Below, piece by piece: positions 1 through 64,000 of a DNA stretch of 64,000 nucleotides. The stretch comes from Mycobacterium sp. (GTDB lineage: Bacteria > Actinomycetota > Actinomycetes > Mycobacteriales > Mycobacteriaceae). Location: contig NZ_JAOPWB010000218.1 of the NCBI RefSeq assembly GCF_025965855.1, positions 14,263 through 78,262 of the forward strand. Reading direction: 5' to 3'. Both the position numbers and the translations under genes were made by a program. The notes under the pieces are model-generated. The model saw only the letters and a program-made list of their open reading frames with translations, searched no databases and was not told the origin of the DNA. How positions within the stretch are numbered: the stretch's first letter is position 1; every line of letters begins with the position of its first letter.

Positions 1-224
1 GCCTTGATCAGCTCGAGGATCACGCCCCGGGCGGAGCTGTAGGTGCCGTGGTCGACGAGCGCCTTGTTGACATCGGCGAACCGGCTCAACGCGTAGAAGT
101 CGTATTCGCCGTTGTAGTAAAGCGGCGCCTCGTCTCGCAGGCGGGCGAACATCGGATACGGGTCGGCGATCAGCTCGACATCGTATGGGTCGAGATGAAT
201 ATCGCGATCCGTGCTCGCGGTCAC
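1..224 (-). CDS. Cytochrome P450, N-terminal part (runs off the window edge)
   Basis: My translation from GTG at 224: MTASTDRDIHLDPYDVELIADPYPMFARLRDEAPLYYNGEYDFYALSRFADV, a typical actinobacterial CYP N-terminus (DPYP..ARLR.EAP..Y...FYALSR..DV). AGGAGG RBS upstream. Not in the ORF track. Confidence 0.75.
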   Translation of the reverse strand, partial: MTASTDRDIHLDPYDVELIADPYPMFARLRDEAPLYYNGEYDFYALSRFADVNKALVDHGTYSSARGVILELIK

Positions 225-312
225 GAAATCCCTCCTACGGCTGCCATTTTCGTTTGATCATCGAGATATCCGCCGTGCGCAATTTATACGCTTCGCTTAA
301 ATACGTCGGTTC

Positions 313-327
313 ACTCTATTCTCGTAG
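313..327. promoter_or_regulatory. Putative TetR operator upstream of the P450
   Basis: ACTCTATTCTCGTAG matches ACTCTATATTCGTAG at 1093-1107 (13/15); both contain an imperfect TCTAY-N4-RTAG dyad. Confidence 0.5.
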
Positions 328-373
328 AGAATCATATGGCGGGTACTCTGGCAAGACCCTGTCCGGGAGCTCA

Positions 374-1066
374 TCAGGATGCGCCGACCCGGCGGCGACG
401 CGCTCGACGCAGGCCGCCGGTCTCCGTTAGCCGGCCCTTGTTCGGGTTCTTCAGGATGCCGGTGGCGATGGCCGCCAAGATGTCGTCGAGCTGCTCGGGG
501 CTGTCGACGATTCGGTCGCCATGGGCGAAGCGCAGCAGCAGCCCGTTGATGAAGGTGAGCGTGACGTTACTCAGATCCTCCACAACGGCCGGTTCCAGCT
601 CGGCGCCGCGCGGCATCAGCTGCACCAGGATTTCCCGGTGCAGCTTGGTGAATCCGTCCGTGGCCTGCTGCAGGATTGCGGCGAGCGCCTGATCGCGCGT
701 GGCCTGCATCGTCAGCTCGTAGCGGGCCTTGGTCCGCGACAACTGCGGCTCGTTGCCGGCCTGAATCACCACCTCCGACAACCGGGAGGGCGACGGCTGG
801 TTTCGGCGACCGTCGGCGCCGTCGGCCCCGTCTGCCACGGACTGCAAGGTCGCCAAATCGAGCTCCGCCAGCCGCTCCGCCGCGGCGCGCAGCAGCGCCG
901 AGCGGGTCCGGAAATAGAACGACGTCGTGCCGTCCGGGACCCCGGCCTGGCGGTCGACCTTGAGATGGCTCAACCCCTTGGCCCCGTCGTGGGCCAAGAG
1001 ATGGATCGCCGCATCGCATAGGTCGCGGCGGCGTTCCGTGGGGTTGGGCTTTCGTCGTTTGTCCAT
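374..1066 (-). CDS. TetR-family transcriptional regulator
   Basis: N-terminal HTH: RRRDLCDAAIHLLAHDGAKGLSHLKVDRQAGVPDGTTSFYFRTRSALL. Confidence 0.9.
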   Translation of the reverse strand: MDKRRKPNPTERRRDLCDAAIHLLAHDGAKGLSHLKVDRQAGVPDGTTSFYFRTRSALLRAAAERLAELDLATLQSVADGADGADGRRNQPSPSRLSEVVIQAGNEPQLSRTKARYELTMQATRDQALAAILQQATDGFTKLHREILVQLMPRGAELEPAVVEDLSNVTLTFINGLLLRFAHGDRIVDSPEQLDDILAAIATGILKNPNKGRLTETGGLRRARRRRVGAS

Positions 1067-1092
1067 CGCAGGGCGTCTCGGAGCGAGAGACT

Positions 1093-1107
1093 ACTCTATA
1101 TTCGTAG
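1093..1107. promoter_or_regulatory. Putative TetR autoregulatory operator
   Basis: Second copy of the motif at 313-327, 27 bp upstream of the TetR start. Confidence 0.5.
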
Positions 1108-1226
1108 TGACCCTAAACGGTAGCCCCGGCGCCGGCTCGCAAGGGATGCGAATCGCGGGCTGATGCAACGGGTTCCGGCTGAAAGTGTGGTGAAATGGTT
1201 CATTGTGGATCCCATCGACGATTGCC

Positions 1227-1826
1227 ATGGCGGACGTCCGGGCGCGTAAGCCCTTGATGGGCGCCCGCGGCCTCACGAGCACTCTGTTACTCGGTGCGGT
1301 GATGTGTGGCTGCCACTCGCCCCAACACCGCGCCTCCCCCACCACGTCGACCACCGCCGCGCCGACCACGACGACCCAAGCGGCGGCGCCCGCGGTCAAC
1401 ATTCAGCCGTTGCCGGTTCGGCCGGTGCAAAAGTCACAGCCGACCACCCTCAACAAGTGCTCCGCGACGAATCCGAGCGCGCCGGTGGCGCCGGCCAATG
1501 TTCTGGTTACCTGTGACCTCGCCCGGACCACCCTCTATACGTTGGGTCCCGAGACGATGCGGCTTGGGCTGACGCACGTGGACCCGCCCACGTCACTCTC
1601 GTCCGGTTTCTACGAGGTGAGCCTGACAATGGACCCGTCGTCCGCGGCGGCCTGGGCCGCCTTCACCGCCGCCCACCTGCAAGACCACGTCGCCTTCATC
1701 CGTGACGATCTCGTTCTGGAGGCGCCGATCATCGAAGAACAGGTGACCTCCGGGAAGATCGCGTTGACCACCCAAACAGCCCAGGCCTCAGACCAGTTGG
1801 CCCAATTGGCGGGCCGCCCCGCCTAG
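1227..1826 (+). CDS. Putative lipoprotein with a SecD/SecF head-like domain
   Basis: Hydrophobic signal ending AVMCGC (lipobox-like), Thr/Pro linker, then VSLTMDPSSAAAWAAFTAAHLQDHVAFIRDDLVLEAPII, resembling the SecD P1-head signature. Start codon uncertain. Confidence 0.6.
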   Translation: MADVRARKPLMGARGLTSTLLLGAVMCGCHSPQHRASPTTSTTAAPTTTTQAAAPAVNIQPLPVRPVQKSQPTTLNKCSATNPSAPVAPANVLVTCDLARTTLYTLGPETMRLGLTHVDPPTSLSSGFYEVSLTMDPSSAAAWAAFTAAHLQDHVAFIRDDLVLEAPIIEEQVTSGKIALTTQTAQASDQLAQLAGRPA

Positions 1827-1827
1827 C

Positions 1828-2640
1828 ATGGACCGGCTCGGTATCGGTTTCCTCGGCGGATTCGGCCTTCCGCCTGTGGAATTCGTCAACCTCACGGCGG
1901 ACCTAAGTTGCGGGTACATGTCGGCCGTTGTGCGGGGGCTCCCGTTGGTACCGCTCGGCTATCAGCCCTTCTCGCTGAAGGACGCGGCACTCAGGCGAGG
2001 CATGCTGGCCGCGATGAATCACCGTGGCGTGACGATCTCGCTCGGCGACGGGTTCCTGGTCTTGCCCGGCGCCGAGATGCAGGAATTCACAGGCGATCTC
2101 GACGCACTGGCCGAGCTCGCCGTTCCCCGGATCAACGTCGTGAGCCTCGACCCCGACCTTGGCCGCACGTTCGACCAGTTCGCGATCCTGACGGAACTCG
2201 CCGCTCAACGCGGCATCCAGACCGTCGTCGAACCGGTACCGGGCCTGACCGTGGGCGACCTGCCCACCGCGCTGGCCGCCCGGGAGCACGTCGCCCGGCC
2301 CGACTTTCGCTTGTTGATCGACACCATGCACCTGGTGCGATCGGGTTCCGGCGCGGCCGATGTCGCGGCCATCGACCCCGACCACATCGGGTATGCCCAA
2401 GTCAACGACACGACGCTGCGGCCACGCTTCGACAACTACATGGAGGAAGCCATGTTTGAGCGCATGGTTCCCGGCGAGGGCGAATTACCGCTGCACGACA
2501 TCCTTTCGGCGCTTCCGCCCGACATCGTGATCGAAATCGAGGTGCCGAGACGATCGTTGGCGCTGGCCGGCGTCAGCCCGATCGATCGCCTCCGCCCCTG
2601 CGTCGAGGCGGCGCGCCACTTGTTGGCCGACGTCCCGTGA
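1828..2640 (+). CDS. Sugar phosphate isomerase/epimerase (xylose isomerase-like TIM barrel)
   Basis: Metal-binding pattern VVEPV..LLIDTMH..YAQVND..IEIE. Confidence 0.8.
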   Translation: MDRLGIGFLGGFGLPPVEFVNLTADLSCGYMSAVVRGLPLVPLGYQPFSLKDAALRRGMLAAMNHRGVTISLGDGFLVLPGAEMQEFTGDLDALAELAVPRINVVSLDPDLGRTFDQFAILTELAAQRGIQTVVEPVPGLTVGDLPTALAAREHVARPDFRLLIDTMHLVRSGSGAADVAAIDPDHIGYAQVNDTTLRPRFDNYMEEAMFERMVPGEGELPLHDILSALPPDIVIEIEVPRRSLALAGVSPIDRLRPCVEAARHLLADVP

Positions 2641-2673
2641 GTCCTCAGCCGGCCGCCGGGCCGATGGGCTGGG

Positions 2674-3672
2674 TCAGCTTGGTTCGCGGAGCGGAAGACC
2701 GGCGGCGCGATAGATCGCGTCGATCACGGTCATGTTCTCGACCGCGTCTTGTGGGGTGGTCTTGACGGGTTCCCCGCGCAGCACCGCGGCGGCGAAGGCG
2801 TCGAGCTGATAGGCGTAGGAGGGGCGCCGCGAAAAACGCTCGACGCGCCGGCCGTCGGGTGATCGGATCGTGAGCCGGTGGAAAACGCTCGGCATTACGG
2901 GATTGAAAATCCGCAACTCGCCCTGTTCGCCCACCACGCGGGCGCTGATCTGCAGCAGCCGCGACGACCACATCGAGCAGCGGACCCGGCCGGTGTGCCC
3001 GCCGGCGAACTTGACCTCGGCCGTCATGGCGCGGTCCACCTGCGGACCGCGCAATTTCGCCTCTGCCCAAACGACTTCCGGCGTCGAACCGCCGTAGGTG
3101 CGGACCATGTGGACCGCGTAGCACCCGGCGTCCATGAGCGCGCCGCCGGCAAGTGAGTAGTTGTAGCGGATATCGGAGAACTTCGGCAATGGGAAGCACA
3201 GGGCGGCCTCAACCCGCTTGAGCTTGCCCACCTCGCCCGAGGCGATGATTTCCTCAACGCGCCGGGTCAGCGGGTGGTAGCGATAGTGGAAGGCCTCCAT
3301 CACCACCCGATCCGAATTCGCTGCGAGCTCGGCGATCTCGCGCGCCTCGGCGGCGTTGGCGGTGAACGGCTTTTCGCACAAGACGTGCTTGCCGGCGGCC
3401 AGTGCGGCCCGGGTCCACCGGCCGTGCAAGCCGTTCGGCAGCGGAATGTAGACCGCGTCGAGCTCCGCGTCGGCGATCAGCGCCTCGTAGCTTTCGTGCA
3501 CCCGCGGGATGCCGTGTTTGGCGGCAAAGGCCCGCCCACGCGCCGGATCGCGGGCCGCCACGGCGGCTACCTCGACCTGGCTGTGTTCCTTGGCGGGGGT
3601 GACGAGGGCCAAAGGTGCGATGCGGGCCGCACCCAAAATGCCGATGCGGATCGCGTTCCCGTCTCCTGACAC
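2674..3672 (-). CDS. Gfo/Idh/MocA-family oxidoreductase
   Basis: IGILGAARIA Rossmann motif, VYIPLPNGLH and HVLCEKP. Confidence 0.92.
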   Translation of the reverse strand: MSGDGNAIRIGILGAARIAPLALVTPAKEHSQVEVAAVAARDPARGRAFAAKHGIPRVHESYEALIADAELDAVYIPLPNGLHGRWTRAALAAGKHVLCEKPFTANAAEAREIAELAANSDRVVMEAFHYRYHPLTRRVEEIIASGEVGKLKRVEAALCFPLPKFSDIRYNYSLAGGALMDAGCYAVHMVRTYGGSTPEVVWAEAKLRGPQVDRAMTAEVKFAGGHTGRVRCSMWSSRLLQISARVVGEQGELRIFNPVMPSVFHRLTIRSPDGRRVERFSRRPSYAYQLDAFAAAVLRGEPVKTTPQDAVENMTVIDAIYRAAGLPLREPS

Positions 3673-3750
3673 GGACCCGACGCTAGCATCCGGCCACCGC
3701 CTGCCGCGGCTATCGCCGAAATCGGCGCCCAGCTACCGACCGAGCGCCCT

Positions 3751-4976
3751 TTAGCTGCCGGTTCCGCGGCGGGCGAATGCCGGCGCGTGCTCGGGCCGGA
3801 TCCCGACGCCGATGAAATACGCGGGCACAACCGACAGCCACGGCAGCCGCTCCATCACGCTTAGCAGGGCCGCCGGTGGTGTGGGGTCCGCGCCGCGAAG
3901 CAGCGGGCCCAGCAGCCGTCTTTGCAGCACCCGTTGCACCGCTTGGGTCACCGCGGTCGGAAACAACCGCCGGCGGCGGACCGCCGCCAGGTCGCGATGC
4001 GTGACCCGGTGCTGCCGCAGTGGTTCGGCCAATATGGTCGCGGCCGCGACGGCGTCCTGGACCGCCAGGTTGATGCCGACCCCTCCCAGCGGGGACATCG
4101 CATGCGCGGCGTCGCCGATGCACAGCAGCCCACCGATGTGCCAGGGACGCAGCCGATCCACCCGGACGTCGAGGTGCTTGATGTCGTCCATGGACGTCAG
4201 CGTCGCCACCGGCTCGAGCGCCTCGGGCACCAGCGCGCCGACCTCCCGGCGGAACGCCTCTATCCCTCGCGCGCGCAACTGGGCGTCGGTCCCTTTGGGG
4301 CCGAGGTAGGCGATCTGGTTGTAACCCTCGCGTGGAATCACGCCCAGCGCCTTGCCGGGTGCAACACGAGGCAAGAAGGAGAATTGCGCGGCGTCGTGGC
4401 GCGGCAGCCTGAACCACCAGACGTCGAAGTTCACCGGGTATTCGCGTGTCTTGAAACCGGCCTCCCGGCGAGCGATCGACCCCCGGCCGTCGCACGCGAC
4501 GGTCAACTCCGCTCGCAGCTCGCCGGGGCCCTCGGGTCCCTGGTAGCGCACTCCGGTGACCCTGCCGCCCTCCCGCAGCAGCCCGGTGGCCTCGCTGTCA
4601 TCCTCAGCGTGAAGCTCGGCTCGGATTGGGCGACATCGGCGAGCAGGTTCAGCAGGTCCCACTGCGGCACCATCGCGACGAACGGGTGGGGCTGGCGCAG
4701 GCGCCCGAAGTCGACGTAGGTCACCGAGCGCCCGTCCGACTCGAATTTCGCGTTGCTCAACGCGGTGAACGGCAACTGCGCGAAGCGCTCCCACAAGCCC
4801 AGCTCGTCGAGCAACCGCATGGTGGTCGGGTGCACCGTGTCACCGCGAAAGTCGCGCAGGAAGTCGCCGTGCTTTTCGAGCAGGGTGACCTCCACGCCGG
4901 CCCGGGCCAGGAGCAGCCCGAGGACCATCCCGGCCGGGCCGCCGCCGACGATCGCGCACGTGGTCGTCTCAACCAT
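3751..4976 (-). pseudogene. FAD-dependent monooxygenase/oxidoreductase split by a 1-nt frameshift near 4597
   Basis: N-terminal half (GGGPAG, FRGDT) is in ORF 4503-4976. C-terminal half (VACDG, GDAAH..SPLGGVGINLAVQD) is in ORF 3751-4794. At the junction, ATG ACA GCG AGG becomes M-x-S-E-A-T-G-L if one base is added. Confidence 0.75.
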
Positions 4977-4983
4977 CAGGGGT

Positions 4984-6696
<1,713 letters not shown>

Positions 6697-8229
6697 TCAG
6701 CTGACTCGTTGCATCTGATTCAGCACCTTTTCGGTGTTGGGCAGGTCTTCGTCGAGACCTTCGCTGACGGTGCGATATGTCCCGTTGAGGGCGTAGACGG
6801 CCACCACCGCGTCCTTGCCGCTGGCCGTGGTCATGTAGCCGGCCTGGCCCGCGGCCACGAACATGGCTGGCATCGGGCCCATTTCGGGTCGCGCCGACAG
6901 GCCGCTTTTCACCATGATCTTGCCGTCGTGGTCGATGTCGGGCAGGCCCGCCTTGAATACTGCGGCGAACGACTGGGCGTGGATATAGCCGAGCCAACGC
7001 GTCATTGCGGCTGGGGTCGCCGAGGCCGGATCGGAGCCTTCCCCGTCGTAGATGTTCACCGTTCCCGGCTCGATGTTGGCCTTGGCGAACTTGGAGATCA
7101 CCACGGGCATGCCCCCGGAGTCACAATCCCGCGACCCAGCCTTCTTTGCCAAAAGACAGAGCAGCGTCTCGGCCCCTCGGTTGTCACTGATCTTGGTGAC
7201 CAGCCTCGTCAGGATGCTCGTCGGCGGCGAGGTGAGCGATGCGACCTTGTTCGCCGCGGTGTAATCACTATCCGGCGGAAGGGTTCCCGTGGATGCCTGC
7301 AGGGGCGTGTCCACGGTGACCCCGGCGCGGCGCAGCGCCTCGATGAACAGCGCCCGCGCGTACGCCGCGGGGTTGGGCGCGAACTGCGCGAGGTCCTGTT
7401 GCGGGGCACCCAGCGGAAGCCGGCCGGCTATGACCACGCGGTTATCCGGTTGCAGGGTTGCGGTCAGCGTCGACTGACCACCGGCGGCGGCCGTGGTGGC
7501 GTGATTGTCGACGGTGAAGAATTGCGTGCTGGGAATCGTGCTCATCTTGACGGGATCGCCCATGCTCGCCCCGGGGTTGATCAGGATGTCGAGCAGGTTG
7601 TCGTTGACCATGATCGAGGTGACGACGCCCTCCTTGGTCGTGAACGGGTTCCACAGCTTGTCGTTCACCAGCACATCGCCGTTGATCGACGTGATGCCCG
7701 CGGCCGTGACCTCTGCGGCGAGCCGGTCGAGACCGGCCAGCGGGTTGGCGGCGACGGGCTTCACCGTCGGCACCGCATATGCGTAGACATGATCGGGTTC
7801 GGTGTATTGCAGCTGTCCGTCCAGCACTCCCCGACCGCCGAGAATAAAGTCTCCTGAACCCACCAAGACCAGGTCACCAGTCAGTGTCCCGCCGGAACGT
7901 GTTCCCGTCGCATACACCGGCGTCTCCAGCGTCGAATCAGCCCCGAACTCTTCGTAATACGTGCCGACGGTGAACAACTTTGTGGTTGAACCCAGAAAGT
8001 TGAGCTTGTTCTCGTTGCTGGCAAATAACATCTTGCCGGAACCGAGCTCGACGGCATCCCAGCTCCACGAACCGTGTGCATACTGCGCTGAGTTGATGAT
8101 CGCTTGCGCCTCGCTCGGCATCGCAGGTGTGGTCGGATTGCTCGCGCAGGCTCCGATCAGCAGCGTGCACAACGCGAAGGCAGCACCGCACGACGCTTCG
8201 TAACGGTTCGCAAAGTTAGGCCGCTTCAC
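6697..8229 (-). CDS. dacB: D-alanyl-D-alanine carboxypeptidase/endopeptidase (PBP4, peptidase S13), lipoprotein
   Basis: SxxK (STTK), SxN (SDN) and KSG motifs; LYATG..GGTLTGDLVLVGSGD typical of PBP4; lipobox LIGAC. Start placed at GTG 8229. Confidence 0.85.
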   Translation of the reverse strand: MKRPNFANRYEASCGAAFALCTLLIGACASNPTTPAMPSEAQAIINSAQYAHGSWSWDAVELGSGKMLFASNENKLNFLGSTTKLFTVGTYYEEFGADSTLETPVYATGTRSGGTLTGDLVLVGSGDFILGGRGVLDGQLQYTEPDHVYAYAVPTVKPVAANPLAGLDRLAAEVTAAGITSINGDVLVNDKLWNPFTTKEGVVTSIMVNDNLLDILINPGASMGDPVKMSTIPSTQFFTVDNHATTAAAGGQSTLTATLQPDNRVVIAGRLPLGAPQQDLAQFAPNPAAYARALFIEALRRAGVTVDTPLQASTGTLPPDSDYTAANKVASLTSPPTSILTRLVTKISDNRGAETLLCLLAKKAGSRDCDSGGMPVVISKFAKANIEPGTVNIYDGEGSDPASATPAAMTRWLGYIHAQSFAAVFKAGLPDIDHDGKIMVKSGLSARPEMGPMPAMFVAAGQAGYMTTASGKDAVVAVYALNGTYRTVSEGLDEDLPNTEKVLNQMQRVS

Positions 8230-8318
8230 GCTGAAGGATCCTGTCACCGCGAGCGGGCGTGTTGGTCCGGCGACACGCCGGTAGACACGGCATTCTGCGA
8301 ACGCTCGCCGGCGGTTGG
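8212..8318. repeat. Direct repeat copy 2: dacB start region plus a 60-bp palindromic element
   Basis: Second copy of 6577-6689. Confidence 0.85.
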
Positions 8319-8419
8319 CCGCGACCGAATTCCCGGCGATGCCACTACCGCCGATATGGTCATGATTAAGCTCGATTCGGCGCAACACTGCACTCGGACA
8401 CCAAAGAGGGGGCACAAAG

Positions 8420-9439
8420 ATGTTGGCGCAATTCGGAATGTCCATTCCCCTGGTCGCTGCCCCGATGGCGGGTGGCCCCACCACGCCGGCGATGGTGTCG
8501 GCCGCGAACCAGGCGGGCGCCCTGGGAATGCTGGCGGCCGGGTACAAGACCGTGGAGGCCGTCGAAGCCGAGATCACGAAGATCCGTGCCGAGGGAATCC
8601 CTTTCGGAATCAACGTGTTTGCGCCCAATCCCCTGCCCGTCGACCCCGACAGCTACCGCACCTACGCCGCAGTCGTTCAGAAGGACGCCGAGCAGTTTGG
8701 CCTGACTCTGCCAGCCGAGCCGATTGACGACACCGACGGGTTCGACGAGAAGATCGCGCTGTTGCTCGACGACCCGGTGCCGATGGTCTCCTTCACCTTC
8801 GGGATACCGCCGCGCGACGTGATCGCCGCCCTGCGAAAGGCCAATAGCGTTGTGGTGCAGACGGTGACGACGCCCGACGAGGCGGCGCAAGCGCGCGACG
8901 CCGGGGTCGACATGCTTGCCGTGCAGGCGGCGACGGCCGGCGGGCATTCGGGCACGCTCTCGCCGCGCAAACCGTTGACGCCGGTCCCGATCGTCGACCT
9001 TGTCAAGCAGATCGTCGCGACCGTGCCGCTGCCGGTGATGGCCGCCGGCGGGCTCGCCACGCCCGCCGCGGTGGCCGAGGTGATCCGCGCCGGCGCGGCG
9101 GCGGCCGCGGTCGGGACGGTTCTGCTACGCGCCACCGAAAGCGGCGCCTCGGCCACCCACCAGGCGGCCCTCACCGATCCCGCTTACACCGAGACGGTGA
9201 TCACCCGGGCCTTTACCGGCCGCCCGGCCCGCGGCCTGCGCAATGCGTTCATCGACGCCCACGAGGCGGAGGCGCCGCTGGGCTATCCGGCGATTCACTA
9301 CCTCACCAGCCCGATGCGCAAAGCCGCCGCTGCCGCGGGCAAACCCGACTACGTCCATCTGTGGGCGGGCACCGGGTATCGGCACGCCACCGCCGAGCCC
9401 GCGGCCGACATTCTGCGGCGATTGGCCTCCGGCCTCTGA
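8420..9439 (+). CDS. Nitronate monooxygenase family flavoprotein
   Basis: PLVAAPMAGG, QAATAGGH, TRAFTGRPARG, LWAG. Confidence 0.9.
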   Translation: MLAQFGMSIPLVAAPMAGGPTTPAMVSAANQAGALGMLAAGYKTVEAVEAEITKIRAEGIPFGINVFAPNPLPVDPDSYRTYAAVVQKDAEQFGLTLPAEPIDDTDGFDEKIALLLDDPVPMVSFTFGIPPRDVIAALRKANSVVVQTVTTPDEAAQARDAGVDMLAVQAATAGGHSGTLSPRKPLTPVPIVDLVKQIVATVPLPVMAAGGLATPAAVAEVIRAGAAAAAVGTVLLRATESGASATHQAALTDPAYTETVITRAFTGRPARGLRNAFIDAHEAEAPLGYPAIHYLTSPMRKAAAAAGKPDYVHLWAGTGYRHATAEPAADILRRLASGL

Positions 9440-9463
9440 CCGTCTACCGGCCGGTCGGGGAAT

Positions 9464-9688
9464 TCAGTTGCTCAGGTACAGGTACCACAGGCCGTCGGGA
9501 TGCTCGACGCAGGAGAAATGGGTAAAGGTGCCGGGATGGTTCACCTCGACGTGGGGGCCGTCCACCATGCATGCGGCTTGAGTCGAGTAGTTGCCCTCCA
9601 CTTGGATTTCGTCAGCGTTGCTGATACCTACGCCGGTGGTCATCAGTCCACAGAACGCCAGGACACCGGCGGCAACGGTCTTCCTCAT
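9464..9688 (-). CDS. Small secreted protein (74 aa)
   Basis: GGAGG RBS; signal peptide MRKTVAAGVLAFCGLMTTGVGISNA; mature part has two Cys. Confidence 0.7.
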   Translation of the reverse strand: MRKTVAAGVLAFCGLMTTGVGISNADEIQVEGNYSTQAACMVDGPHVEVNHPGTFTHFSCVEHPDGLWYLYLSN

Positions 9689-9847
9689 CAGGCACCTCCA
9701 GTGCGCTTCCACCCTTGAGGCAAGGGATACAGCCAATTGCTGATGGTCCGACGTTAGCGAGCCGCGCCCGTTCCCGCACAGCAAATGAAAAGAATTTGCA
9801 CGGCCATAATATTGAGCGCTCCGCGTTGGGACTTTCGGCGACCGCAT

Positions 9848-10843
9848 TCAACTGGCCGCACCCCGGGCGGGCCGACGCCGCATGGACATCACGCCGTCGA
9901 TCGCGTTGCTGACGCACTGTGCGTCCTCTTCGAGCAGCATGTGCCCGGCGGTGGGCCGGCGCAGGTGCGTGGCACCCGGGATGGCCGCCGCAAGGTCGCG
10001 TGCGTGGTCGGCCGGGGTGGTTCGGTCCGCTCCGCCGCTGATGACGACCGTGTTGGCGGCGATCGCGGCCAGCGCGTCGTACTGGTCGTATCGCTTCAGG
10101 CTGGGAAGGAAGCCGGCCGCGGTCGTCAATGAAATGGTGCGGATCGCGGATTGGGTGACCGCCGCGGCGCCATACCGCTCGACGCCGGAATATTTGATGA
10201 TGCCTTCGCAGAAGGGCCGCACCAGCCCGTTGATCGCCTGGTCCGTCGCGCGTCGGGGCATGTGGTGCACGAGGTCGAACAGCGCTCCCGTGGCGCGGGT
10301 GGCCAGCAGGCGGCCGAGCCCCCGTTCGGCGAGTCGGCCGGCCGCGCTGGCGACCAGGACGAGGCCCTGCGGTTCCACCGGGCGATCGGCGGCGGGGCGG
10401 CCCAGGTAGGCCAGCGCCGTCATCCCGCCCATCGAGTGCCCCGCCAGCGTCAGCGGCCCGTTCACGCGCAGAACCGTCAGGACGTCGGCGAGGTCGGCGG
10501 CGAGCCGGTCGATCCGGTAGGTGTGCATGTCGGCGCCGGTCGAACGGCCGTGTCCGCGCTGATCGTAGGTGATGATTCGCACGCTGTTGCCCCACCGGCG
10601 GACCAGGTGACGGACCTGAAGTGCCCAGCTGGACTGCGTCAGGCACAGGCCGTGCAGCAGGACGACGGTGTGTTCGCGGGTACCGGCGGCGCCGTAGTCA
10701 CGGACCGCCAGCCGCACGCCGTCACTGGCGATCACCGTGCGCTCGACATAGCCATCGCACGTGGCGGGCAGTCGTTGCGGGCGAGCGGCAGTTGTCCCAC
10801 CGTACGCGTTTGATCCCGTAGTCAGTTCCGGCTGAGTGAACAC
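9848..10843 (-). CDS. Alpha/beta-fold hydrolase
   Basis: VLLHG, DQRGHGRS, GHSMGG nucleophile, catalytic D and H (DRTTP, AGHM). AGGAG RBS before GTG 10843. Confidence 0.9.
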   Translation of the reverse strand: MFTQPELTTGSNAYGGTTAARPQRLPATCDGYVERTVIASDGVRLAVRDYGAAGTREHTVVLLHGLCLTQSSWALQVRHLVRRWGNSVRIITYDQRGHGRSTGADMHTYRIDRLAADLADVLTVLRVNGPLTLAGHSMGGMTALAYLGRPAADRPVEPQGLVLVASAAGRLAERGLGRLLATRATGALFDLVHHMPRRATDQAINGLVRPFCEGIIKYSGVERYGAAAVTQSAIRTISLTTAAGFLPSLKRYDQYDALAAIAANTVVISGGADRTTPADHARDLAAAIPGATHLRRPTAGHMLLEEDAQCVSNAIDGVMSMRRRPARGAAS

Positions 10844-11056
10844 GGTGGGCTCCTGGTCGGTGTCTATGTCGAGGGGATCCCGACACCTTGTTGCACTCGA
10901 AGCTACGGATGGACGACGGCGCTGGCGCTCTTGTGCGCAATAGCCACGCAACAAGCGATTTTGAGCTATTTGCGGATTGTGCTCAGTGCGGGTCGTCGGC
11001 TGAGGCGCCAGCAACCAGATTCCTTGCCGCACTGGCATTTAGCAGCTCGCGGAAGC

Positions 11057-12238
11057 CTAATCTCCGCCGTCGCCGCCGTGTCCCTTGCCGTGGCCTTTAC
11101 CAGGGCCGCGCCGTGGCGGAACCGGGGGTTGTTCGGTGGGTGGGGGCGGGGGCACCGGATTGCTGACGGGCACCGGCGACGGACTGCTCGTGGTCACCGG
11201 ATTGGCGGGTGCGTGCGAGGGCGCGGGATCGAACGCGATCGCGAACGGGACAACGATCATTGCCGCCAAGACCGCGAGGGCTGCGAGCACCTTCTTTGTG
11301 CGGCCTGCCATCCGTGGAACCCGTGGGGGCACAAACGGATTGGCTACCGGCGGCGGCAGCGGCATCTCGAGCACCTTGGTGGCCGGGCGCCGCGGCGCGG
11401 CGACCGGCACGCCGGGCGTGCTCGCGGTCCGACGGCCGTGCAGGACTTCCCGCATCTCCCCGGCGCTGCCGAACCGCTGTCGGGGATCCGGCGCCATCGC
11501 GCGTTCGATCACGGTGATCAGGGCGGCATCGACGTCGGGTCGTAGCAGGGTGAGTGGCGGCGGGCGGTCATGCAAGATGGCGCGGGCCAGTGCGGCCATA
11601 TTGTCGTGTGGGAAGGGGCGATGGCCCGCAAGTGCTTCATAGCCCACCACCCCGACGGCGTAAAGGTCGTCGGCCACACAGGCGGGCGCCCCGGCGAGCC
11701 GCTGGGGGCTCAAGTAGGCGATCGTGCCCACGACCTGGCCGGTCAGTGTGAGGGCGGCCTCCCGGGTCTTGGCGATCCCGAAGTCCGCGACCTTCACGAT
11801 CTCGCCGTCGGCACCGACCAGGATGTTTCCGGGCTTGATGTCCCGATGCAGGATGGCCGCGCAATGCGCGGCGGTCAGTGCGGCGAGAACGTTGTCGAGC
11901 GCGGCCCGGACCTGCGGGTATGGACGGGGACCGCGAGCTATCTGGTCGGCGAGGGTGTCGCCGGGCAACCGTTCCATCACGATGAAAGGGATGCCGTCGT
12001 GCTCGCCGCTGTCGTAGACCGCGACGATGTTCGGTTGGTTCAGCGCGGCGGCCGCGCGCGCCTCCCCGTCGAATCGGCTCCGAATGTCGGGTTGCGCGTT
12101 GAACGCCGGGTGCAAGAGCTTGATGGCGATGGGGCGATTTAGTCGGGTGTCCCAGCCGTCGCGAACCTCGGCCATGCCACCGAGGCCAAGCCTGCCCCGC
12201 ACCTCGTAGCGGCCAGAAAGCAACGCGAGGGTGTTCAT
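11057..12238 (-). CDS. Ser/Thr protein kinase with one TM helix and a short Pro-rich tail
   Basis: LGLGGMAEV, AIK, HRDIKPGN, DFG; TM VLAALAVLAAMIVVPFAIAF. The APE motif reads SPQ. Confidence 0.92.
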   Translation of the reverse strand: MNTLALLSGRYEVRGRLGLGGMAEVRDGWDTRLNRPIAIKLLHPAFNAQPDIRSRFDGEARAAAALNQPNIVAVYDSGEHDGIPFIVMERLPGDTLADQIARGPRPYPQVRAALDNVLAALTAAHCAAILHRDIKPGNILVGADGEIVKVADFGIAKTREAALTLTGQVVGTIAYLSPQRLAGAPACVADDLYAVGVVGYEALAGHRPFPHDNMAALARAILHDRPPPLTLLRPDVDAALITVIERAMAPDPRQRFGSAGEMREVLHGRRTASTPGVPVAAPRRPATKVLEMPLPPPVANPFVPPRVPRMAGRTKKVLAALAVLAAMIVVPFAIAFDPAPSHAPANPVTTSSPSPVPVSNPVPPPPPTEQPPVPPRRGPGKGHGKGHGGDGGD

Positions 12239-12477
12239 TCGCCCTGCCAATCCCCACAGCTTTATAGACGATCGGGCACTGGACGCGACGACCGACGTGC
12301 CCGGTCGGCTACCCAAAGGTCGGCGGTTCAAAACGCATGCGCGCGACGACCAGCGCTTTTACGCGTCGCGCTCAGCGGGCGCGACATTTTCGCAATCCGA
12401 TCGAGGCGTCGCTCCGAAGGACTATCGAGCAGTAGTTGTGGCGGGGACGCCGTAGGTCGAAGAGGAGGCCTGTCTTG

Positions 12478-12780
12478 ATGGGAATAGCGACGTTCAAAAC
12501 GGTTGCTGCTGGCGATGGTTCACCGCAATCCGCATCCGAATACCGCTACTACCTGCTGGTCCACGCGATCGCGACGGCGCTGCTGTTGATCGCTTTGGTG
12601 GCCGCAATATGGCAGTTCATGGACTGGATCGTGGCGCCGGCATGCCCGAAGGACGCCTCCCTGCCGTCGGCGTCGTCGTCGACGGTGGCCGCGTCACACC
12701 GCTATTCGGGCGGCGCCGAGTCGGCGCTCTACGAGGCCGACTGCCCCTGCCCCCGCGAGCGTCAGCGCGAGAAGGTTTAG
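12478..12780 (+). CDS. Hypothetical single-pass membrane protein
   Basis: GAGGAGG RBS; hydrophobic LLVHAIATALLLIALVAAIWQFM segment. Confidence 0.5.
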   Translation: MGIATFKTVAAGDGSPQSASEYRYYLLVHAIATALLLIALVAAIWQFMDWIVAPACPKDASLPSASSSTVAASHRYSGGAESALYEADCPCPRERQREKV

Positions 12781-14045
12781 AACGCCTCGGGATTGCGCTG
12801 GACCTCGACCGGCACCGGGTGGCGGTAGAGCCGAGACGCGTTCTCCCAGCTGAACTTACGTATCACGTCCGGCGGCAGATCGCCGATCTGCTCGTGGATC
12901 GTTTCTTGGGTGTGCGGCCAGGTGGAGTCGCAGTGCGGGTAATCGGCTTCCAACATGATGTTGTCCACGCCTATCCGGTCGCGCTGCACGAACGACGACT
13001 TGTCCTCCACTGCGCAGAACCAGAAATTCCGGGTGAAAACCTCTGCGGGAGTCAAGCTTTCGCCAAGGGCTTGCCAGGTGCCGTACATCGCGTGGTAGCT
13101 GAGCATGTGGTCGAGGCGATCCAACAGCCCAGCAACCCAGCCGATTCCGCCTTCCGACAGACAGATTTTCAGGTCGGGGAACCTGCTGGGCAGGCCGGAA
13201 TACAACCAGTCGACCGCCGCGGAAATGGCGTAGGCGAAGAACAGCACGCCCTGGACATCCGGCGGCGCATCGTCGGTGGTGGACGGCGAGGATCCCGACG
13301 ACCCGATGTGCAGGTTCACGACGGTGTCCGTCTCGGCGCACGCGGCCATTATCGGGTCCCAGTGGCCGGAGTGAATGCTCGGCAATCCGAGCATCGCCGG
13401 GTTCTCGCTGAAGGTGACGGCGTGAAAACCGCGTTCGGCGTTCTCATAGATCATCTTCGCGCCGAGCTCGGGGTCCAGCAGCCACGGCAATTGGCAGGGA
13501 ATGATGCGTGCGGGATATGAACCCGCCCAGACCTCGAGGTGCCAGTCGTTCCAGGCCCGCACGGAGGCCAACGCCAGGTCGCGATCCTTGGTGACCTGCT
13601 GCAGCCGCTGGCCGGCGAACCCCGGCAGGAACGAAGGAAAATTGAGCGAGGCGTATATGCCGTTCAGATCCATGTCTGTGACACGCGCGTGGATATCCCA
13701 CGCACCCCTGCGCATCTCGTCGAACCGGACCGGCTCGAATCCGTACTCCGCCACCGGCCGCCCGACCACGGCGTTGAATCCGACATTGGGCAGTTCCCGG
13801 CCGTCGTAGACCCAGGTCTGTCCCCCGTTCCCGGTCTCCACGACCTTTGGGGCGCGGTCGGCGAACTTTCGCGGCAGGCGGCCGGTGAAGGTATCCGGCG
13901 GTTCGACGATGTGGTCGTCCACCGAGATCACCGGGTAGCGGCGCCGCGCCCGCGGCGGATCCGGCAGCAAAGTGACCGAGCGATCATGCCCGGTCTTTGC
14001 CGTGGTGAAGTTCAGGTCACCCGCCAGCTCATCGATCGATTTCAC
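12777..14045 (-). CDS. Amidohydrolase family protein (Amidohydro_2-like)
   Basis: ISVDDH, NLHIG, SEGGIGW, EADYPH motifs. Confidence 0.9.
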   Translation of the reverse strand: MKSIDELAGDLNFTTAKTGHDRSVTLLPDPPRARRRYPVISVDDHIVEPPDTFTGRLPRKFADRAPKVVETGNGGQTWVYDGRELPNVGFNAVVGRPVAEYGFEPVRFDEMRRGAWDIHARVTDMDLNGIYASLNFPSFLPGFAGQRLQQVTKDRDLALASVRAWNDWHLEVWAGSYPARIIPCQLPWLLDPELGAKMIYENAERGFHAVTFSENPAMLGLPSIHSGHWDPIMAACAETDTVVNLHIGSSGSSPSTTDDAPPDVQGVLFFAYAISAAVDWLYSGLPSRFPDLKICLSEGGIGWVAGLLDRLDHMLSYHAMYGTWQALGESLTPAEVFTRNFWFCAVEDKSSFVQRDRIGVDNIMLEADYPHCDSTWPHTQETIHEQIGDLPPDVIRKFSWENASRLYRHPVPVEVQRNPEAF

Positions 14046-14080
14046 TCGTCACTCTCCTTGCGGGCCAGGGTCGTGCAAAT

Positions 14081-14157
14081 CGAGCGTGCGATGACGGCTT
14101 TCGGTGGGCGCTGCCAGCGACGTCGGTCGGCGTGTCGCCGCCCCGCGTGCACACTCA
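14081..14157. repeat. Degenerate intergenic palindromic (REP-like) element
   Basis: GAGCGTGC...GCACACTC ends with an internal GGCGTGTCG core, similar to 6621-6680. Confidence 0.45.
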
Positions 14158-14928
14158 CTTGAGGACATCGGGACCGGCCTTGATGGTCATCCGCGCCGCC
14201 CCCGCCCAGTACACGTCGGCGGCGCGTTCGATCAGCGACCGTTGCATGCCGGCCATGTCCGACCAGTTCATCTTCGCCGGCTCCCGGCCGGTGAGCATGA
14301 CGTCATAGGCCAGCTTGCATACCCGTTCGATCGACGCCGCCCGGTAGACGGCTTCCGGCAGGCTGCGACCGGTGGCGATGACACCGTGGTTGGCCAGGAT
14401 CGTGAGGTTCGCGCCCCCGATGCGCGCGGCGAGGTCCGCCGCGCGGGCCGGGCTGTCGATCTCCCCGTCGTACGTGTCGACCAGGCACAGGTCGTCGAGG
14501 TATAGCGAACCGGTTTGGTGGACCAGTTCGGGGAGCCTGCCCAGCGCGGCGAGCACGCATACGTAATAGGGGTGGTTGTGAATGACCACCCGGGCGTCGT
14601 CGCGGACGCGGTGCAGTTCCGTGTGGATGTGGATGGCCGGGGTGACATCCCATCGACCTCGGACCACCCTTGCGTCGCTGTCCACCATGCAGATGTCTGA
14701 GGCGGTGAGCTCCTGCCACCACAGCCCCCACGGATTGACGAACATGTCCGTTTGGCCGTCGAGCTGCCACGTGATGTGTCCGGCCATGTTCTCGGCGAAT
14801 CCGATGGCGGCGAGGTGCCGGAAGGCGACGGCGAGCGCCTGCTCGTTGGACAGCTCGACGCCGATCGGGGGCACCACCGATGGCGACCAGACCTCGAGGC
14901 CACCTCGACGTGCGTCAGGAGCGTTCAT
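14155..14928 (-). CDS. Class II aldolase/adducin family protein
   Basis: AGHIT, IHIHTELH, IHNHP and ANHG Zn-ligand pattern. Confidence 0.88.
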   Translation of the reverse strand: MNAPDARRGGLEVWSPSVVPPIGVELSNEQALAVAFRHLAAIGFAENMAGHITWQLDGQTDMFVNPWGLWWQELTASDICMVDSDARVVRGRWDVTPAIHIHTELHRVRDDARVVIHNHPYYVCVLAALGRLPELVHQTGSLYLDDLCLVDTYDGEIDSPARAADLAARIGGANLTILANHGVIATGRSLPEAVYRAASIERVCKLAYDVMLTGREPAKMNWSDMAGMQRSLIERAADVYWAGAARMTIKAGPDVLK

Positions 14929-16537
14929 GATCCGCCTCCGTCCTGATTCGAATATCCTCGCGGAGCTGGCCTTTGGCAATCTTGCCGCCGGACGACCGGG
15001 GAAGCTCGTCAACCACGATGAGTCGTTCGGGCAGCAGTTCCTTGGAGACTCCCAGCGCCAACAGGTGCCCGACGAGCTCGGGCAGGTCGATGGTCTGGGA
15101 GTCGGCGAGTTCGGCGTAAAGGCAGACCTTTTCACCGAACACCGGATCGGGCATTGCGACCGCTGCCGCTACCGCGATCGCCGGGTGGGTCGTGACGGCG
15201 TCCTCGACCTGCGCCGCGCTGACGTTCTTTCCGCCGCGCAGGATGAAATCGGAGGTGCGGCCGGTGACGCTGAGATAGCCGTCCGCGTCGATCTCGCAGA
15301 TGTCGCCCATGCGCATCCACCCGTCGGGGGTGAATAGCTTGTCGTGGTCGGTCCCGCCCAGGTACCCGAGGCTGGTCGCCGGGCCCCGGCACGCGGGCTG
15401 GCCGCGCCCGGTCTCGGTGACGTCTTGATCGCCGTCGAAGAGCCGGACCGCCATTTCGGGAACGATCCGGCCGCCCGTGCGGAGCCGGCGTTCGCGGGGG
15501 TCGTCGACCGTGGTCGCGCTGAGCAACCCAGTCTCGTTCGAGCCGTAAAACTGCAGGATCTTCGCGCCGGTGAGTTCCTCGAACTCCGCGGCGGGCCGGA
15601 ACGGCAACGCCTCGCCGCCGCCGAAAACGACACGCAGCGAACTCAGGTCGTGATCGCGGCAAGCCGGGTGCGCCATCAGCATCGTCAATTGCGTGCTGAC
15701 ACAACACAGTACGGTGACCTTGTGGTGGGCGATCGCCTCACACGCCGCACGCGCGGTGAACCGCGGCAGGATCACCGCGGTGGCGCCGAGATAGATCGGC
15801 GTGGTGTGGCTGGTCCATATTCCAAACCCGAACGGCGTCGGTATGACCGGCAGGAAGACGTCGTCCGAAGTCAGCAACCCGTTGGCGACCGCCTTCTGGT
15901 GAAAGTAGTACCAACGGTTTTGTGTGTGCACCACGCATTTGGGCAGGCCGGTCGTCCCGGAAGTGGAGTTGATCAGGAACACGTCGTCGGGCCCCAGCTG
16001 TGATTCCACGCCCACCGCCCTCGGCTGCGCGTGAACGCTCAGCCGCAGCGCACCGGGATCACCGTCCAGGACCAGCGCGGACAACGGCGATTCGCCGGCC
16101 ACACCCGCCGCGGCGGGGCTGCGCTGTGGATCGCTGATCAAGACCTTTGGCCGCGAATTGCGCAGTATCTCGGCGACCTCGCGGGTTCCGGCGCGTGCGC
16201 CGATACCGACCACGACGGCGCCGCACCGTTCGATCGCGACGAACAGCACGTGGATGGCGGTGGAATCGCCATGCCACACCGCCACCCGATCCCCGCGCAC
16301 CACACCGACCCCGGCCAGCAGCTCGGCCAATTCGCTTGCCGCATCGTCGAATTCTCGCCAGCTGAGCGACCGTCCGGGATGGTCGACGTAGCCGGGAAGG
16401 TCCGGCGTCGATTGGGCGTTACGACGTACCGCGTCGGACAGCGTGGCATCCGACCACCAGCCGGCGGCGCGAAACAGGGCCGGGTCCTCGTCGGTGAATG
16501 CCGGCGAGCCTACGGTATCCAGCCCACCGGTGCTCAT
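14915..16537 (-). CDS. Acyl-CoA synthetase / AMP-binding enzyme
   Basis: NSTSGTTGLPK, FYGSNE, MGD, GRTSDFILRGG, PRSSGGKIAK. Confidence 0.93.
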   Translation of the reverse strand: MSTGGLDTVGSPAFTDEDPALFRAAGWWSDATLSDAVRRNAQSTPDLPGYVDHPGRSLSWREFDDAASELAELLAGVGVVRGDRVAVWHGDSTAIHVLFVAIERCGAVVVGIGARAGTREVAEILRNSRPKVLISDPQRSPAAAGVAGESPLSALVLDGDPGALRLSVHAQPRAVGVESQLGPDDVFLINSTSGTTGLPKCVVHTQNRWYYFHQKAVANGLLTSDDVFLPVIPTPFGFGIWTSHTTPIYLGATAVILPRFTARAACEAIAHHKVTVLCCVSTQLTMLMAHPACRDHDLSSLRVVFGGGEALPFRPAAEFEELTGAKILQFYGSNETGLLSATTVDDPRERRLRTGGRIVPEMAVRLFDGDQDVTETGRGQPACRGPATSLGYLGGTDHDKLFTPDGWMRMGDICEIDADGYLSVTGRTSDFILRGGKNVSAAQVEDAVTTHPAIAVAAAVAMPDPVFGEKVCLYAELADSQTIDLPELVGHLLALGVSKELLPERLIVVDELPRSSGGKIAKGQLREDIRIRTEADHERS

Positions 16538-16586
16538 GCCCAAATGATAGGAAAAGCGTTCGTCGTTCAGTCGGGAAGTCCGGTCG

Positions 16587-16925
16587 CTAAGGATTCTGCG
16601 GGGCCGGTGCGTTGTGTTGGTTGGCGTCACCGGTGCCCGGACGCGCGTGCGGCGTCGGGCAGGTGCGACGCGGAATGCAGCCACAGTTCAGGCCGATGAT
16701 GCAGCCGCCCCCGCCAACGGGTTGCACCGAAATCGCGCCGCCGCCGTCGCCGGCGGTGGGCGCCACGCTCGACGACGGGGCCGTTACGCCGCTCGGTGGC
16801 TCGTCAGCACCGGCCTGCCCGCCACGGAAGCCCAATCCAACCGCAAATACCACAGCGGCGCCACCGCAGACCGCGGCCGCCGTCCTGGCCACGCGAATCG
16901 TCACGGCCACCAACTGTAGTTTCAT
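16587..16925 (-). CDS. Secreted Pro/Gly-rich protein with a four-Cys motif
   Basis: Signal-like N-terminus ending AGA; GGGGCIIGLNCGCIPRRTCP. Confidence 0.6.
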   Translation of the reverse strand: MKLQLVAVTIRVARTAAAVCGGAAVVFAVGLGFRGGQAGADEPPSGVTAPSSSVAPTAGDGGGAISVQPVGGGGCIIGLNCGCIPRRTCPTPHARPGTGDANQHNAPAPQNP

Positions 16926-16970
16926 ATCGCGGGATGCGCACAGCGACACGGAATGTGTCGCGACCACGAG

Positions 16971-18452
16971 TCAGGGCTTTTGAACCGGGGTTGATTTCTG
17001 GCGCCGGTTTGGGTGGTGGGCGTCCTGTTCCCGATAGATCGACGCGAGCGTCGTCAACCCGGCGCGGATCGTCGGCTCATCGATAGCGCCGTAGCCCACT
17101 ACGAGTGCCGGTGGAGCCGAGCGCGGAACCGACCAGTGCCAACTGGCTCCCTCGATGACGAGGCCTCGCTTGTAGGCGGAGTCAACCAGACACAACTCGT
17201 CGCACCAGTCCGGTAGTTGCAAGTACAGGTGAAGACCCGCCCCTACGCGCTTGGGCACGGCGTCGGGCATCGATACCGCGAGTGCGCCGAGCGCAGTGCC
17301 GAGTCGGCGACGATAGATTGGACGCACCCGACGGAGATGTCGGGTCAGGCCACCGGTGTCGATGAATCGCGCGAGCGCAATCTGTTCGAGCATGGTGGTT
17401 CCCATGTCATCGAGCAGCTTCTGTTGAACCACGTCCTCGACAATCCGGCCGGGCAGGGTCATCCAACCGAGTCGGAGTGCGGGAGTTAGGGTTTTGCTCG
17501 CGCACCCGGCATACACAACACGCTCGGGTGCGAGTCCCTGGAGGGCACCAATGGGCGCGCGGTCATACCGGAACTCGGCGTCGTAGTCGTCTTCGATGAT
17601 CAGCGCATCCTTGGTGTGAGCCCATTCGATGAGAGCTGTCCGCCGCGCCGGGCTGAGAAGTGCGCCGGTCGGGTAGGAGTGTGCCGGCGCGACGAGCACG
17701 GCGGCGACGTCGTGTTCGGCCAGCCCGACAACGTCGAGGCCTTCGTCGTCTACCGGGATGGGCACCACTCGAAGACCGGTGTTGGCGATCGCCTCCCTGT
17801 GGAACCCAAAACCGGGGTCTTCGATCGCGATCGCTTCGGCACCGCGCTTCCGCAAAGCTCGGCATAGCAGCACGATCGCCTGAGTCAGGCCGGATGTGAT
17901 CAGTAAACGGTCGGACCGGGCGACGGCGCCACGTACGCGAGTGACGTAGTGGGTGAGCGCTTCTCGCAGCGATGCCTCGCCAAGCGGGCCCGGGTAACCC
18001 AACCGCTGATTGGGCACGGTGCTGAGCGCCCAGCGGTAGTGGCGAAGCCATTCGGCTCGCGGGAAGAGAGCGGGGTCGGGCAAGCCGCCGACGAGACGGA
18101 CCGTGTGCGGCGCTGCGGCGTGGAGCGTGGGATCGGCGAGAACCGGTTTGGTGGTGGGCAACACGCGTGTTCCGGATCCTTGCCGGGCGCCCAGATAGCC
18201 TTCAGCCGCGAGCTGTTCGTATGCGTCGACGACAACGCTCCGTGCAACCCCGAGTTCGCGTGCCAGTGTTCGCGACGGTGGAAGCGGTGCAGCGACCGGT
18301 AATCGACCCTGCTGGATCGCCAGCCGCAATTGGTGCTGCAGCTGCTCGCGCAGCCCCCCTCGCCCAGATCTGTCCAACGCGAGCAGGATGTCCGGAAAGC
18401 CCGGGACGGGCGAATTGGTCCGTTCAGAAATATCTGAATTGGATCCTGACAC
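16971..18452 (-). CDS. MocR/GabR-family regulator (GntR HTH plus PLP aminotransferase domain)
   Basis: LPPSRTLARELGVARSVVVDAYEQL, EDDYDAEFRY, SKTLTPALRLG. Start uncertain. Confidence 0.92.
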   Translation of the reverse strand: MSGSNSDISERTNSPVPGFPDILLALDRSGRGGLREQLQHQLRLAIQQGRLPVAAPLPPSRTLARELGVARSVVVDAYEQLAAEGYLGARQGSGTRVLPTTKPVLADPTLHAAAPHTVRLVGGLPDPALFPRAEWLRHYRWALSTVPNQRLGYPGPLGEASLREALTHYVTRVRGAVARSDRLLITSGLTQAIVLLCRALRKRGAEAIAIEDPGFGFHREAIANTGLRVVPIPVDDEGLDVVGLAEHDVAAVLVAPAHSYPTGALLSPARRTALIEWAHTKDALIIEDDYDAEFRYDRAPIGALQGLAPERVVYAGCASKTLTPALRLGWMTLPGRIVEDVVQQKLLDDMGTTMLEQIALARFIDTGGLTRHLRRVRPIYRRRLGTALGALAVSMPDAVPKRVGAGLHLYLQLPDWCDELCLVDSAYKRGLVIEGASWHWSVPRSAPPALVVGYGAIDEPTIRAGLTTLASIYREQDAHHPNRRQKSTPVQKP

Positions 18453-18461
18453 GAACCAATC
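18412..18461. promoter_or_regulatory. Putative MocR operator: two direct repeats and one inverted repeat
   Basis: GAATTGGTCC (18412), GAATTGGATCC (18436) and inverted GAACCAATC (18453), the DR+IR layout typical of MocR-family sites. Confidence 0.6.
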
Positions 18462-18480
18462 GTACGGCCAAGCTGAAAGG

Positions 18481-18909
18481 GTGCAACGAACAAACACCGC
18501 CGCCACTGCGCTGGCGGTCCCGGTACTCACCCCGTGGATGCCTGGGCCGGTCAACCCGCTCGACAGGCCCGTCGTTGTCAGCGTCACGGAATTCGCCTCC
18601 GATCATCTCCGTGATCTGCCTGGGGTGGTGCTCAAAGGCCTACGGTTGCGCATGGGCTGGTACGCCATGCCCGGAGCTGTCGGGCTCTGGTTATGGTCGC
18701 TCCCCGCAAGAGCAATCGGTGGTTCGATATCGGTTTGGCTGGGCCAGGAAGACCTGGAGCGGTTCATCGGTTTGCCCCAGCACGTCGGCATCATGCAGCG
18801 ATACGGTCCCAGGGGCACGGTTCGATCCACGGAATGGCACGCGGACAGATTTGATCCCGATCTCATCGTCGAACGCGCGCGCATCTGGATCACCGGGCGG
18901 TCGCGGTGA
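18481..18909 (+). CDS. DUF3291/ABM-like dimeric alpha-beta barrel protein
   Basis: GSISVW..QEDLERFIGLPQHVGIMQRY resembles the SVW..E.L..F...H..M pattern; divergent from the MocR gene. Confidence 0.55.
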   Translation: MQRTNTAATALAVPVLTPWMPGPVNPLDRPVVVSVTEFASDHLRDLPGVVLKGLRLRMGWYAMPGAVGLWLWSLPARAIGGSISVWLGQEDLERFIGLPQHVGIMQRYGPRGTVRSTEWHADRFDPDLIVERARIWITGRSR

Positions 18910-19283
18910 ATCCCCTGACCTTGTACGCAACAGGCCGCGTCCTTTTCGGTGTGGCCGCGCTAGTCACTCCCGGGACCGCGGGGCGGATACTCGCGGGCGA
19001 CGGTGGTGCAGCGCCCGACGCCCAAGCATTCCTGCGCGGTATGGGAGGACGTGAAATCGGTCTCGGTCTTGGCCTTCTGGCGATGATCCGCACCAATGGG
19101 CCCGTCAAACCATGGCTCGCGGGCGCCCTGCTCGCGGACTGCAGTGACATCGCGGGGATCGGGGGCGCGTGGCAGCATATGACGCCATCAAAACGCTTGC
19201 TCGGCTTGGGGACCGCCGGTGGCGCCGCGGCAACAGGAGCCATAATTTTTGGAACGCTAGGCCGAAAATCGATTTCTGCTTAA
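18906..19283 (+). CDS. Small membrane protein (DUF4267-like)
   Basis: GRVLFG, GGREIGLGLG, LADCSD pattern; GTGA overlap with the upstream gene. Confidence 0.6.
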   Translation: MNPLTLYATGRVLFGVAALVTPGTAGRILAGDGGAAPDAQAFLRGMGGREIGLGLGLLAMIRTNGPVKPWLAGALLADCSDIAGIGGAWQHMTPSKRLLGLGTAGGAAATGAIIFGTLGRKSISA

Positions 19284-19349
19284 TTCCCACCACTACTGCC
19301 ATGATTGGTGTTCGCCGACCGAATCGGGCCGCACGTGAGGTGGTGGGCA

Positions 19350-19853
19350 ATGAAAACCACTCGAATCTCGGGGCTTTGGCCGGGACTGCTGAGCGGCGCC
19401 GCCGCCGGGGCCGCCGGCACCACCGCGCTCGACGTGATCACCTATCTGGACATCGCGGTGCGGGGCCGGCCGACGAGCTCGACGCCCGAAAGAACCGTCG
19501 AAGCGATGGCGAGACTGTTTGGCCTGACGGTGCCGGGAACCGGTGACGTCTTGGCAAACCGGTTGCTCGGCCTTGGCGCGCTGACCGGGTATGCCGCGGG
19601 CATCGGGATGGGCCTGATCCTCGGGCTGGCCTACGCGCTGGGGTGGCGCCCGCGGCTATTCGTGGCCACGCTGGTCGCGACGGCGATCGCCCTCATCGGG
19701 ACCAACGGACCGATGACCGTGCTCGGGGTGACCGACCCTCGAACCTGGGGCGTCGTCGGCTGGATCAGCGATTTGGTCCCGCATTTCGGCTACGGGGTGG
19801 TCACCGCCCTCGTGCTGCATTACCTCTACCCGCGAAGCCGGGCCTCGACTTGA
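19350..19853 (+). CDS. Hypothetical membrane protein
   Basis: AAGAAGTTALDVITYLDIAVRGRP...SDLVPHFGYG; several TM segments. Confidence 0.75.
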   Translation: MKTTRISGLWPGLLSGAAAGAAGTTALDVITYLDIAVRGRPTSSTPERTVEAMARLFGLTVPGTGDVLANRLLGLGALTGYAAGIGMGLILGLAYALGWRPRLFVATLVATAIALIGTNGPMTVLGVTDPRTWGVVGWISDLVPHFGYGVVTALVLHYLYPRSRAST

Positions 19854-19947
19854 CCGCCGGTTGTTGGGATCGGTAGCCACGCACCCGGTTTCCACTTTGC
19901 CGCATAGCCGCTGCAGCGGGCAGCGATCGGCAAGGAGGAATTCGCGC

Positions 19948-20313
19948 ATGAAGACAAAGGCCGCAGTCCTGCTGTCCGGGGCGTTGGTCGCTTTGTTGCT
20001 CCTGTCGCGCTATTTCGCGCTGAGCCGAGCCGGCCTGCCGCTGGGGTGGATGCTCTACCTCGGGCTGCCGATCACCGTGGCCGGCGTGCTGTTTGCGCTA
20101 CGCCTCATCAACCTCGGCGCGGGATGGGGCGGTAGGGACGTGAGCCGCGGCTTCGGGGCGCCCGCGCGTCCCGTAGCGCTCTCGCAGCCGGAATCGGCGG
20201 CTCAGGCGTCGGTTTCGGAGCGCCTCAGGGAACTCGAGGCGTTGCGCGCCGCGGGCGCGATCTCCGACACCGAGTACAGCGCGCGGCGCCTCCACATCAT
20301 CTCCGAGCTGTGA
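19948..20313 (+). CDS. Membrane protein with a C-terminal SHOCT domain
   Basis: AAGGAGG RBS; two TM helices; ERLRELEALRAAGAISDTEYSARR. Confidence 0.8.
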   Translation: MKTKAAVLLSGALVALLLLSRYFALSRAGLPLGWMLYLGLPITVAGVLFALRLINLGAGWGGRDVSRGFGAPARPVALSQPESAAQASVSERLRELEALRAAGAISDTEYSARRLHIISEL

Positions 20314-20454
20314 GGCGCCAGCTTCGCCATCGCGGTCACCGATGGCGGCCATCAAGAATGCGGAGCCAATCCTGTTGCCCGCCAAGCTTTTCCTCCAAGA
20401 GGACTAGCCAGAAGAAATCGCCGACGGGGTTCATCGCGTCGCGACTGAACGCTC

Positions 20455-21195
20455 CTAGCCCTGGGCCGTGGGGCGAAGAACGATCTCACCGATCTCGACC
20501 TCGTGGGGTTGTTCGATGGCGAATGCGATGGCTCGTGCGACCGCCGCCGGTGGGAGGCCGAAGTCGTTCATGGTGCGTCGGATCTGCTCACGCTGCGCTG
20601 CATCGTCGATGGAACTGTCGAGCTCCGTGTCGACGAATCCCGGCGATATCGAGGTGGTTCGTAACACACCGTCGGTTGACTCTTGACGCAGGCCTTCCAT
20701 GACAGTCCGAACGGCGTTCTTGGTGGCCGCGTACACCGCCATGGTGGGCACGACTTTCAGCCCGGCGGTGGATACGGTCGTCACGAAGTGCCCGCGGCCC
20801 TGCCGGCCGAATACCGGTAGCGCCGCGGCAATGCCATGCAGCACTCCGCGCAGGTTGACGTCGATCATCGCCGACCAGCCGCCGACGTCGAGATCCGACA
20901 CCGGCCCGATCTTGCTGATTCCGGCGTTGCTCACCAGGACATCAAGCTGACCGAACTCGTCGATGGCCGTTCCGACGAGCCGCTCGAGGTCCGCAGGGCG
21001 CGTGACATCGGTTGGACGGGTGGCGACCGCGCCCCCGCGGCCGCGAATGTCACGTGCGATGCCGTCGAGGCGCTCGGCGCGACGCGCACCGAGGACCACG
21101 CTGGCGCCGCGCTCGGCGAGCAGACGCGCGGTCGCCTCGCCGATCCCGCTGCTCGCGCCGGTGATCGCCACGACTTTGCCCTCGATGTCGTCCAT
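20455..21195 (-). CDS. SDR oxidoreductase (YdfG-like)
   Basis: TGASSGIG, NAG, YAATK. Confidence 0.92.
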   Translation of the reverse strand: MDDIEGKVVAITGASSGIGEATARLLAERGASVVLGARRAERLDGIARDIRGRGGAVATRPTDVTRPADLERLVGTAIDEFGQLDVLVSNAGISKIGPVSDLDVGGWSAMIDVNLRGVLHGIAAALPVFGRQGRGHFVTTVSTAGLKVVPTMAVYAATKNAVRTVMEGLRQESTDGVLRTTSISPGFVDTELDSSIDDAAQREQIRRTMNDFGLPPAAVARAIAFAIEQPHEVEIGEIVLRPTAQG

Positions 21196-21244
21196 CCCCG
21201 TCCCTTCATACGGCAAACCCGTTGATGTCTCGTATTGTCGGTCT

Positions 21245-22096
21245 GTGCTCATCGGGTTCCTGCTCGCGCTGGGTTGCTCGGTGTGCTACGGGACCGCCTC
21301 GGTATTGCAGGCCGTCGCGACACGATCGGTCGAACCCGCAAGCAAGTCGGGCGTTGACGCGGTCTTGCTGATGCGCGCCGCGCGGCAGTGGCGCTATCTC
21401 GCCGGCATCGGTCTTGACGGCCTCGGTTTTCTGCTTCAGGTGATGGCGCTGCGGTTGGTGCCGATCTATGTCGTCGCCGCGGCGCTGGCCGCCTCCATCG
21501 CGGTCACCGGCATCGTATCCGCGTGGGTGCTGTCGGCGCGGCTTTCACGGGCCGAGTGGACGGCGGTCGGGGTGGTCTGCATGAGCCTCGCCGTGCTGGC
21601 CTGCGCGGCCGGGCCGGGGCACTTTCGTCACGCCCCGGCCGGACTCGGCTGGGCGTTGATCGGTGTGGTCGCCGGAGTATTCATCGCTGGTGCCGCCGCA
21701 GGCCGGTTGCCTGATCGCGAGCGCGCGCTTGCCCTTGGCCTTGGCGCCGGAAGCGGGTTCGGGGTCGTCGAGATCGGCGTGCGCCTGGTCGACGTGATCG
21801 ATCCGACCAAGGCCGCCTTCTACACCCAGCCGGCTCTGTACGCGGCGGCCGGAGGCGGCGCCGCGGGATTCCTCTTGCTCACCTCCGCCTTACACCGCGG
21901 ATCGGTGACCACCACTGTGGCCGCGATGGTCGTCGGTGAAACGATCGCTCCCGCGATCGTCGGGGTCGTATGGCTGGGTGACACCGCTCGCGACGGTCTC
22001 GGCTGGCTGGTGATCGCGGGATTCGTTGTGGCGGTGTCCGGAACACTGGTTTTGGCACGGTTCGGCGAAGCTCCCACGCCTGCCGAGTCCGGTTGA
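21245..22096 (+). CDS. DMT/EamA-like integral membrane protein
   Basis: About nine TM segments; ASVLQA..DGLGFLLQVMALRLVP pattern of DMT-superfamily proteins. Confidence 0.7.
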   Translation: MLIGFLLALGCSVCYGTASVLQAVATRSVEPASKSGVDAVLLMRAARQWRYLAGIGLDGLGFLLQVMALRLVPIYVVAAALAASIAVTGIVSAWVLSARLSRAEWTAVGVVCMSLAVLACAAGPGHFRHAPAGLGWALIGVVAGVFIAGAAAGRLPDRERALALGLGAGSGFGVVEIGVRLVDVIDPTKAAFYTQPALYAAAGGGAAGFLLLTSALHRGSVTTTVAAMVVGETIAPAIVGVVWLGDTARDGLGWLVIAGFVVAVSGTLVLARFGEAPTPAESG

Positions 22097-22716
22097 GCCA
22101 GGGCGTCACGCGCGGTCACGTTCTCCTGGAGGAATTCGGAACCTCGGTCAGTCACTTGGGCGATACCTACGGACGGATCGGTGGCGAGGACCAGCCGCCC
22201 GAGCGGGTGTATCTCGCGCTCGAGGAGCACTACCACACCCGCCTGCTGGCCTACGTGCTGGACATGTTCGGTCTGCCGTTCCAGGTCGTGGTGCCGCCAT
22301 TCGTAATGCGGCAATTCGTCAAGATGGAAGTCTTTCTGCCCGAGCGAATCGGATTCCCGTTCGTGGGCGCGGCGGAAATGGCGGGCTGCATCATGTTTGA
22401 CGAGTTGCGCAGCGCAGGCGTCGAGTTGTTCGCCGACGAGCCAGACGTGGCCGCTCGGATCGACCGGCTTTACACCGAGATACTCACCGACGAGCTGGGC
22501 CACGTCGGCTACTGCTCAGCACGCTGCGCCCGCTCCGAACGATCTTTAATGCGTTGGCTCTACCCGCTTTTCGGACGCATGTTTGCTCGCCAGACCGCTG
22601 AGATAAGCCTCCTCATCGACCCCGCGAAGCTGCACGCCCGCCTCGACGAGCCGTTCGATGTCGAGGGGCTCGCCACCAGCGTGCCGAACGAAACGTTCGT
22701 CGCCGCGCACCCTTGA
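22093..22716 (+). CDS. Ferritin-like diiron-carboxylate protein
   Basis: E45xxH48 (LEEHYH), E95 and E134xxH137 (DELGH); E13/E14 is a candidate first ligand. TTG start overlaps the upstream stop. Confidence 0.6.
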   Translation: MSQGVTRGHVLLEEFGTSVSHLGDTYGRIGGEDQPPERVYLALEEHYHTRLLAYVLDMFGLPFQVVVPPFVMRQFVKMEVFLPERIGFPFVGAAEMAGCIMFDELRSAGVELFADEPDVAARIDRLYTEILTDELGHVGYCSARCARSERSLMRWLYPLFGRMFARQTAEISLLIDPAKLHARLDEPFDVEGLATSVPNETFVAAHP

Positions 22717-22830
22717 TCGAATCGAGTCGCAGCCTGCGACCGTTTGACCCGTTTCAGATGGGTGGCCGCCAGTGTGCGCGGTGCTGACGATCCTGTTTCG
22801 AGTGCCCGGCACCGCGGTAATTCTGATCGG

Positions 22831-23400
22831 ATGACTGACACATCCGACTTCGGCACGTTCGGCCGGTTCGTCGAAACACCGGTCGACGAGATGTCACCAC
22901 AGATGAAAGAGGCGTACGACTTCACCCGCGAACTGCGGGGGCTGGTCCCCGGTCCGCACAGGATATGGCTCGCGAACCCCACGCTGTCCAAGACGATCGT
23001 CCCGACCGGTGCGTACTTCCAGCGTGATTCGACGTTGACGAAGGCCGAGATCGAGATCGCGACCACCATCGTCAACGCCCGGTGGCGCAGCGCATACGCC
23101 AACTATGAACACGAGATCATCGCCGAGCGCGATGGACACCTGCACCCGCGGCGTGTTGAAGCGATGATCGCCGGGCTGCCAACGTCTTTCGACGACCCGC
23201 GCCAGCAGGTGGTCTACGAGCTGGCATCGGCGTTGGTCGCCGCTCGTGTCGTGCCGCTCGGCCTGTACCGGCGGGCCAAGGAGTTGCTTGGTGACGCGGG
23301 CGTCGTGGACGTCGCGGTGCTGCTGGGCTGGTTCACCATGGTGTGTATGACGCTGGGCGCCTTCGACGTTCCGGCCTCCGCCCGGGGATTGGAGCAATAA
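22831..23400 (+). CDS. Carboxymuconolactone decarboxylase/AhpD-like protein
   Basis: GP..IWL.NP...EIAT.IV.ARW..AY..YEH pattern; no CxxC. Confidence 0.75.
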   Translation: MTDTSDFGTFGRFVETPVDEMSPQMKEAYDFTRELRGLVPGPHRIWLANPTLSKTIVPTGAYFQRDSTLTKAEIEIATTIVNARWRSAYANYEHEIIAERDGHLHPRRVEAMIAGLPTSFDDPRQQVVYELASALVAARVVPLGLYRRAKELLGDAGVVDVAVLLGWFTMVCMTLGAFDVPASARGLEQ

Positions 23401-23402
23401 GC

Positions 23403-24398
23403 ATGGCGCTGCCCCCGCTGCCCACCGTCACGATGACGCCCGCCGCGTTCTTCCCGCAAAAATACTTCCTGGAAAACCTCGCCGTGCGTGCCGACGGATC
23501 CGTCCTCATCACCGCCGTCCTGCAGAAGGAACTGTGGTGGGTTCCACCCGTAGATCCCGCTGCGGTGGCGGAACCCGTCCTGGTGCACCGCTTCGACCAC
23601 CCGGTCACCGGCATCACGGAGGTCGCGCCCGACGTGTTCGTCATCAACCTCACAGAGGCCTATACCACTCACGAATCGCATTTGGTCCGAATCGATTTCG
23701 CCGCATGGACACCGGGTGCGCCGATGTCACCGGAGGTCATCTACACCTTCGATGACCGTGTCCGCGGCCTCAACGGCAGTTGCCTGCTCGGGCCGAACGT
23801 GCTGGTGGTCGCGGACTGCTTCGCCGGACTGATCTGGCGCGTAGACCTCGCCGGCGACGCCCGCGGCGCGACGGCCCGGGTATGGCTCGCCGACGACAGC
23901 ATGGCCGATGATCCCGACAGCGGCGTGCCGCCACCGCCGCAGCCGGGTGTCAACGGTGTGCGGTACGGCGCACAGACCGGTTATCTCTACTACACGTGTA
24001 CCGCGCAGCAGGTGTTCATGCGCGTCCCCGTGGATTCGTCCAGCCTCGATCCGGCCGGGCCGCCACAATTCGTCGCCGCCATCGACAACGCCGACGACTT
24101 CTGCCTCGACGAGGACAACGGATTCGCTTACGTCACAAGGCATCGCACCAACACTATCGATCGGGTCCCGCTGGCGCCGAGGCACGGCAGCGAAGTCCGC
24201 CACATCGCCGGCGACCCGTTCGACGAAACGCTCGTCGGGCCGTCCAGCGCCGCATGGGGGCGCGGTCCCCAAGACCACGGCCGCGTCGCCTACGTCACGA
24301 CCGACGGCGGGACCACCGCGCCCCCGCACGGCATCACCCGCCGGGCCGCGCTGCTGCGCGTTGAGTTCGATTACGTTCACCCTCGCCTCAACCAATAG
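23403..24398 (+). CDS. Six-bladed beta-propeller (SMP-30/gluconolactonase-like)
   Basis: FLENLAVRADG, LNGSC, VNGVR, ADDFCLD blade motifs. Confidence 0.65.
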   Translation: MALPPLPTVTMTPAAFFPQKYFLENLAVRADGSVLITAVLQKELWWVPPVDPAAVAEPVLVHRFDHPVTGITEVAPDVFVINLTEAYTTHESHLVRIDFAAWTPGAPMSPEVIYTFDDRVRGLNGSCLLGPNVLVVADCFAGLIWRVDLAGDARGATARVWLADDSMADDPDSGVPPPPQPGVNGVRYGAQTGYLYYTCTAQQVFMRVPVDSSSLDPAGPPQFVAAIDNADDFCLDEDNGFAYVTRHRTNTIDRVPLAPRHGSEVRHIAGDPFDETLVGPSSAAWGRGPQDHGRVAYVTTDGGTTAPPHGITRRAALLRVEFDYVHPRLNQ

Positions 24399-24511
24399 GC
24401 ACCTGATGTAAAAACGCTGTCAATCTCCCGTAAAAACGCTTCGCTGCCATCGCGGATGCCCGTACACACTGCGAGAATTTGTCGAGTCCCCTCGCGTATT
24501 AGGAAGTAATC

Positions 24512-24676
24512 ATGCCCACCCTTGAGACACGCCTCCGCCAGGAGTTGCGCGATTGCGCCCTTGAGTTACGGCAATTGGCCTACACGGTGCCGCACGGGGT
24601 CGGCGAGCATGCCCTGCTTCAATTGTCGGACCGGATGCGCGTCGCCGCCGAACAGGTGGTCCGCAAAGGGGCGTAG
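24512..24676 (+). CDS. Small protein (54 aa), not in the ORF track
   Basis: AGGAAG RBS; MPTLETRLRQELRDCALELRQLAYTVPHGVGEHALLQLSDRMRVAAEQVVRKGA; amphipathic helical pattern. Confidence 0.65.
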   Translation: MPTLETRLRQELRDCALELRQLAYTVPHGVGEHALLQLSDRMRVAAEQVVRKGA

Positions 24677-24701
24677 CGGGCCGGGCCGAGTGGGCGTCTA
24701 G

Positions 24702-24787
24702 GGCTTTAAGTGTGCGTCTAGGGCGTGGATTTCGCGATTTCGCCGCCCTGACCGCACGCCCAGAGCCGTCAGCGCACACCAAAAGCC
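24702..24787. repeat. Nested inverted repeat between convergent genes (REP-like element or terminator)
   Basis: GGCTTTAAGTGTGCG pairs with CGCACACCAAAAGCC; inner TCTAGGGCGTG pairs with CACGCCCAGA. Confidence 0.55.
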
Positions 24788-24795
24788 GCGAGCGA

Positions 24796-27435
24796 TCAGC
24801 CGCCCCTGAGCCGAATCTTCCATCGCACGAAGCCGAGATAGACAGCGCTGAGCAGTATCAGCATGCCCATGTCGAACCACCATGCGCCGGCCGTGTGATG
24901 CCAGTGCCAGTCCTTTGGCACCGACGGGACTTTGCCCTCCAAGCTGAGCAGGTCGACGGTGGAGGCTGACGACGCGAAGCCCCATCTCGCCGGCGTGGCC
25001 CAAGACATCTGGTCCAGCCCGACGCGCCCGGTGACGGGAATCATGCCGCCGGAGAACACCAACTGCGACATGACCGCCACGACGAGCAGGGGCATGATCT
25101 GTTCGTTGGACTTGGCGATGGACGACAACGCCAGCCCGAGCATCGCCGAGGCGACGGTGGTCATGGCGACGTCGACGAACAGCTCCAGATTGGGAATGCC
25201 CAACGCCACGGCACCCTGCGTCGGGCCGCCCTTGCCGACGATAGCGATGACGGTGACGATCGCGGACTGAATGACCGCGAACACCGTGTAGACGAACACC
25301 TTCGCGAGCAGGTACGCGGACGTGGACAACCCGACCGCCTGCTCGCGCAGGAAGATGGCGCGCTCGCCGATCAGGTCGCGGATCGTCAGCGCCGTTCCCA
25401 TGAAGACCGCACCGACGTTGAGCAGCACCAGAATCTGCCCGGGCTCGGTGGGCGCGGAGCCCATCGGGTTCGGTCTGCCGAAGCCGACATCTCCGGGCAC
25501 CGACATCGACAGCGAGCCCATGATGAACGGCAGCAGCGCCAGGAAGATGAAGTAGCCGCGGTCGGACACGATCAACCGCACCTGCCGCCGCGCGATCGTG
25601 GAGAACTGCCGGAACAGGCTCGTGTGCGACGGATCGCCGATCTCGGCGGGTTGCTCCGCCGGAGGTGGTGGCGGGGGTGGGCCCGTCCGCGCCAGGTATC
25701 GCGCCTTGGCGCCGTCCGGGTCGCCCGCGACCGTGCTGAAGATGTCGGCCCAGTTCGTCGTGCCCATCGCCGGCCCGATCTGGTTGGGCGGCCCGCAGAA
25801 TGCGGTCTTGCCGCCGGGCGCCAGCAGCAGGACCTGATCGCAGACGTCCAGGTAGGTCAGGGAGTGGGTGACCACGAGCACCACGCGACCGGCGTCGGCG
25901 AGCTGCCGCAGCATGGTCATGACCTGGCGGTCCAGCGCCGGGTCCAGGCCGGACGTCGGCTCGTCGAGGATCAGCAGCGACGGCCCGGTCAGCAGCTCCA
26001 GGGCCACCGACGCACGCTTGCGCTGACCGCCCGAGAGCTTGTCGACCCGTGTGTGCAGGTGCTGGGTCATCTCGAGTTCCTCGAGCACCCGGGCCACCAC
26101 CTGCGCGCGGTCGTCCTTGGTGGTGTCCGGTGGCAGCCGCAGCTCGGCCGCATACATCAACGCCTGCTGCACCGTCAGCTGCCCGTGCACCACGTCGTCC
26201 TGCGGGACCATCCCGATCCTGCTGCGCAGCGAGGCGTATTCGGCGTGAACGTTGTGGCCCTCGAACGACACCGTGCCCTTGGTCGGGTGCGTGTAGCCGG
26301 CCACCAACCGGGCGAAGGTCGACTTTCCCGCTCCGGACGGGCCGATGACGGCGGTCAGCGTTCCGGGCCGTGCGCCCAGCGAGATGTCGTCGAGCAGGAC
26401 CTTGTTGTTATCGATCGTCCACGTCACCCCGCGCACGTCGAGGCCGCCGCTGCGCGTCGCGGTCGCGGACTCGTCGCGGCGGGCCAGCGTGCCGCCGGCG
26501 AAGACGAGGTCGATGTTGCCGATCGTGACGACGTCGCCGTCGCGCAGCACGGCCGAGTCGACCCGCACGCCGTTGACGAAAGTGCCGTTGATGCTGCGGT
26601 TGTCACGGATCTCGGTGCCCTGCGGCGTGGGAACCAAGGTGGCGTGGTGGCGTGATGCCAGCACCTCGGGAATGACGATGTCGTTGTCGTTGGCCCGGCC
26701 GATCTTGACCGCGCCCGGCGACGCCACCATCGCCGTTCGACCCGGCCGCAGGATCTTCATCATCGACGTGGCGATGTTCGCGGCATCGCCGCCGTGGCCC
26801 ATCTCGGCGGCCGCGTGCTCCGCGAAGCGGCCGGTCTCGGGCCGCGCCGGGGGCACCTGCATGGGTTGTGCCCGGTAAATCTTCGGCGGCTGCTGCGGTT
26901 CGCTGGGCACTCCCGTCGGATGTCCGCCGATCGGCTGTCGCGGCCTCGGCCCGCTCGGCGGCTGCGCGGGCTGGCGGACCGGGGCCGACGGCGACTGCTG
27001 CGGCTGGCCGGGCCAGTGCGTGCCGACCTGCTGCGGCTGGCTCTGGGACGCGGGGGCGCTCGGCTCGCCGGCGGGATTGTAGATCGGTATCGACGTCGTC
27101 AGGGGCGGCCGCCCGGCCGAACCCTGGTGGCGACCGACTTCGAAGGTCAGCGCGGGACCGTCCGGGTTGCCGATGTTGACCCGCAGGCCATCCTGGATGT
27201 CGACGACCGGCACGCGACGGTTCTGGACGTAGAGCCCATTGAGGCTGCCGTTGTCGATGGCGACCCATCGGCCCTGGTCGAAGCGCACGATGAGGTGCGT
27301 GCGGGAGGTCAGCGGGTGTGCGACGCGAACGTCCGCGCGGAGATCACGCCCGATTACGACGTCGGTGCCTGCTGCGAAGGTGCGCTCCGATCCCTCGTAC
27401 CGCACGGTCAGCACTGGCGGGGCTGGTGGGCTCAC
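24796..27435 (-). CDS. Dual-FHA ABC transporter (Rv1747 ortholog)
   Basis: PPVLTVRYEGSERTF start; two FHA domains (IGR..SR.H..NG); Walker A GPSGAGKS, LSGGQ, LDEP; ABC-2 type membrane domain. Confidence 0.95.
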   Translation of the reverse strand: MSPPAPPVLTVRYEGSERTFAAGTDVVIGRDLRADVRVAHPLTSRTHLIVRFDQGRWVAIDNGSLNGLYVQNRRVPVVDIQDGLRVNIGNPDGPALTFEVGRHQGSAGRPPLTTSIPIYNPAGEPSAPASQSQPQQVGTHWPGQPQQSPSAPVRQPAQPPSGPRPRQPIGGHPTGVPSEPQQPPKIYRAQPMQVPPARPETGRFAEHAAAEMGHGGDAANIATSMMKILRPGRTAMVASPGAVKIGRANDNDIVIPEVLASRHHATLVPTPQGTEIRDNRSINGTFVNGVRVDSAVLRDGDVVTIGNIDLVFAGGTLARRDESATATRSGGLDVRGVTWTIDNNKVLLDDISLGARPGTLTAVIGPSGAGKSTFARLVAGYTHPTKGTVSFEGHNVHAEYASLRSRIGMVPQDDVVHGQLTVQQALMYAAELRLPPDTTKDDRAQVVARVLEELEMTQHLHTRVDKLSGGQRKRASVALELLTGPSLLILDEPTSGLDPALDRQVMTMLRQLADAGRVVLVVTHSLTYLDVCDQVLLLAPGGKTAFCGPPNQIGPAMGTTNWADIFSTVAGDPDGAKARYLARTGPPPPPPPAEQPAEIGDPSHTSLFRQFSTIARRQVRLIVSDRGYFIFLALLPFIMGSLSMSVPGDVGFGRPNPMGSAPTEPGQILVLLNVGAVFMGTALTIRDLIGERAIFLREQAVGLSTSAYLLAKVFVYTVFAVIQSAIVTVIAIVGKGGPTQGAVALGIPNLELFVDVAMTTVASAMLGLALSSIAKSNEQIMPLLVVAVMSQLVFSGGMIPVTGRVGLDQMSWATPARWGFASSASTVDLLSLEGKVPSVPKDWHWHHTAGAWWFDMGMLILLSAVYLGFVRWKIRLRGG

Positions 27436-27555
27436 GATGACCAACTGTATCGGCCGCGGGCCCAATTGCAGGCCAAGGAGTCAACGCCGTTCACGACCTC
27501 GACCCACGAACGCGGACGACGTTTTGGTGACGGAGCCCCGGGTAACCCGCCGTGC

Positions 27556-27747
27556 ATGGATGACAGCGACGGCCCGTTCCCCGACGACGTGCCCGTCGCC
27601 GACGCCGTCGAGCAACAGCGACCGACCGCCGACCTGCCGTCCGACGACGAGCAGGACACGGGCGTGCCGCTAGAGGCGCCCCCTTCCGACTGGCAGGAAC
27701 AGCACGAAACGGTCCTCATCGACCCCGAACTCGAGGAATTTGAGTAA
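27556..27747 (+). CDS. Small acidic protein (63 aa)
   Basis: MDDSDGPFPDDVPVADAVEQQRP...PLEAPPSDWQEQ; high-GC3 codon usage. Confidence 0.6.
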   Translation: MDDSDGPFPDDVPVADAVEQQRPTADLPSDDEQDTGVPLEAPPSDWQEQHETVLIDPELEEFE

Positions 27748-27832
27748 CACGAATGACGGCCCGATATGCGGCCGCCACATGGTTCGGTGGTTTAATGCGA
27801 ACAAGTCGGTGGCGTCGGTTTCCAAATACCGA

Positions 27833-28858
27833 CTAACCCGCTGCCGCGGCGACGCGCGCGCTACGGTGCCCGGTGCTGAGTTTGCGGCTGTGAGGCACAC
27901 TGCTCGCCGCCCCGGTGACCTCCCGGATGAAATCCCCGAGATATCGAATGGCCCGCCTTCCTTCCGGCAATATGTCGGCCGCCAGCGGGAAGTCGTGAAT
28001 TTGGCCGTCCCATAGGTGAAGGTCGCAGCGAACTCCGCTGAATTGCAACCGTTCCGCCATGAGCTCGGCATCGGGCAGCAACAACTCGTCGGAGCTCGCG
28101 TGAATGGCGACCGGCGGTAACGAGGAGAGGTCCGCGTCCACCGGCGACTCGACGCGGCGCGCAGACGTTCCCGTGCCCTTCGGAATCCGCACCTCGCCGA
28201 GATACGTGGCGAACATCGACAACGCCCCACGGGTGAACATCGAGCACCTGCGAGCGTTGCGGTGCCGCAACTTTCGGGTCGGATCCGCGTCCGTGAACGG
28301 CGAGATCACCGCAACGCCGGCCGGCCTGAGGAGCCCGGTCCGGATGGCGGCCAGGGTGGTCATGAACGCGAGATATCCGCCGGCCGAGTCGCCGGCCACG
28401 ACCAGCTGGTCCCCGTCGTAGCCACGGTCCTGCAGCCAGCGAAGCCCGCACATTCCGTCTTCGATCGCGTCGGCTATCTGATGCGACGGCAGCTTTCGGT
28501 ATCCGACGGTCAGCACACCGGCATCCGCCGCCTTCGACAGACGGGTCACCAAGGACCGGTGCGTGTTGAGGCCACAGGTAAGGAACGCGCCACCGTGCAG
28601 GTAAAGAATCGCGCGATCGGAGGAGACGCCCGGTGCGCGAACCCATTCGGCGTCACAGGCGTCAAGCCGTATCGGTTCGATGCTTGCCGAGGACGTGAAA
28701 TGCGGCAGCAAACCCACCAAGCCGTCCACACGTTCCAAGGGCCAATGCAAATTCGGCTGAATGGCCCACGCACGCACCGCGTTCTTCACGATTATCCGGC
28801 TGGCAAGCGACACCGCGACCGACCGCACACTCTGGCGATGGTGAATTCGCCGGTTCAT
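27833..28858 (-). CDS. HSL-family esterase/lipase (LipU-like)
   Basis: YLHGGAF, GDSAGG, HDFP. Start uncertain. Confidence 0.88.
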   Translation of the reverse strand: MNRRIHHRQSVRSVAVSLASRIIVKNAVRAWAIQPNLHWPLERVDGLVGLLPHFTSSASIEPIRLDACDAEWVRAPGVSSDRAILYLHGGAFLTCGLNTHRSLVTRLSKAADAGVLTVGYRKLPSHQIADAIEDGMCGLRWLQDRGYDGDQLVVAGDSAGGYLAFMTTLAAIRTGLLRPAGVAVISPFTDADPTRKLRHRNARRCSMFTRGALSMFATYLGEVRIPKGTGTSARRVESPVDADLSSLPPVAIHASSDELLLPDAELMAERLQFSGVRCDLHLWDGQIHDFPLAADILPEGRRAIRYLGDFIREVTGAASSVPHSRKLSTGHRSARVAAAAG

Positions 28859-29046
28859 TGCCTGGCTTGGCAACAGACGGCGTTGATCTGGCTTCGTCGG
28901 CATTGTGTTCAACTTTCGTCGAGGTAACGCGTACCCCCGTGAAAGCGCGGAAAACGGTCGGTGAATCCCGGGCAAATGTCGGCTTCGTCACTGTTTGATG
29001 CGCCGGGATCGTGGGTACCGCCCACGCTGTCGGAGTGCCTCAAGAT

Positions 29047-29898
29047 ATGACCATGGGAGAGGCAACAGACGCCGCTGCGCTGCTGACCGAGCGGGTCGCG
29101 GTGGTGACCGGCGGCGGCGGCGGTATCGGTGCGGCAACCGCGCGACTGTTCGCTACGCACGGCGCCCGGGTGGTCATCGCCGATATCGACAACGAGCTGG
29201 CTCAGGGGGTCGCCGACGAGATCACGGCGTCGGGCGGCTCGAGTCTGGCGGTCGTGGCCGATGTCCGCGACGGGGAACAGGTCAGCGGCTTAGCGCGATC
29301 GGTGCTGGACCGCTATGGCCGAGTGGACGTGCTGGTGAACAACGTCGGCCACTGGCTTCGCCATCCGGGCAACTTCGTCGACACCGACCCCCAACTGTGG
29401 GACGACCTCTACCGCATCAACCTGCACCATGTTTTCCTCGTCACGCACGCCTTCCTGCCCGCGATGATCGACCAGCGGGCCGGCGCGATCGTCAACGTCT
29501 CGTCGGTCGAGGGGCTGCGCGGCTATCCGGAGGATCCGGTCTACGCCGCATTCAAGGCGGCCGTCATCCACTTCACCCGCAGCCTCGCCGTGCAGGTGGG
29601 TCGCGACGGGGTGCGCGTCAACGCGATCGGCCCCGACGTCACCGAGTCGCTGCAGGTGCCCTACTCGCAATGGCTGTCCGCCGAGGAGCGGACGCAATGG
29701 CCGCAATGGGTTCCGCTCGGACGGATGGGGCTGCCCGAGGACCAGGCCCGCGTGATCCTCTTCCTCGCCTCGGACTTGTCGGCGTTTGTCACCGGCCACA
29801 CCATCCCCACCGATGGCGGCACCGGCGCGGCGGGCGGATGGTTCCGCTCGTCGCGCCGGCCCGACCGGGAGTGGACGAATCGTCCGGTCGCACCCTGA
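29047..29898 (+). CDS. SDR oxidoreductase
   Basis: TGGGGGIG, NNVG, YAAFK. Confidence 0.9.
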   Translation: MTMGEATDAAALLTERVAVVTGGGGGIGAATARLFATHGARVVIADIDNELAQGVADEITASGGSSLAVVADVRDGEQVSGLARSVLDRYGRVDVLVNNVGHWLRHPGNFVDTDPQLWDDLYRINLHHVFLVTHAFLPAMIDQRAGAIVNVSSVEGLRGYPEDPVYAAFKAAVIHFTRSLAVQVGRDGVRVNAIGPDVTESLQVPYSQWLSAEERTQWPQWVPLGRMGLPEDQARVILFLASDLSAFVTGHTIPTDGGTGAAGGWFRSSRRPDREWTNRPVAP

Positions 29899-30251
29899 TC
29901 GCGCCCGGCTATCTCCCTGGGCGGCCGGGGCACCAGCATCCAGATACGCCCCGGAGCCGTTGCCGCGAGGCGGCTTTCAGCTTCCAGACACTTCGACGGC
30001 GAGTGCATCGATCAGTCGGTTCATCACCGCACCGGCGTCCCGGCGGGCCTGATCGTGTTCCTCGGCGCGAGCAATGTAAGCGTAGCGCCAACGGTTTTCG
30101 TGCCGTCGGGTTGCGCAGTGTGGAACAGCGCCGGCATCGCGAACGTCGCGACGCCGGCGAAAAACGTTTCAACAATTATGATCTGCCTGTTCGCCGCCAT
30201 CCCGCACTGCGGCGGGTCCGTGTTATCGGCAAGCTGGATCGTGGCTAGAGC

Positions 30252-32498
30252 TCACTCGGTTCGCGCGGGCCGAAATCGGGCTTGCTCATCCATGATCGTC
30301 ACCGGGATGCCGTTGAGGGCGCCGTTGCCCGACGGCTCGTCGATGAACGTCGGCGGGGATAGCACGTTGGTATTGGCTCCCGGTGAACCGTTGGCCACCG
30401 ACATGCGGGTGCCCGGCTTGCCATGCCCCCAGCCGTGCGGCATCGACACCACGCCGGGCTTGATCGCATCGGTGACCTCGACGGGCACTTTGATCTCGCC
30501 GGCCGCCGACTTGACCGTGACGACGTCGCTGTCGCCGATGCCGCACCGGGCCGCATCGTCCGGGTGCATCAGCAACGTGCACCGGTCCTTGCCCTTCATC
30601 AGCGCCGGCACGTTGTGCATCCAGGTGTTGTTCGATCGGAGGTGTCTGCGGCTCACCAGGACTAGCGGCTCGGCCGGCCGCTCCATGCGCGCCGCCAGTC
30701 GCGGCAAGTCATCGAGCAGATATTGGGGCGCGAGGCGGATTTTCTTGTCAGCTGTGCCGAGCACGTCGGGCAGTTGCGGCACCATCGGCCCGAAGTCGAT
30801 TCCGTTCGGATTGGCCTTGAGCATGTCCAACGTGACCCCGCCGGGATTTTCGCCATATCGGTCCCCGAAGGGGCCGGTACGCAGCGTGAGGTCCAATATC
30901 CGCTCGGGCCCGCCCTTCACGCCGGCATCGTCGTAGAACTTGCGGATCTCCGCGCCGTCGACTCCCCGCGTGAAGGCCAGGTAATCGAAGAACCCGTCGT
31001 CGATCGCGGCGACGTCGACGTCCTCGGCCGGTGTGCCGGCGCACAGTCCGGTCAGCCGGATCAAGATCTCCCACTCGTGCGGGCGGTCGCCCGGGTCGAA
31101 TACCGGAGCCGAGTAATTGGCGATGCTGTGGATCGCAAACTGCAGGATGAGGTCGTCGTGGTGCGGCTGCTCGAGCGGGGACAGCCCGGGCAGGATCACA
31201 TCCGCGTGACGCGTTGTCTCGTTGAGCCAAAGGTCAACGGAGATCATCGCTTCCAGCATCGGCAGCACCTCGTCGAGCTTGTCGCCGCCGGGCGTGGACA
31301 ACACCGGGTTGCCGGCGACCGTGATCAGCGCCTTGAGCTGCCCGTCGCCGGGTGTGGCGATCTCTTCGGCCATGCACGAGACCGGCGCCTGGCCCAGCAC
31401 CTCCTTGGCGCCGCGAACCCGGGTGCGCCAGCGGCCGAATTCGGGTGCGCCGTCCTCCAAACCCGGCAGCGGCTGCGTGGTGATCGACCAGGCCGCGGGC
31501 TTCGGGAACATCGCGCCGCCCGGGGCGTCGAAATGGCCGGTCAATATGTTGGTCACGTCGACCAGCCAGCTGGCCAGACTCCCAAACTCCTGATTGCACA
31601 ACCCAATTCGGCCGTAGACCACCGATCGCTCGGTGCCGGCGAGTTCGCGGGCCAGCCGGCGGATGCGGTCTTCGTCGATACCGGTGGCCGCGCTCACCCG
31701 GCTCGGCGGCCAGTCCGCGGCGACCCGGCGCATCGTGTCGAGACCGTCGACGTGTGGGCCGGGATTGACGAGGTCCTCATCGAGGAGCGTGTGCGCCACG
31801 GCCAGCAGGAGCGCCGCGTCGGTGCCGGGCACGATCGGAAGCCACTCGTCGGCGTGGGCGGCGGTGAGGGTGCGCACCGGGTCGATCACGATCACCTTGC
31901 CGCGCTTGCGAATCGCGTCGATCAATCCCATGACGTCGGGCGCGGCCAGCAGCGAGCCCTGCGACGCGGCGGGGTTGGCGCCCATGATCACCAGCAGGTC
32001 GGTGCGCTCGATGTCGGGCACCGGGAAGGTCCACCAGCCGCCGTACATCAGGTGCGACGACAGGTTCTTGGGCCATTGGTCGACCGTTCCCGGCGAATAG
32101 GTGATCGGCATCCCCGACATGCCCAGGAGCACCCCGGTGTAGCGGGCCAGCGAGAAGGAGTGCGCCAGCGGGTTACCGGTGTAGGCGGTGACCGCCCCGA
32201 TCCCGTACGTGCGGATCACCGGCGTCAGCAATTCGGTGCAGCGACGAAACGCCGCGTCCCAGCTCACTTCCTGCCAGTTTCCGTCGACCTTGATCAGCGG
32301 GCGGCGAATGCGGTCCGGGTCGTCGTGCACGCCGGCTAAAGACACGCCCTTCGGGCAGAGGTGTCCGCGGCTCCAGACGTCGTCGCGATTGCCGCGGATG
32401 CTGGCGACTTTGCCGTTGTCCACCTGAATTTCCAAGCCGCACATGGCTTCACACAGTGGGCAGGTGCGCAGATGCCTGCCGTCATCGCCGGTCGCCAC
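30252..32498 (-). CDS. Molybdopterin-dependent oxidoreductase (DMSO reductase superfamily) with an N-terminal [4Fe-4S] site
   Basis: CPLCEAMCG...CPKG, GANP, RRHLRSNNTWMHN, MPHGWG. Confidence 0.9.
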   Translation of the reverse strand: MATGDDGRHLRTCPLCEAMCGLEIQVDNGKVASIRGNRDDVWSRGHLCPKGVSLAGVHDDPDRIRRPLIKVDGNWQEVSWDAAFRRCTELLTPVIRTYGIGAVTAYTGNPLAHSFSLARYTGVLLGMSGMPITYSPGTVDQWPKNLSSHLMYGGWWTFPVPDIERTDLLVIMGANPAASQGSLLAAPDVMGLIDAIRKRGKVIVIDPVRTLTAAHADEWLPIVPGTDAALLLAVAHTLLDEDLVNPGPHVDGLDTMRRVAADWPPSRVSAATGIDEDRIRRLARELAGTERSVVYGRIGLCNQEFGSLASWLVDVTNILTGHFDAPGGAMFPKPAAWSITTQPLPGLEDGAPEFGRWRTRVRGAKEVLGQAPVSCMAEEIATPGDGQLKALITVAGNPVLSTPGGDKLDEVLPMLEAMISVDLWLNETTRHADVILPGLSPLEQPHHDDLILQFAIHSIANYSAPVFDPGDRPHEWEILIRLTGLCAGTPAEDVDVAAIDDGFFDYLAFTRGVDGAEIRKFYDDAGVKGGPERILDLTLRTGPFGDRYGENPGGVTLDMLKANPNGIDFGPMVPQLPDVLGTADKKIRLAPQYLLDDLPRLAARMERPAEPLVLVSRRHLRSNNTWMHNVPALMKGKDRCTLLMHPDDAARCGIGDSDVVTVKSAAGEIKVPVEVTDAIKPGVVSMPHGWGHGKPGTRMSVANGSPGANTNVLSPPTFIDEPSGNGALNGIPVTIMDEQARFRPARTE

Positions 32499-32550
32499 CC
32501 ACCCACTGTATTCCGCTACTGCCGGTAGCGGAAGTGGCAAATATGTGTGG

Positions 32551-32976
32551 TCAGGATGCCCAGGGGCCGATGCCGCCGACCTTGTCGATGCGGATGCGGG
32601 TGAGGAACCCGGGCGGCGCGCCCTCCGGCGGGAACTTCATGTTCGGGTCACCCAGGATCGGGTTGAGCTCCTTCAGGAGCTCGGGCGCCCCGCCCTCGAC
32701 GATTCGCGCGGTTCCGGTGACGGAGAGGTAGGGCCGCATCCCCGCGCCGGCCCCGCTGAGCGACACGATCGTGACGGCGACGCGGGGATCGTTGCGGATA
32801 TTGCGCACCTTCTTGTGTTCGGCGAGGTGCGCGGTGACGAGTTCGTCTCCGTCGGGTGTCGATTGCAGCGCAACCCAGACCAAACTCACTTGGGGGCTGC
32901 CGTCCGGATTGAGGGTGACCAAGGTGCCGTCGGCACCCTTGCCGATGAGGTCGCGCGCGGCGTCGTTGAGTTTCAT
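32551..32976 (-). CDS. PPOX-class F420-dependent oxidoreductase
   Basis: TLNPDGSPQVSLVW..KVRNIRNDPRVAV. Confidence 0.88.
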   Translation of the reverse strand: MKLNDAARDLIGKGADGTLVTLNPDGSPQVSLVWVALQSTPDGDELVTAHLAEHKKVRNIRNDPRVAVTIVSLSGAGAGMRPYLSVTGTARIVEGGAPELLKELNPILGDPNMKFPPEGAPPGFLTRIRIDKVGGIGPWAS

Positions 32977-33093
32977 GCGTGCTTATACCGTCGCGCGCGA
33001 CGATTCATTCCCGTTCGTTCGGTCTCAATGAAATTTGAATATGGCCAGTTGGCTGTACAACCGCCGGGCGCCGCTCTTAGCGTCGTTCACGAT

Positions 33094-33276
33094 ATGACCG
33101 ACCATCAGCAACCGGCGGGCATCGAGCACCTCCGGCGCGAATTGCTCGACCGACTAGACGCGCAACCGTTCGACGACTGGTCCCCGGCCCTCTTGCGTGC
33201 CCTGATCGCCGTCTTCGACCTGAACGGAGTCACGCCGGCGGCCCGACACGGCTTCCGGCCCTACCTCGTCAGGTAA
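33094..33276 (+). CDS. Small hypothetical protein (60 aa)
   Basis: MTDHQQPAGIEHLRRELLDRLDAQPFDDWSPALLRALIAVFDL...; 3' part of track ORF 32443-33276. Confidence 0.55.
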   Translation: MTDHQQPAGIEHLRRELLDRLDAQPFDDWSPALLRALIAVFDLNGVTPAARHGFRPYLVR

Positions 33277-33281
33277 GCCTT

Positions 33282-33342
33282 CGCGAAAGTGCAACTGCCG
33301 ACACGTTTCCCGAGAGGGGTGGTCGGCAGTTGCACTTTCGCG
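33282..33342. repeat. Perfect 21-bp inverted repeat (REP-like hairpin)
   Basis: CGCGAAAGTGCAACTGCCGAC-N19-GTCGGCAGTTGCACTTTCGCG. Confidence 0.85.
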
Positions 33343-33358
33343 GATTAGGCTCACGACG

Positions 33359-33811
33359 GTGGAGACCTGGGAACTGGTCGCCCGTGAGCAGATCCGCGAC
33401 ACGCTCGCGCGGTACAACTGGTCGGGCGACGCCGGCCGGCTCGACGGCCTCGCGGAGACGTTCTGCACGGACGGCGTGCTCGAGATCCGTGGTGTGGAGC
33501 CGCTGTGCGGGCGGTCGGAGATCGCGGCGTTCCTCGGCGGTGTCACGGGCGACGTGGCCCGCAATGTTGACGTCAAGCCCGTGGTCCGACACAACGTCGC
33601 CAGCGTGCTGTTCAGCGCGCTCACCCGCGACGCGGCGCACGTCTCGTCGTACTTCACCGTCGTCACCCATATCGGGCTCGACCATTTCGGCCGCTATCGC
33701 GACATCCTGGTTCCCGACGGTGACCGCTGGCTGATCAAGCATCGCAAGGTATCGACCGACTGGGCGGCCCCCGACTCGGCCATGGCCCGCCGGCCGACAC
33801 CGAACGTGTAG
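33359..33811 (+). CDS. NTF2/SnoaL-like protein
   Basis: REQIRDTLARY...F..DG...GRYRD.L...GDRW.I.HR. Confidence 0.85.
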   Translation: METWELVAREQIRDTLARYNWSGDAGRLDGLAETFCTDGVLEIRGVEPLCGRSEIAAFLGGVTGDVARNVDVKPVVRHNVASVLFSALTRDAAHVSSYFTVVTHIGLDHFGRYRDILVPDGDRWLIKHRKVSTDWAAPDSAMARRPTPNV

Positions 33812-33858
33812 TCACTGCGACCGCCACTGGCGTGTCGTCGCCGCGGTTACACGTTCGG
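33800..33858. repeat. REP-like hairpin with 11-bp arms
   Basis: CCGAACGTGTA...TACACGTTCGG with a GCGTGTCG core. Confidence 0.6.
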
Positions 33859-34075
33859 CGGGAAAACCCCGAGCGGCCGGTCCACGAAGATGAATATTGG
33901 TGGCGATTTCGTTAAATGTACCGCCGAAATGTTTGCCGCTACCCTCTCACTGGCTACAGATAGGGATCATATAAAGAGATTGCGGTCCTCTTCTGACGCC
34001 GTGCGCCTGTAGGGCCTGGAGTTGACCGCCGGTCATGTGACCAGGGGTCACGGCCGCCGAAACGAGATGGGCGGG

Positions 34076-35464
34076 ATGCAGCGACTCAGTGGGTTAGACG
34101 CGTTCTTTTTGTACCTGGAATCACCGACGCAGCCGTTGAACATTTGCTGTGTCTTGGAGGTGGACCCGGAAACGAAGCCGGGTGGCTACACGTTCGACCG
34201 GTTCCGTGAGGCGCTGTCGGTGCGGGTGGACGCAGTGCCCGAATTCCGTCTCAAGCTGGCCGACAGCCAACTGAACTTCGACCATCCGGTCTGGGTCGAT
34301 GACGATCGCTTCGACCTTGACCGTCATCTCCACCACGTCGCCCTCCCGTCGCCCGGCGGACCAAAGGAGTTAGCGGAGATCTGCGGTCACGTCGCCGGCC
34401 TGGCACTCGATCGCGATCGTCCGCTGTGGGAAATGTGGGTCATCGAAGGCCTGCACGGCGACGACGCGCTCTCCGTCGTCCTCAAGGCCCACCACGCGTT
34501 CGTCGACGGGGTCGGCGGCGCCCGCCTACTGGGCCGGCTGTGCAGCACCGCGGCCGACGCCCCGCCGCCCAAACCGGCTGACCGCACTGGCGGTGCGAAT
34601 CCGCTTCAGATCGCCGCGTCGGGCCTGATCGGGGCCGCGTTACGGCCCTGGCGGCTGGCCAAAGTGGTGCCGGCAACCGCGCTGACGCTCGCGCAAACCA
34701 TCCTGCGCGCCCGGGGCGGTGGGCACACCATGGCCGCCCCGTTCGCGGCGCCGCCGACGGCGTTCAACGGTCCGTTCACCCGGCGGCGCAACGTCGCCCT
34801 GACCACCGTGGACCTCGAGGACGTCAAAGCGGTCAAGAACAGGTTCGGTGTGACTATCAACGACGTGGTGGCGGCACTATGCGCGGGCGCGCTGCGGCAA
34901 TTCTTGGTGGACCGGCAGGAACTGCCGGACAGCCCGATGGTGGCCAGCGTGCCGGTTTCGGTGCGGGGCCGGTCCGATCGGCCGGGCCGAAACCAAACCA
35001 CGTGGATGCTGTGCCGGCTCGAAACTCAAATCGACGACCCGGCCCGCCGACTGTGCAGCATCGCCGACGGCAACGCCTCGGCCAAGGACCACGCCTCAGC
35101 GATGGGTCCGACCCTGCTGCAGGACTGGACGCAAGTGGCCGGGCAGACCATGTTCGGCGCCGCGATGAAGCTGCTGCCGCTCATACCCCTGCCCGAGAAG
35201 CCGCCGCACAACCTGGTGATGTCCAACGTGCCCGGCCCGCAGGAACAGCTCTACTTCCTGGGTTGCCGGATCGACGCCATGTATCCGCTCGGTCCGATCA
35301 TCGCGGGCGCCGCGCTCAACATGACCGTCATGTCGCTCAACGGCCGACTCGGGGTCGGCATCATTTCCTGCCCCGACCTCGTTCCGGACCTGTGGGAGCT
35401 CGCCGCCGCGTTTCCTGCGGCGCTCAAGGAATTGATGGATTGCGGCGAGCCCTCCCAGAGCTAG
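34076..35464 (+). CDS. Wax ester synthase/diacylglycerol acyltransferase (Tgs family)
   Basis: MQRLSGLD start, LDRDRPLWE, HHAFVDG catalytic motif, SNVPGP. Confidence 0.94.
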   Translation: MQRLSGLDAFFLYLESPTQPLNICCVLEVDPETKPGGYTFDRFREALSVRVDAVPEFRLKLADSQLNFDHPVWVDDDRFDLDRHLHHVALPSPGGPKELAEICGHVAGLALDRDRPLWEMWVIEGLHGDDALSVVLKAHHAFVDGVGGARLLGRLCSTAADAPPPKPADRTGGANPLQIAASGLIGAALRPWRLAKVVPATALTLAQTILRARGGGHTMAAPFAAPPTAFNGPFTRRRNVALTTVDLEDVKAVKNRFGVTINDVVAALCAGALRQFLVDRQELPDSPMVASVPVSVRGRSDRPGRNQTTWMLCRLETQIDDPARRLCSIADGNASAKDHASAMGPTLLQDWTQVAGQTMFGAAMKLLPLIPLPEKPPHNLVMSNVPGPQEQLYFLGCRIDAMYPLGPIIAGAALNMTVMSLNGRLGVGIISCPDLVPDLWELAAAFPAALKELMDCGEPSQS

Positions 35465-35480
35465 CGACAGTTGTTGTGCC

Positions 35481-35939
35481 TCAGTGGTTTGGCGCCGAGG
35501 CCCCAATCGTCGCGACGCTGAGCCGGCACCCCTCCGGTCCCGCGCGCCAGGCGTGGTCGACGCCCGTGATCACCGCGCTGTCGCCGACGGCGAGGGGGTG
35601 CGCGCCGTCGTCCAGGACCAGATCCACCGAGCCCGAAAGCACGACGTCGAAATCGACGGTGTCCGTGTGGTGCATGGAGAATTCCGCACCCGGCGCGTAC
35701 TCGATCACCGTCCAGCGGATCGCGCCGGGCGGGACGACCAGGTCGAGCAGGTCCGCCGCCCGGCCGCCGCCGGTCGAAATGGACGGCAGGGACGGCGCCG
35801 CGTACAGCACCGAATAGAGCAGGCCGCCAAGACCGGCGTCCCCTTGCAGCGCGACGGGTTCGTCGCGCACTGCGCACGATCGCCCGGACGCGTCGACCCC
35901 GGTGATCAGCAAGCGCCCGCCCGTCGGCCCGTCTGACAT
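35481..35939 (-). CDS. Cupin-domain protein
   Basis: MHHTDTVDFDVVLSG...GVDHAW. Confidence 0.85.
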   Translation of the reverse strand: MSDGPTGGRLLITGVDASGRSCAVRDEPVALQGDAGLGGLLYSVLYAAPSLPSISTGGGRAADLLDLVVPPGAIRWTVIEYAPGAEFSMHHTDTVDFDVVLSGSVDLVLDDGAHPLAVGDSAVITGVDHAWRAGPEGCRLSVATIGASAPNH

Positions 35940-35978
35940 GCCCCCAGACTTTAGAGGACCAGTCGGAGGAACATCGCT

Positions 35979-35992
35979 CCCGCTCGCCGCGA
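35979..35992. promoter_or_regulatory. Weak copy of the steroid-cluster promoter motif
   Basis: CCCGCTCGCCGCGA matches 37455-37468 at 10/14; lies in the cupin/hsaD divergent spacer. Confidence 0.3.
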
Positions 35993-36001
35993 CGGCATGG
36001 C

Positions 36002-36883
36002 ATGGTGACATGCGTGGCCAACACATCTGAAACGACCGTCGAGCAAGACTTGCGCGAAATCGGAACTCCCAAGGGCGCTTTGCGCTACTACGACTGCGGC
36101 CCGGACTCCGGGCCGGTGCTGCTGTTCCTGCACGGTTCGGGTCCGGGGGTCACCGGCTGGCGTAACTTCCGCGGGGTATTGCCGACATTTGCCGAGCACT
36201 ACCGCTGCCTGATACTGGAATTCCCCGGTTTCGGAGTCAGCGACGACTTCGGCGGCCACCCGATGGTCACGGCATTCGGCACCGTTTCGCCTCTCCTGGA
36301 CGCGCTCGGCGTCGAGAAGACGCACATCGTCGGCAACTCGATGGGCGGCGGCGTCGGCATCAACTTCGCCATCCAGAATCCGGACCGCATCGAGCGGCTG
36401 GTGACCATCGGCGGCATCGGCACCAACATCTTCAGTCCCAGCCCCAGCGAGGGCATCCGGCTGCTGCAAGAGTTCGTCGAGGACCCCACCCGTCAACGGC
36501 TCGTCGACTGGCTGAAATCGATGGTGTACGACCAGTCCCTGGTCACCGACGAACTGATCGAGGAACGCTGGCAGCTCGCGACCGATCCCGCGACCCTGGC
36601 CGCGGCCCGCCGGATGTACGGCAAGGCGGCGTTCGCCGCAATGAACGCCGCCATGGCGTCCTCCGACAGGCCGATGCCGTGGGCGGCCATGCACAAGCTG
36701 GCGGCGCCGACCCTGCTGACCTGGGGCCGGGACGACCGGGTGAGCCCGCCCGATATGGCGCTCATCCCGATGCGCACCATCCCCAACGCGGAACTGCACA
36801 TATTCCCCAACTCCGGGCACTGGTCCATGATCGAGGCCAAGGAGGCGTTCGAAAGTACAGTGCTGGCCTTTCTGTCCCGCTAG
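36002..36883 (+). CDS. hsaD: Meta-cleavage product hydrolase (HsaD/BphD-like)
   Basis: LHGSGPG..GW.NF, GNSMGG, GRDDRV, GHW. This is a paralog, not necessarily the core cholesterol-cluster copy. Confidence 0.8.
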   Translation: MVTCVANTSETTVEQDLREIGTPKGALRYYDCGPDSGPVLLFLHGSGPGVTGWRNFRGVLPTFAEHYRCLILEFPGFGVSDDFGGHPMVTAFGTVSPLLDALGVEKTHIVGNSMGGGVGINFAIQNPDRIERLVTIGGIGTNIFSPSPSEGIRLLQEFVEDPTRQRLVDWLKSMVYDQSLVTDELIEERWQLATDPATLAAARRMYGKAAFAAMNAAMASSDRPMPWAAMHKLAAPTLLTWGRDDRVSPPDMALIPMRTIPNAELHIFPNSGHWSMIEAKEAFESTVLAFLSR

Positions 36884-36936
36884 GCGGCGATCGCGAGCGC
36901 GGCGGAGCCGGGCGAGGCGGGTCGCCGCCATCAGGG

Positions 36937-37422
36937 CTAGGCGGAACCCGCGAGGCCCCTCGTCAACAGCGCATGCGCATCGGGATTGCCGTCGAGCACC
37001 CGGCTGGTGCGGGTGGCGATCTGCCAGCGGTCGTCTATCCTCCTCAGCACGAAATGGTGCGCGGTTGCCCGCCAGACCCGATAGCCCCCTTTATCGGAGC
37101 CGTCGCGGATCAGCACCAGGGATTCGCAGACCGCCACCGCCTCGTCGCCGGCGAGCGTGACGACGCAGGGTCCGAGGAAGTGACAGCAGCCCGTGGCCAC
37201 CAGCTTCTGGTGGGCCTCCGAGCTGATCATGGCGTGGACGTCTGCCCGGCTCTCCATGCGCCAGCCGTCCACGTCGTAGACGCCGTCCGTCGCCCACAGC
37301 CGCGCGGCGGCATCCGGGTCCCCGGCGTCGACGGCCGGACCGTACGACGCGATCAACTGCCTGATGTCGCGGTCGTCCTCGAACCGGCGCAGCCGGACCG
37401 CCAAGTCCTCGATGTCCGTCAT
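36937..37422 (-). CDS. NTF2/SnoaL-like protein
   Basis: RRFEDDRDIRQLIASYGPAVDAGD. Confidence 0.85.
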   Translation of the reverse strand: MTDIEDLAVRLRRFEDDRDIRQLIASYGPAVDAGDPDAAARLWATDGVYDVDGWRMESRADVHAMISSEAHQKLVATGCCHFLGPCVVTLAGDEAVAVCESLVLIRDGSDKGGYRVWRATAHHFVLRRIDDRWQIATRTSRVLDGNPDAHALLTRGLAGSA

Positions 37423-37454
37423 CGGTTGTCCTCCTCATCTGAGCCGCCTTTGTG

Positions 37455-37468
37455 TCCGCTCATCGGGA
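37455..37468. promoter_or_regulatory. Putative operator in the NTF2/hsaA divergent spacer
   Basis: TCCGCTCATCGGGA matches TCCACTGATCAGGA at 43721-43734 (11/14). Confidence 0.45.
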
Positions 37469-37534
37469 AAGCCTTCGGGTCGGGCACGAACTGCGGTAGA
37501 CCATTACTAAGCCCCCATACGTAAGGACGACAAC

Positions 37535-38728
37535 ATGAGCGAGCGGGTACTCGACGGGGTAGTTGCGATGGCCGACCAGTTGCGTGACCAGGCCGCCGAA
37601 GCCGAGAGGATCGGCCGACTCACCGACGACACCGTCAAGCTGATGAAAGGGGCCGGACTGATCCGGCTGCTGCAGCCGAAGAGCTACCAGGGTTTCGAGG
37701 TCCACCCCCGCGAGTTCGCCGAGACCGTGATGGCCACCGCGGCACTGGATCCGGCCGCCGGGTGGATCGTCGGCGTGGTGGGCGTGCATCCCTACCAGCT
37801 GGCCTATGCCGATCCGAAAGTACCCGCCGAGGTGTGGGCCGACGACGTCGACACGTGGATGGCCTCCCCCTACGCGCCGCAGGGCGTGGCCAAGCCCGTA
37901 AACGGCGGGGCCGGCGGCTATATCTTCAACGGCCGCTGGCAGTTCAGTTCGGGCACCGACCATTGCGACTGGATCATCCTGGGCGCGATGCTCGGCGACG
38001 AAAAAGGCATTCCGTTGATGCCGCCGCAGATGCTGCACATGATCCTGCCGCGCAAGGACTACGAGATCGTCGAGGACTCGTGGAATGTGGTGGGGCTGCG
38101 CGGGACCGGCTCCAAGGACGTCATCGTCAAAGACGCGTTCGTCCCGACCTACCGGACCATGGACGCGACCAAGGTGATGGACGGCACCGCCCAGCGCGAG
38201 GCGGGCATGACCGAGCCGCTGTACTTGATGCCGTGGTCGACAATGTTCCCGCTGGGCATTTCCGCGGCGACCATCGGCATCGCCGAGGGTGCACTGGCCG
38301 CGCACCTGGATTATCAGCGGGAGCGTGTCGGCGCCACCGGAACCGCGATCAAGGACGACCCCTACGTCATGCACGCGATCGGCGAGGCCGCCGCCGACAT
38401 CAACGCCGCCCGCCAGGAACTGCTGGCCAACGCCGACCGCGTTTACGACATGGTCGCGGCCGGCAAGGAGGTGTCCTTCGCCGACCGCGCGGCCGGTCGC
38501 CGGACCCAGGTTCGCGCGGTATGGCGCGCGGTGTCGGCGGTCGACGAGATTTTCGCCCGCTCGGGCGGCAATGCGGCCCGGATGGACAAGCCGCTGCAGC
38601 GCTATTGGCGTGATGTGCATGTGGGCCATCTGCACGCCATCCACGTCCCCGGCACCACCTATCACGCGTCGGCGCTGAGTTCGCTGGGCATCGACCCACC
38701 GGAAGGCCCGCTGCGGGCCCTGATCTAG
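37535..38728 (+). CDS. hsaA: Flavin-dependent monooxygenase, oxygenase subunit (HsaA-like)
   Basis: W.FSSG.DHCDW, W.VVGLRGTGS, QRYWRD.H; acyl-CoA dehydrogenase-fold hydroxylase. Confidence 0.85.
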   Translation: MSERVLDGVVAMADQLRDQAAEAERIGRLTDDTVKLMKGAGLIRLLQPKSYQGFEVHPREFAETVMATAALDPAAGWIVGVVGVHPYQLAYADPKVPAEVWADDVDTWMASPYAPQGVAKPVNGGAGGYIFNGRWQFSSGTDHCDWIILGAMLGDEKGIPLMPPQMLHMILPRKDYEIVEDSWNVVGLRGTGSKDVIVKDAFVPTYRTMDATKVMDGTAQREAGMTEPLYLMPWSTMFPLGISAATIGIAEGALAAHLDYQRERVGATGTAIKDDPYVMHAIGEAAADINAARQELLANADRVYDMVAAGKEVSFADRAAGRRTQVRAVWRAVSAVDEIFARSGGNAARMDKPLQRYWRDVHVGHLHAIHVPGTTYHASALSSLGIDPPEGPLRALI

Positions 38729-38736
38729 GAGTGGCA

Positions 38737-39645
38737 GTGAGCGACCTGAAAAGCCTTGGTTACATCACCATTTCGACGAACGACGTCGACCGCTGGCGGC
38801 ATTTCGCGTTCGACGTCCTGGGCTTCGCGGAAGGGAAGGGGTCCGACCCGTCGGCGCTGTACCTGCGTATGGACGAACGTGCGGCCCGGATCGTCGTCGT
38901 TCCGGGCGAGACCGAGCGGGTGCTCACCGTCGGCTGGGAGGTGCGCGATCATGCGGCGCTGCAACGGGTCAAGGCGACCCTTGACGGCGCCGGTGTCGCG
39001 TTCAAGCAGCTGTCGGTCGATGAGGCCGAGGAGCGCCGCGTCGAAGAGGTGATCGCGTGCGAGGATCCCGCGGGCCACACGCTTGAGGTGTTTCACGGTC
39101 CGGTGCTTGACCACAGCCCGGTGATCACCCCGTTCGGCGCGAAATTCGTCACCGGCGATCAGGGCCTCGGCCATGTCGTGGTGCCCGCGATGGATCCCAA
39201 CGGGCTGTTCGACTTCTACACCGAGGTACTGGGTTTCCGTTCGCGTGGCGCGTTCCGGGTGCCGTTGCCGAAAGAGTTCGGCCCGGTGCGGGTTCGCTTC
39301 CTCGGCATCAACGAGCGGCACCACAGCCTGGCGATCGTTCCGGCCGCGCATCTGCGAGACCCGCGCGTCGTTCACATCATGGTGGAGGTCGACACCCTCG
39401 ACGCGGTGGGCCGAGCGCTGGACCGGGTCAATGCCGAGGGCTTCCAGTTGTCGTCCACGCTCGGCCGCCACACCAACGACAAGATGATCTCCTTCTACGT
39501 CCGGGCGCCCGGCGATTGGGACATCGAGTTCGGCACCGACGGTATGCGCGTCGACGAAACCTATTACACCGCAGAGGAAATCACTGCGGACAGCTACTGG
39601 GGTCACCAGTGGGTCGGCGAGATGCCCGCGGCAATGCGGCTGTGA
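38737..39645 (+). CDS. hsaC: Extradiol ring-cleavage dioxygenase (HsaC/BphC-like)
   Basis: GLGHVV, RHHSLA, LGRHTNDKMISFY, IEFG: Fe(II) His/His/Glu ligands. Confidence 0.88.
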   Translation: MSDLKSLGYITISTNDVDRWRHFAFDVLGFAEGKGSDPSALYLRMDERAARIVVVPGETERVLTVGWEVRDHAALQRVKATLDGAGVAFKQLSVDEAEERRVEEVIACEDPAGHTLEVFHGPVLDHSPVITPFGAKFVTGDQGLGHVVVPAMDPNGLFDFYTEVLGFRSRGAFRVPLPKEFGPVRVRFLGINERHHSLAIVPAAHLRDPRVVHIMVEVDTLDAVGRALDRVNAEGFQLSSTLGRHTNDKMISFYVRAPGDWDIEFGTDGMRVDETYYTAEEITADSYWGHQWVGEMPAAMRL

Positions 39646-41117
39646 TGTCCAAGGCACCCGGCCAGGACGTCACACCCATTCCGGCCTCCTCGATCACATC
39701 GTGGGACCAGGAGGCCGACGTCGTCATCGCCGGCTACGGGGTCGCCGGCGCCGCCGCGGCGGTCGAAGCGGCCCGGTGCGGTGCCGACGTGTTGGTTTTG
39801 GAACGCACCGGGTCGTGGGGCGGGGCGGCGGCAATGGCCGGCGGATTCATCTACCTCGGCGGCGGCACCGCGCTGCAAAAGGCCTGTGGCTTCACCGATT
39901 CCGTCGACAACATGGCGGCTTTCCTCAACGTGGCGATGGGCCCCGGCGGCGACGAGAACCGCATCGCCGATTACTGCGCGGGCAGCGTCGCCCACTTCGA
40001 CTGGCTCGTCGGTTGCGGGGTGCCGTTCAAAGCGGAATTCTTCTCCGAGCCCGGCTGGGAACCGATGGGCGACCAGGGCCTGATGTACAGTGGCGGCGAA
40101 AACGCGTACCCGTTCAACACAATTGCCACGCCCACCCCGCGCGGGCACGTCCCGCAGATGCAGAACAAGAAGCAGGGCGAAGCCAGCGCCGGCTACATGC
40201 TGATGAAGCCGCTCGTCGAGACCGCCACGGCGGCCGGCGCGCGGGCCCTCTACGACGTGCGCGCGCAAAGCCTGATCGTGGAATCCGACGGCAGGGTCGT
40301 CGGCATCCGCGCCCGCCAGTACGGCACGGATATGACGGTTCGGGCCCGCGCCGGGGTTGTGCTGGCGACCGGGAGCTTCGCCTACAACGACGCTATGGTG
40401 GCGCGCTACGCGCCGCGGATCGCCGGGCGCCCGGCCGCCTCGATCGAGCAACACGACGGTCAGGCGATCCGGATGGCGCAGGCGCTGGGCGCCGATCTGG
40501 CCCACATGGACGCCACCGAAGTCGCGATCTTCATCGATCCCCAGCAACTGGTGCGCGGCATCCTGGTCAACGGCCGCGGCCAGCGCTACGTCCCCGAGGA
40601 CACCTACCCGGGCCGGATCGGGCAGCTGACGCTGTACCAGCAGGACAACATCGCGTACCTGATCATCGATGACGATGCGCAGCAAGAGGCAATGGCCTCG
40701 TGGTCGCCGAAGTTCATGCTGCGGCCGGCGACGTGGGTGGCCGACACCGTGGCCGACCTGGAACGCGACATGCGCCTGGCGCCCGGTTCGCTGCAGGCGA
40801 CCGTGGCCGCCTACAACGAGGGCGCCGCACGCGGGGAAGACCCGCTGCTGCACAAGAAGGCCGAGTGGGTGAAGCCGATCGGTTCCCCGGTCGGCGCCAT
40901 CGACCTGCGGGAGAACACCGGCGGCTTCACGCTGGGCGGGCTGGCCACCACGCTGGAGGCCGAGGTTCTGCACGTCAGCGGCGAGCCAATCCCGGGGCTC
41001 TTCGCCGCGGGCCGTTCGACCGCCGGGCTGGCCGCGTGGGGTTACGCGAGCGGCATCTCCCTCGGTGACGGCAGCTTCTATGGCCGCCGCGCGGGAAGGT
41101 CGGCCGCCAAGGGCTGA
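39645..41117 (+). CDS. FAD-dependent 3-ketosteroid dehydrogenase-like protein (probably delta-4(5-alpha) type)
   Basis: IAGYGVAG, AAAMAGG, FAD_binding_2 layout; start overlaps the hsaC stop (TGATG). Confidence 0.75.
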   Translation: MSKAPGQDVTPIPASSITSWDQEADVVIAGYGVAGAAAAVEAARCGADVLVLERTGSWGGAAAMAGGFIYLGGGTALQKACGFTDSVDNMAAFLNVAMGPGGDENRIADYCAGSVAHFDWLVGCGVPFKAEFFSEPGWEPMGDQGLMYSGGENAYPFNTIATPTPRGHVPQMQNKKQGEASAGYMLMKPLVETATAAGARALYDVRAQSLIVESDGRVVGIRARQYGTDMTVRARAGVVLATGSFAYNDAMVARYAPRIAGRPAASIEQHDGQAIRMAQALGADLAHMDATEVAIFIDPQQLVRGILVNGRGQRYVPEDTYPGRIGQLTLYQQDNIAYLIIDDDAQQEAMASWSPKFMLRPATWVADTVADLERDMRLAPGSLQATVAAYNEGAARGEDPLLHKKAEWVKPIGSPVGAIDLRENTGGFTLGGLATTLEAEVLHVSGEPIPGLFAAGRSTAGLAAWGYASGISLGDGSFYGRRAGRSAAKG

Positions 41118-41253
41118 CCAGCTATTTTTGCCGCGAGCTGGGGACCTCCCGCCTGCGGGCGAAACGCCACTGCGAAATATCGTGGCGAAATTCGCCATAC
41201 GCAAGCCTCGCGGACTTCGGCATCTGGCCAGGCCGCCGGCTATGTGCTACAGC

Positions 41254-41270
41254 TATTCCTAATAGGAATA
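41254..41270. promoter_or_regulatory. Perfect AT-rich palindrome upstream of the IclR gene
   Basis: TATTCCTA-A-TAGGAATA (8-1-8). Confidence 0.6.
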
Positions 41271-41298
41271 TGGCAGCCAGATACAATCGGAGGACGCG

Positions 41299-42012
41299 AT
41301 GCCAGCGCCTGTCGAATCGACTACCCCCACGGCCGTCATCGACCGCATTTCCCTGATCCTCGACGCATTCGACGGGCCGGGACGCCTGACGCTGGCCCAA
41401 ATCGTCCGCCGGACCCGGTTACCGCGTTCGTCGGCGCACCGGATGCTCGAGCGCATGGTGCAACTGCGCTGGCTGCGCCGCAGCGGCCGGGACTACGAGC
41501 TGGGCATGCGCCTGGTGGAGCTCGGCTCGCTTGCCGTGCGCCAGGACCGCCTGGTGCGGGCGGCCGGGCCGCTGCTGGGCGAATTGCACCGTGCCACAGG
41601 GCTTGTCGTCCACCTTGCGGTGCTGGACGGCGCCGACGTCGTCTACCTCGAGAAGATCGGTGACCAGAGGATCCCTACGCGGGTCGGCGCTCGGCAACCC
41701 GCCCACTGCACGGCCGTCGGCAAGGCGATCCTGGCCTACCGCGACGACGACACCGAGCTGGACCTGCGGGTTCGTAAGACGAAGTACTCGATCTCGAGCA
41801 GCGCGCAGCTCGCCGTCGAATTGGCGAAGGTGCGGGCCCATGGCGTCGCCTTCGAGCGTGAGGAGTCGCTGCTCGGATTCGGTTGCGTCGCAGCCCCGAT
41901 CGGCTGCCCCGGTGAGGCCGTGGCCGCGGTGTCGCTGTGCGGTCCGATGAATCGCATGATGTTCGATCAACGGCTGGCGGCCCCGGTCCGGATGACCGCG
42001 ATGGGCATCTAG
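41299..42012 (+). CDS. IclR-family regulator, probably shortened by a premature TAG
   Basis: HTH ..LPRSSAHRML.. and effector domain (HCTAVGKA, EREES..GFGCVAAP). The frame stays open for 34 more codons, to TGA at 42115-42117. Confidence 0.85.
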   Translation: MPAPVESTTPTAVIDRISLILDAFDGPGRLTLAQIVRRTRLPRSSAHRMLERMVQLRWLRRSGRDYELGMRLVELGSLAVRQDRLVRAAGPLLGELHRATGLVVHLAVLDGADVVYLEKIGDQRIPTRVGARQPAHCTAVGKAILAYRDDDTELDLRVRKTKYSISSSAQLAVELAKVRAHGVAFEREESLLGFGCVAAPIGCPGEAVAAVSLCGPMNRMMFDQRLAAPVRMTAMGI

Positions 42013-42248
42013 CGCAACGCCGAAGACGGCTCGCAACGGGTCGCGCCGACCCTACAACCGCTGCGTCCCTTGCGGCCGGTGCGTCCCGCGTCACGGCCCG
42101 CCCTGCAGTACGCGTGAATCCGTTCTGCGGCGGCGCCGCAGTCATTACGGCGCCGGCGCGGGCATCGGCGCGGGACTGGCCCGCCACGCCGCCGCATCGG
42201 GAATGACGGTCGTGCTGGCCGACATCGACGCCGACGGCATCGCCGCAA

Positions 42249-42539
42249 TTAGGTTGCCGCGCCGACGGTTTCGTCGACGATGGACAGGTCGCCGTGTCGC
42301 ACCGCGTCCAGAATCGACTCGCTCAACGCCGAGCACGCCAGGAAGACGCCCCGGCTGCCGGGCGCGGATATCTGCTGCGCTTCCGCGCGCTCGGAACACC
42401 GAGCCGTCGCGTCGGCGTTCCACTGCACGCTGGTCTGGTTCCAGCTGCTCTTGCGGGCCAGCACCCGTGCTCCGCAGTTGCGGCACGCCACGGGCATCAT
42501 GCGCATTTCGTCCAGGCGGTCGTCGGCTCTGACCGACAT
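42249..42539 (-). CDS. Small four-Cys protein coupled to kshA
   Basis: MSVRADDRLDEMRMMPVACRNC...RC...AC; ATG overlaps the kshA stop (ATGA). Confidence 0.7.
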   Translation of the reverse strand: MSVRADDRLDEMRMMPVACRNCGARVLARKSSWNQTSVQWNADATARCSERAEAQQISAPGSRGVFLACSALSESILDAVRHGDLSIVDETVGAAT

Positions 42540-43675
42540 CACACCGACCCCGCTGCCTGGGCGGCCATGTTCGCCTCGACCTCTCTCATCCACGCCTCAT
42601 AAGGCCGGGTGGTGTCGAGCTCAAACTCGAAGCGGTCCACCATGTCCGGCTGCACGCCGGCGGCATCGACGTAGAACTGCTGATACCAGCGACGCAGCTG
42701 GTAGACCGGGCCGTCCTCCTCGACGAGTAGTGGGTTGTCGATGCGGGCCTTGTGCCGCCAGATCTCGACGTCCTGCTCGAAGCCGATCTTGACGAAGTCA
42801 CCAAGACTGATCGCGGTCTGCGTAGCCTGGTCACCCGGCAACGAGTCCGATTTCTTCACGATGATGCCGTATTGCAGCACAAAGGAATTCGAGTCGATCG
42901 GATAGTGGCAGTTGATCAGGATTGTCTTGGCGTCGCCGTTCGTGTAGTGATACGTCAGGTCGTCGATCATGAAAGACGGCCCATAGTAGGACGCCACCGA
43001 CGTGGTGCCGAGCATCGTGGTCCCTTCGGGGCTGCCCAGGTCGGGCCGGCTCCCGCCGTTCATGTACTGCGTCGCCACCTGCCCTTCGAAGATGTTCTTG
43101 AAATACGTGGGCAACGAGCCGTGGATGTAGAAGAAGTGCGCCATATCCACGACATTGTCGATGATTTCGCGGCAGTTGCTGTTGACGACGGTGGTGTACC
43201 AGTGCCAGTCGGTCCACTCGTCGCTCGTGGCGCCCTCGATGTGCGGGATCGTGACCTCCGGTGGCGGCGGTTTGCGCTCGGGGTCGTTCCACACGAACAA
43301 CATGCCGTCCTGCTGCAAAGTGCTCCAGGCCGCCGTGCGCGCCAGCTTGGGCGTGCGCCTGCTGTAGGGCACCCTCTTGCATCGCCCGTCGCCGCCCCAC
43401 CGCCAGTCGTGGAACGGGCACGCGATCTCGTCGCCCTTGACCTCGCCCTGCGAGAGGTCACCGCCCATGTGCCGGCAGTAGGCGTCGAGGACGTTGATGT
43501 TGGCGTCCCCGCTGCGAAACACGACCAGCTTCTGCCCGAAGGCGTTGATCGCGTGCGGCTTGCCGTCACCGAAATCTCTGATCAGGCCCAGGCAGTGCCA
43601 CCCGCGCGCGAATCGCGCCGGCGCGGCCTGGGCTTCAATGAGCCGAACTTCGTCGATATCAGACTGTGCGGTCAT
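42539..43675 (-). CDS. kshA: 3-ketosteroid 9-alpha-hydroxylase, oxygenase subunit
   Basis: FARGWHC start, Rieske CRHMG...CPFH, DNVVDMAHFFYIH, EQDVEIW. Confidence 0.93.
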   Translation of the reverse strand: MTAQSDIDEVRLIEAQAAPARFARGWHCLGLIRDFGDGKPHAINAFGQKLVVFRSGDANINVLDAYCRHMGGDLSQGEVKGDEIACPFHDWRWGGDGRCKRVPYSRRTPKLARTAAWSTLQQDGMLFVWNDPERKPPPPEVTIPHIEGATSDEWTDWHWYTTVVNSNCREIIDNVVDMAHFFYIHGSLPTYFKNIFEGQVATQYMNGGSRPDLGSPEGTTMLGTTSVASYYGPSFMIDDLTYHYTNGDAKTILINCHYPIDSNSFVLQYGIIVKKSDSLPGDQATQTAISLGDFVKIGFEQDVEIWRHKARIDNPLLVEEDGPVYQLRRWYQQFYVDAAGVQPDMVDRFEFELDTTRPYEAWMREVEANMAAQAAGSV

Positions 43676-43720
43676 GGGGATGATTTAACTCCTGCGGCCC
43701 GGCTCGTGGGGGTTAGCTGT

Positions 43721-43734
43721 TCCACTGATCAGGA
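43721..43734. promoter_or_regulatory. Putative operator in the kshA/kstD divergent spacer
   Basis: TCCACTGATCAGGA; see 37455-37468. Confidence 0.45.
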
Positions 43735-43777
43735 CGAGACTTCTATTTCCCCGCCGCACCGGCATACGGTTCTGGAC

Positions 43778-45490
43778 GTGGCCCCGCGCAACGCGACGAT
43801 CCCTGCCGGCCTTGCGGTCGCCGACACGACCGTGGATCTGCTGGTGGTCGGCTCGGGTACCGGCATGGCCGCGGCGCTGGCCGCCCATGACCTCGGGTTG
43901 TCGGTGCTGATCGTCGAGAAGTCGTCGTGCGTGGGCGGCTCGACCGCTCGGTCCGGTGGCGCGCTGTGGCTCCCGGCCTCCCCCGTGTTGCGCGAGGCTG
44001 GCGCCGCCGACACGGTGGAGCGCGCCGGCACGTACCTGGACTCGGTGGTAGCGGGGTCGGCGCCCGCGCAGCGATCGGTTGCCTTTCTCGAACATGCGTC
44101 CGCGTTGGTCGAAATGCTGAGGCGGACGACCCCGCTTCGGCTTTTCTGGGCCCGCGACTACTCCGACTATCACCCGGAAGCGCCGGGTGGCAGCGCGGCG
44201 GGCCGCACCTGCGAGTGTCGCCCGCTGGACACCTCGATTCTCGGCGAGTACCGCACTCGGCTGCGGCCTGGCGTGCTGGAGGCCGGCTTCTCGATACCGA
44301 CGACGGGTGCCGACTACCGGTGGATGAACCTGGTGGCGCGGGTGCCGCGCAAAGGCATCCCCACGTTCGGAAAGCGGCTGGCGCAGGGCGTGGGCGGGCG
44401 GCTGGTCGGCCGGCGCTACGCCGCCGGCGGCCAAGGCCTGATGGCCGGGTTGTTCGCGGGTGTGCTGCGCGCCGGCGTCCCGGTGTGGACCGACACCACG
44501 CTGCTGCGCCTCTCGAATACTCCAGCCGACCGTGATCGCGTGACCGGCGCGGTCGTGAACCATAACGGGCGCGAGGTGACAATCACCGCCCCTCGCGGGG
44601 TGGTCCTGGCAACCGGCGGGTTCGACCACAGCATGGACATGCGGTGGAAATTTCAGTCGGAGTCGCTGGGCAACAACTTGAGCCTGGGCGCCGAATCCAA
44701 CACCGGCGACGGGATCCGCGCGGGGCAAGAACTCGGCGCCGACATCGATTTGATGGATCAGGCGTGGTGGTTTCCCGCCATTGCGCCCCTGCCCGGCAAG
44801 GCGCCGGCGGTGATGCTGGCCGAACGGTCGCTTCCCGGCTGCCTGATCGTGAACCAGCACGGCCGCCGGTTCGCCAACGAGTCGGCGGACTACATGTCGT
44901 TCGGCCAGCGGTTGCTCGGGTTGGAGCGGTCGGGCAGCCCCGTCGAAGCGATGTGGATCGTCTTCGACCAGCAATACCGCAACAGCTATGTCTTTGGCGC
45001 CGAACTGTTTCCGCGGATGCGAATCCCGCAGAGTTGGTATCAGGCCGGCATCGCCGTCCGCGCCGACAGCCTCGGCGGACTGGGTGCGCGGATGGAAGTT
45101 CCGGTGCCGGAGTTCTTCAACACGATGACCCGCTTCAACCAAAACTCCTCCGCGGGTGAGGATCCCGACTTCGGCCGGGGTCGCAGCGCCTACGACCGCT
45201 ACTACGGCGACCCGACGATAAAGCCGAACCCCAATCTGCGTCCGCTGGTCAAAGGCCCGTACTATGCCGTGAAAATGGTCCTCAGCGATCTGGGCACCTG
45301 CGGCGGGTTGAAGGCGGATGAGCGTTCGCGAGTGCTCCGCGAAGACGGCCGCGCGATCGCCGGGTTGTACGCGATCGGCAATACCGCAGCCAATGCCTTT
45401 GGCACGACGTACCCGGGGGCGGGTGCGACGATCGCGCAGGGACTCGTGTACGGCTACATCGCGGCCCTCAACGCGGCCGGCGTCGGTTAG
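43778..45490 (+). CDS. kstD: 3-ketosteroid delta-1-dehydrogenase
   Basis: VDLLVVGSGTG, GGSTARSGGALW, YSDYHPE, DLGTCGGL, YPGAGATI. Start estimated. Confidence 0.9.
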   Translation: MAPRNATIPAGLAVADTTVDLLVVGSGTGMAAALAAHDLGLSVLIVEKSSCVGGSTARSGGALWLPASPVLREAGAADTVERAGTYLDSVVAGSAPAQRSVAFLEHASALVEMLRRTTPLRLFWARDYSDYHPEAPGGSAAGRTCECRPLDTSILGEYRTRLRPGVLEAGFSIPTTGADYRWMNLVARVPRKGIPTFGKRLAQGVGGRLVGRRYAAGGQGLMAGLFAGVLRAGVPVWTDTTLLRLSNTPADRDRVTGAVVNHNGREVTITAPRGVVLATGGFDHSMDMRWKFQSESLGNNLSLGAESNTGDGIRAGQELGADIDLMDQAWWFPAIAPLPGKAPAVMLAERSLPGCLIVNQHGRRFANESADYMSFGQRLLGLERSGSPVEAMWIVFDQQYRNSYVFGAELFPRMRIPQSWYQAGIAVRADSLGGLGARMEVPVPEFFNTMTRFNQNSSAGEDPDFGRGRSAYDRYYGDPTIKPNPNLRPLVKGPYYAVKMVLSDLGTCGGLKADERSRVLREDGRAIAGLYAIGNTAANAFGTTYPGAGATIAQGLVYGYIAALNAAGVG

Positions 45491-46164
45491 TCGGCTTCGC
45501 GCTTGGCCTGGACTTGCTTTTCGACCTCGCGCCAATAGCCCGGCTTGGGGCGCGGCTTGCCGAACCCACCCTTGGCGGATTTCTGCAAGATGGCGTCGGC
45601 CTCGTCGATTTCCTTCATGAGTTCCAGGGCGAACTCGCGCTCGGCGGCGTAGTACTTGGCCGCCCAGCGCAACGCGATTACCGAATAGGCCCAGGCCGGT
45701 TCGACCTCGGCCCCCTCGGCGTCCTCGACGGCTTTCCGGTGCCTGGCCTCCGCGTAGGCCACGTGCTCCTGCAGCAGTTCCTTCAGCCGGGCCGGATTAC
45801 TGAGGTGGCCAAACGTCACTCGTAACAGCACGCTGTGCTTGAGCACCGGCGGATCCACCGGCGCCTCGTTGGTCCACTCGGTGACGGCCGCCATCCCGGC
45901 CGGGGTGATCTTGTAAAGCCGTCGGCTGCGGGTGCCCTCGTCGTGCTCGACGCGCGACGTGACCAGCCCCAGGCCCTCGAGCTTCTTCAGCTCGCTGTAG
46001 ATCTGGCTGTATGACGGGCTCCAGTAGTACAGGTCGACGCTCCAGTCGGTCCATTTTTTGAGGTCATACCCGGAGACTTCCTCTTCGTAGGACAACATGC
46101 CCAGCAGAGCCCAACTGGTGGCGGCGAGCGCCGACTTCACCGACTTGTCGCTGGACTCCTCCAT
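45487..46164 (-). CDS. PadR-family regulator with a C-terminal helical domain
   Basis: SGYDLKK...SQIYSELKKLE..G...RRLYKITPAG. Confidence 0.9.
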   Translation of the reverse strand: MEESSDKSVKSALAATSWALLGMLSYEEEVSGYDLKKWTDWSVDLYYWSPSYSQIYSELKKLEGLGLVTSRVEHDEGTRSRRLYKITPAGMAAVTEWTNEAPVDPPVLKHSVLLRVTFGHLSNPARLKELLQEHVAYAEARHRKAVEDAEGAEVEPAWAYSVIALRWAAKYYAAEREFALELMKEIDEADAILQKSAKGGFGKPRPKPGYWREVEKQVQAKREAD

Positions 46165-46243
46165 TTCGCCAGGTTAACAACACCGGTCAGCCGATTGCGC
46201 GAACAGGACCGCTGGCCGGGAAGTCGAATTGCGGCGGCCCCTC

Positions 46244-47155
46244 CTACTCCTGTTTGATCTTTGATCGATCGATCCAAAGCAGCACGACACCCACGGCGGT
46301 GACAACGACGGCTGCCCCGTACACCATCAGCCCGAACGCCGGCGTGACGTCCACGAAGCCTTCGCCCTCGTTGTTTTTTGTAGACACGGTGTGGAACCAG
46401 ACGAACGTGAGGCCACCAAGCAGGCCGGCCACAACGCTGAGTCCGATGAGCCGGGCGACCTGCACCAGGGATCCGAAGAGGGCGGGAAACGCCAAAAACA
46501 CGGCCACGGCGGCCAATACGATGACGACGAGCTTTGCCGCACCGTCGGCGGAAACCTCGTGCGAACCCAAAGTTCTCCCGAACAGCTTGATGCTGACCGT
46601 CGCAAACGGGAGGAAGATCGCGATGACGGTGACGACGAGTCCCCCGAGAACAACCCAGGCGGCGACCGACATCTTGCCGGCGAAGCCCTTAACCGTCGCG
46701 AGGCCGTCAGACGCCATTTGGGCGCCGGCGCCCGGATTTTGGGGACCGGGCGGGGGCCGCTGTTGGGAACCCGGCTGCGGGGGGAGATCAGGCCGCTGAC
46801 GCGCTCCGGGTGATGAATAGCCCGGCGGGGGCGGCAGATTGGGCGGTGGAGGCGGTCGCAGGGGCGGACGCGCGGCCGGGCGCGAAGGAGGCGGCGGCGG
46901 AGGCACGGCCCGGGTAGGCGCCACCGAGGGCGGCGGCCGATTAGGCGGGGATGAAGGAGGCGGTAGAGCGGTGGCCTGGGTGGGCGCCGCAGAGGGCGGG
47001 GGAGGCGGTTGCTGCGGTGGCGTGACCGGTGGTCGCGCGGCCCGCACATTCGGTCTTCGCCGTCGGTGCGGAGTCCAGCTTTGACCATCCCAGTACCGCT
47101 GGGCGTTGGAATCTTGTGGATCGTCGTACCAGCCGGGCTGGTTGGGTGTCGTCAT
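46244..47155 (-). CDS. DUF2510-domain Pro-rich membrane protein
   Basis: PGWYDDP...QRYWDGQSWT, long poly-Pro linker, four TM segments. Confidence 0.85.
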   Translation of the reverse strand: MTTPNQPGWYDDPQDSNAQRYWDGQSWTPHRRRRPNVRAARPPVTPPQQPPPPPSAAPTQATALPPPSSPPNRPPPSVAPTRAVPPPPPPSRPAARPPLRPPPPPNLPPPPGYSSPGARQRPDLPPQPGSQQRPPPGPQNPGAGAQMASDGLATVKGFAGKMSVAAWVVLGGLVVTVIAIFLPFATVSIKLFGRTLGSHEVSADGAAKLVVIVLAAVAVFLAFPALFGSLVQVARLIGLSVVAGLLGGLTFVWFHTVSTKNNEGEGFVDVTPAFGLMVYGAAVVVTAVGVVLLWIDRSKIKQE

Positions 47156-47213
47156 GGGCAGATCCTCCCGGTTGACCGAACTGCACCCGTGAAAGCGAGA
47201 ATAGCGCGGTAAT

Positions 47214-47684
47214 TCAGTCGCGACTCCCCCTCAAACCCGGTGCGAGCCATGCGCGTCGATCGCGTAGCGTGCGCCCCTCCGCGTCGGGCACCTTGCCGGC
47301 GATGATCATGAATCCGTCGATCAGCGGCCAGATGACACCGATCCCGCAGGTCAGAAAGGACACCGCGATTTGGGCGAGACCGATGTTGGTGTAGCCGAGG
47401 TAAAAGCGGCCGACGCCGAAACTGGCCAAGAAGATTTGCAGCAGCCCGGCGACGAGCCTGCTCTTGTCCGATAGCGGTCGCCCGTAGGCGTCGACGCCAA
47501 ACGGCGCGTTACCGTACGGAGCGACGCCCGAGGCCGCGCCGGGGGCGTTCGCGTGCCATTGCTGGCCATCCCAATACCTTTGACCGGGCTGACCGCTCGG
47601 GTCCGGATACCACCCGGCGAGCTGGGCAGCGTCCGCCGTCGGCCTGAATGGCGCTGCGGCCCAGTCGATTACCGCAGCCGTCAT
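47214..47684 (-). CDS. DUF2510 + TM2-domain membrane protein
   Basis: AGWYPDP..QRYWDGQQW; KSRLVAGLLQIFL..FGVGRFYLG. Confidence 0.85.
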   Translation of the reverse strand: MTAAVIDWAAAPFRPTADAAQLAGWYPDPSGQPGQRYWDGQQWHANAPGAASGVAPYGNAPFGVDAYGRPLSDKSRLVAGLLQIFLASFGVGRFYLGYTNIGLAQIAVSFLTCGIGVIWPLIDGFMIIAGKVPDAEGRTLRDRRAWLAPGLRGSRD

Positions 47685-47805
47685 AGCCGGCATGCGTCAT
47701 CATCCCGTCTTCGCAACCGGGCAATCGATCGCCAGCGATCAATGATGACGGCAATCATCGCATCGGCGACGCGGATTTGTCTGGTATGGGCGACGAGATT
47801 TTTGC

Positions 47806-48696
47806 TCAGTTCGCACACAGACGTTCGGCGATGATGGCCCGCGCGGCGCGGCCTTCCGGCGTCGGTGTGAGCGGGTAGACATGCACCAAGCCGGGTTGTT
47901 CGTGGTAGTCGATCTCCATGCCGGCCGCCGCGGCCTTTTCGACCAGTAGTCTCGCGTCGGGGTTGAGGATGTCGCGGGTGCCGCTGAAGACCGTCAGCGG
48001 TCCCAGGCCGGACAGATCGGCGTTCAGTGGGCTCACCATCGGGTCGGTCATCGGCAGATCACCACACCAGCGCCTCGCGAATTCCCGCAGGCCCACCCGC
48101 GTCAGCCACGGATCGCGGACCGCGTCGATCAACGGGTTGCTCAGGGACACGTCGAGAACAGGCGAGATCAGCACGGTTTGGGGCAGGACCAGGCGGTGCT
48201 CGTCGCGCAGCATCAGCGCCGCCGACAAGGCCATCTGTCCCCCGGCGGAATCCCCGGCCAGACACACGCTGTGATCGGGGGCCACCTTCTCGGCCGCCAG
48301 TTGGGCGATCGTGGGCACGACCTCGGCCGCGGTAGTGAACGGCACCAACGGATAAATCGGCACGACCACTTGCACCCGCGCGTCGGCGACGATTTGCGCG
48401 GCCAATTGCCAATGCTGCGAGGTGATTTCGTTGACCCAGGCTCCACCATGAAGGTAGACGACCGTGCGCTGCGGCGCGTGGGAGGCCTTGGAGGTCAGCG
48501 TGTAGATCGGCCAGCCCGATCGCTGTTCCATGTGCAGGACCACGTCGGAACGCAGCCCCGGCGGTGGCCCGAAGGACTGCGGGCGCAACGCGCGTTGATC
48601 GATGTGATCGCGGGCGCTTTGCGCGCTGCGGTAGGTGCGCCCCCGCGTCAGGTGAATAACAGCGGGCAGGGCCCGGCTCCTCCAGCTGAGGCTCAC
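47806..48696 (-). CDS. HSL-family esterase
   Basis: YLHGGAW, GDSAGG, HVYP; GTGA overlap with the upstream gene. Confidence 0.88.
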   Translation of the reverse strand: MSLSWRSRALPAVIHLTRGRTYRSAQSARDHIDQRALRPQSFGPPPGLRSDVVLHMEQRSGWPIYTLTSKASHAPQRTVVYLHGGAWVNEITSQHWQLAAQIVADARVQVVVPIYPLVPFTTAAEVVPTIAQLAAEKVAPDHSVCLAGDSAGGQMALSAALMLRDEHRLVLPQTVLISPVLDVSLSNPLIDAVRDPWLTRVGLREFARRWCGDLPMTDPMVSPLNADLSGLGPLTVFSGTRDILNPDARLLVEKAAAAGMEIDYHEQPGLVHVYPLTPTPEGRAARAIIAERLCAN

Positions 48697-49547
48697 CTGA
48701 TCTGCACCCCCCGCTTGCGCACCCACACCACCGCGGCGACGGTTCCCGCGATCCACACCCCTATTGCGATGGCCAGATGCACCAAGCTCTTCGTGTCGCG
48801 CCCGAACATCGGCCAGATCAATGCGGGTACCCGCGTCCACAGCAGGCGGTGCTCTACTCCGTTCATCGGGTCGGCGACGTAGTACAGCGCATAGGGCAGC
48901 GTCAGCGCCAAGATCCAGCCGCCGGTGCGGCGGCGATCGCCACGCTGCCGCCACCGCCGAATCAGCGGCTCGACGCTCACCGGGTGCAGCACCGACATGA
49001 GGTTACCGATGCCCAGCCAGGACACGATGGGCACCGCGACGGTGGGGGCCGTCACCGCCAGGCGCGCCGGCGTCTGAAACCACAGCGTGAGGGCCATCGC
49101 CGTCACCAACGTCGGCAGCCCGACGATCGCGAGCAGCGCCAGGTTCTTGATGAAGAGCAAGCGCCAGAACGGCACCCCGTCGGACAAAGCCTGTCGGACG
49201 CGGTAGTGGTCGGCGCCGAGCAGGTTGGTGGTCGTGACGTCCGCGAGGACCCACGACGAGAAGTACGTACCGACCAGCACGGCCCAGTCGTGGTGGTGGC
49301 GGCCCGGGGTCAGGGGCTGCACCAGCAACCACGCCGCGGCGAAGACGACGTTGGCCACCACCCCTGTCAGCCAGGTGCGCGGCGGCGTGAACGCCCAGCG
49401 GATCTCGGCACCAACCGCCGTCCACAGGTTTTGCTGCAAATCCTTGGCGGCCCGTTTCGCCGCCGCTGGACGAGGGGCCGTTGCACGCACCGCGGCTCGC
49501 AGCGCGGCGTCCACATGCGGACGCACCGTCGCCTGTAATTCCAACAT
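48693..49547 (-). CDS. Hypothetical multi-pass membrane protein
   Basis: About six TM segments; ADVTTTNLLGAD motif. Confidence 0.7.
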   Translation of the reverse strand: MLELQATVRPHVDAALRAAVRATAPRPAAAKRAAKDLQQNLWTAVGAEIRWAFTPPRTWLTGVVANVVFAAAWLLVQPLTPGRHHHDWAVLVGTYFSSWVLADVTTTNLLGADHYRVRQALSDGVPFWRLLFIKNLALLAIVGLPTLVTAMALTLWFQTPARLAVTAPTVAVPIVSWLGIGNLMSVLHPVSVEPLIRRWRQRGDRRRTGGWILALTLPYALYYVADPMNGVEHRLLWTRVPALIWPMFGRDTKSLVHLAIAIGVWIAGTVAAVVWVRKRGVQIR

Positions 49548-49629
49548 CTGCTCCCCCACATTAGAGCGGTAATTCGTGCGACCACCCGCTCTGCCAACGC
49601 TTTTCGCCGCGTGTCGAAGTCGATATCCC

Positions 49630-50103
49630 TTAATTGGGAGGTGCGGAGCCCGCGACCCCCGACGCCGGCCGGATAAGGCGTCTATGCAATTCCTCGGTCA
49701 GGACGTGGATCTCACGAGTGAGTTGGGTGTTCGTCTTCAGCTCCAATTCCTGGGTCTCGAAGTCATGGTCGGCGCGGGCCTGCTGGAAGGCCGACTGACG
49801 GTTCTGACCGATCATCACAAAGGTCGATAGGAAGATCGCTTCGAGTGACACGACCAGGGTCAAGGTGGGCCATGGATTGCGTTCTAGGAGCAGCATCCAT
49901 ACGCCGAACAGGACCGCATGTATCCAGACGAAGTTCATCGACCCGGCAAACGCGGTTATTCGGTCGGCCAGGCGCAGCTGAAGATCCGCGCTCCGCCTCC
50001 TGGCCTCGTCCACGACGGCCGGGTGATGCACCTGTCCGCCTCGCAGGAGCCGGCGCGGAATCAGTTGCGGGCTGTGGCGATGGGCGTCGGCCTGTGTCGT
50101 CAT
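49630..50103 (-). CDS. DUF1003-domain membrane protein
   Basis: LADRITAFAGSMNF...LTLVVSLEAIFLSTFVMIGQNR. Confidence 0.88.
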   Translation of the reverse strand: MTTQADAHRHSPQLIPRRLLRGGQVHHPAVVDEARRRSADLQLRLADRITAFAGSMNFVWIHAVLFGVWMLLLERNPWPTLTLVVSLEAIFLSTFVMIGQNRQSAFQQARADHDFETQELELKTNTQLTREIHVLTEELHRRLIRPASGVAGSAPPN

Positions 50104-50280
50104 GTGAGCCGTTCCTTTCGGGTCCGTGGCGGTACGTCGGTTGCGCGCTATCCGACGTGTTTGGGCGGGTGGAGGCGCCGCTGGCTAATGCTACTGACAC
50201 GGCTTCCGCGCGGACCAACGCCCAATGGCGCATCGGTAGAACGTGTTACAGTTTGCCCACCACGGCGGAAGGAGGCCCGC

Positions 50281-50358
50281 ATGGATGCCGTCGTACCCGG
50301 CTGGCCGGCCGAAAACTGCAGCGGCAGAAGCAGACCCATAGCGCGCCGCGCGCGATGA
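50281..50358 (+). CDS. Candidate 25-aa small ORF or leader
   Basis: TACAGT -10-like box at 50247, AAGGAGG at 50269, ATG at 50281; its TGA overlaps the next ATG. Confidence 0.3.
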   Translation: MDAVVPGWPAENCSGRSRPIARRAR

Positions 50359-51479
50359 ACCGCAAGCGCGTCGTTGTCGCCGGACTGGGAGACGTCGGTG
50401 TCCTGACCGCCATCCGCCTGGCCCGGCACGCCGACGTCGTCGGAATCTCCGTCAAACCCGCGCTGGTGAGCGGCCAGGAACTCGGCATCCGGCTCTCCCG
50501 TCCGGAGGACTGGGCCCGCGACTACTGGATCCCGTTCGACAAGTTCCGCCGTCTGGACGGGGTGCGGACCGTGCAGGCGTCGCTAACGGGGCTGGACCTC
50601 GCGGCCCGCACCGTCGTGGGCCGGCGCGAAGACGGCGCACCAATCGCCGAGGAGTACGACGCGCTGGTCATCTCGACCGGCGTCAGCAATGGCTTCTGGC
50701 GCACGCCTACCCTGCAGTCGCCCACCGAGATCGGCGCCGACCTGCACACCGCCCATGATCGGCTGGCCGCCGCGGATGCGGTGATCGTCGTGGGCGGAGG
50801 CGCGGCCGCGGTCAGCAGCGCCGTCAACATGGCCACCACCTGGCCGGACAAACGGATCGACCTGTACTTCCCGGGAGAGCGCGCTTTGGGCGAGTATCAC
50901 CCGGCGACGTGGAAGCGCATCCGGGACCGATTGATCGAACTCGGCGTGGGCCTGCACCCGGGCCACCGCGCGCGGGTCGCCGAGGGCTTCTCGGGTGACG
51001 AGATCACCGGCGAACCGGTCCACTGGAGCACCGGACAACCCCCGGCTTCCGCCGACGCCGTGCTCTGGGCGATAGGCCGGGTGCGACCCAACACCGATTG
51101 GCTGCCGCCGGAACTCCTCGATGAACGCGGGTTCGTTCGCGTGACACCGCAGCTGCGGGTGCCCGGTCATCGGCATGTTTACGCGGTCGGGGACGCCGCG
51201 GCCACCGACCCGCTTCGCAGTTCCGCCCGCAATCGGGGGGATGCGCTGGTAGCCCGCAACATTCGCGCCGAGTTCGCGGGCCGCGAGCTGCGCAGCTTCC
51301 GGACACCGGGGCGGCGGTGGGGTTCGTTGGTGGGTACCCAGCCCAACGGGCTGGAGGTCTTCTTCGCCACCGGCCATTCGCTCCGGTTCCCGTCATGGTC
51401 GGTCGAACGGGTGGTGATGCCGTGGGTCGTCAGGTGGGGCATGTATCGCGGGGTGCGCGAAAACCAGCCGCTCCGATAG
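50355..51479 (+). CDS. FAD/NAD(P)-dependent oxidoreductase (pyridine nucleotide-disulfide/AIF-like)
   Basis: VAGLGDVG, VGGGAAA, VYAVGD. Confidence 0.85.
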   Translation: MNRKRVVVAGLGDVGVLTAIRLARHADVVGISVKPALVSGQELGIRLSRPEDWARDYWIPFDKFRRLDGVRTVQASLTGLDLAARTVVGRREDGAPIAEEYDALVISTGVSNGFWRTPTLQSPTEIGADLHTAHDRLAAADAVIVVGGGAAAVSSAVNMATTWPDKRIDLYFPGERALGEYHPATWKRIRDRLIELGVGLHPGHRARVAEGFSGDEITGEPVHWSTGQPPASADAVLWAIGRVRPNTDWLPPELLDERGFVRVTPQLRVPGHRHVYAVGDAAATDPLRSSARNRGDALVARNIRAEFAGRELRSFRTPGRRWGSLVGTQPNGLEVFFATGHSLRFPSWSVERVVMPWVVRWGMYRGVRENQPLR

Positions 51480-51496
51480 CGGCCAGTGGTGAGGGC

Positions 51497-52215
51497 TCAG
51501 CTCTTGATCGACCCGGTTCGCTTGTTGGTAAACGTTGCGACGCACACCATCTCGCGGTCACCGCGCTGCCACGAATCTCGCGTGGGAGGCATGATCGCCA
51601 AGTCGACGTCCGGATCCAGCACCGCCATGGGCGAATACGACGCCAGCGAGTCCTTACACTTCTTGCCGTACGTACCGAATCCGGACTCGCCCGGGAACGG
51701 TCCGTCGGGAACGGTCACGACCCCGGACACCTCCGCCGCGTGGGGTCGGTCGCAGCTGACGGTGTCCACCGAGGAGATCCGGTTTCCGGTTGGCAGCTCG
51801 GCGAAGCAGTCCCCGACCTTGTTGTCCCGGGCGCTGACCGTCTGAGTCGGCGACAGGGCGAGCGCAGCGATGGCGACGGCGATGCGACCGCCCAAACGCC
51901 GGATAGCACGAGCCCGCCGATTGCCAGTCCCCGGCCGCGCTGCCCGCCGGGTTTCGTTTTTCCCAGAGCGATAAGGCCGAAAATGACGCTGAGCACAATT
52001 CCACCCACGGCGCCGAACACCAGTGACGCGATGGCAAATCCGCTGGTGCTCTGGCCCCGCGGCGGCGGTGCGTACCCTGGCGGCGGGTAGGGCGCGGGGT
52101 AGGGACTCGGCGGGTACGGCCCCGCGGGGTAGGGCCCCGGGTAAGGCGGCGGGTATCCACCCCCAGGTGGCGGTTGGTACGGGGGTGGCGCTCCTCGGCC
52201 CATCGGATGCGACAT
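51497..52215 (-). pseudogene. Pro-rich DUF4190 + septum-formation-like domain protein, frameshifted near 51885
   Basis: DUF4190 segment (TSGFAIASLVFG..GLIAL..GRGLAIGGLV) in ORF 51715-52215; the rest of the TM and the VGDC..VSCDRPH.AEV..C domain continue in ORF 51497-52222. Confidence 0.72.
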
Positions 52216-52250
52216 GCCTCACTGTACGGCCGTCGGCTACGCTACCGCTT

Positions 52251-52310
52251 CGCGAGCGTAACGTGGTGGCGATTTTTCGCGTGGATTTTCGCCGTGGCGT
52301 TACGCCCGCG
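52251..52310. repeat. 60-bp REP-like hairpin
   Basis: CGCGAGCGTAACG...CGTTACGCCCGCG (12/13) with inner GGCGATTTTTCGC/GATTTTCGCC. Confidence 0.7.
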
Positions 52311-52341
52311 GCGGCTTAGGGCCGCGGCGGATCAAAGTGCC

Positions 52342-54243
52342 CTAATCGCCGGTGCGCGTGAATGTTTCGTCATAGTCCACGCTCCGTTGGCAGTCGGGCC
52401 GGCCCGACGACTCGTCGAGGTGATCGTGGCCGACGAGCTGCGTGATGGGATCCTGTGGTGGTTGCGGCAGCGCATACTGCCCGGTGGTTCTCGCGTAGAC
52501 CGCCCCGCCACAGCTTGGATCGTTGTCGTCGTGCTCGACGTGCAAGGTCCAGTTTCCGCCGTCATACACCAGCGGTGTATCAAGCGTTTTCGAGTGGAAA
52601 TAGCTCATGCACCGGTCGCCGGTGCGCAGGCAGTCGGTAATGACGGCCTGGTCCGCCTGCTGTGCGGGGATCCCTCTTTTGAACCTTCGCGTGGCGTGGT
52701 AGCGGCCGTGCAGCGCTTCGGCCGCCGACCCCACCCGCGGCGGTAGGGTGCTCGGGTCGGGGAGCCTAGTGATGTCGACGTCTCCGGAGCGGCTGAAGGT
52801 CACTGTCCGCCTTTCGTTGCAGGCGTTGGCCGAAGCCCCGCGATATTCGCCGGCGAGGGTGCCGTCCGGCCGCGCCTGAAGCGTCAACACCTGCCACACT
52901 TCGGCCGGGGTGTCTCGGCACTTGTCCGAGCTGAGGGTCACAGCCACCCAGCGCCCGTCTATCTCGTCGAAAACCGCGCTCGATGCGAGCCGCAGCTCGC
53001 CGCCGACGCGTTGCGCGGTCGCCCGGCAACCGGTCGGTCCGCATTCCGAGCGGACGTCGTACGTGTCCATTTCCGGACCCGCACCCGGACCCGGGACGTC
53101 GTCGAGGGTGGTGCCCTGGCCGAAGTGCACACGGTAGACACCGGTGAAGGGTCCGGTGTTCGGCGCCGCGGCCGCGGTATTTCCGGGCGCGGCGGCGGGA
53201 TTGTTCGCCGCGGTGCGGCCCGGGTCGTGGTGCCGGAGGAGTTTCACGCCCGCGAAGACACCACCGGCGACGACGAGCAAGGCGATGCCCGCCAGCGCGC
53301 CGATCAGCGCCCGGGGACGGCGCCGAGGCCGCATCGCGGGGATGGTTGCGTCGATCGCAGGTTGGGTGTCCGGGAAGGCGACGTCACCGTGCTGGCCGAA
53401 GCCCGGACCCAGCTCCCGGGCCAGTTGGTCGGCGAATTCCCGGCAGCTGCCGAACCGTTCGGATGGCTCCTTGGCCATCGCGGTGGCAAACACGGAATCC
53501 AGCGCGGCGAGCTCCGGCCGGCGGGCACCGATCGAGGGCGGGGCGGCGCCGATGTGCTGGCTGATCACCACGGCGGGGTTCGAGTCGGCGTATGGCGGCG
53601 CCCCGGTCAGCATGTGAAACGCGGTGCAGGCCAACGCATATTGATCGGCGCGCCCGTCGACCGGCTCGCCCTTCAACTGCTCGGGCGCGACATAGGCCAC
53701 CGTGCCGACCGTCATGTTGGTCGCGGTCAGTCCGGTCGCGTCATCGATGTGGCGCGCGAGCCCGAAGTCGGCGAGGTAAACCCGCCGCGCCTGACCGTCG
53801 GGGTCGGTCAACAAAATGTTGGCCGGCTTGACGTCGCGGTGCAGCAACCCTCGGCCGTGCGCGTAATCCAGCGCCGAGCCGACCGCCGTAATGATCGCCA
53901 CCACCTCTTCGAGTGGCATCCCGCCCGGGTGGCTTTCGCGCAACAGCCGGCCCGCATCGGTGCCGGCCACGTAATCCATCGAGATCCAGAACCGGCCATC
54001 CTCTTGGCCGCGGTCATGGATGGTGACGATGTGCGGATGAGACAACCCGGCGGCCAACTCGGCCTCACGCATGAAGCGGCCCCGAAACTCCGGATCGCCG
54101 GTCAGCTCCGCGGGCAGGACCTTCAGCGCATCCTCGCGCGGCAATCGTGGATGCGCCGCCAGGTACACCTGCCCCATCCCGCCCGCGCCCAACTCCCGCA
54201 CGATCTTGAACCCGGCAAACACCTGACCGCTCTCGAGCGACAT
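52342..54243 (-). CDS. Transmembrane Ser/Thr kinase with a PknI-like ectodomain (copy A)
   Basis: [21 protein letters not shown]; TM helix; Cys-containing ectodomain ending FTRTGD. Confidence 0.92.
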
Positions 54244-54258
54244 GGCCAAATCGTAGAT
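54241..54258 (-). promoter_or_regulatory. Putative leaderless promoter of kinase A
   Basis: ATCTACGAT-TTGGCC-ATG: TANNNT box 6 nt before the ATG; identical 18-mer at 56141-56158. Confidence 0.6.
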
Positions 54259-54319
54259 GCTGAAGCCGCAGCCGCACCCGCAATTCGCCCCGGACACGAC
54301 TCGCTGCCGCGCCTTCCCC

Positions 54320-56143
54320 CTAATCGCCGGTGCGCGTGAAGGTTTCGTCGAAGTCCGTGTTGAGCGCGCACGGCGCGGTCTGTTCCTGGTGAGCGCGGCC
54401 GGTGAGCTTCGCGATCGGATCCCCCGGCGGTTGAGGGAGCGGATACTGCCCGCTGGATTTCATGTGCGCTGTGTCGCCGGAATGCGGGCACGTGATGTCG
54501 GCGTCGACGTTCCAGGTCCAGCGTCCGCCTCCGAATACCAGCGGTTGGTCGGCCGATGGTTCGTGGAAGTAGCTCATGCAGCGATCACCGGTGCGCAGGC
54601 AGTCGGTCCCGACAGCGGTGTTCAACTGCTGCTGTGGGAGCCCGTTCGTGAAAGTCCGCATCAGGCGGTAGTGACCGCGCAGCCCCTGGGCCGGCGACAC
54701 CACCCGCGGCGGTTGGGTGCCCGGGTCGGGAAGGCTGTTGACGTCGACGTCGCCGGTTCGGGTGAAGGACACGGTGCGCTTGTTGGCGCAGGCGTTGGCG
54801 GCAGTCGTGGTGTACTCGCCGCCGAGGCCGCCGTCGGGGCGGGGGCGCAGCGTGAACACCTGCCAGAATTCCGCGGCTGCCTCGCGGCACTTATCCGGCC
54901 CGACGGTGACCGCCACCCAGGTCCCGCCGATCTGGTCGAACACCATCGTCGGTTGAGCGACGGTTTCCCCGCCAAGGCGGGACGCCGTCATTACGCAGCC
55001 GGCGGGGCGGCACACCGAGCGCAGCCCGTACGTGCTCGTCAGCGCGGGTGGCGCGCCGGCATCCGGGACGTCGTCGAGGGCGGTGACCGGCCCGAACTCG
55101 GCCCGATAGGTGCCCGTGACGGGACCCGCGGGCGGGGCCGGGTTGTGCTGTCCGGTGAGCTTCAGGGTCGCGACGACGCCGGCCGCGACGAGCGACGCGA
55201 TGCCCGCCAGGGCGGCGATGAGGACAGCGGGGCGGCGGGCCAGTTTCGGCCGCTGCAACGCAAGCACGGTCGCATCCAACGCCGGCTGGGGATGCGAGGG
55301 TGCCGCGCTGAGCTGCCGACCCAATTCCTGGGCGAACTCCCCGCAGCTGTTGAACCGGCCGGCAGGGTCCTTGGCCATCGCGGTGGCAAACACGGGATCC
55401 AGGCCCGTCAACTCCGGCCGGTGGGCACCGATCGACGGCGGCGGGGCGCTGACGTGTTGGCCGATGACGACCGCGAGGTTGGGGCCACCGTACGGCGGCG
55501 CGCCGGCCAGCAGGTGAAATGCGGTGCACGCCAAGGCATATTGATCGGCGCGGCCGTCGACGGACCCGGCCATCAACTGCTCGGGCGCCGCGTAGGCCAC
55601 CGTGCCCACCGCCATCTTCGTCGTGGTCAGCCCCGCCGCATCATCGACGCGTCGCGCGATGCCGAAGTCGGCCAAGAAAATTCGGCGCGGCTGGCCATCC
55701 GAATCGGTGAGGAGAATGTTGGCCGGCTTCACATCGCGGTGCAGCAAGCCTCGATGGTGGGCGTAATCGAGCGCCGACGCGACCGCGGTAACGATCGCCA
55801 TCGCGTCCTCGACCGGCATCCCGCCCGGGAATTGCTCACCCAACAAACGGGCCACATCGGTGCCGGCCACGTATTCCATCGAGATCCAGAACTGGCCTTC
55901 ATATTCACCGCGGTCGTGGATCCCCACGATGTGTGGATGAGACAGCCCGGCGGCCAACTCCGCTTCCCGCTCGAATCGCTCCCGGTACTGGAGATCGGCG
56001 GTGACTTCGGTCGGCAACACCTTGAGCGCGTCCTCGCGCGGCAACCGTGGGTGCCGGGCCAGGTACACCCGGCCCATGCCGCCAGAGCCCAGCACCCGCA
56101 GGATGGTGTATCCCGCAAACACCCGGCCGGTCTCAAGCGACAT
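54320..56143 (-). CDS. Transmembrane Ser/Thr kinase with a PknI-like ectodomain (copy B)
   Basis: [21 protein letters not shown]; close paralog of 52342-54243. Confidence 0.92.
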
Positions 56144-56158
56144 GGCCAAATCGTAGAT
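56141..56158 (-). promoter_or_regulatory. Putative leaderless promoter of kinase B
   Basis: Same 18-mer as 54241-54258. Confidence 0.6.
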
Positions 56159-56173
56159 CCAGTCAGTCGCGCG

Positions 56174-57661
56174 TCAGGCGCTGTTGAGCAGGAGCATGAG
56201 CCCGTAGTCCATGTGGATCTGCTGATGGCAGTGCAGCAGCGACAGGCCGGGTTGGTCGGCGACGAAGTCGATCTCCATGCTCTGGTAACCGCCGAGCATC
56301 GCGACGTCCTTGCGCACGCCGGCGGTCGGCGTGCCGGCGACGCGGGTGATTTCAAAGGTGTGCCGGTGCAGGTGCATCGGGTGCAGGTCGTCGGCGGCGT
56401 TGCGGAAGCGCAGCCGATAGCGCTTGTCCCGCTGCAAATTGAGCACGGGCTGATTGCTGTCCATCGAAAACGCCGTGCCGTTGATCGTCCAGACGTTGAA
56501 GCCGTTGTCGGCGGCGTTGCGCTTCTCGATCAGCATCTCGATGGTTCGATCGGGCGGCGGCACGGGCGCGGGGCCGGGTGACGCGAACAGCCGGTAATCC
56601 CACTTGAACGGCGGGGGCGCCGCCCATTGCGGGTCGCCGCCGCGCCCGGCGTATTCCACGACCGCGCCCATTCCGTGGCCACGGTCGTCGTCGGAAAGGT
56701 CGCCCAGCACCCACACGCCCGGGTTCGTCATGTTGACGAACGCCGAAATGCGCTCGGCCGCACCGAGCCACAGCACCGGCACCGGCACCGGATTGGGCAC
56801 CGGGTTGCCGTCCAGCGCGATCACGTTGAAGGTATGGCCGGGCAAGGCCAGACTGCGGGTTTCGGTGGCGCTGCCGTTGAGGACATGCAACAGCACCCGT
56901 TGACCGGGTTGGACGCGGATGGGGTCGCCGTGGCCGAGCATGCGCCCGTTGACGGCGAATGCCGCGTAACCGACCTCGTAGCCATGTGGGTCGCCGCGGC
57001 CCAGCGAGGCCGTCATCGACGACTCGCCCTTCTCCTTGAGGTCGGGGTCCTGCTCGCCGGGCAGGAAATCGCTGGCCATGTCGCCCCCGCGGCTGAAACT
57101 GGGCTCGAATTCTTTGAGCGTCAAGAAGATCTCTTGGTCGTAGGCGCCCGGGCTCTGCTTGGGTTCGATGTAGACCGGGCCGACCAGGCCGCTGTACTGG
57201 CCGCGGGACAGATCGGCCCGCGGCACGACGTGGGTGTGATAGAAGCGGAAGCCCGACGGGCCCGGGACAAACGAAATGCGCCGCATACCGTGTGCCGGGA
57301 CGTAGGGCGTTCCCTCCTCGGCCGCGCCGTCGACGTCGACGCCCACCTGCTGTCCGTGCCAGTGCAGCTGCTCGGGGGAATCGGTGTCGTTGAAGATGTC
57401 CACCCACGTCCGTTGCCCCTCTTTGAACCGCAGCAGCGGGCCCGGGAACTGGCCGTTGTAGGTCAGGGTCGACGCGATGTGGTCCGGCGCCAACTCCACC
57501 GTTCCGGTGCCGATCCGCAGGGTGTAGTCGGGCCTGCCGTTGGGCGGGGCGGGCGGCGCGGTCCGCGAACAGGCCGCCGCGACGCCGGCGCCCCCGCTCG
57601 CGGTCATCAAGGCCAGCCCACTGCCTTGGAGGAATCGACGCCGGTCGAACGGCATGATCAT
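56174..57661 (-). CDS. Multicopper oxidase, Tat-exported lipoprotein
   Basis: DRRRFLQ twin-arginine motif, VAAAC lipobox; copper motifs HWHG, FYHTH, HPMHLH, HCHQQIH. Confidence 0.93.
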   Translation of the reverse strand: MIMPFDRRRFLQGSGLALMTASGGAGVAAACSRTAPPAPPNGRPDYTLRIGTGTVELAPDHIASTLTYNGQFPGPLLRFKEGQRTWVDIFNDTDSPEQLHWHGQQVGVDVDGAAEEGTPYVPAHGMRRISFVPGPSGFRFYHTHVVPRADLSRGQYSGLVGPVYIEPKQSPGAYDQEIFLTLKEFEPSFSRGGDMASDFLPGEQDPDLKEKGESSMTASLGRGDPHGYEVGYAAFAVNGRMLGHGDPIRVQPGQRVLLHVLNGSATETRSLALPGHTFNVIALDGNPVPNPVPVPVLWLGAAERISAFVNMTNPGVWVLGDLSDDDRGHGMGAVVEYAGRGGDPQWAAPPPFKWDYRLFASPGPAPVPPPDRTIEMLIEKRNAADNGFNVWTINGTAFSMDSNQPVLNLQRDKRYRLRFRNAADDLHPMHLHRHTFEITRVAGTPTAGVRKDVAMLGGYQSMEIDFVADQPGLSLLHCHQQIHMDYGLMLLLNSA

Positions 57662-58425
57662 CGCTCCCGAGGGGACGGGTGGAGAGCGAGAACGGGCAGC
57701 AGGAATTCGATGCGTTCATTCAGTTCGGCTGCCACGCGCCGAAATTCGGGGTAACTCGCCCTACCGGCGGCGACCGACGGGTCGGGCAGGCTCCAATGCA
57801 TCGCCGTGGCCACGCCATGGTCGCGGGCGTATTCGCGGACCTTGTCGCACAACGTGATCACGCAATCGAAGCGCCGACGGGCGACCGCGGCCAACGGCCG
57901 TGGCCGGCTGCCACCAAGGTCAATTCCGTACAGGTCACGCATGATCCGTACCGCGTTGGGATGTATCTGCGGTTTGGGATGACTGCCCGCGCTTGCGGCA
58001 CGGATGCGACCCCGCGTCTTCTCCCGCAGCAGCGCCTCGGCCATCGGCGAGCGCGCGCTATTGCCGGAACATAAAAACAGCACCGACCGGGCCTCGGATC
58101 GCACCGCCGGCTCGGCCTTGGGCACGGGCGCGAGCGCGGGGTGCAATGCGGTTGCCGCCCCGGCGAATTCCGCCGCGCACCTCGTCAAGTCCAGGTGGTA
58201 GTAGGTGTCGCGGGCATCGAAATTGCTGCGCCGCGCGTCGATGAGCCCCGCCAAGCGCAAGAGCCGCAGGTGGTACGAGACCAGGTTTTGCGGCTCGTCG
58301 ATGGCGGTGGCCAATTCCCGTACCCGGTGGTCGCCGGCCGCCAGTTCGGCCAGCAGCGCCCAGCGCACCGGGTGCGACGCCATCTGCATCAGCGGCGGAA
58401 CCACCGCCCGCTCGATTGCCGCCAC
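57658..58425 (-). CDS. ArsR-type HTH fused to an LMW-PTP/ArsC domain
   Basis: HPVRWALLAEL..HRVRELA..PQNLVSYHLRLLR; FLCSGNSARS (CX5R); HWSLPDP. Confidence 0.88.
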   Translation of the reverse strand: MAAIERAVVPPLMQMASHPVRWALLAELAAGDHRVRELATAIDEPQNLVSYHLRLLRLAGLIDARRSNFDARDTYYHLDLTRCAAEFAGAATALHPALAPVPKAEPAVRSEARSVLFLCSGNSARSPMAEALLREKTRGRIRAASAGSHPKPQIHPNAVRIMRDLYGIDLGGSRPRPLAAVARRRFDCVITLCDKVREYARDHGVATAMHWSLPDPSVAAGRASYPEFRRVAAELNERIEFLLPVLALHPSPRER

Positions 58426-58439
58426 CCTTCGGACAATAC

Positions 58440-58455
58440 ATCAAACAAGTTTGAT
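58440..58455. promoter_or_regulatory. Perfect palindrome in the ArsR-fusion/permease divergent spacer
   Basis: ATCAAAC-AA-GTTTGAT (7-2-7). Confidence 0.7.
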
Positions 58456-58483
58456 AGGTTGGCGTGCGCGATAAGGAGACCGA

Positions 58484-59764
58484 GTGCCCGAAAGCAACGC
58501 CGTGACAAACGATGAGCTCCGTCGAAGCCTGGGCGTGTTCGACGCGGTGGTGATCGGACTCGGCTCCATGATCGGCGCCGGCATCTTCGCGGCGCTGGGC
58601 CCCGCGGCACACGCCGCCGGCTCCGGGCTGCTCCTGGGCCTGGGGTTGGCGGCGGTGGTGGCCTACTGCAACGCCACCTCGTCCGCGCGGCTGGCCGCCC
58701 TCTATCCCGCCTCCGGCGGCACCTATCTGTATGGCCGCAAGCGGCTCGGCGATTTCTGGGGCTACTTGGCGGGTTGGGGCTTTGTCGTCGGCAAGACCGC
58801 CTCGTGCGCGGCGATGGCCTTGACCGTCGGCTCATACGCATGGCCGTCGCAGGCGCACCCGGTCGCCGTCGCCGCGGTGGTCGCGCTGACGGCGGTGAAC
58901 TACGCCGGGGTGCAGAAGTCGGCGTGGCTGACCCGCATCATCGTCGCGGTGGTCCTCGCGGTGCTGGCCGCAGTGGTCGTCGCCGTGTTCGTGTCTCGGA
59001 GCGTCAGCGCCGATCACCTGCACCTGGCGGGTGCCACCGTCGGCGGCGTCATCCAGGCCGCGGGCCTGCTGTTTTTCGCCTTTGCCGGCTATGCGCGCAT
59101 CGCCACGCTGGGCGAAGAGGTGCGCGATCCGGCGCGCACCATCCCACGGGCGATCCCCCTGGCACTGGCCATCGCCCTGGCCGTATACGCGCTGGTGGCG
59201 GTCGCGGCGCTCACCGCGCTGGGCCCCCGACGTCTCGCCGAGGCCTCCGCGCCGCTGTCCGAGGCGGTGCGGGCGGCGGGGACCGGCTGGCTGGCGCCCG
59301 TCGTGCAGGTGGGTGCGACCGTGGCGGCACTGGGCTCGCTGCTGGCACTGATTCTCGGGGTCTCGCGCACTACCTTGGCGATGGCGCGCGACCACCACTT
59401 CCCCCACGCGCTGACCGCCGTGCATCCGAGGTTCGGGGTGCCCCACCGCGCCGAGCTGCTGATCGGTGTCGTCGTGGCGGCGTTGGCCGCGACCGCCGAC
59501 CTGCGGGGGGCGATCGGTTTTTCCTCGTTCGCCGTGCTGATCTACTACGCGGTCGCCAACGCCTCCGCGTTCACCCTCCGGCCCGACGAGGGCCGGCCGC
59601 GCCGCGCGATCCCGGTGATCGGACTCGTCGGGTGCGTGGTCTTGGCGTGCGCGCTGCCGCTGTCTGCGGTGCTGTCGGGGACGACGGTGCTGGGCGTTGG
59701 CGTCGCGGCGTACGCGATTCGGCGCCTAACGCGCCAAGTGATGCGACCCGCGGATGACGCGTGA
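58484..59764 (+). CDS. APC-family (amino acid permease-like) transporter
   Basis: LRRSLGVFDAVVIGLGSMIGAGIF, FFAFAGYARIA; about 12 TM segments. Confidence 0.9.
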   Translation: MPESNAVTNDELRRSLGVFDAVVIGLGSMIGAGIFAALGPAAHAAGSGLLLGLGLAAVVAYCNATSSARLAALYPASGGTYLYGRKRLGDFWGYLAGWGFVVGKTASCAAMALTVGSYAWPSQAHPVAVAAVVALTAVNYAGVQKSAWLTRIIVAVVLAVLAAVVVAVFVSRSVSADHLHLAGATVGGVIQAAGLLFFAFAGYARIATLGEEVRDPARTIPRAIPLALAIALAVYALVAVAALTALGPRRLAEASAPLSEAVRAAGTGWLAPVVQVGATVAALGSLLALILGVSRTTLAMARDHHFPHALTAVHPRFGVPHRAELLIGVVVAALAATADLRGAIGFSSFAVLIYYAVANASAFTLRPDEGRPRRAIPVIGLVGCVVLACALPLSAVLSGTTVLGVGVAAYAIRRLTRQVMRPADDA

Positions 59765-59792
59765 CGCCGACTGCGAGAACCACTTGCGGACT

Positions 59793-59828
59793 GATTCGAT
59801 GAATGTTTATATAGAAGAATGTCGAATC
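59793..59828. promoter_or_regulatory. ArsR/SmtB-type operator overlapping the arsR start
   Basis: GATTCGA...TCGAATC outer dyad around ATATA; AT-rich island in GC-rich DNA. Confidence 0.6.
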
Positions 59829-60184
59829 AGGCACCTGCGTGTTGCCCGACACTCGGAGCGGCCGCCATGGATGAACCGCAGGCCGCGGATCTGGCGGCGA
59901 TGTTCAAGGCGTTGGGCGACCCCGTGCGCCTGCGGTTGATGAGCCTGATCGCCAGTCACCCCGGCGGCGAGGCCTGTGTCTGTGAAATATCGGCGACATT
60001 CGACGTCTCCCAGCCAACGATTTCCCATCACCTCAAGCTGCTGCGCTCCGCCGGGCTGCTGGACTGCGAGCGGCGGGGCACCTGGGTGTACTACTGGGTG
60101 ATCTCCTCGGCATTGCAGCAGCTTTCGGCGGTCTTACGTGTCGAGGACTGCCCGCCCGCGACCACTCCCGGGTGCGGTCCGTGA
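59819..60184 (+). CDS. arsR: ArsR repressor
   Basis: KALGDPVRL, ACVCE As(III) box, SQPTISHHLK; N-terminal CC. Confidence 0.92.
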   Translation: MSNQAPACCPTLGAAAMDEPQAADLAAMFKALGDPVRLRLMSLIASHPGGEACVCEISATFDVSQPTISHHLKLLRSAGLLDCERRGTWVYYWVISSALQQLSAVLRVEDCPPATTPGCGP

Positions 60185-61263
60185 CCGCGGCCCCGACGCG
60201 GGCGACCGACCCGGAACCGGTAGCGACCCGGCTCTCCACGCTGGACCGGTTCCTGCCGGTATGGATCGGCGTGGCGATGGCCGCCGGCCTGCTGCTGGGC
60301 CGACTCATTCCAGGTCTCGGATCGGCGTTGAGCGCCATTGCGGTCCAAGGAATTTCACTGCCAATCGCGATCGGCCTGCTGGTCATGATGTATCCGGTGT
60401 TGGCCAAAGTCCGCTACGACCGACTCGACGAGGTCACCGCCGACCGCAGCCTGATGGTGAGCTCGTTGCTGCTCAACTGGCTGATCGGGCCCGCGGTGAT
60501 GTTCACCCTGGCGTGGCTGTTGCTGGCGGATCTGCCCGAGTATCGCACGGGGCTGATCATCGTCGGTCTGGCGCGCTGCATCGCGATGGTCATCATCTGG
60601 AACGACCTCGCCCGAGGCGACCGCGAAGCCGCAGCCGTGCTGGTCGCGCTGAACTCGCTGTTTCAGGTCGCCATGTTCGCCGCACTGGGCTGGTTCTACC
60701 TGTCGGTGCTGCCCGGCTGGCTGGGCCTCCCGCAAACCGGGATCGACGTCTCGCCGCGCCAGATCGGCGAATCCGTGCTCATCTTCCTCGGCGTTCCGCT
60801 GCTCGCCGGATACCTGTCGCGCCGCCTCGGTGAACGGCTCAAGGGCCGGCACTGGTACGAGACCCGGTTCCTGGCCCGCATCGGGCCGTGGGCGTTGTAT
60901 GGGTTGCTGTTCACCATCGTCATCCTGTTCGCCCTGCAGGGCCACCAAATCACCTCCCGGCCATGGGATGTCGCCCGCATCGCGATCCCACTGCTGGCCT
61001 ACTTCGCCGTCATGTGGGCCGGCGGATATGCCCTTGGACTCGTACTCCGGCTCGGCTACGCCCGCACCACGACGCTGGCGTTCACCGCCGCCGGTAACAA
61101 TTTCGAATTGGCGATCGCCGTGGCGATTGTCACCTACGGCGCCGCGTCGGGGCAGGCCCTGGCCGGGGTCGTCGGACCCTTGATCGAAGTGCCCGTGCTT
61201 GTCGGGCTGGTCTACGTTTCCCTCGCGCTGCGTCCCCGCCTGTTCCGAACCGAGCCAGACTGA
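60181..61263 (+). CDS. acr3: Arsenite efflux transporter Acr3
   Basis: LSTLDRFLPVWI, GLARCIAMV, AGNNFELAIAVA, GPLIEVP. Confidence 0.95.
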   Translation: MTAAPTRATDPEPVATRLSTLDRFLPVWIGVAMAAGLLLGRLIPGLGSALSAIAVQGISLPIAIGLLVMMYPVLAKVRYDRLDEVTADRSLMVSSLLLNWLIGPAVMFTLAWLLLADLPEYRTGLIIVGLARCIAMVIIWNDLARGDREAAAVLVALNSLFQVAMFAALGWFYLSVLPGWLGLPQTGIDVSPRQIGESVLIFLGVPLLAGYLSRRLGERLKGRHWYETRFLARIGPWALYGLLFTIVILFALQGHQITSRPWDVARIAIPLLAYFAVMWAGGYALGLVLRLGYARTTTLAFTAAGNNFELAIAVAIVTYGAASGQALAGVVGPLIEVPVLVGLVYVSLALRPRLFRTEPD

Positions 61264-61276
61264 GGAGCCGTCGCCG

Positions 61277-62125
61277 ATGGCCGACAAACCCAGCGTCCTG
61301 TTCGTCTGCGTCCATAACGCCGGCCGCTCGCAGATGGCCGCCGCCTTGCTGAGCCGCATGGCCGGAGAGCGCATCGAAGTCCGCTCCGCGGGAACCGAAC
61401 CCGCCGGTGAGGTCAACCCTGTCGCCGTCGCAGCCATGGCCGAACTCGGTGTTGACATCGCCGCGGCCACCCCCACAATCCTCACCACTGACGCGGTGCA
61501 GATCAGCGACGTCGTGATCACGATGGGCTGCGGTGACACCTGCCCCTACTTCCCGGGAGTGTCCTACCGCGACTGGCAACTGCCCGACCCCGCCGGTCAA
61601 CCCCTGGCCACCGTGCGCGCGATCCGCGACGACATCGCCGACCGCGTCCGGGCCTTGATCACCGAGCTCGTGCCCACGACAGCCCCGCACCCAGAGGAAG
61701 GACCCACCATGTCGCGTGTGCAGTTAGCCCTCAACGTCGACGACCTCGACGAGGCAATCGCGTTTTACTCGAAGCTGTTCAACACCGAGCCGGCGAAGGT
61801 CAAACCCGGCTACGCGAACTTCGCCGTCTCCGAGCCCCCGCTCAAGCTCGTGCTGCTCGAGAACCCGGGCCACGGCGGCACCCTCAACCACCTCGGCGTC
61901 GAAGTCGCCTCCAGCGACACCGTGCACACCGAAATCGCCCGGCTCACCGAGCGGGGGCTCGTCACCGAAGAGGAGATGAACACCACCTGTTGCTTCGCGA
62001 CCCAGGACAAAGTTTGGGTCACCGGGCCCGGCGGCGAACGCTGGGAGGTCTACACCGTCATAGTCGACTCCGAGGCCTTCGGACCAAGCACCGGCGAAGC
62101 CGACGAAGCCTGCTGCCAGGCGTAG
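61277..62125 (+). CDS. arsC-arsI: In-frame ArsC (arsenate reductase) - ArsI/CadI (VOC-fold) fusion ORF
   Basis: VLFVCVHNAGRSQMA..TMGCGDTCP, then with no stop MSRVQLALNVDDL..TTCCFATQDKVWV..WEVY..CC. Internal GAGGAAGGA RBS and ATG at 61709. Confidence 0.88.
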   Translation: MADKPSVLFVCVHNAGRSQMAAALLSRMAGERIEVRSAGTEPAGEVNPVAVAAMAELGVDIAAATPTILTTDAVQISDVVITMGCGDTCPYFPGVSYRDWQLPDPAGQPLATVRAIRDDIADRVRALITELVPTTAPHPEEGPTMSRVQLALNVDDLDEAIAFYSKLFNTEPAKVKPGYANFAVSEPPLKLVLLENPGHGGTLNHLGVEVASSDTVHTEIARLTERGLVTEEEMNTTCCFATQDKVWVTGPGGERWEVYTVIVDSEAFGPSTGEADEACCQA

Positions 62126-62172
62126 GTTGTCCCACCGCGATTCCGGCCGATCCGAAGGGGAAGACTGAGCCG

Positions 62173-62664
62173 GTGGCCGGAACCGACGCGTTCGAACGAC
62201 TGGTGGCCGTGCTGAACTATCCGATGTTCGTCGTCACCACCCAGGCCGACGGCGTCTTGGCCGGCTGTCTGGTCGGCTTCGCCAGCCAGGCCAGCATCCA
62301 TCCACCGCGTTTTCTGGTCGGTTTGTCCACGAAGAACCACACGTTCCGGGTGGCCGCCGGCGCCAGCCACCTGGCGGTGCACGTGTTCGATCGCGAGCAC
62401 CTCGCCGTCGCGGAGTTCTTCGGCAGCCAGACCGGCGACACCATCAACAAGTTCGACCGCTGCTCCTGGCATCGCGGCCCGGCGCAGTTGCCGATTCTCG
62501 ACGACGCGGCCGCCTGGTTCGTCGGCAAGATCCTCGATCGTTTCCCCCTCGGTGACCACGTCGGGCACCTGCTGGAACCGGTGGACGGCCGCCCGCCGAA
62601 GAAGCTCGAGCACTGGGTGTCCTTCGGCGACGTCCGCCACCTGGAACCGGGCCACGAGGCCTGA
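62173..62664 (+). CDS. Flavin reductase-like protein
   Basis: YPMFVVTT..GCLVGFASQASIHPP..GDHVG. Confidence 0.85.
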   Translation: MAGTDAFERLVAVLNYPMFVVTTQADGVLAGCLVGFASQASIHPPRFLVGLSTKNHTFRVAAGASHLAVHVFDREHLAVAEFFGSQTGDTINKFDRCSWHRGPAQLPILDDAAAWFVGKILDRFPLGDHVGHLLEPVDGRPPKKLEHWVSFGDVRHLEPGHEA

Positions 62665-62665
62665 C

Positions 62666-63352
62666 GTGAGCCGCTCTCCCCGGGTGGGCGCCGTCGGCGA
62701 CATCAACGAACTCGCGTCGTTCTACGCCGATCCCCCGCACGGGGTGCGTGCCAACATGATCTTCAGCGCCGACGGCGCCGCGGCCTTCGCCGGTCGCGCC
62801 GGTCCGCTGTCCTGTCCCACCGATCAACGGCTGCTGAGAATCCTGCGGGGCTTCGCCGACGTGGTTCTGGTCGGCGCGGGCACGGCGCGTGCCGAGAACT
62901 ACGGCCCCGTGCGACTCACCGATACGCGACGGGCCACGCCGCCGCCGATCGCCGTCGTCACCCGAACGGGGGAACTGCCGACCAGACTGTTCAGCGACCC
63001 CGACCAGCCCCCGATCCTGGTGACCGGCGCGCGCTCGGCCGCCGAGCTCGGCAACGACCCACACCGGCGGATCCTGGTGGCCGGCGAGGATTCCGTCGAC
63101 CTGACGCGCGCCGTCGCCCTGCTGCGCGCACAGGGCATGGAGCGCATCCTGTGCGAGGGCGGGCCGACGCTGCTCGACGAGCTGGTGGAGGCCGACGCCG
63201 TCGTCGAAATCTGCGTGACGCTGGCCCCCAAACTCGCCGGGCACCAGCCCGTGGGCAGCCGGCGGCCCTCACGGCTGTCCGTGCCGGTGCAGATGCGGCT
63301 CGAGCACGCCTTGGCCTACGACGACTACGTTTTCCTGAAGTATCGCCGCTGA
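62666..63352 (+). CDS. RibD C-terminal / pyrimidine reductase-like protein
   Basis: VRANMIFSADG, DVVLVGAGTARAENY, LCEGGPTL. Confidence 0.88.
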   Translation: MSRSPRVGAVGDINELASFYADPPHGVRANMIFSADGAAAFAGRAGPLSCPTDQRLLRILRGFADVVLVGAGTARAENYGPVRLTDTRRATPPPIAVVTRTGELPTRLFSDPDQPPILVTGARSAAELGNDPHRRILVAGEDSVDLTRAVALLRAQGMERILCEGGPTLLDELVEADAVVEICVTLAPKLAGHQPVGSRRPSRLSVPVQMRLEHALAYDDYVFLKYRR

Positions 63353-63359
63353 GCGGCGG

Positions 63360-63845
63360 TCAGGCCCGGGAATAACCGCGGCGGACCGTGCGATCGAGAA
63401 TGCCCAGGGTTGCCCGCAACGCGCCCTCGGAAAGCACCGGAAAAATCCCGGCGTCCCGCCACTTCGGGTCGATGTTCGACCAGTCGTAGAACGAGGTGAC
63501 CACGGTGGACGCGCCGTCGTCGGCCGGCTCGAGCAGGTAACCGTAGACGTGGCCGATCTCCGGGCGGATCTTGCCCAGAACCGTCCACGAGATCAGCCGA
63601 TCCTTCTCGAACTCCTTGATGTTGACGGTGACGTCATATTTGCCTAATTGCGGAAAGTCGTTAAGCGACTCGCGGTCCATGTGGACCACGAAGCTGTCCC
63701 CCACCGCCGTCACCGGGTCGCCTTCGGCGTCTTGGAGCATGCCCGAGGAATCGATGGACACGTGGCCCTGCGGGTCGCAGAGTACCGCGAAGACTTCGGG
63801 CGCCGGGGCCGGGATCGTGCGACTGGTCTCGATGCGTTCGGTCAT
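63360..63845 (-). CDS. SRPBCC/polyketide cyclase-like protein
   Basis: ETSRTIPAPAPEVFAVLCDP..H..IDSSGM..FEKDRLISW. Confidence 0.8.
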   Translation of the reverse strand: MTERIETSRTIPAPAPEVFAVLCDPQGHVSIDSSGMLQDAEGDPVTAVGDSFVVHMDRESLNDFPQLGKYDVTVNIKEFEKDRLISWTVLGKIRPEIGHVYGYLLEPADDGASTVVTSFYDWSNIDPKWRDAGIFPVLSEGALRATLGILDRTVRRGYSRA

Positions 63846-64000
63846 GGGCCCTCGCAGCCAGCGGAGGTAGACCTGATTTGCCTCGCTCACTCTACGTCGC
63901 TTCGGCCGGTAGACGTCGGTGCCGTCGCGATTGCTGGACGATCGCTCGGCATGCAGCGACTGACGAGGCTTCCTATGATGAAAGCTTGGGAAAGATTTCA

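What the first reader, a model, noticed from the sequence alone, without database searches (positions are those of the whole stretch)
56174..62125. Extended arsenic locus with an oxidase arm and a permease arm beyond arsR-acr3-arsC
Two regulators with two different operators. The usual ArsR (CVC) heads acr3 and arsC-arsI. A second ArsR-LMWPTP fusion sits over a perfect palindrome between a coupled surface multicopper oxidase and a divergent APC permease. Together these would cover As(V) reduction, As(III) efflux, C-As cleavage and, hypothetically, extracellular oxidation and transport of an arsenic species. I know of no characterised ars system that uses a multicopper oxidase or an APC permease. 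Best candidate for an undescribed system in this window.
Basis: partly seen in the sequence, partly recalled or inferred. Interest (0 to 1): 0.78.

Follow-up and report, generated by a model that had tools for sequence, protein, structure and literature searches.

The report
Arsenic operon beside regulator-oxidase-permease module
An ordinary mycobacterial arsenic-resistance operon sits as an insertable 2.4-kb cassette next to a separate, conserved and uncharacterised three-gene module (a permease, a repressor fused to an arsenate-reductase-like domain, and a laccase-type copper oxidase) whose tie to arsenic is suggestive but unproven.

Summary
All six genes, the ATGA coupling, both operators and the palindrome are real. 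The stretch is two separable units, not one extended ars system.

**Unit 1 (59819-62125).** A standard arsR-acr3-arsC::arsI operon with its own leaderless promoter and operator. It lies in a 2.4-kb indel flanked by an 8-nt direct repeat. Of 42 mycobacterial loci carrying unit 2, 23 have ars genes here, 17 lack them and 2 have another neighbour.

**Unit 2 (56174-59764).** A divergon of APC permease against an ArsR-HTH::two-Cys ArsC-like fusion plus a Tat-lipoprotein multicopper oxidase (MCO). Its single operator, ATCAAA-N4-TTTGAT, is conserved across families and unique in the genome.
- Outside Mycobacterium the fusion is always followed by a Cys-free VOC protein instead of the MCO, and the permease is often beside it.
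- The first-stage scan noted the same fusion-VOC-APC operon in another genome (e1-4845917).

**Link to arsenic (circumstantial).**
- The sensor domain is ArsC-like.
- A sister fusion clade sits in ars operons.
- The permease orthologue abuts ars genes in five architectures across three genera: 6 of 46 genomes, about 0.18 expected by chance.
- Most fusion and permease loci have no ars neighbour.
- Nothing supports arsenic oxidation by the MCO.

The parts
56174..57661 (-). Three-domain multicopper oxidase, probable Tat-exported lipoprotein. The T1 axial residue is non-coordinating (HCHQQIHMDYGL).
   Evidence: Pfam Cu-oxidase_3/Cu-oxidase/Cu-oxidase_2. Below every NCBIfam equivalog cut-off, e.g. 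CueO 94.5 against 525. Signal sequence and Cu motifs are visible in the translation. The axial residue is Leu or Phe in 38/38 orthologues. Best solved relative is 6VOW, a Pseudomonas thermotolerans laccase.
57658..58425 (-). ArsR-type wHTH fused to a two-Cys ArsC-like (LMW-phosphatase fold) domain. Predicted autorepressor of the divergon. The GTG start is probably leaderless.
   Evidence: Pfam HTH_20, HTH_5, LMWPc. Best NCBIfam hits are ArsC models. Best PDB hit is D. indicus ArsC2, 8P5N. The P-loop Cys/Arg/Ser, the TLCD Cys and the DP Asp are invariant in 61 orthologues; the third Cys is absent. ATGA overlap with the MCO start.
58440..58455 (.). Operator-like inverted repeat ATCAAAC-AA-GTTTGAT (conserved core ATCAAA-N4-TTTGAT). 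It lies between back-to-back TANNNT hexamers: 58433-58438 read on the - strand as TATTGT, and 58455-58460 TAGGTT.
   Evidence: Sequence. Conserved in all 24 orthologous intergenic regions inspected, including two non-mycobacterial ones. Present in 13 of 15 non-mycobacterial fusion loci and in none of 20 APC loci lacking the fusion. Unique in the genome. The -10 assignments are inference from consensus.
58484..59764 (+). APC-superfamily permease (AA_permease_2). SD AAGGAGA at about 58473-58479. The last ~14 codons come from the ars cassette.
   Evidence: Pfam. No NCBIfam equivalog cut-off is reached. Orthologues at E<=1e-90 occur in 134 of 401 genomes of the class. The tail junction is shown.
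59713..59720 (+). Left copy of the 8-nt direct repeat CGCGATTC bounding the ars cassette.
   Evidence: Sister loci L037 and L038 carry one copy and lack 59721-62135.
59794..59827 (+). arsR promoter/operator: arms ATTCGA (59794-59799) and TCGAAT (59822-59827) around TATATA (59808-59813). The ATG at 59819 is probably leaderless.
   Evidence: Sequence. Conserved in 21 related ars loci.
59819..60184 (+). ArsR/SmtB repressor with an ACVC motif and an N-terminal CC.
   Evidence: NCBIfam HTH_metalloreg 93 bits against a cut-off of 55. Translation.
60172..61263 (+). Acr3 arsenite efflux permease. It overlaps arsR by 13 nt.
   Evidence: TIGR00832 438 bits against a cut-off of 282.8.
61277..62125 (+). 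Three-Cys thioredoxin-type ArsC fused in frame to ArsI/CadI (vicinal CC).
   Evidence: LMWPc + Glyoxalase. NF041414 211 bits against a cut-off of 116. Translation.
62136..62143 (+). Right copy of the direct repeat CGCGATTC, followed by a relic of the ancestral APC 3' end.

Best explanation
Two adjacent but separable units.

**Unit 1 (59721-62135).** An ordinary As(III)-derepressed arsR-acr3-arsC::arsI cassette. It was inserted into the 3' end of the permease gene.

**Unit 2.** An autonomous divergon. A dimeric ArsR-HTH::ArsC-like fusion binds one inverted repeat that lies between two back-to-back -10 elements. From there it represses both its own leaderless fusion-MCO transcript and the APC permease transcript.
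- The fused domain keeps the arsenate-reductase P-loop cysteine, arginine, aspartate and second cysteine, but has no resolving cysteine.
- I propose it is the sensor. An oxyanion is captured at the P-loop, most likely arsenate (about 0.4). A covalent Cys adduct or a Cys-Cys disulfide forms and releases the repressor from DNA.
- The permease is a widespread actinobacterial amino-acid-type transporter. It has repeatedly been placed under ArsR-family control or beside ars genes, so it probably moves a compound that matters under metalloid stress (about 0.5).
- The MCO is a mycobacterial replacement for the VOC protein that follows the fusion elsewhere. It is laccase-like. It probably oxidises an organic or thiol substrate outside the membrane rather than arsenic itself.

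**Shown:** gene content, separability, operator conservation and uniqueness, residue conservation, linkage statistics.

**Inferred:** repression, the inducer, transport direction and substrates.
For: **Separability**
- 23 loci carry ars genes beside the permease, 17 do not and 2 have another neighbour, among 42 triad loci.
- The junction is precise, with an 8-nt repeat and a relic of the old APC tail.
- arsR has its own conserved promoter/operator.

**Divergon**
- The operator is conserved from Mycobacterium to other actinobacterial families.
- It is unique in the genome.
- It is absent from APC loci that lack the fusion.
- The fusion and MCO genes are coupled by an ATGA overlap.

**Sensor domain**
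- The catalytic residues are invariant in 61 orthologues.
- Best family and structure matches are arsenate reductases.
- The sister clade (33-36% identity) lies next to arsC or acr3 in 8 of 8 loci.

**Module outside Mycobacterium**
- A VOC gene follows the fusion in 15 of 15 loci. The APC is divergent-adjacent in 6, and within 4 kb in one more.
- Metagenome contigs also show a co-directional fusion-VOC-APC arrangement.

**Permease and ars genes**
- 6 of 46 genomes holding both have them within 10 kb, against about 0.18 expected.
- Five different architectures are seen. One is arsM<>arsR-acr3-arsC-APC. Another is arsR-arsN1-like<>flavoprotein-APC.

**MCO**
- MCO orthologues were found only beside the fusion: 5 of 5 genomes among 401.
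- The axial residue is Leu or Phe in 38 of 38 orthologues, and there is no Met-rich segment.
Against:
- 14 of 15 non-mycobacterial fusion loci have no ars gene nearby.
- About 70 of 80 metagenomic APC loci show neither ars genes nor the fusion nearby, though many contigs are short.
- About half of the fusion-bearing non-mycobacterial genomes have no Acr3 match at all.
- The VOC partner has no cysteine and does not match ArsI/CadI. None of the effectors therefore has known arsenic chemistry.
- The chance expectation assumes uniform gene placement. The permease sits in variable regions in at least one genus, which inflates the apparent enrichment.
- LMW-phosphatase cysteines are also classic targets of oxidants, so the inducer could be redox stress.
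Confidence: 0.5

Rival explanations
1. One reading: one integrated, extended ars pathway. The exported MCO oxidises As(III) or methyl-As(III) outside the cell, and the APC permease carries an arsenic species. Both are switched by the second regulator as arms of the same system as arsR-acr3-arsC-arsI.
For: - The units are physically adjacent in 23 of 42 mycobacterial loci.
- A second, different ars island (an M. tuberculosis-like Rv2640c-cadI-arsR-acr3 set with PstS) sits at the same junction in L043 and L134.
- One genome of another family carries fusion-VOC, an MCO remnant, DoxX, APC and arsC-arsC-arsR-acr3 within 9 kb.
- The regulator's sensor domain is ArsC-like.
Against: - The triad persists without the ars cassette in 17 mycobacterial loci, and the state changes at least five times on the tree.
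- The two units have separate promoters and unrelated operators.
- The MCO is restricted to Mycobacterium plus one decayed copy. It replaces a cytoplasmic VOC protein, so it is not a core part of the module.
- Known As(III) oxidases are molybdoenzymes, and known MAs(III) oxidases are flavoproteins (established knowledge). MCOs are one-electron oxidases.
- No paper in the library links an MCO directly to arsenic oxidation.
Confidence: 0.15
2. The module has nothing to do with arsenic. The fusion senses oxidants, electrophiles or a natural-product toxin through its reactive P-loop cysteine. The VOC (bleomycin-resistance-like binder or dioxygenase) or the laccase-type MCO, sometimes with DoxX, detoxifies that compound, and the permease exports it or imports a protective amino acid. 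ars cassettes land beside it only because the site is a variable region.
For: - Most fusion-VOC(-APC) loci have no ars genes nearby.
- The closest solved relatives of the VOC are glyoxalase/bleomycin-resistance family proteins.
- DoxX-family genes follow the permease in three loci: L025, L109 and L203.
- The MCO has a laccase-type non-coordinating axial residue.
- The permease flanks are not syntenic within one genus.
Against: - The sensor domain scores best against arsenate reductases, not tyrosine phosphatases, and it lacks the aromatic DPYY wall.
- The sister clade of the fusion is embedded in ars operons in 8 of 8 loci.
- The permease adjoins ars genes in five architectures, about 30-fold above the uniform expectation.
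- Two different ars islands occupy the same junction in Mycobacterium.
Confidence: 0.3
3. Copper homeostasis: the MCO is an MmcO/CueO-type cuprous oxidase, and the fusion is a metal-sensing ArsR/SmtB repressor.
For: The top NCBIfam hits are CopA/CueO-type models. It is a Tat-lipoprotein like mycobacterial MmcO (own knowledge).
Against: - Scores are far below the cut-offs: 115 against 479, and 94.5 against 525.
- There is no Met axial ligand and no Met-rich segment.
- The genome has a second MCO of 32% identity elsewhere.
- The HTH part has no alpha-5 or alpha-3N metal-ligand set, and its single Cys is not conserved.
- In other taxa the MCO's place is taken by a VOC protein.
Confidence: 0.05

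Closest known systems
Actinobacterial arsR-acr3-arsC operons (Corynebacterium glutamicum ars1/ars2; M. tuberculosis Rv2640c-Rv2643; Rhodococcus aetherivorans BCP1, PMC6514093)
   Same: Unit 1 has the same parts and order: a CVC-type ArsR autorepressor, Acr3, a thioredoxin-type LMW ArsC, and an ArsI/CadI VOC enzyme.
   Different: - ArsC and ArsI are one reading frame here; in most relatives they are two genes.
- The cassette is inserted into the 3' end of a permease gene.
ArsR-ArsC fusion proteins noted in ars operons (Microbacterium, Leptospirillum ferriphilum, Sinorhizobium, PMC6205960; SSN clusters C4 and C7 in PMC6514093)
   Same: The same two-domain architecture: an ArsR wHTH plus an LMW-phosphatase-type ArsC domain. 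All are uncharacterised as regulators.
   Different: - This clade shares only 33-36% identity with the ars-operon clade sampled here.
- It uses a different operator: ATCAAA-N4-TTTGAT against TTGA(G/C)TCAA.
- It controls a VOC or MCO gene and an APC permease, not arsC or acr3.
Thioredoxin-coupled arsenate reductases (S. aureus pI258 ArsC; Deinococcus indicus ArsC2, PDB 8P5N, PMC10483234)
   Same: - P-loop CX5R(S).
- Second cysteine in a (T/V)(L/V)CD motif.
- DP general acid.
- Best sequence matches among solved structures.
   Different: - The third, resolving cysteine (Cys89 in pI258, Cys94 in DiArsC2) is Ala here and is absent throughout the clade.
- The domain is tethered to a DNA-binding domain.
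Bacterial laccase-like MCOs (Pseudomonas thermotolerans laccase, PDB 6VOW) and cuprous oxidases (CueO, mycobacterial MmcO)
   Same: - Three cupredoxin domains and a full Cu ligand set.
- Like 6VOW, G-L-M at the axial position.
- Like MmcO, a Tat-lipoprotein.
   Different: - Roughly 30% identity or less to solved structures.
- No Met-rich insert.
- Translationally coupled to an ArsR-family repressor gene.
Known organoarsenical and arsenite permeases (ArsP, ArsK, ArsJ; ArsQ, GntP family, PMC8552651)
   Same: A secondary transporter gene embedded in or next to ars clusters and placed under ArsR-family control.
   Different: - It belongs to the APC superfamily, which none of the named ars permeases does.
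- Most orthologues are not ars-linked.
- The substrate is unknown.

Membership tests
ACR3 arsenite efflux family (60172-61263) | Full-length match to TIGR00832 above the curated cut-off | tested here: met
   438.1 bits against 282.8
ArsI/CadI VOC metalloenzyme (C-terminal half of 61277-62125) | Match to NF041414 above the cut-off, plus a vicinal Cys pair | tested here: met
   211.4 bits against 116. TTCCF is visible in the translation.
Thioredoxin-type LMW ArsC (N-terminal half of 61277-62125) | CX5R P-loop plus the Cys82/Cys89-equivalent pair | tested here: met
   CVHNAGRS and GCGDTCP motifs. The equivalog cut-offs are not reached because it is one domain of a fusion.
As(III)-responsive ArsR (59819-60184) | ArsR/SmtB wHTH above the cut-off, plus cysteines able to form an As(III) thiolate site | tested here: met
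   NF033788 93 bits against 55. ACVC in the helix before the recognition helix and an N-terminal CC. As(III) binding itself is not testable here.
Thioredoxin-coupled arsenate reductase (C-domain of the fusion, 57658-58425) | P-loop Cys-X5-Arg-Ser nucleophile | tested here: met
   CSGNSARS. The Cys, Arg and Ser are invariant in 61 orthologues.
Thioredoxin-coupled arsenate reductase (C-domain of the fusion) | Three-cysteine relay (Cys10-Cys82-Cys89 in pI258 numbering) | tested here: not met
   The second Cys is present (TLCD). The third position aligns to Ala against DiArsC2 Cys94. NCBIfam ArsC scores of 49-53 bits fall below the cut-offs of 157-215.
LMW protein tyrosine phosphatase (C-domain of the fusion) | DPYY aromatic wall and better fit to PTP than to ArsC models | tested here: not met
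   The motif is WSLPDPS, with no YY. The PTP model NF008486 scores 27.9 bits, below the ArsC models.
ArsR-ArsC fusion regulators of ars operons | wHTH + LMWPc in one chain, and location within or beside arsC/acr3 as the local regulator | tested here: inconclusive
   The architecture is met. The context is met only through the neighbouring cassette, which is absent in 17 of 42 mycobacterial and 14 of 15 other loci. The operator differs from that of the ars-linked clade.
CueO/MmcO cuprous oxidases | Equivalog-level match, Met axial T1 ligand and a Met-rich substrate region | tested here: not met
   CueO model 94.5 bits against 525. Axial Leu or Phe in 38/38 orthologues. No Met-rich segment.
Three-domain laccase-like multicopper oxidase | Three cupredoxin domains with the HxH, HxH, HxxHxH and HCHxxxH ligand motifs | tested here: met
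   Pfam domains. HWHG, HTH, HPMHLHRH and HCHQQIH are in the translation.
Arsenite oxidases (Aio/Arx) or MAs(III) oxidases (ArsH, ArsV) | Molybdopterin/Rieske subunits, or a flavoprotein fold | tested here: not met
   No such domains occur in 56174-62125.
APC superfamily amino-acid permease | AA_permease_2 / AA_permease full-length match | tested here: met
   139.9 and 131.1 bits. No substrate-specific NCBIfam equivalog cut-off is reached, so the substrate is untested.

The most novel reading that the evidence does not exclude
The fusion-VOC/MCO-APC module is an undescribed metalloid or organo-oxyanion defence system.
- The ArsC-like domain acts as a covalent arsenate (or arsonate/phosphonate amino-acid) sensor, which would be the first As(V)-type ArsR-family switch.
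- The APC permease is a new arsenic-related transporter for an amino-acid-like arsenical (arsinothricin-type) or a thiol-arsenic conjugate. This would explain its repeated recruitment beside arsM, an arsN1-like gene, arsI and acr3.
- The VOC or MCO is the matching detoxifying enzyme.
Probability: 0.25. Interest if true: 0.75.

Novelty: new variant of a known kind. Interest (0 to 1): 0.5.

Why it matters
New ars genes (arsH, I, J, K, N, P, Q) have mostly been found by following genes that recur beside ars operons.

Three things here could follow that path:
- **The permease.** An APC-family permease shows such recurrence in three actinobacterial genera.
- **The repressor.** Its sensor is a near-complete arsenate reductase domain. 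If it responds to arsenate, it would be a direct As(V) sensor. That is useful for biosensors, and it would fill a gap, because characterised ArsR proteins sense trivalent species.
- **The divergon.** It is compact (one operator, two leaderless or short-leader promoters) and easy to test.

The work also corrects the picture. The ars operon itself is ordinary and mobile, and the oxidase is a lineage-specific add-on rather than an arsenic oxidase.

Tried and rejected
- **A wider regulon:** the operator occurs only once in the genome, so there are no remote targets.
- **The VOC partner as an ArsI-type C-As lyase:** rejected. It has no ArsI/CadI match and no cysteine.
- **The MCO as an MmcO/CueO orthologue:** rejected.
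- **A shared operator between the two fusion clades:** rejected.
- **Synteny around the permease in genus g53,** to show an ars insertion there: the flanks are not syntenic, so this was uninformative.
- **Literature searches** for an MCO or an APC permease in ars systems, and for functional work on ArsR-ArsC fusions, found only passing mentions.
- **One Pfam call** failed on a wrong coordinate and was repeated.
- **Not attempted:** structure prediction and the 1.84-billion-protein profile search, because they would not separate the rival explanations.

Full report
**What is there**

The window comes from a slow-growing Mycobacterium; source names attached to near-identical proteins say so. The window maps to G000:C99.

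- a three-domain multicopper oxidase (MCO), 56174-57661, minus strand
- an ArsR-type HTH fused to an LMW-phosphatase/ArsC-like domain, 57658-58425, minus strand
- an APC permease, 58484-59764, plus strand
- ArsR, 59819-60184
- Acr3, 60172-61263
- ArsC fused to ArsI/CadI, 61277-62125

The MCO has an RRRFL twin-arginine motif, a VAAAC lipobox and all copper ligands. Its start overlaps the stop of the fusion gene (ATGA).

The inverted repeat lies at 58440-58455 and reads ATCAAAC-AA-GTTTGAT.

**Two units, not one**

I collected 47 orthologous loci from named Mycobacterium genomes and mapped the window's proteins on them.
- The triad (permease, then divergently fusion and MCO) is present wherever the contig allows.
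- The arsR-acr3-arsC-arsI block lies between the permease and a RibD_C gene in 23 of 42 complete loci (window included).
- It is missing in 17, where RibD_C abuts the permease. Two more have another neighbour.
- On a tree of the triad DNA the two states are interleaved, with at least five changes.

Comparison with the closest ars-less relatives (L037, L038) defines the indel as 59721-62135.
- An 8-nt direct repeat, CGCGATTC, sits at both ends, and the relatives carry a single copy.
- After the right-hand repeat the window still holds a relic of the permease's original 3' end.
- The cassette was therefore inserted into the end of the permease gene and gave it a new tail of about 14 codons.

arsR has its own element, ATTCGA...TATATA...ATG TCGAAT. 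It is conserved in 21 loci and unrelated to the other operator.

A different, M. tuberculosis-like island occupies the same junction in L043 and in metagenome contig L134. Its genes are a CoA-disulfide-reductase-like gene, PstS, a fusion of the other clade, an Rv2640c-type ArsR, CadI/ArsI, ArsR and Acr3.

**The divergon and its operator**

The core ATCAAA-N4-TTTGAT is conserved immediately upstream of every fusion orthologue inspected.
- This includes Actinoallomurus and uncultured Actinomycetota loci at 50-61% protein identity.
- It is found once per locus and once in the 6.15-Mb genome.
- It is absent from 20 permease loci that lack the fusion.

In the window it is bracketed by two TANNNT hexamers that face outward.
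- TATTGT lies 7 nt before the fusion's GTG, which implies a leaderless transcript.
- TAGGTT lies before a short leader with an AAGGAGA Shine-Dalgarno sequence for the permease.
- These promoter assignments are inference from consensus.

One bound dimer would occlude both promoters, which is classic ArsR/SmtB autorepression.

**The sensor domain**

An alignment of 61 orthologues shows these residues invariant:
- the P-loop Cys, Gly-Asn-Ser, Arg and Ser
- the Cys-Asp of TLCD
- the His-Trp-Ser...Asp-Pro motif

The third cysteine of thioredoxin-type reductases is missing. The lone cysteine of the HTH part is not conserved.

The domain's best NCBIfam hits are ArsC models. Its best solved relative is Deinococcus indicus ArsC2, crystallised with arsenate (8P5N); the position of Cys94 in that enzyme aligns to Ala here.

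A second fusion clade (33-36% identity) lies next to arsC and/or acr3 in 8 of 8 loci sampled. It uses another operator, TTGA(G/C)TCAA.

Published work mentions ArsR-ArsC fusions only as an observation (PMC6205960, PMC6514093).

**What the module looks like elsewhere**

I examined 15 non-mycobacterial genomes carrying the fusion orthologue.
- The next gene is always a coupled VOC/glyoxalase-fold protein of about 130 aa. It has no cysteine, does not match ArsI/CadI and resembles bleomycin-resistance-type proteins.
- The permease is divergent-adjacent in 6 of the 15, and within 4 kb in a seventh.

Among 80 metagenomic permease loci, 9 carry the fusion: 3 with the MCO and 6 with the VOC gene. Several are in a co-directional order, mostly fusion-VOC-permease. 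The first-stage scan had noted that same operon in another genome (e1-4845917).

One Mycobacterium genome (L025) has a decayed VOC remnant after the fusion and no MCO.

MCO orthologues were found in only 5 of 401 genomes of the class, each beside the fusion. The single non-mycobacterial copy (L109) has an internal deletion and a frameshift, and follows the permease and a DoxX gene.

The MCO is therefore a lineage-specific substitute for the VOC protein. Its T1 axial residue is Leu or Phe in 38 of 38 orthologues. That matches its best solved relative, the Pseudomonas thermotolerans laccase 6VOW. There is no Met-rich region, and the genome holds a second MCO of 32% identity elsewhere.

**Is the permease tied to arsenic?**

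The permease is widespread: 134 of 401 genomes have an orthologue at E<=1e-90. Acr3 is present in 121, and 46 genomes have both.

In six of those 46, from three genera, the two genes lie within 10 kb. Uniform placement predicts about 0.18.

The architectures all differ:

| Locus | Arrangement |
|---|---|
| Window type | permease, arsR, acr3, arsC::arsI |
| L043/L134 | M. tuberculosis-like island at the same junction |
| L109 | permease, PadR, arsC, arsC, arsR, acr3 |
| L127 | arsM<>arsR-acr3-arsC-permease (ArsM 299 bits, cut-off 263) |
| L126 | permease-flavoprotein<>arsR-GNAT...acr3; the GNAT's best match is ArsN1, below cut-off |

In three of these the permease is plausibly transcribed from an ArsR-family-controlled promoter.

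Caveats:
- 18 of 20 sampled permease loci without the fusion have no ars gene.
- Most metagenomic loci have none.
- The gene sits in non-syntenic regions in one genus.
- I ran no control transporter.

No APC permease is among the named ars transporters. ArsQ, for example, is GntP-like (PMC8552651).

**Most likely mechanism and its weight**

*Shown:*
- the two units are separable
- the operator belongs to the fusion and is unique in the genome
- the reductase-type active site is conserved, without a resolving cysteine
- VOC and MCO are interchangeable as the coupled gene
- the permease is recurrently placed with the fusion and with ars genes

*Inferred:*
- the fusion represses both promoters
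- an oxyanion captured at the P-loop cysteine (arsenate the leading candidate, about 0.4) forms an adduct or a Cys119-Cys191 disulfide that releases the repressor
- the permease moves an amino-acid-like compound that matters under metalloid stress (about 0.5)
- the MCO oxidises an organic or thiol substrate outside the membrane, not arsenic

Rival explanations and rough weights:
- a purely redox, electrophile or toxin-sensing module with chance ars adjacency: 0.3
- copper homeostasis: 0.05

**Verdict**

- The ars operon is ordinary.
- The neighbouring divergon belongs to a conserved, uncharacterised actinobacterial module. It is a new variant within ArsR-family-controlled stress systems, with a suggestive but unproven arsenic connection.
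- Simple reporter and binding tests would settle the question.

Noticed in passing
window 61277-62125: ArsC and ArsI/CadI form one reading frame here and in a few relatives (L057, L060, L062, L068, L077: a single tblastn segment). Most related loci give two segments in different frames, which indicates two separate or overlapping genes.
   Followed up: partly
window 52342-56149 and loci L037-L047: Two tandem Ser/Thr protein kinase genes follow the MCO in many mycobacterial loci, 24 nt after its stop in the window. They are absent from other triad loci, so the right-hand flank is also variable.
   Followed up: no
G000:C357:34787-36212 (L088/L089): A second multicopper oxidase in the same genome, 32% identical to the window's MCO. 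It is reported as two adjacent matches. It may be the MmcO-type copper oxidase, possibly frameshifted.
   Followed up: no
L109 (G325:C1) 10949-14256: In a genome of another family, the permease, a DoxX-family gene and an MCO 69% identical to the window's lie in one direction. The MCO lacks about 61 residues and changes frame, so it is a pseudogene. A PadR gene and arsC-arsC-arsR-acr3 follow.
   Followed up: partly
L025 (G027:C182) 6970-11542: A Mycobacterium variant of the module: a hemerythrin-domain gene and a decayed VOC remnant lie downstream of the fusion. The permease is followed by a DoxX/HvfX-like gene and a MerR-family (CueR/ZntR-like) regulator.
   Followed up: partly
L043 217-3591: The alternative ars island next to the triad carries a CoA-disulfide-reductase-like flavoprotein, a PstS phosphate-binding protein and a fusion of the other (ars-linked) ArsR-ArsC clade. 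This MAG therefore encodes both fusion clades side by side.
   Followed up: partly
L029-L036, upstream of the ars-linked fusion genes: The ars-linked fusion clade has its own conserved palindrome, TTGA(G/C)TCAA, often duplicated, immediately before the start codon.
   Followed up: no
L027 5753-8061: In one non-mycobacterial locus the fusion-VOC pair is divergent from a 249-aa protein with no family match and an animal-haem-peroxidase-domain protein, instead of the permease.
   Followed up: no

Follow-up and report, generated by a model that had tools for sequence, protein, structure and literature searches.

What does a multicopper oxidase do when its gene is joined to that of an ArsR-type regulator and lies beside a set of arsenic-resistance genes? 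This question is raised by a locus in a 64,000-nucleotide stretch of Mycobacterium sp. DNA, the whole of which we refer to as the window, where a gene at positions 56174–57661 on the minus strand encodes an oxidase (P0001) that probably acts outside the cytoplasm. The initial annotation had suggested a cell-surface enzyme that converts As(III), Sb(III) or methylarsenite (MAs(III)) into less permeant pentavalent forms, or one that oxidises Fe or Mn and so traps arsenic. Here we examine the protein, its T1 copper site, its regulator and the settings in which its relatives are found, and we propose a mechanism that places the link to arsenic in the regulator rather than in the chemistry of the oxidase.

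Architecture of the oxidase

The 495-residue translation of P0001 contains Cu-oxidase_3 (PF07732), Cu-oxidase (PF00394) and Cu-oxidase_2 (PF07731) domains, all scoring above the Pfam cut-offs. The plus-strand reading of 56174–57661 was dropped, as that frame contains a stop and has zero Pfam matches. An AlphaFold2 model built on the orthologs of P0001 (pLDDT 84.5, pTM 0.86) is all-beta and has three domains, and the top 50 PDB matches that Foldseek returns for it are multicopper oxidases without exception (50/50), the best being 6VOW, a Thermus laccase, Fet3p and fungal laccases. The copper motifs tested for were HxH, HxH, HxxHxH and HCHxxxH. On the minus strand these appear as HWH (His100 and His102; 57356–57364) and HTH (His142 and His144; 57230–57238), both invariant in ortholog alignments, as HPMHLH (56366–56383), whose invariant columns include the T1 ligand His427 together with His430 and His432, and as the C-terminal HCHQQIHMDYGLM (56195–56233), which supplies His477, Cys478, His479, the T1 ligand His483 and the axial residue Leu488. 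All eleven copper ligands, ten His and one Cys, are present and are invariant across 48 orthologs. Based on these features, we assign P0001 as a three-domain multicopper oxidase.

The Met content of the protein is low (2.8% of the mature protein), and its richest 40-residue window, with 4 Met, is the C-terminal motif itself; a Met-rich lid or segment over the T1 site was sought in the P0001 sequence and was not found. P0001 consists of cupredoxin domains only, and no molybdopterin or Rieske domain was found in it or in the surrounding genes scanned.

At the N-terminus, translation and homologue conservation point to a Tat signal peptide (RRRF) with a putative lipobox (57566–57661, minus strand). 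Specifically, RRRFLQ occupies residues 7–12 and is followed by Cys31, which stands after Ala-Ala-Ala within an Ala/Gly-rich stretch. Of 121 close homologues, 119 have an N-terminal Cys that follows Ala/Gly, and 92 have the RR motif. The lipobox of P0001 is weak because its -3 position is variable, but RRRFLQ and the conserved Cys31 make a Tat-exported lipoprotein plausible. The Tat-lipoprotein call of the initial annotation is thus upheld as probable: P0001 is probably Tat-exported and lipid-anchored at the membrane surface.

The axial position of the T1 copper

Leu488 (codon 56198–56200) lies five residues past His483 and, in the PDB alignment, falls on the first Met of the GMM motif in the Thermus laccase, which is the axial T1 position. 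By this sequence alignment, the axial T1 residue of P0001 is assigned as non-coordinating. The C-terminal motif with its Leu five residues after the last His, and with it the description of the gene product as a multicopper oxidase with a non-coordinating axial residue, were therefore read correctly at the outset.

The trait extends well beyond this protein. Among 121 homologues at 78–91% identity, the axial residue is Leu in 114, Phe in 7 and Met in 0. Motif-containing representatives at the 50% cluster level (34) have Phe in 23, Leu in 5 and Met in 7, the Met cases being the most distant ones, and 46 diverse orthologs divide into 40 with Phe and six with Leu. All 121 close homologues, and each of the 80 best genome loci, carry a residue other than Met, and Phe is found in every non-mycobacterial ortholog, including all those from six other phyla (61–69% identical to P0001). 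In a maximum-likelihood tree, Streptomyces and Mycobacterium group together (100/99); three basal mycobacterial branches have Phe, and in the 19-member crown clade (100/99) the residue is Leu, apart from one reversal. This places a single Phe-to-Leu change at the base of the crown Mycobacterium clade. From these comparisons we read axial Phe as ancestral in the oxidase family and Leu as the state of the crown Mycobacterium clade. The same comparisons indicate that a non-coordinating axial residue is a family-wide trait rather than a local oddity, and that it predates any link to arsenic.

A non-coordinating Leu or Phe at this position is regarded in the literature as a hallmark of fungal laccases that raises the T1 potential, and bacterial laccases have been engineered toward non-coordinating axial residues with mixed success. 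In a Botrytis laccase, exchange of Leu for Met lowers the potential by ~140 mV (PMC4220974). The T1 potential of P0001 is probably high.

Comparison with known multicopper oxidases

The best match to P0001 in both sequence and fold is the pair 6VOW and 6VOX (Pseudomonas thermotolerans / P. parafulva; E 1.7e-33; Foldseek rank 1). These proteins share the three-domain architecture and an HCHxxxHMxxGLM ending (HMETGLM), in which an axial Leu is followed by Met, and therefore Leu at the T1 site is not unprecedented in bacteria. They differ in being only ~25% identical, in lacking the insert at residues 193–227, and in being neither mycobacterial nor in a known ars context. A literature search found no functional paper on 6VOW or 6VOX, and the C-terminal motif strings likewise led to nothing relevant.

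Within mycobacteria, the obvious point of comparison is MmcO (Rv0846c) of Mycobacterium tuberculosis, which is also a membrane-associated multicopper oxidase with a Tat signal. Its gene is part of the copper-responsive RicR regulon and is not known to lie in an ArsR-fusion operon. MmcO is a different paralogue: the source genome has a separate MmcO-like gene on another contig that ends in HCHNTYHQEAGM and has Met as the axial residue. MmcO has been linked to protection against oxidative stress (PMC12149110). CueO and CopA resemble P0001 as Tat-exported three-domain bacterial multicopper oxidases with a role in metal stress, but they have an axial Met in place of Leu488, and P0001 is without their Met-rich segment; it also scores far under the NCBIfam cut-offs (94.5 vs 525 bits for NF008205 and 115.4 vs 479 for TIGR01480). 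Orthology to CueO/CopA and to MmcO was dropped on the basis of these scores, the Met content and the separate MmcO-like gene.

Fungal laccases and Fet3p have the same fold as P0001 and, like it, an axial T1 residue (Leu or Phe) that does not coordinate the copper; they differ from it in being eukaryotic and glycosylated, at ~20% identity. In Fet3p, the carboxylates that serve ferroxidase activity, Glu185, Asp283 and Asp409, are hydrogen-bonded to T1 His ligands. P0001 has an invariant Asp424-Asp425 pair shortly before the HPMHLH motif, three and two residues ahead of the T1 ligand His427, which hints at a cation substrate. This register differs from that of the Fet3p site and does not include the -4 position that Asp409 of Fet3p and Asp439 of CueO occupy. 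Because the register is unlike that of Fet3p and CueO, a cation site is only suggested.

The coupled regulator

Directly upstream of the oxidase gene, on the same strand, an ORF at 57658–58425 encodes P0002, in which an ArsR-type helix-turn-helix (HTH) domain (HTH_5/HTH_20) is fused to an ArsC-like LMWPc domain whose closest PDB chains are ArsC-type reductases. The junction reads gagcgATGAtcATG, so that the ATG of the oxidase overlaps the TGA of the upstream ORF, as the initial annotation had noted, and the two genes are translationally coupled. Overlap or abutment of stop and start is kept in at least 11 of the 14 regulator-carrying loci, and 15 of the 19 members of the crown Mycobacterium clade have an ortholog of P0002 immediately ahead of the oxidase gene. 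The overlap and the conserved upstream position of the regulator bear out the placement of the oxidase in the transcription unit of the ArsR fusion. Neither this coupling nor the axial-residue trait is due to chance.

This arrangement is confined to one lineage. A P0002-type regulator is upstream of the oxidase in 0/59 loci outside Mycobacterium and at none of the basal mycobacterial loci, and an LMWPc gene lies 1–2.5 kb from the oxidase in just 2 of the 59 non-mycobacterial loci; a general link between the oxidase family and arsenic genes was dropped given the 0/59 count. On the tree, acquisition of P0002 maps to the same branch as the Phe-to-Leu change. When 150 genomes of the genus were sampled, 30 had the oxidase and 16 a P0002 ortholog; 12 of these orthologs are directly beside the oxidase and 2 further ones at contig ends. 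With 12 of 16 orthologs beside it, P0002 is a dedicated partner of the oxidase rather than a general ars regulator.

The residues conserved in P0002 are informative about what it may sense. Across 23 orthologs the invariant positions include Cys83 at the end of the HTH, the P-loop Cys119-X5-Arg125-Ser, Cys193 and Asp215. An As(III) site was scored as CVC in helix alpha-3 or as one of the CgArsR/AfArsR alternatives; neither a CVC motif nor an As(III)-binding Cys cluster was found in the P0002 HTH, where Cys83 is the single Cys. Thioredoxin-coupled ArsC enzymes of the LMW-PTP type have, besides the P-loop Cys-X5-Arg and a general-acid Asp, two further Cys residues, which in pI258 numbering are Cys82 and Cys89. 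None of the 23 aligned P0002 orthologs has the third of these Cys, the resolving one, and P0002 scores under the ArsC equivalog cut-offs. The P-loop Cys of P0002 could respond to peroxide or electrophiles instead of arsenate.

Fusions of ArsR and ArsC have been described in Actinobacteria, and a Paracoccus fusion has served as a sensor that responds to As(V) (PMC6514093, PMC11672702). P0002 resembles these proteins (actinobacterial clusters C4/C7 and Paracoccus ArsRC) in joining an ArsR HTH to an LMW-PTP-type ArsC, but its HTH is without the As(III) Cys cluster and its ArsC-like domain without the third Cys. Unlike the other fusions, the P0002 ortholog group is found almost only beside this oxidase.

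Neighbouring genes and a candidate operator

Divergent from P0002, on the plus strand, is a gene for an APC-family amino-acid-type permease identified by Pfam (AA_permease_2; 58484–59764). It is syntenic in 13 Mycobacterium loci, and one Streptomyces locus has a 75% identical copy next to its oxidase gene. P0002 and the permease diverge from a 58-bp intergenic region that contains a perfect palindrome, ATCAAAC-AA-GTTTGAT (58440–58455). The flanking sequence varies across 15 loci, but the core ATCAA-N6-TTGATGTAT is the same in all of them. As the palindrome is conserved and is present once in the 6.15-Mb genome, it is probably the operator that serves both of the divergent units; a wider regulon was dropped, since the genome has one site only. 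Promoter and terminator scans gave nothing above shuffle expectation.

The permease gene is followed on the plus strand by a canonical ArsR with a CVC As(III) site (59819–60184), an ACR3 arsenite efflux transporter (60172–61263; TIGR00832 438 bits vs a cut-off of 283) and a three-Cys ArsC fused to an ArsI/CadI VOC domain (61277–62125). This arsR-ACR3-arsC/arsI cluster starts 1.4 kb away and places the oxidase in an arsenic island. Because the cluster is headed by its own canonical CVC-type ArsR, it is suggested that P0002 reads a different signal.

Downstream, 24 bp from the end of the oxidase gene and in the same orientation, lies a gene for a Ser/Thr protein kinase (54320–56149, minus strand), which is followed by a second Ser/Thr protein kinase (52342–54297, minus strand). 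A terminator scan found no terminator-like site between the oxidase and the kinase at 54320–56149, which is possibly on the same transcript. Synteny of kinase and oxidase is limited to the closest subclade (L009, L011–L013, L027).

Contexts across the family

A genome scan found a relative of the oxidase in at least 586 species-level genomes from seven phyla, of which the best 80 loci, 61–90% identical to P0001, were compared. These come from Mycobacterium, Streptomyces, Rhodanobacteraceae, other Gammaproteobacteria and Alphaproteobacteria, and also from Acidobacteriota, Verrucomicrobiota, Bacteroidota and Dormibacterota, and the host taxa are mostly acid-soil or peat groups. We interpret the sequences as a distinct oxidase family that has spread horizontally among soil bacteria.

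Outside Mycobacterium the contexts are heterogeneous, and the majority of loci have no informative neighbour. The 59 non-mycobacterial orthologous loci have no ars neighbours. The commonest neighbour elsewhere is DoxX: in 9 loci its gene immediately precedes that of the oxidase on the same strand, and in ~21/80 it is found in the vicinity. A chromate transporter, ChrA, occurs in 12 loci, often with the stop codon of one gene overlapping the start codon of the next. PadR adjoins the oxidase in ~7/80 loci, some loci (for example L071) have a complete PadR-DoxX-oxidase-ChrA run, and smaller groups of loci have adjoining MFS or HlyD-type efflux genes. Glucose/sorbosone dehydrogenases fused to haem c are directly upstream in 3 loci, as are PQQ dehydrogenases in 4. 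Aromatic-catabolism genes do not recur beside the oxidase in the 80 loci. That the oxidase is repeatedly accompanied by DoxX, by efflux genes and by determinants for arsenic or chromate points to redox or metal stress in the extracytoplasmic space.

Discussion

Based on the combined comparisons, the reading that we favour, tentatively and with a probability of roughly 0.45, is that P0001 would be a Tat-exported one-electron oxidase of metal cations or of quinol/phenol donors, placed under the control of P0002 and induced by arsenate or by redox change. In the mechanism that we propose, P0002 would act as a repressor that binds the ATCAA-N6-TTGAT palindrome and thereby controls both the oxidase and the divergent APC permease. 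Arsenate or an oxidant would react at the P-loop, and the most economical course from there is formation of a disulfide between Cys119 and Cys193. P0002 would be released from its operator once its ArsC-like domain has reacted with arsenate or has been oxidised. On the outer side of the membrane, the oxidase itself would then take single electrons from its substrates, which are likely to be Fe(II), Mn(II), Cu(I) or donors of the quinol/phenol type. In this way it may limit redox cycling under oxyanion stress, and arsenic would be affected only indirectly, through the Fe(III) or Mn(III,IV) products; the earlier suggestion of Fe/Mn oxidation that traps arsenic is compatible with the data. As to the class of substrate, the lack of a Met-rich lid and the Asp424-Asp425 pair are in line with this reading, and the recurrent ChrA, DoxX, PadR, MFS and HlyD neighbours argue for metal(loid) or redox stress and not for the catabolism of aromatics.

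A laccase or quinol oxidase is nearly as likely as the reading that we favour, and the Phe/Leu axial residue and the PadR and DoxX neighbours fit a laccase or quinol oxidase equally well. In its full form, this alternative holds that the family represents a fungal-type, high-potential laccase in bacteria of acidic soils, acting on phenolics or humics, or on (mena)quinol via a DoxX-type protein, and that the regulator is a lineage-specific rewiring. The axial hallmark of fungal laccases with its raised T1 potential, the lid-free T1 site and the prevalence of acid-soil and peat hosts all speak for it, as does DoxX at ~21 of the 80 loci, 9 of them with the gene directly upstream, and PadR at ~7. 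PadR and DoxX are, however, broad families, menaquinol oxidation has no need of a high-potential T1 site, genes of aromatic catabolism are not recurrent beside the oxidase, and its closest operon partners in the source genome are related to arsenic. As a complete account of the locus, we regard this alternative as possible but doubtful.

A further reading generalises from the operons themselves: a high-potential bacterial multicopper oxidase family would have been recruited repeatedly into oxyanion-resistance operons, where a DoxX-assisted, extracellular redox change of toxic metalloids would take place at the membrane surface, either directly or via Mn(III)/Fe(III). Instances would be the pairing with an ArsR/ArsC-like regulator in Mycobacterium and the ChrA genes that are translationally coupled to the oxidase in Proteobacteria, Verrucomicrobiota and Acidobacteriota. 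We consider this unlikely; were it true, it would constitute a copper-based redox detoxification of arsenic and antimony (or chromium), distinct from that of Mo-pterin and flavin enzymes.

In the initial annotation, the enzyme was proposed to act directly on As(III), Sb(III) or methylarsenite, so that pentavalent species of lower permeability would form at the cell surface. The genetic setting speaks for this reading: an oxidase coupled to an ArsR/ArsC-like regulator lies in an ars island with ACR3 and ArsC-ArsI, and the change from Phe to Leu and the gain of the regulator fall on one tree branch. A T1 potential that is probably high would also suit it. The chemistry is less accommodating. Oxidation of As(III) is known from the Mo-pterin enzymes AioAB and ArxAB and from the flavoprotein ArsH, and P0001 has neither a Mo-pterin nor a Rieske domain. 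A T1 copper performs one-electron, outer-sphere transfer, whereas As(III) becomes As(V) by the transfer of two electrons and of oxygen, and this makes direct As(III) oxidation chemically unlikely. The Leu/Phe residue is family-wide and is accompanied by no ars neighbours at the 59 orthologous loci outside Mycobacterium, P0002 has no As(III) site, and our literature search found no arsenite-oxidising multicopper oxidase. We therefore regard an As(III), Sb(III) or MAs(III) oxidase as very improbable. Just as improbable is a role as an electron sink for periplasmic redox proteins. O2 would then be reduced with electrons that the oxidase takes from cytochrome c domains or PQQ dehydrogenases, which would make it an auxiliary, non-pumping terminal oxidase. 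The haem c-fused (3 loci) and PQQ (4 loci) dehydrogenases that suggest this role occur at only a minority of loci, and neither the window nor the Mycobacterium clade contains such a partner.

The regulated one-electron oxidase that we favour combines familiar and less familiar elements. The enzyme class is already known, and Leu at the axial site has structural precedent. What appears to be undescribed is a Phe/Leu trait so widespread and so firmly fixed in a bacterial family that crosses phyla, the dedicated ArsR/ArsC-like regulator with its candidate operator, and the repeated linkage of the oxidase to oxyanion-resistance genes.

Importantly, a natural bacterial family in which Phe or Leu is fixed offers scaffolds that are already at hand, and with them the extent to which the T1 potential in the bacterial fold depends on the axial residue can be tested. 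P0002, which has no As(III) site, offers a tractable candidate for an arsenate- or thiol-redox-sensing switch with a defined candidate operator. That these oxidases are repeatedly paired with determinants for arsenic and chromate suggests that the defence against oxyanion stress has an extracytoplasmic, copper-dependent arm that has so far gone unrecognised.

Genomic context of the oxidase within and beyond mycobacteria

In the window, the oxidase gene is followed by two paralogous Ser/Thr kinase genes (52342-56149), the first lying 24 bp beyond the oxidase and the second 22 bp beyond the first. One of these kinases carries a PknI/Rv2253-like extracellular domain, and the synteny of the pair with the oxidase is restricted to the closest subclade. 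Elsewhere in the window, a single reading frame (61277-62125) joins a three-Cys ArsC to an ArsI/CadI VOC domain, as is also the case in the mycobacterial arsenic island L026; in other mycobacterial loci the two appear as adjoining matches.

The pairing of the oxidase with the APC permease may be older than the ArsR-fusion regulator. This proposal is based on a Streptomyces locus in which a permease 75% identical to that of the window (L036:6235-7446) adjoins the oxidase in divergent orientation without the ArsR fusion.

The source genome also encodes a second multicopper oxidase, which is MmcO-like (L001:1415-2980, contig C357) and has Met as its axial T1 residue (motif HCHNTYHQEAGM). Around L001 position 1990 its coding sequence passes from one reading frame into another, which marks either a frameshifted pseudogene or an error in the assembly of the 362-contig draft genome.

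Relatives and partners across phyla

In Gammaproteobacteria, Verrucomicrobiota and Acidobacteriota, the chromate transporter ChrA is translationally coupled to the same oxidase family. Overlapping or abutting genes form a PadR-DoxX-multicopper oxidase-ChrA run at L071:1185-4730, and further such runs occur at L081, L078, L054, L073, L051 and L087. The DoxX association recurs within the ars-linked clade too: in three mycobacterial arsenic islands (L015, L020 and L026), a DoxX gene lies some 2 kb upstream of the oxidase, flanked by arsR on one side and the APC permease on the other. In Acidobacteriota, haem c-fused glucose/sorbosone or PQQ dehydrogenases are encoded directly upstream of the oxidase (L040:6302-7957, L055, L060; L062, L064, L066, L084) and may serve there as protein electron donors.

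The representative search also returned full-length, Tat-signal relatives in which HCHxxxH has decayed, for example to CCRQLHR, SSRQLYR or ACRRQLQR (P0248, P0251, P0274, P0278, P0281, P0294 and P0308). These proteins are probably copper-less, FtsP/SufI-like derivatives of the oxidase family.

Across loci L030-L088, the oxidase retains 61-69% identity over seven phyla, with hosts that are mainly acid-soil and peat taxa, which indicates that horizontal transfer of the oxidase gene has been extensive.
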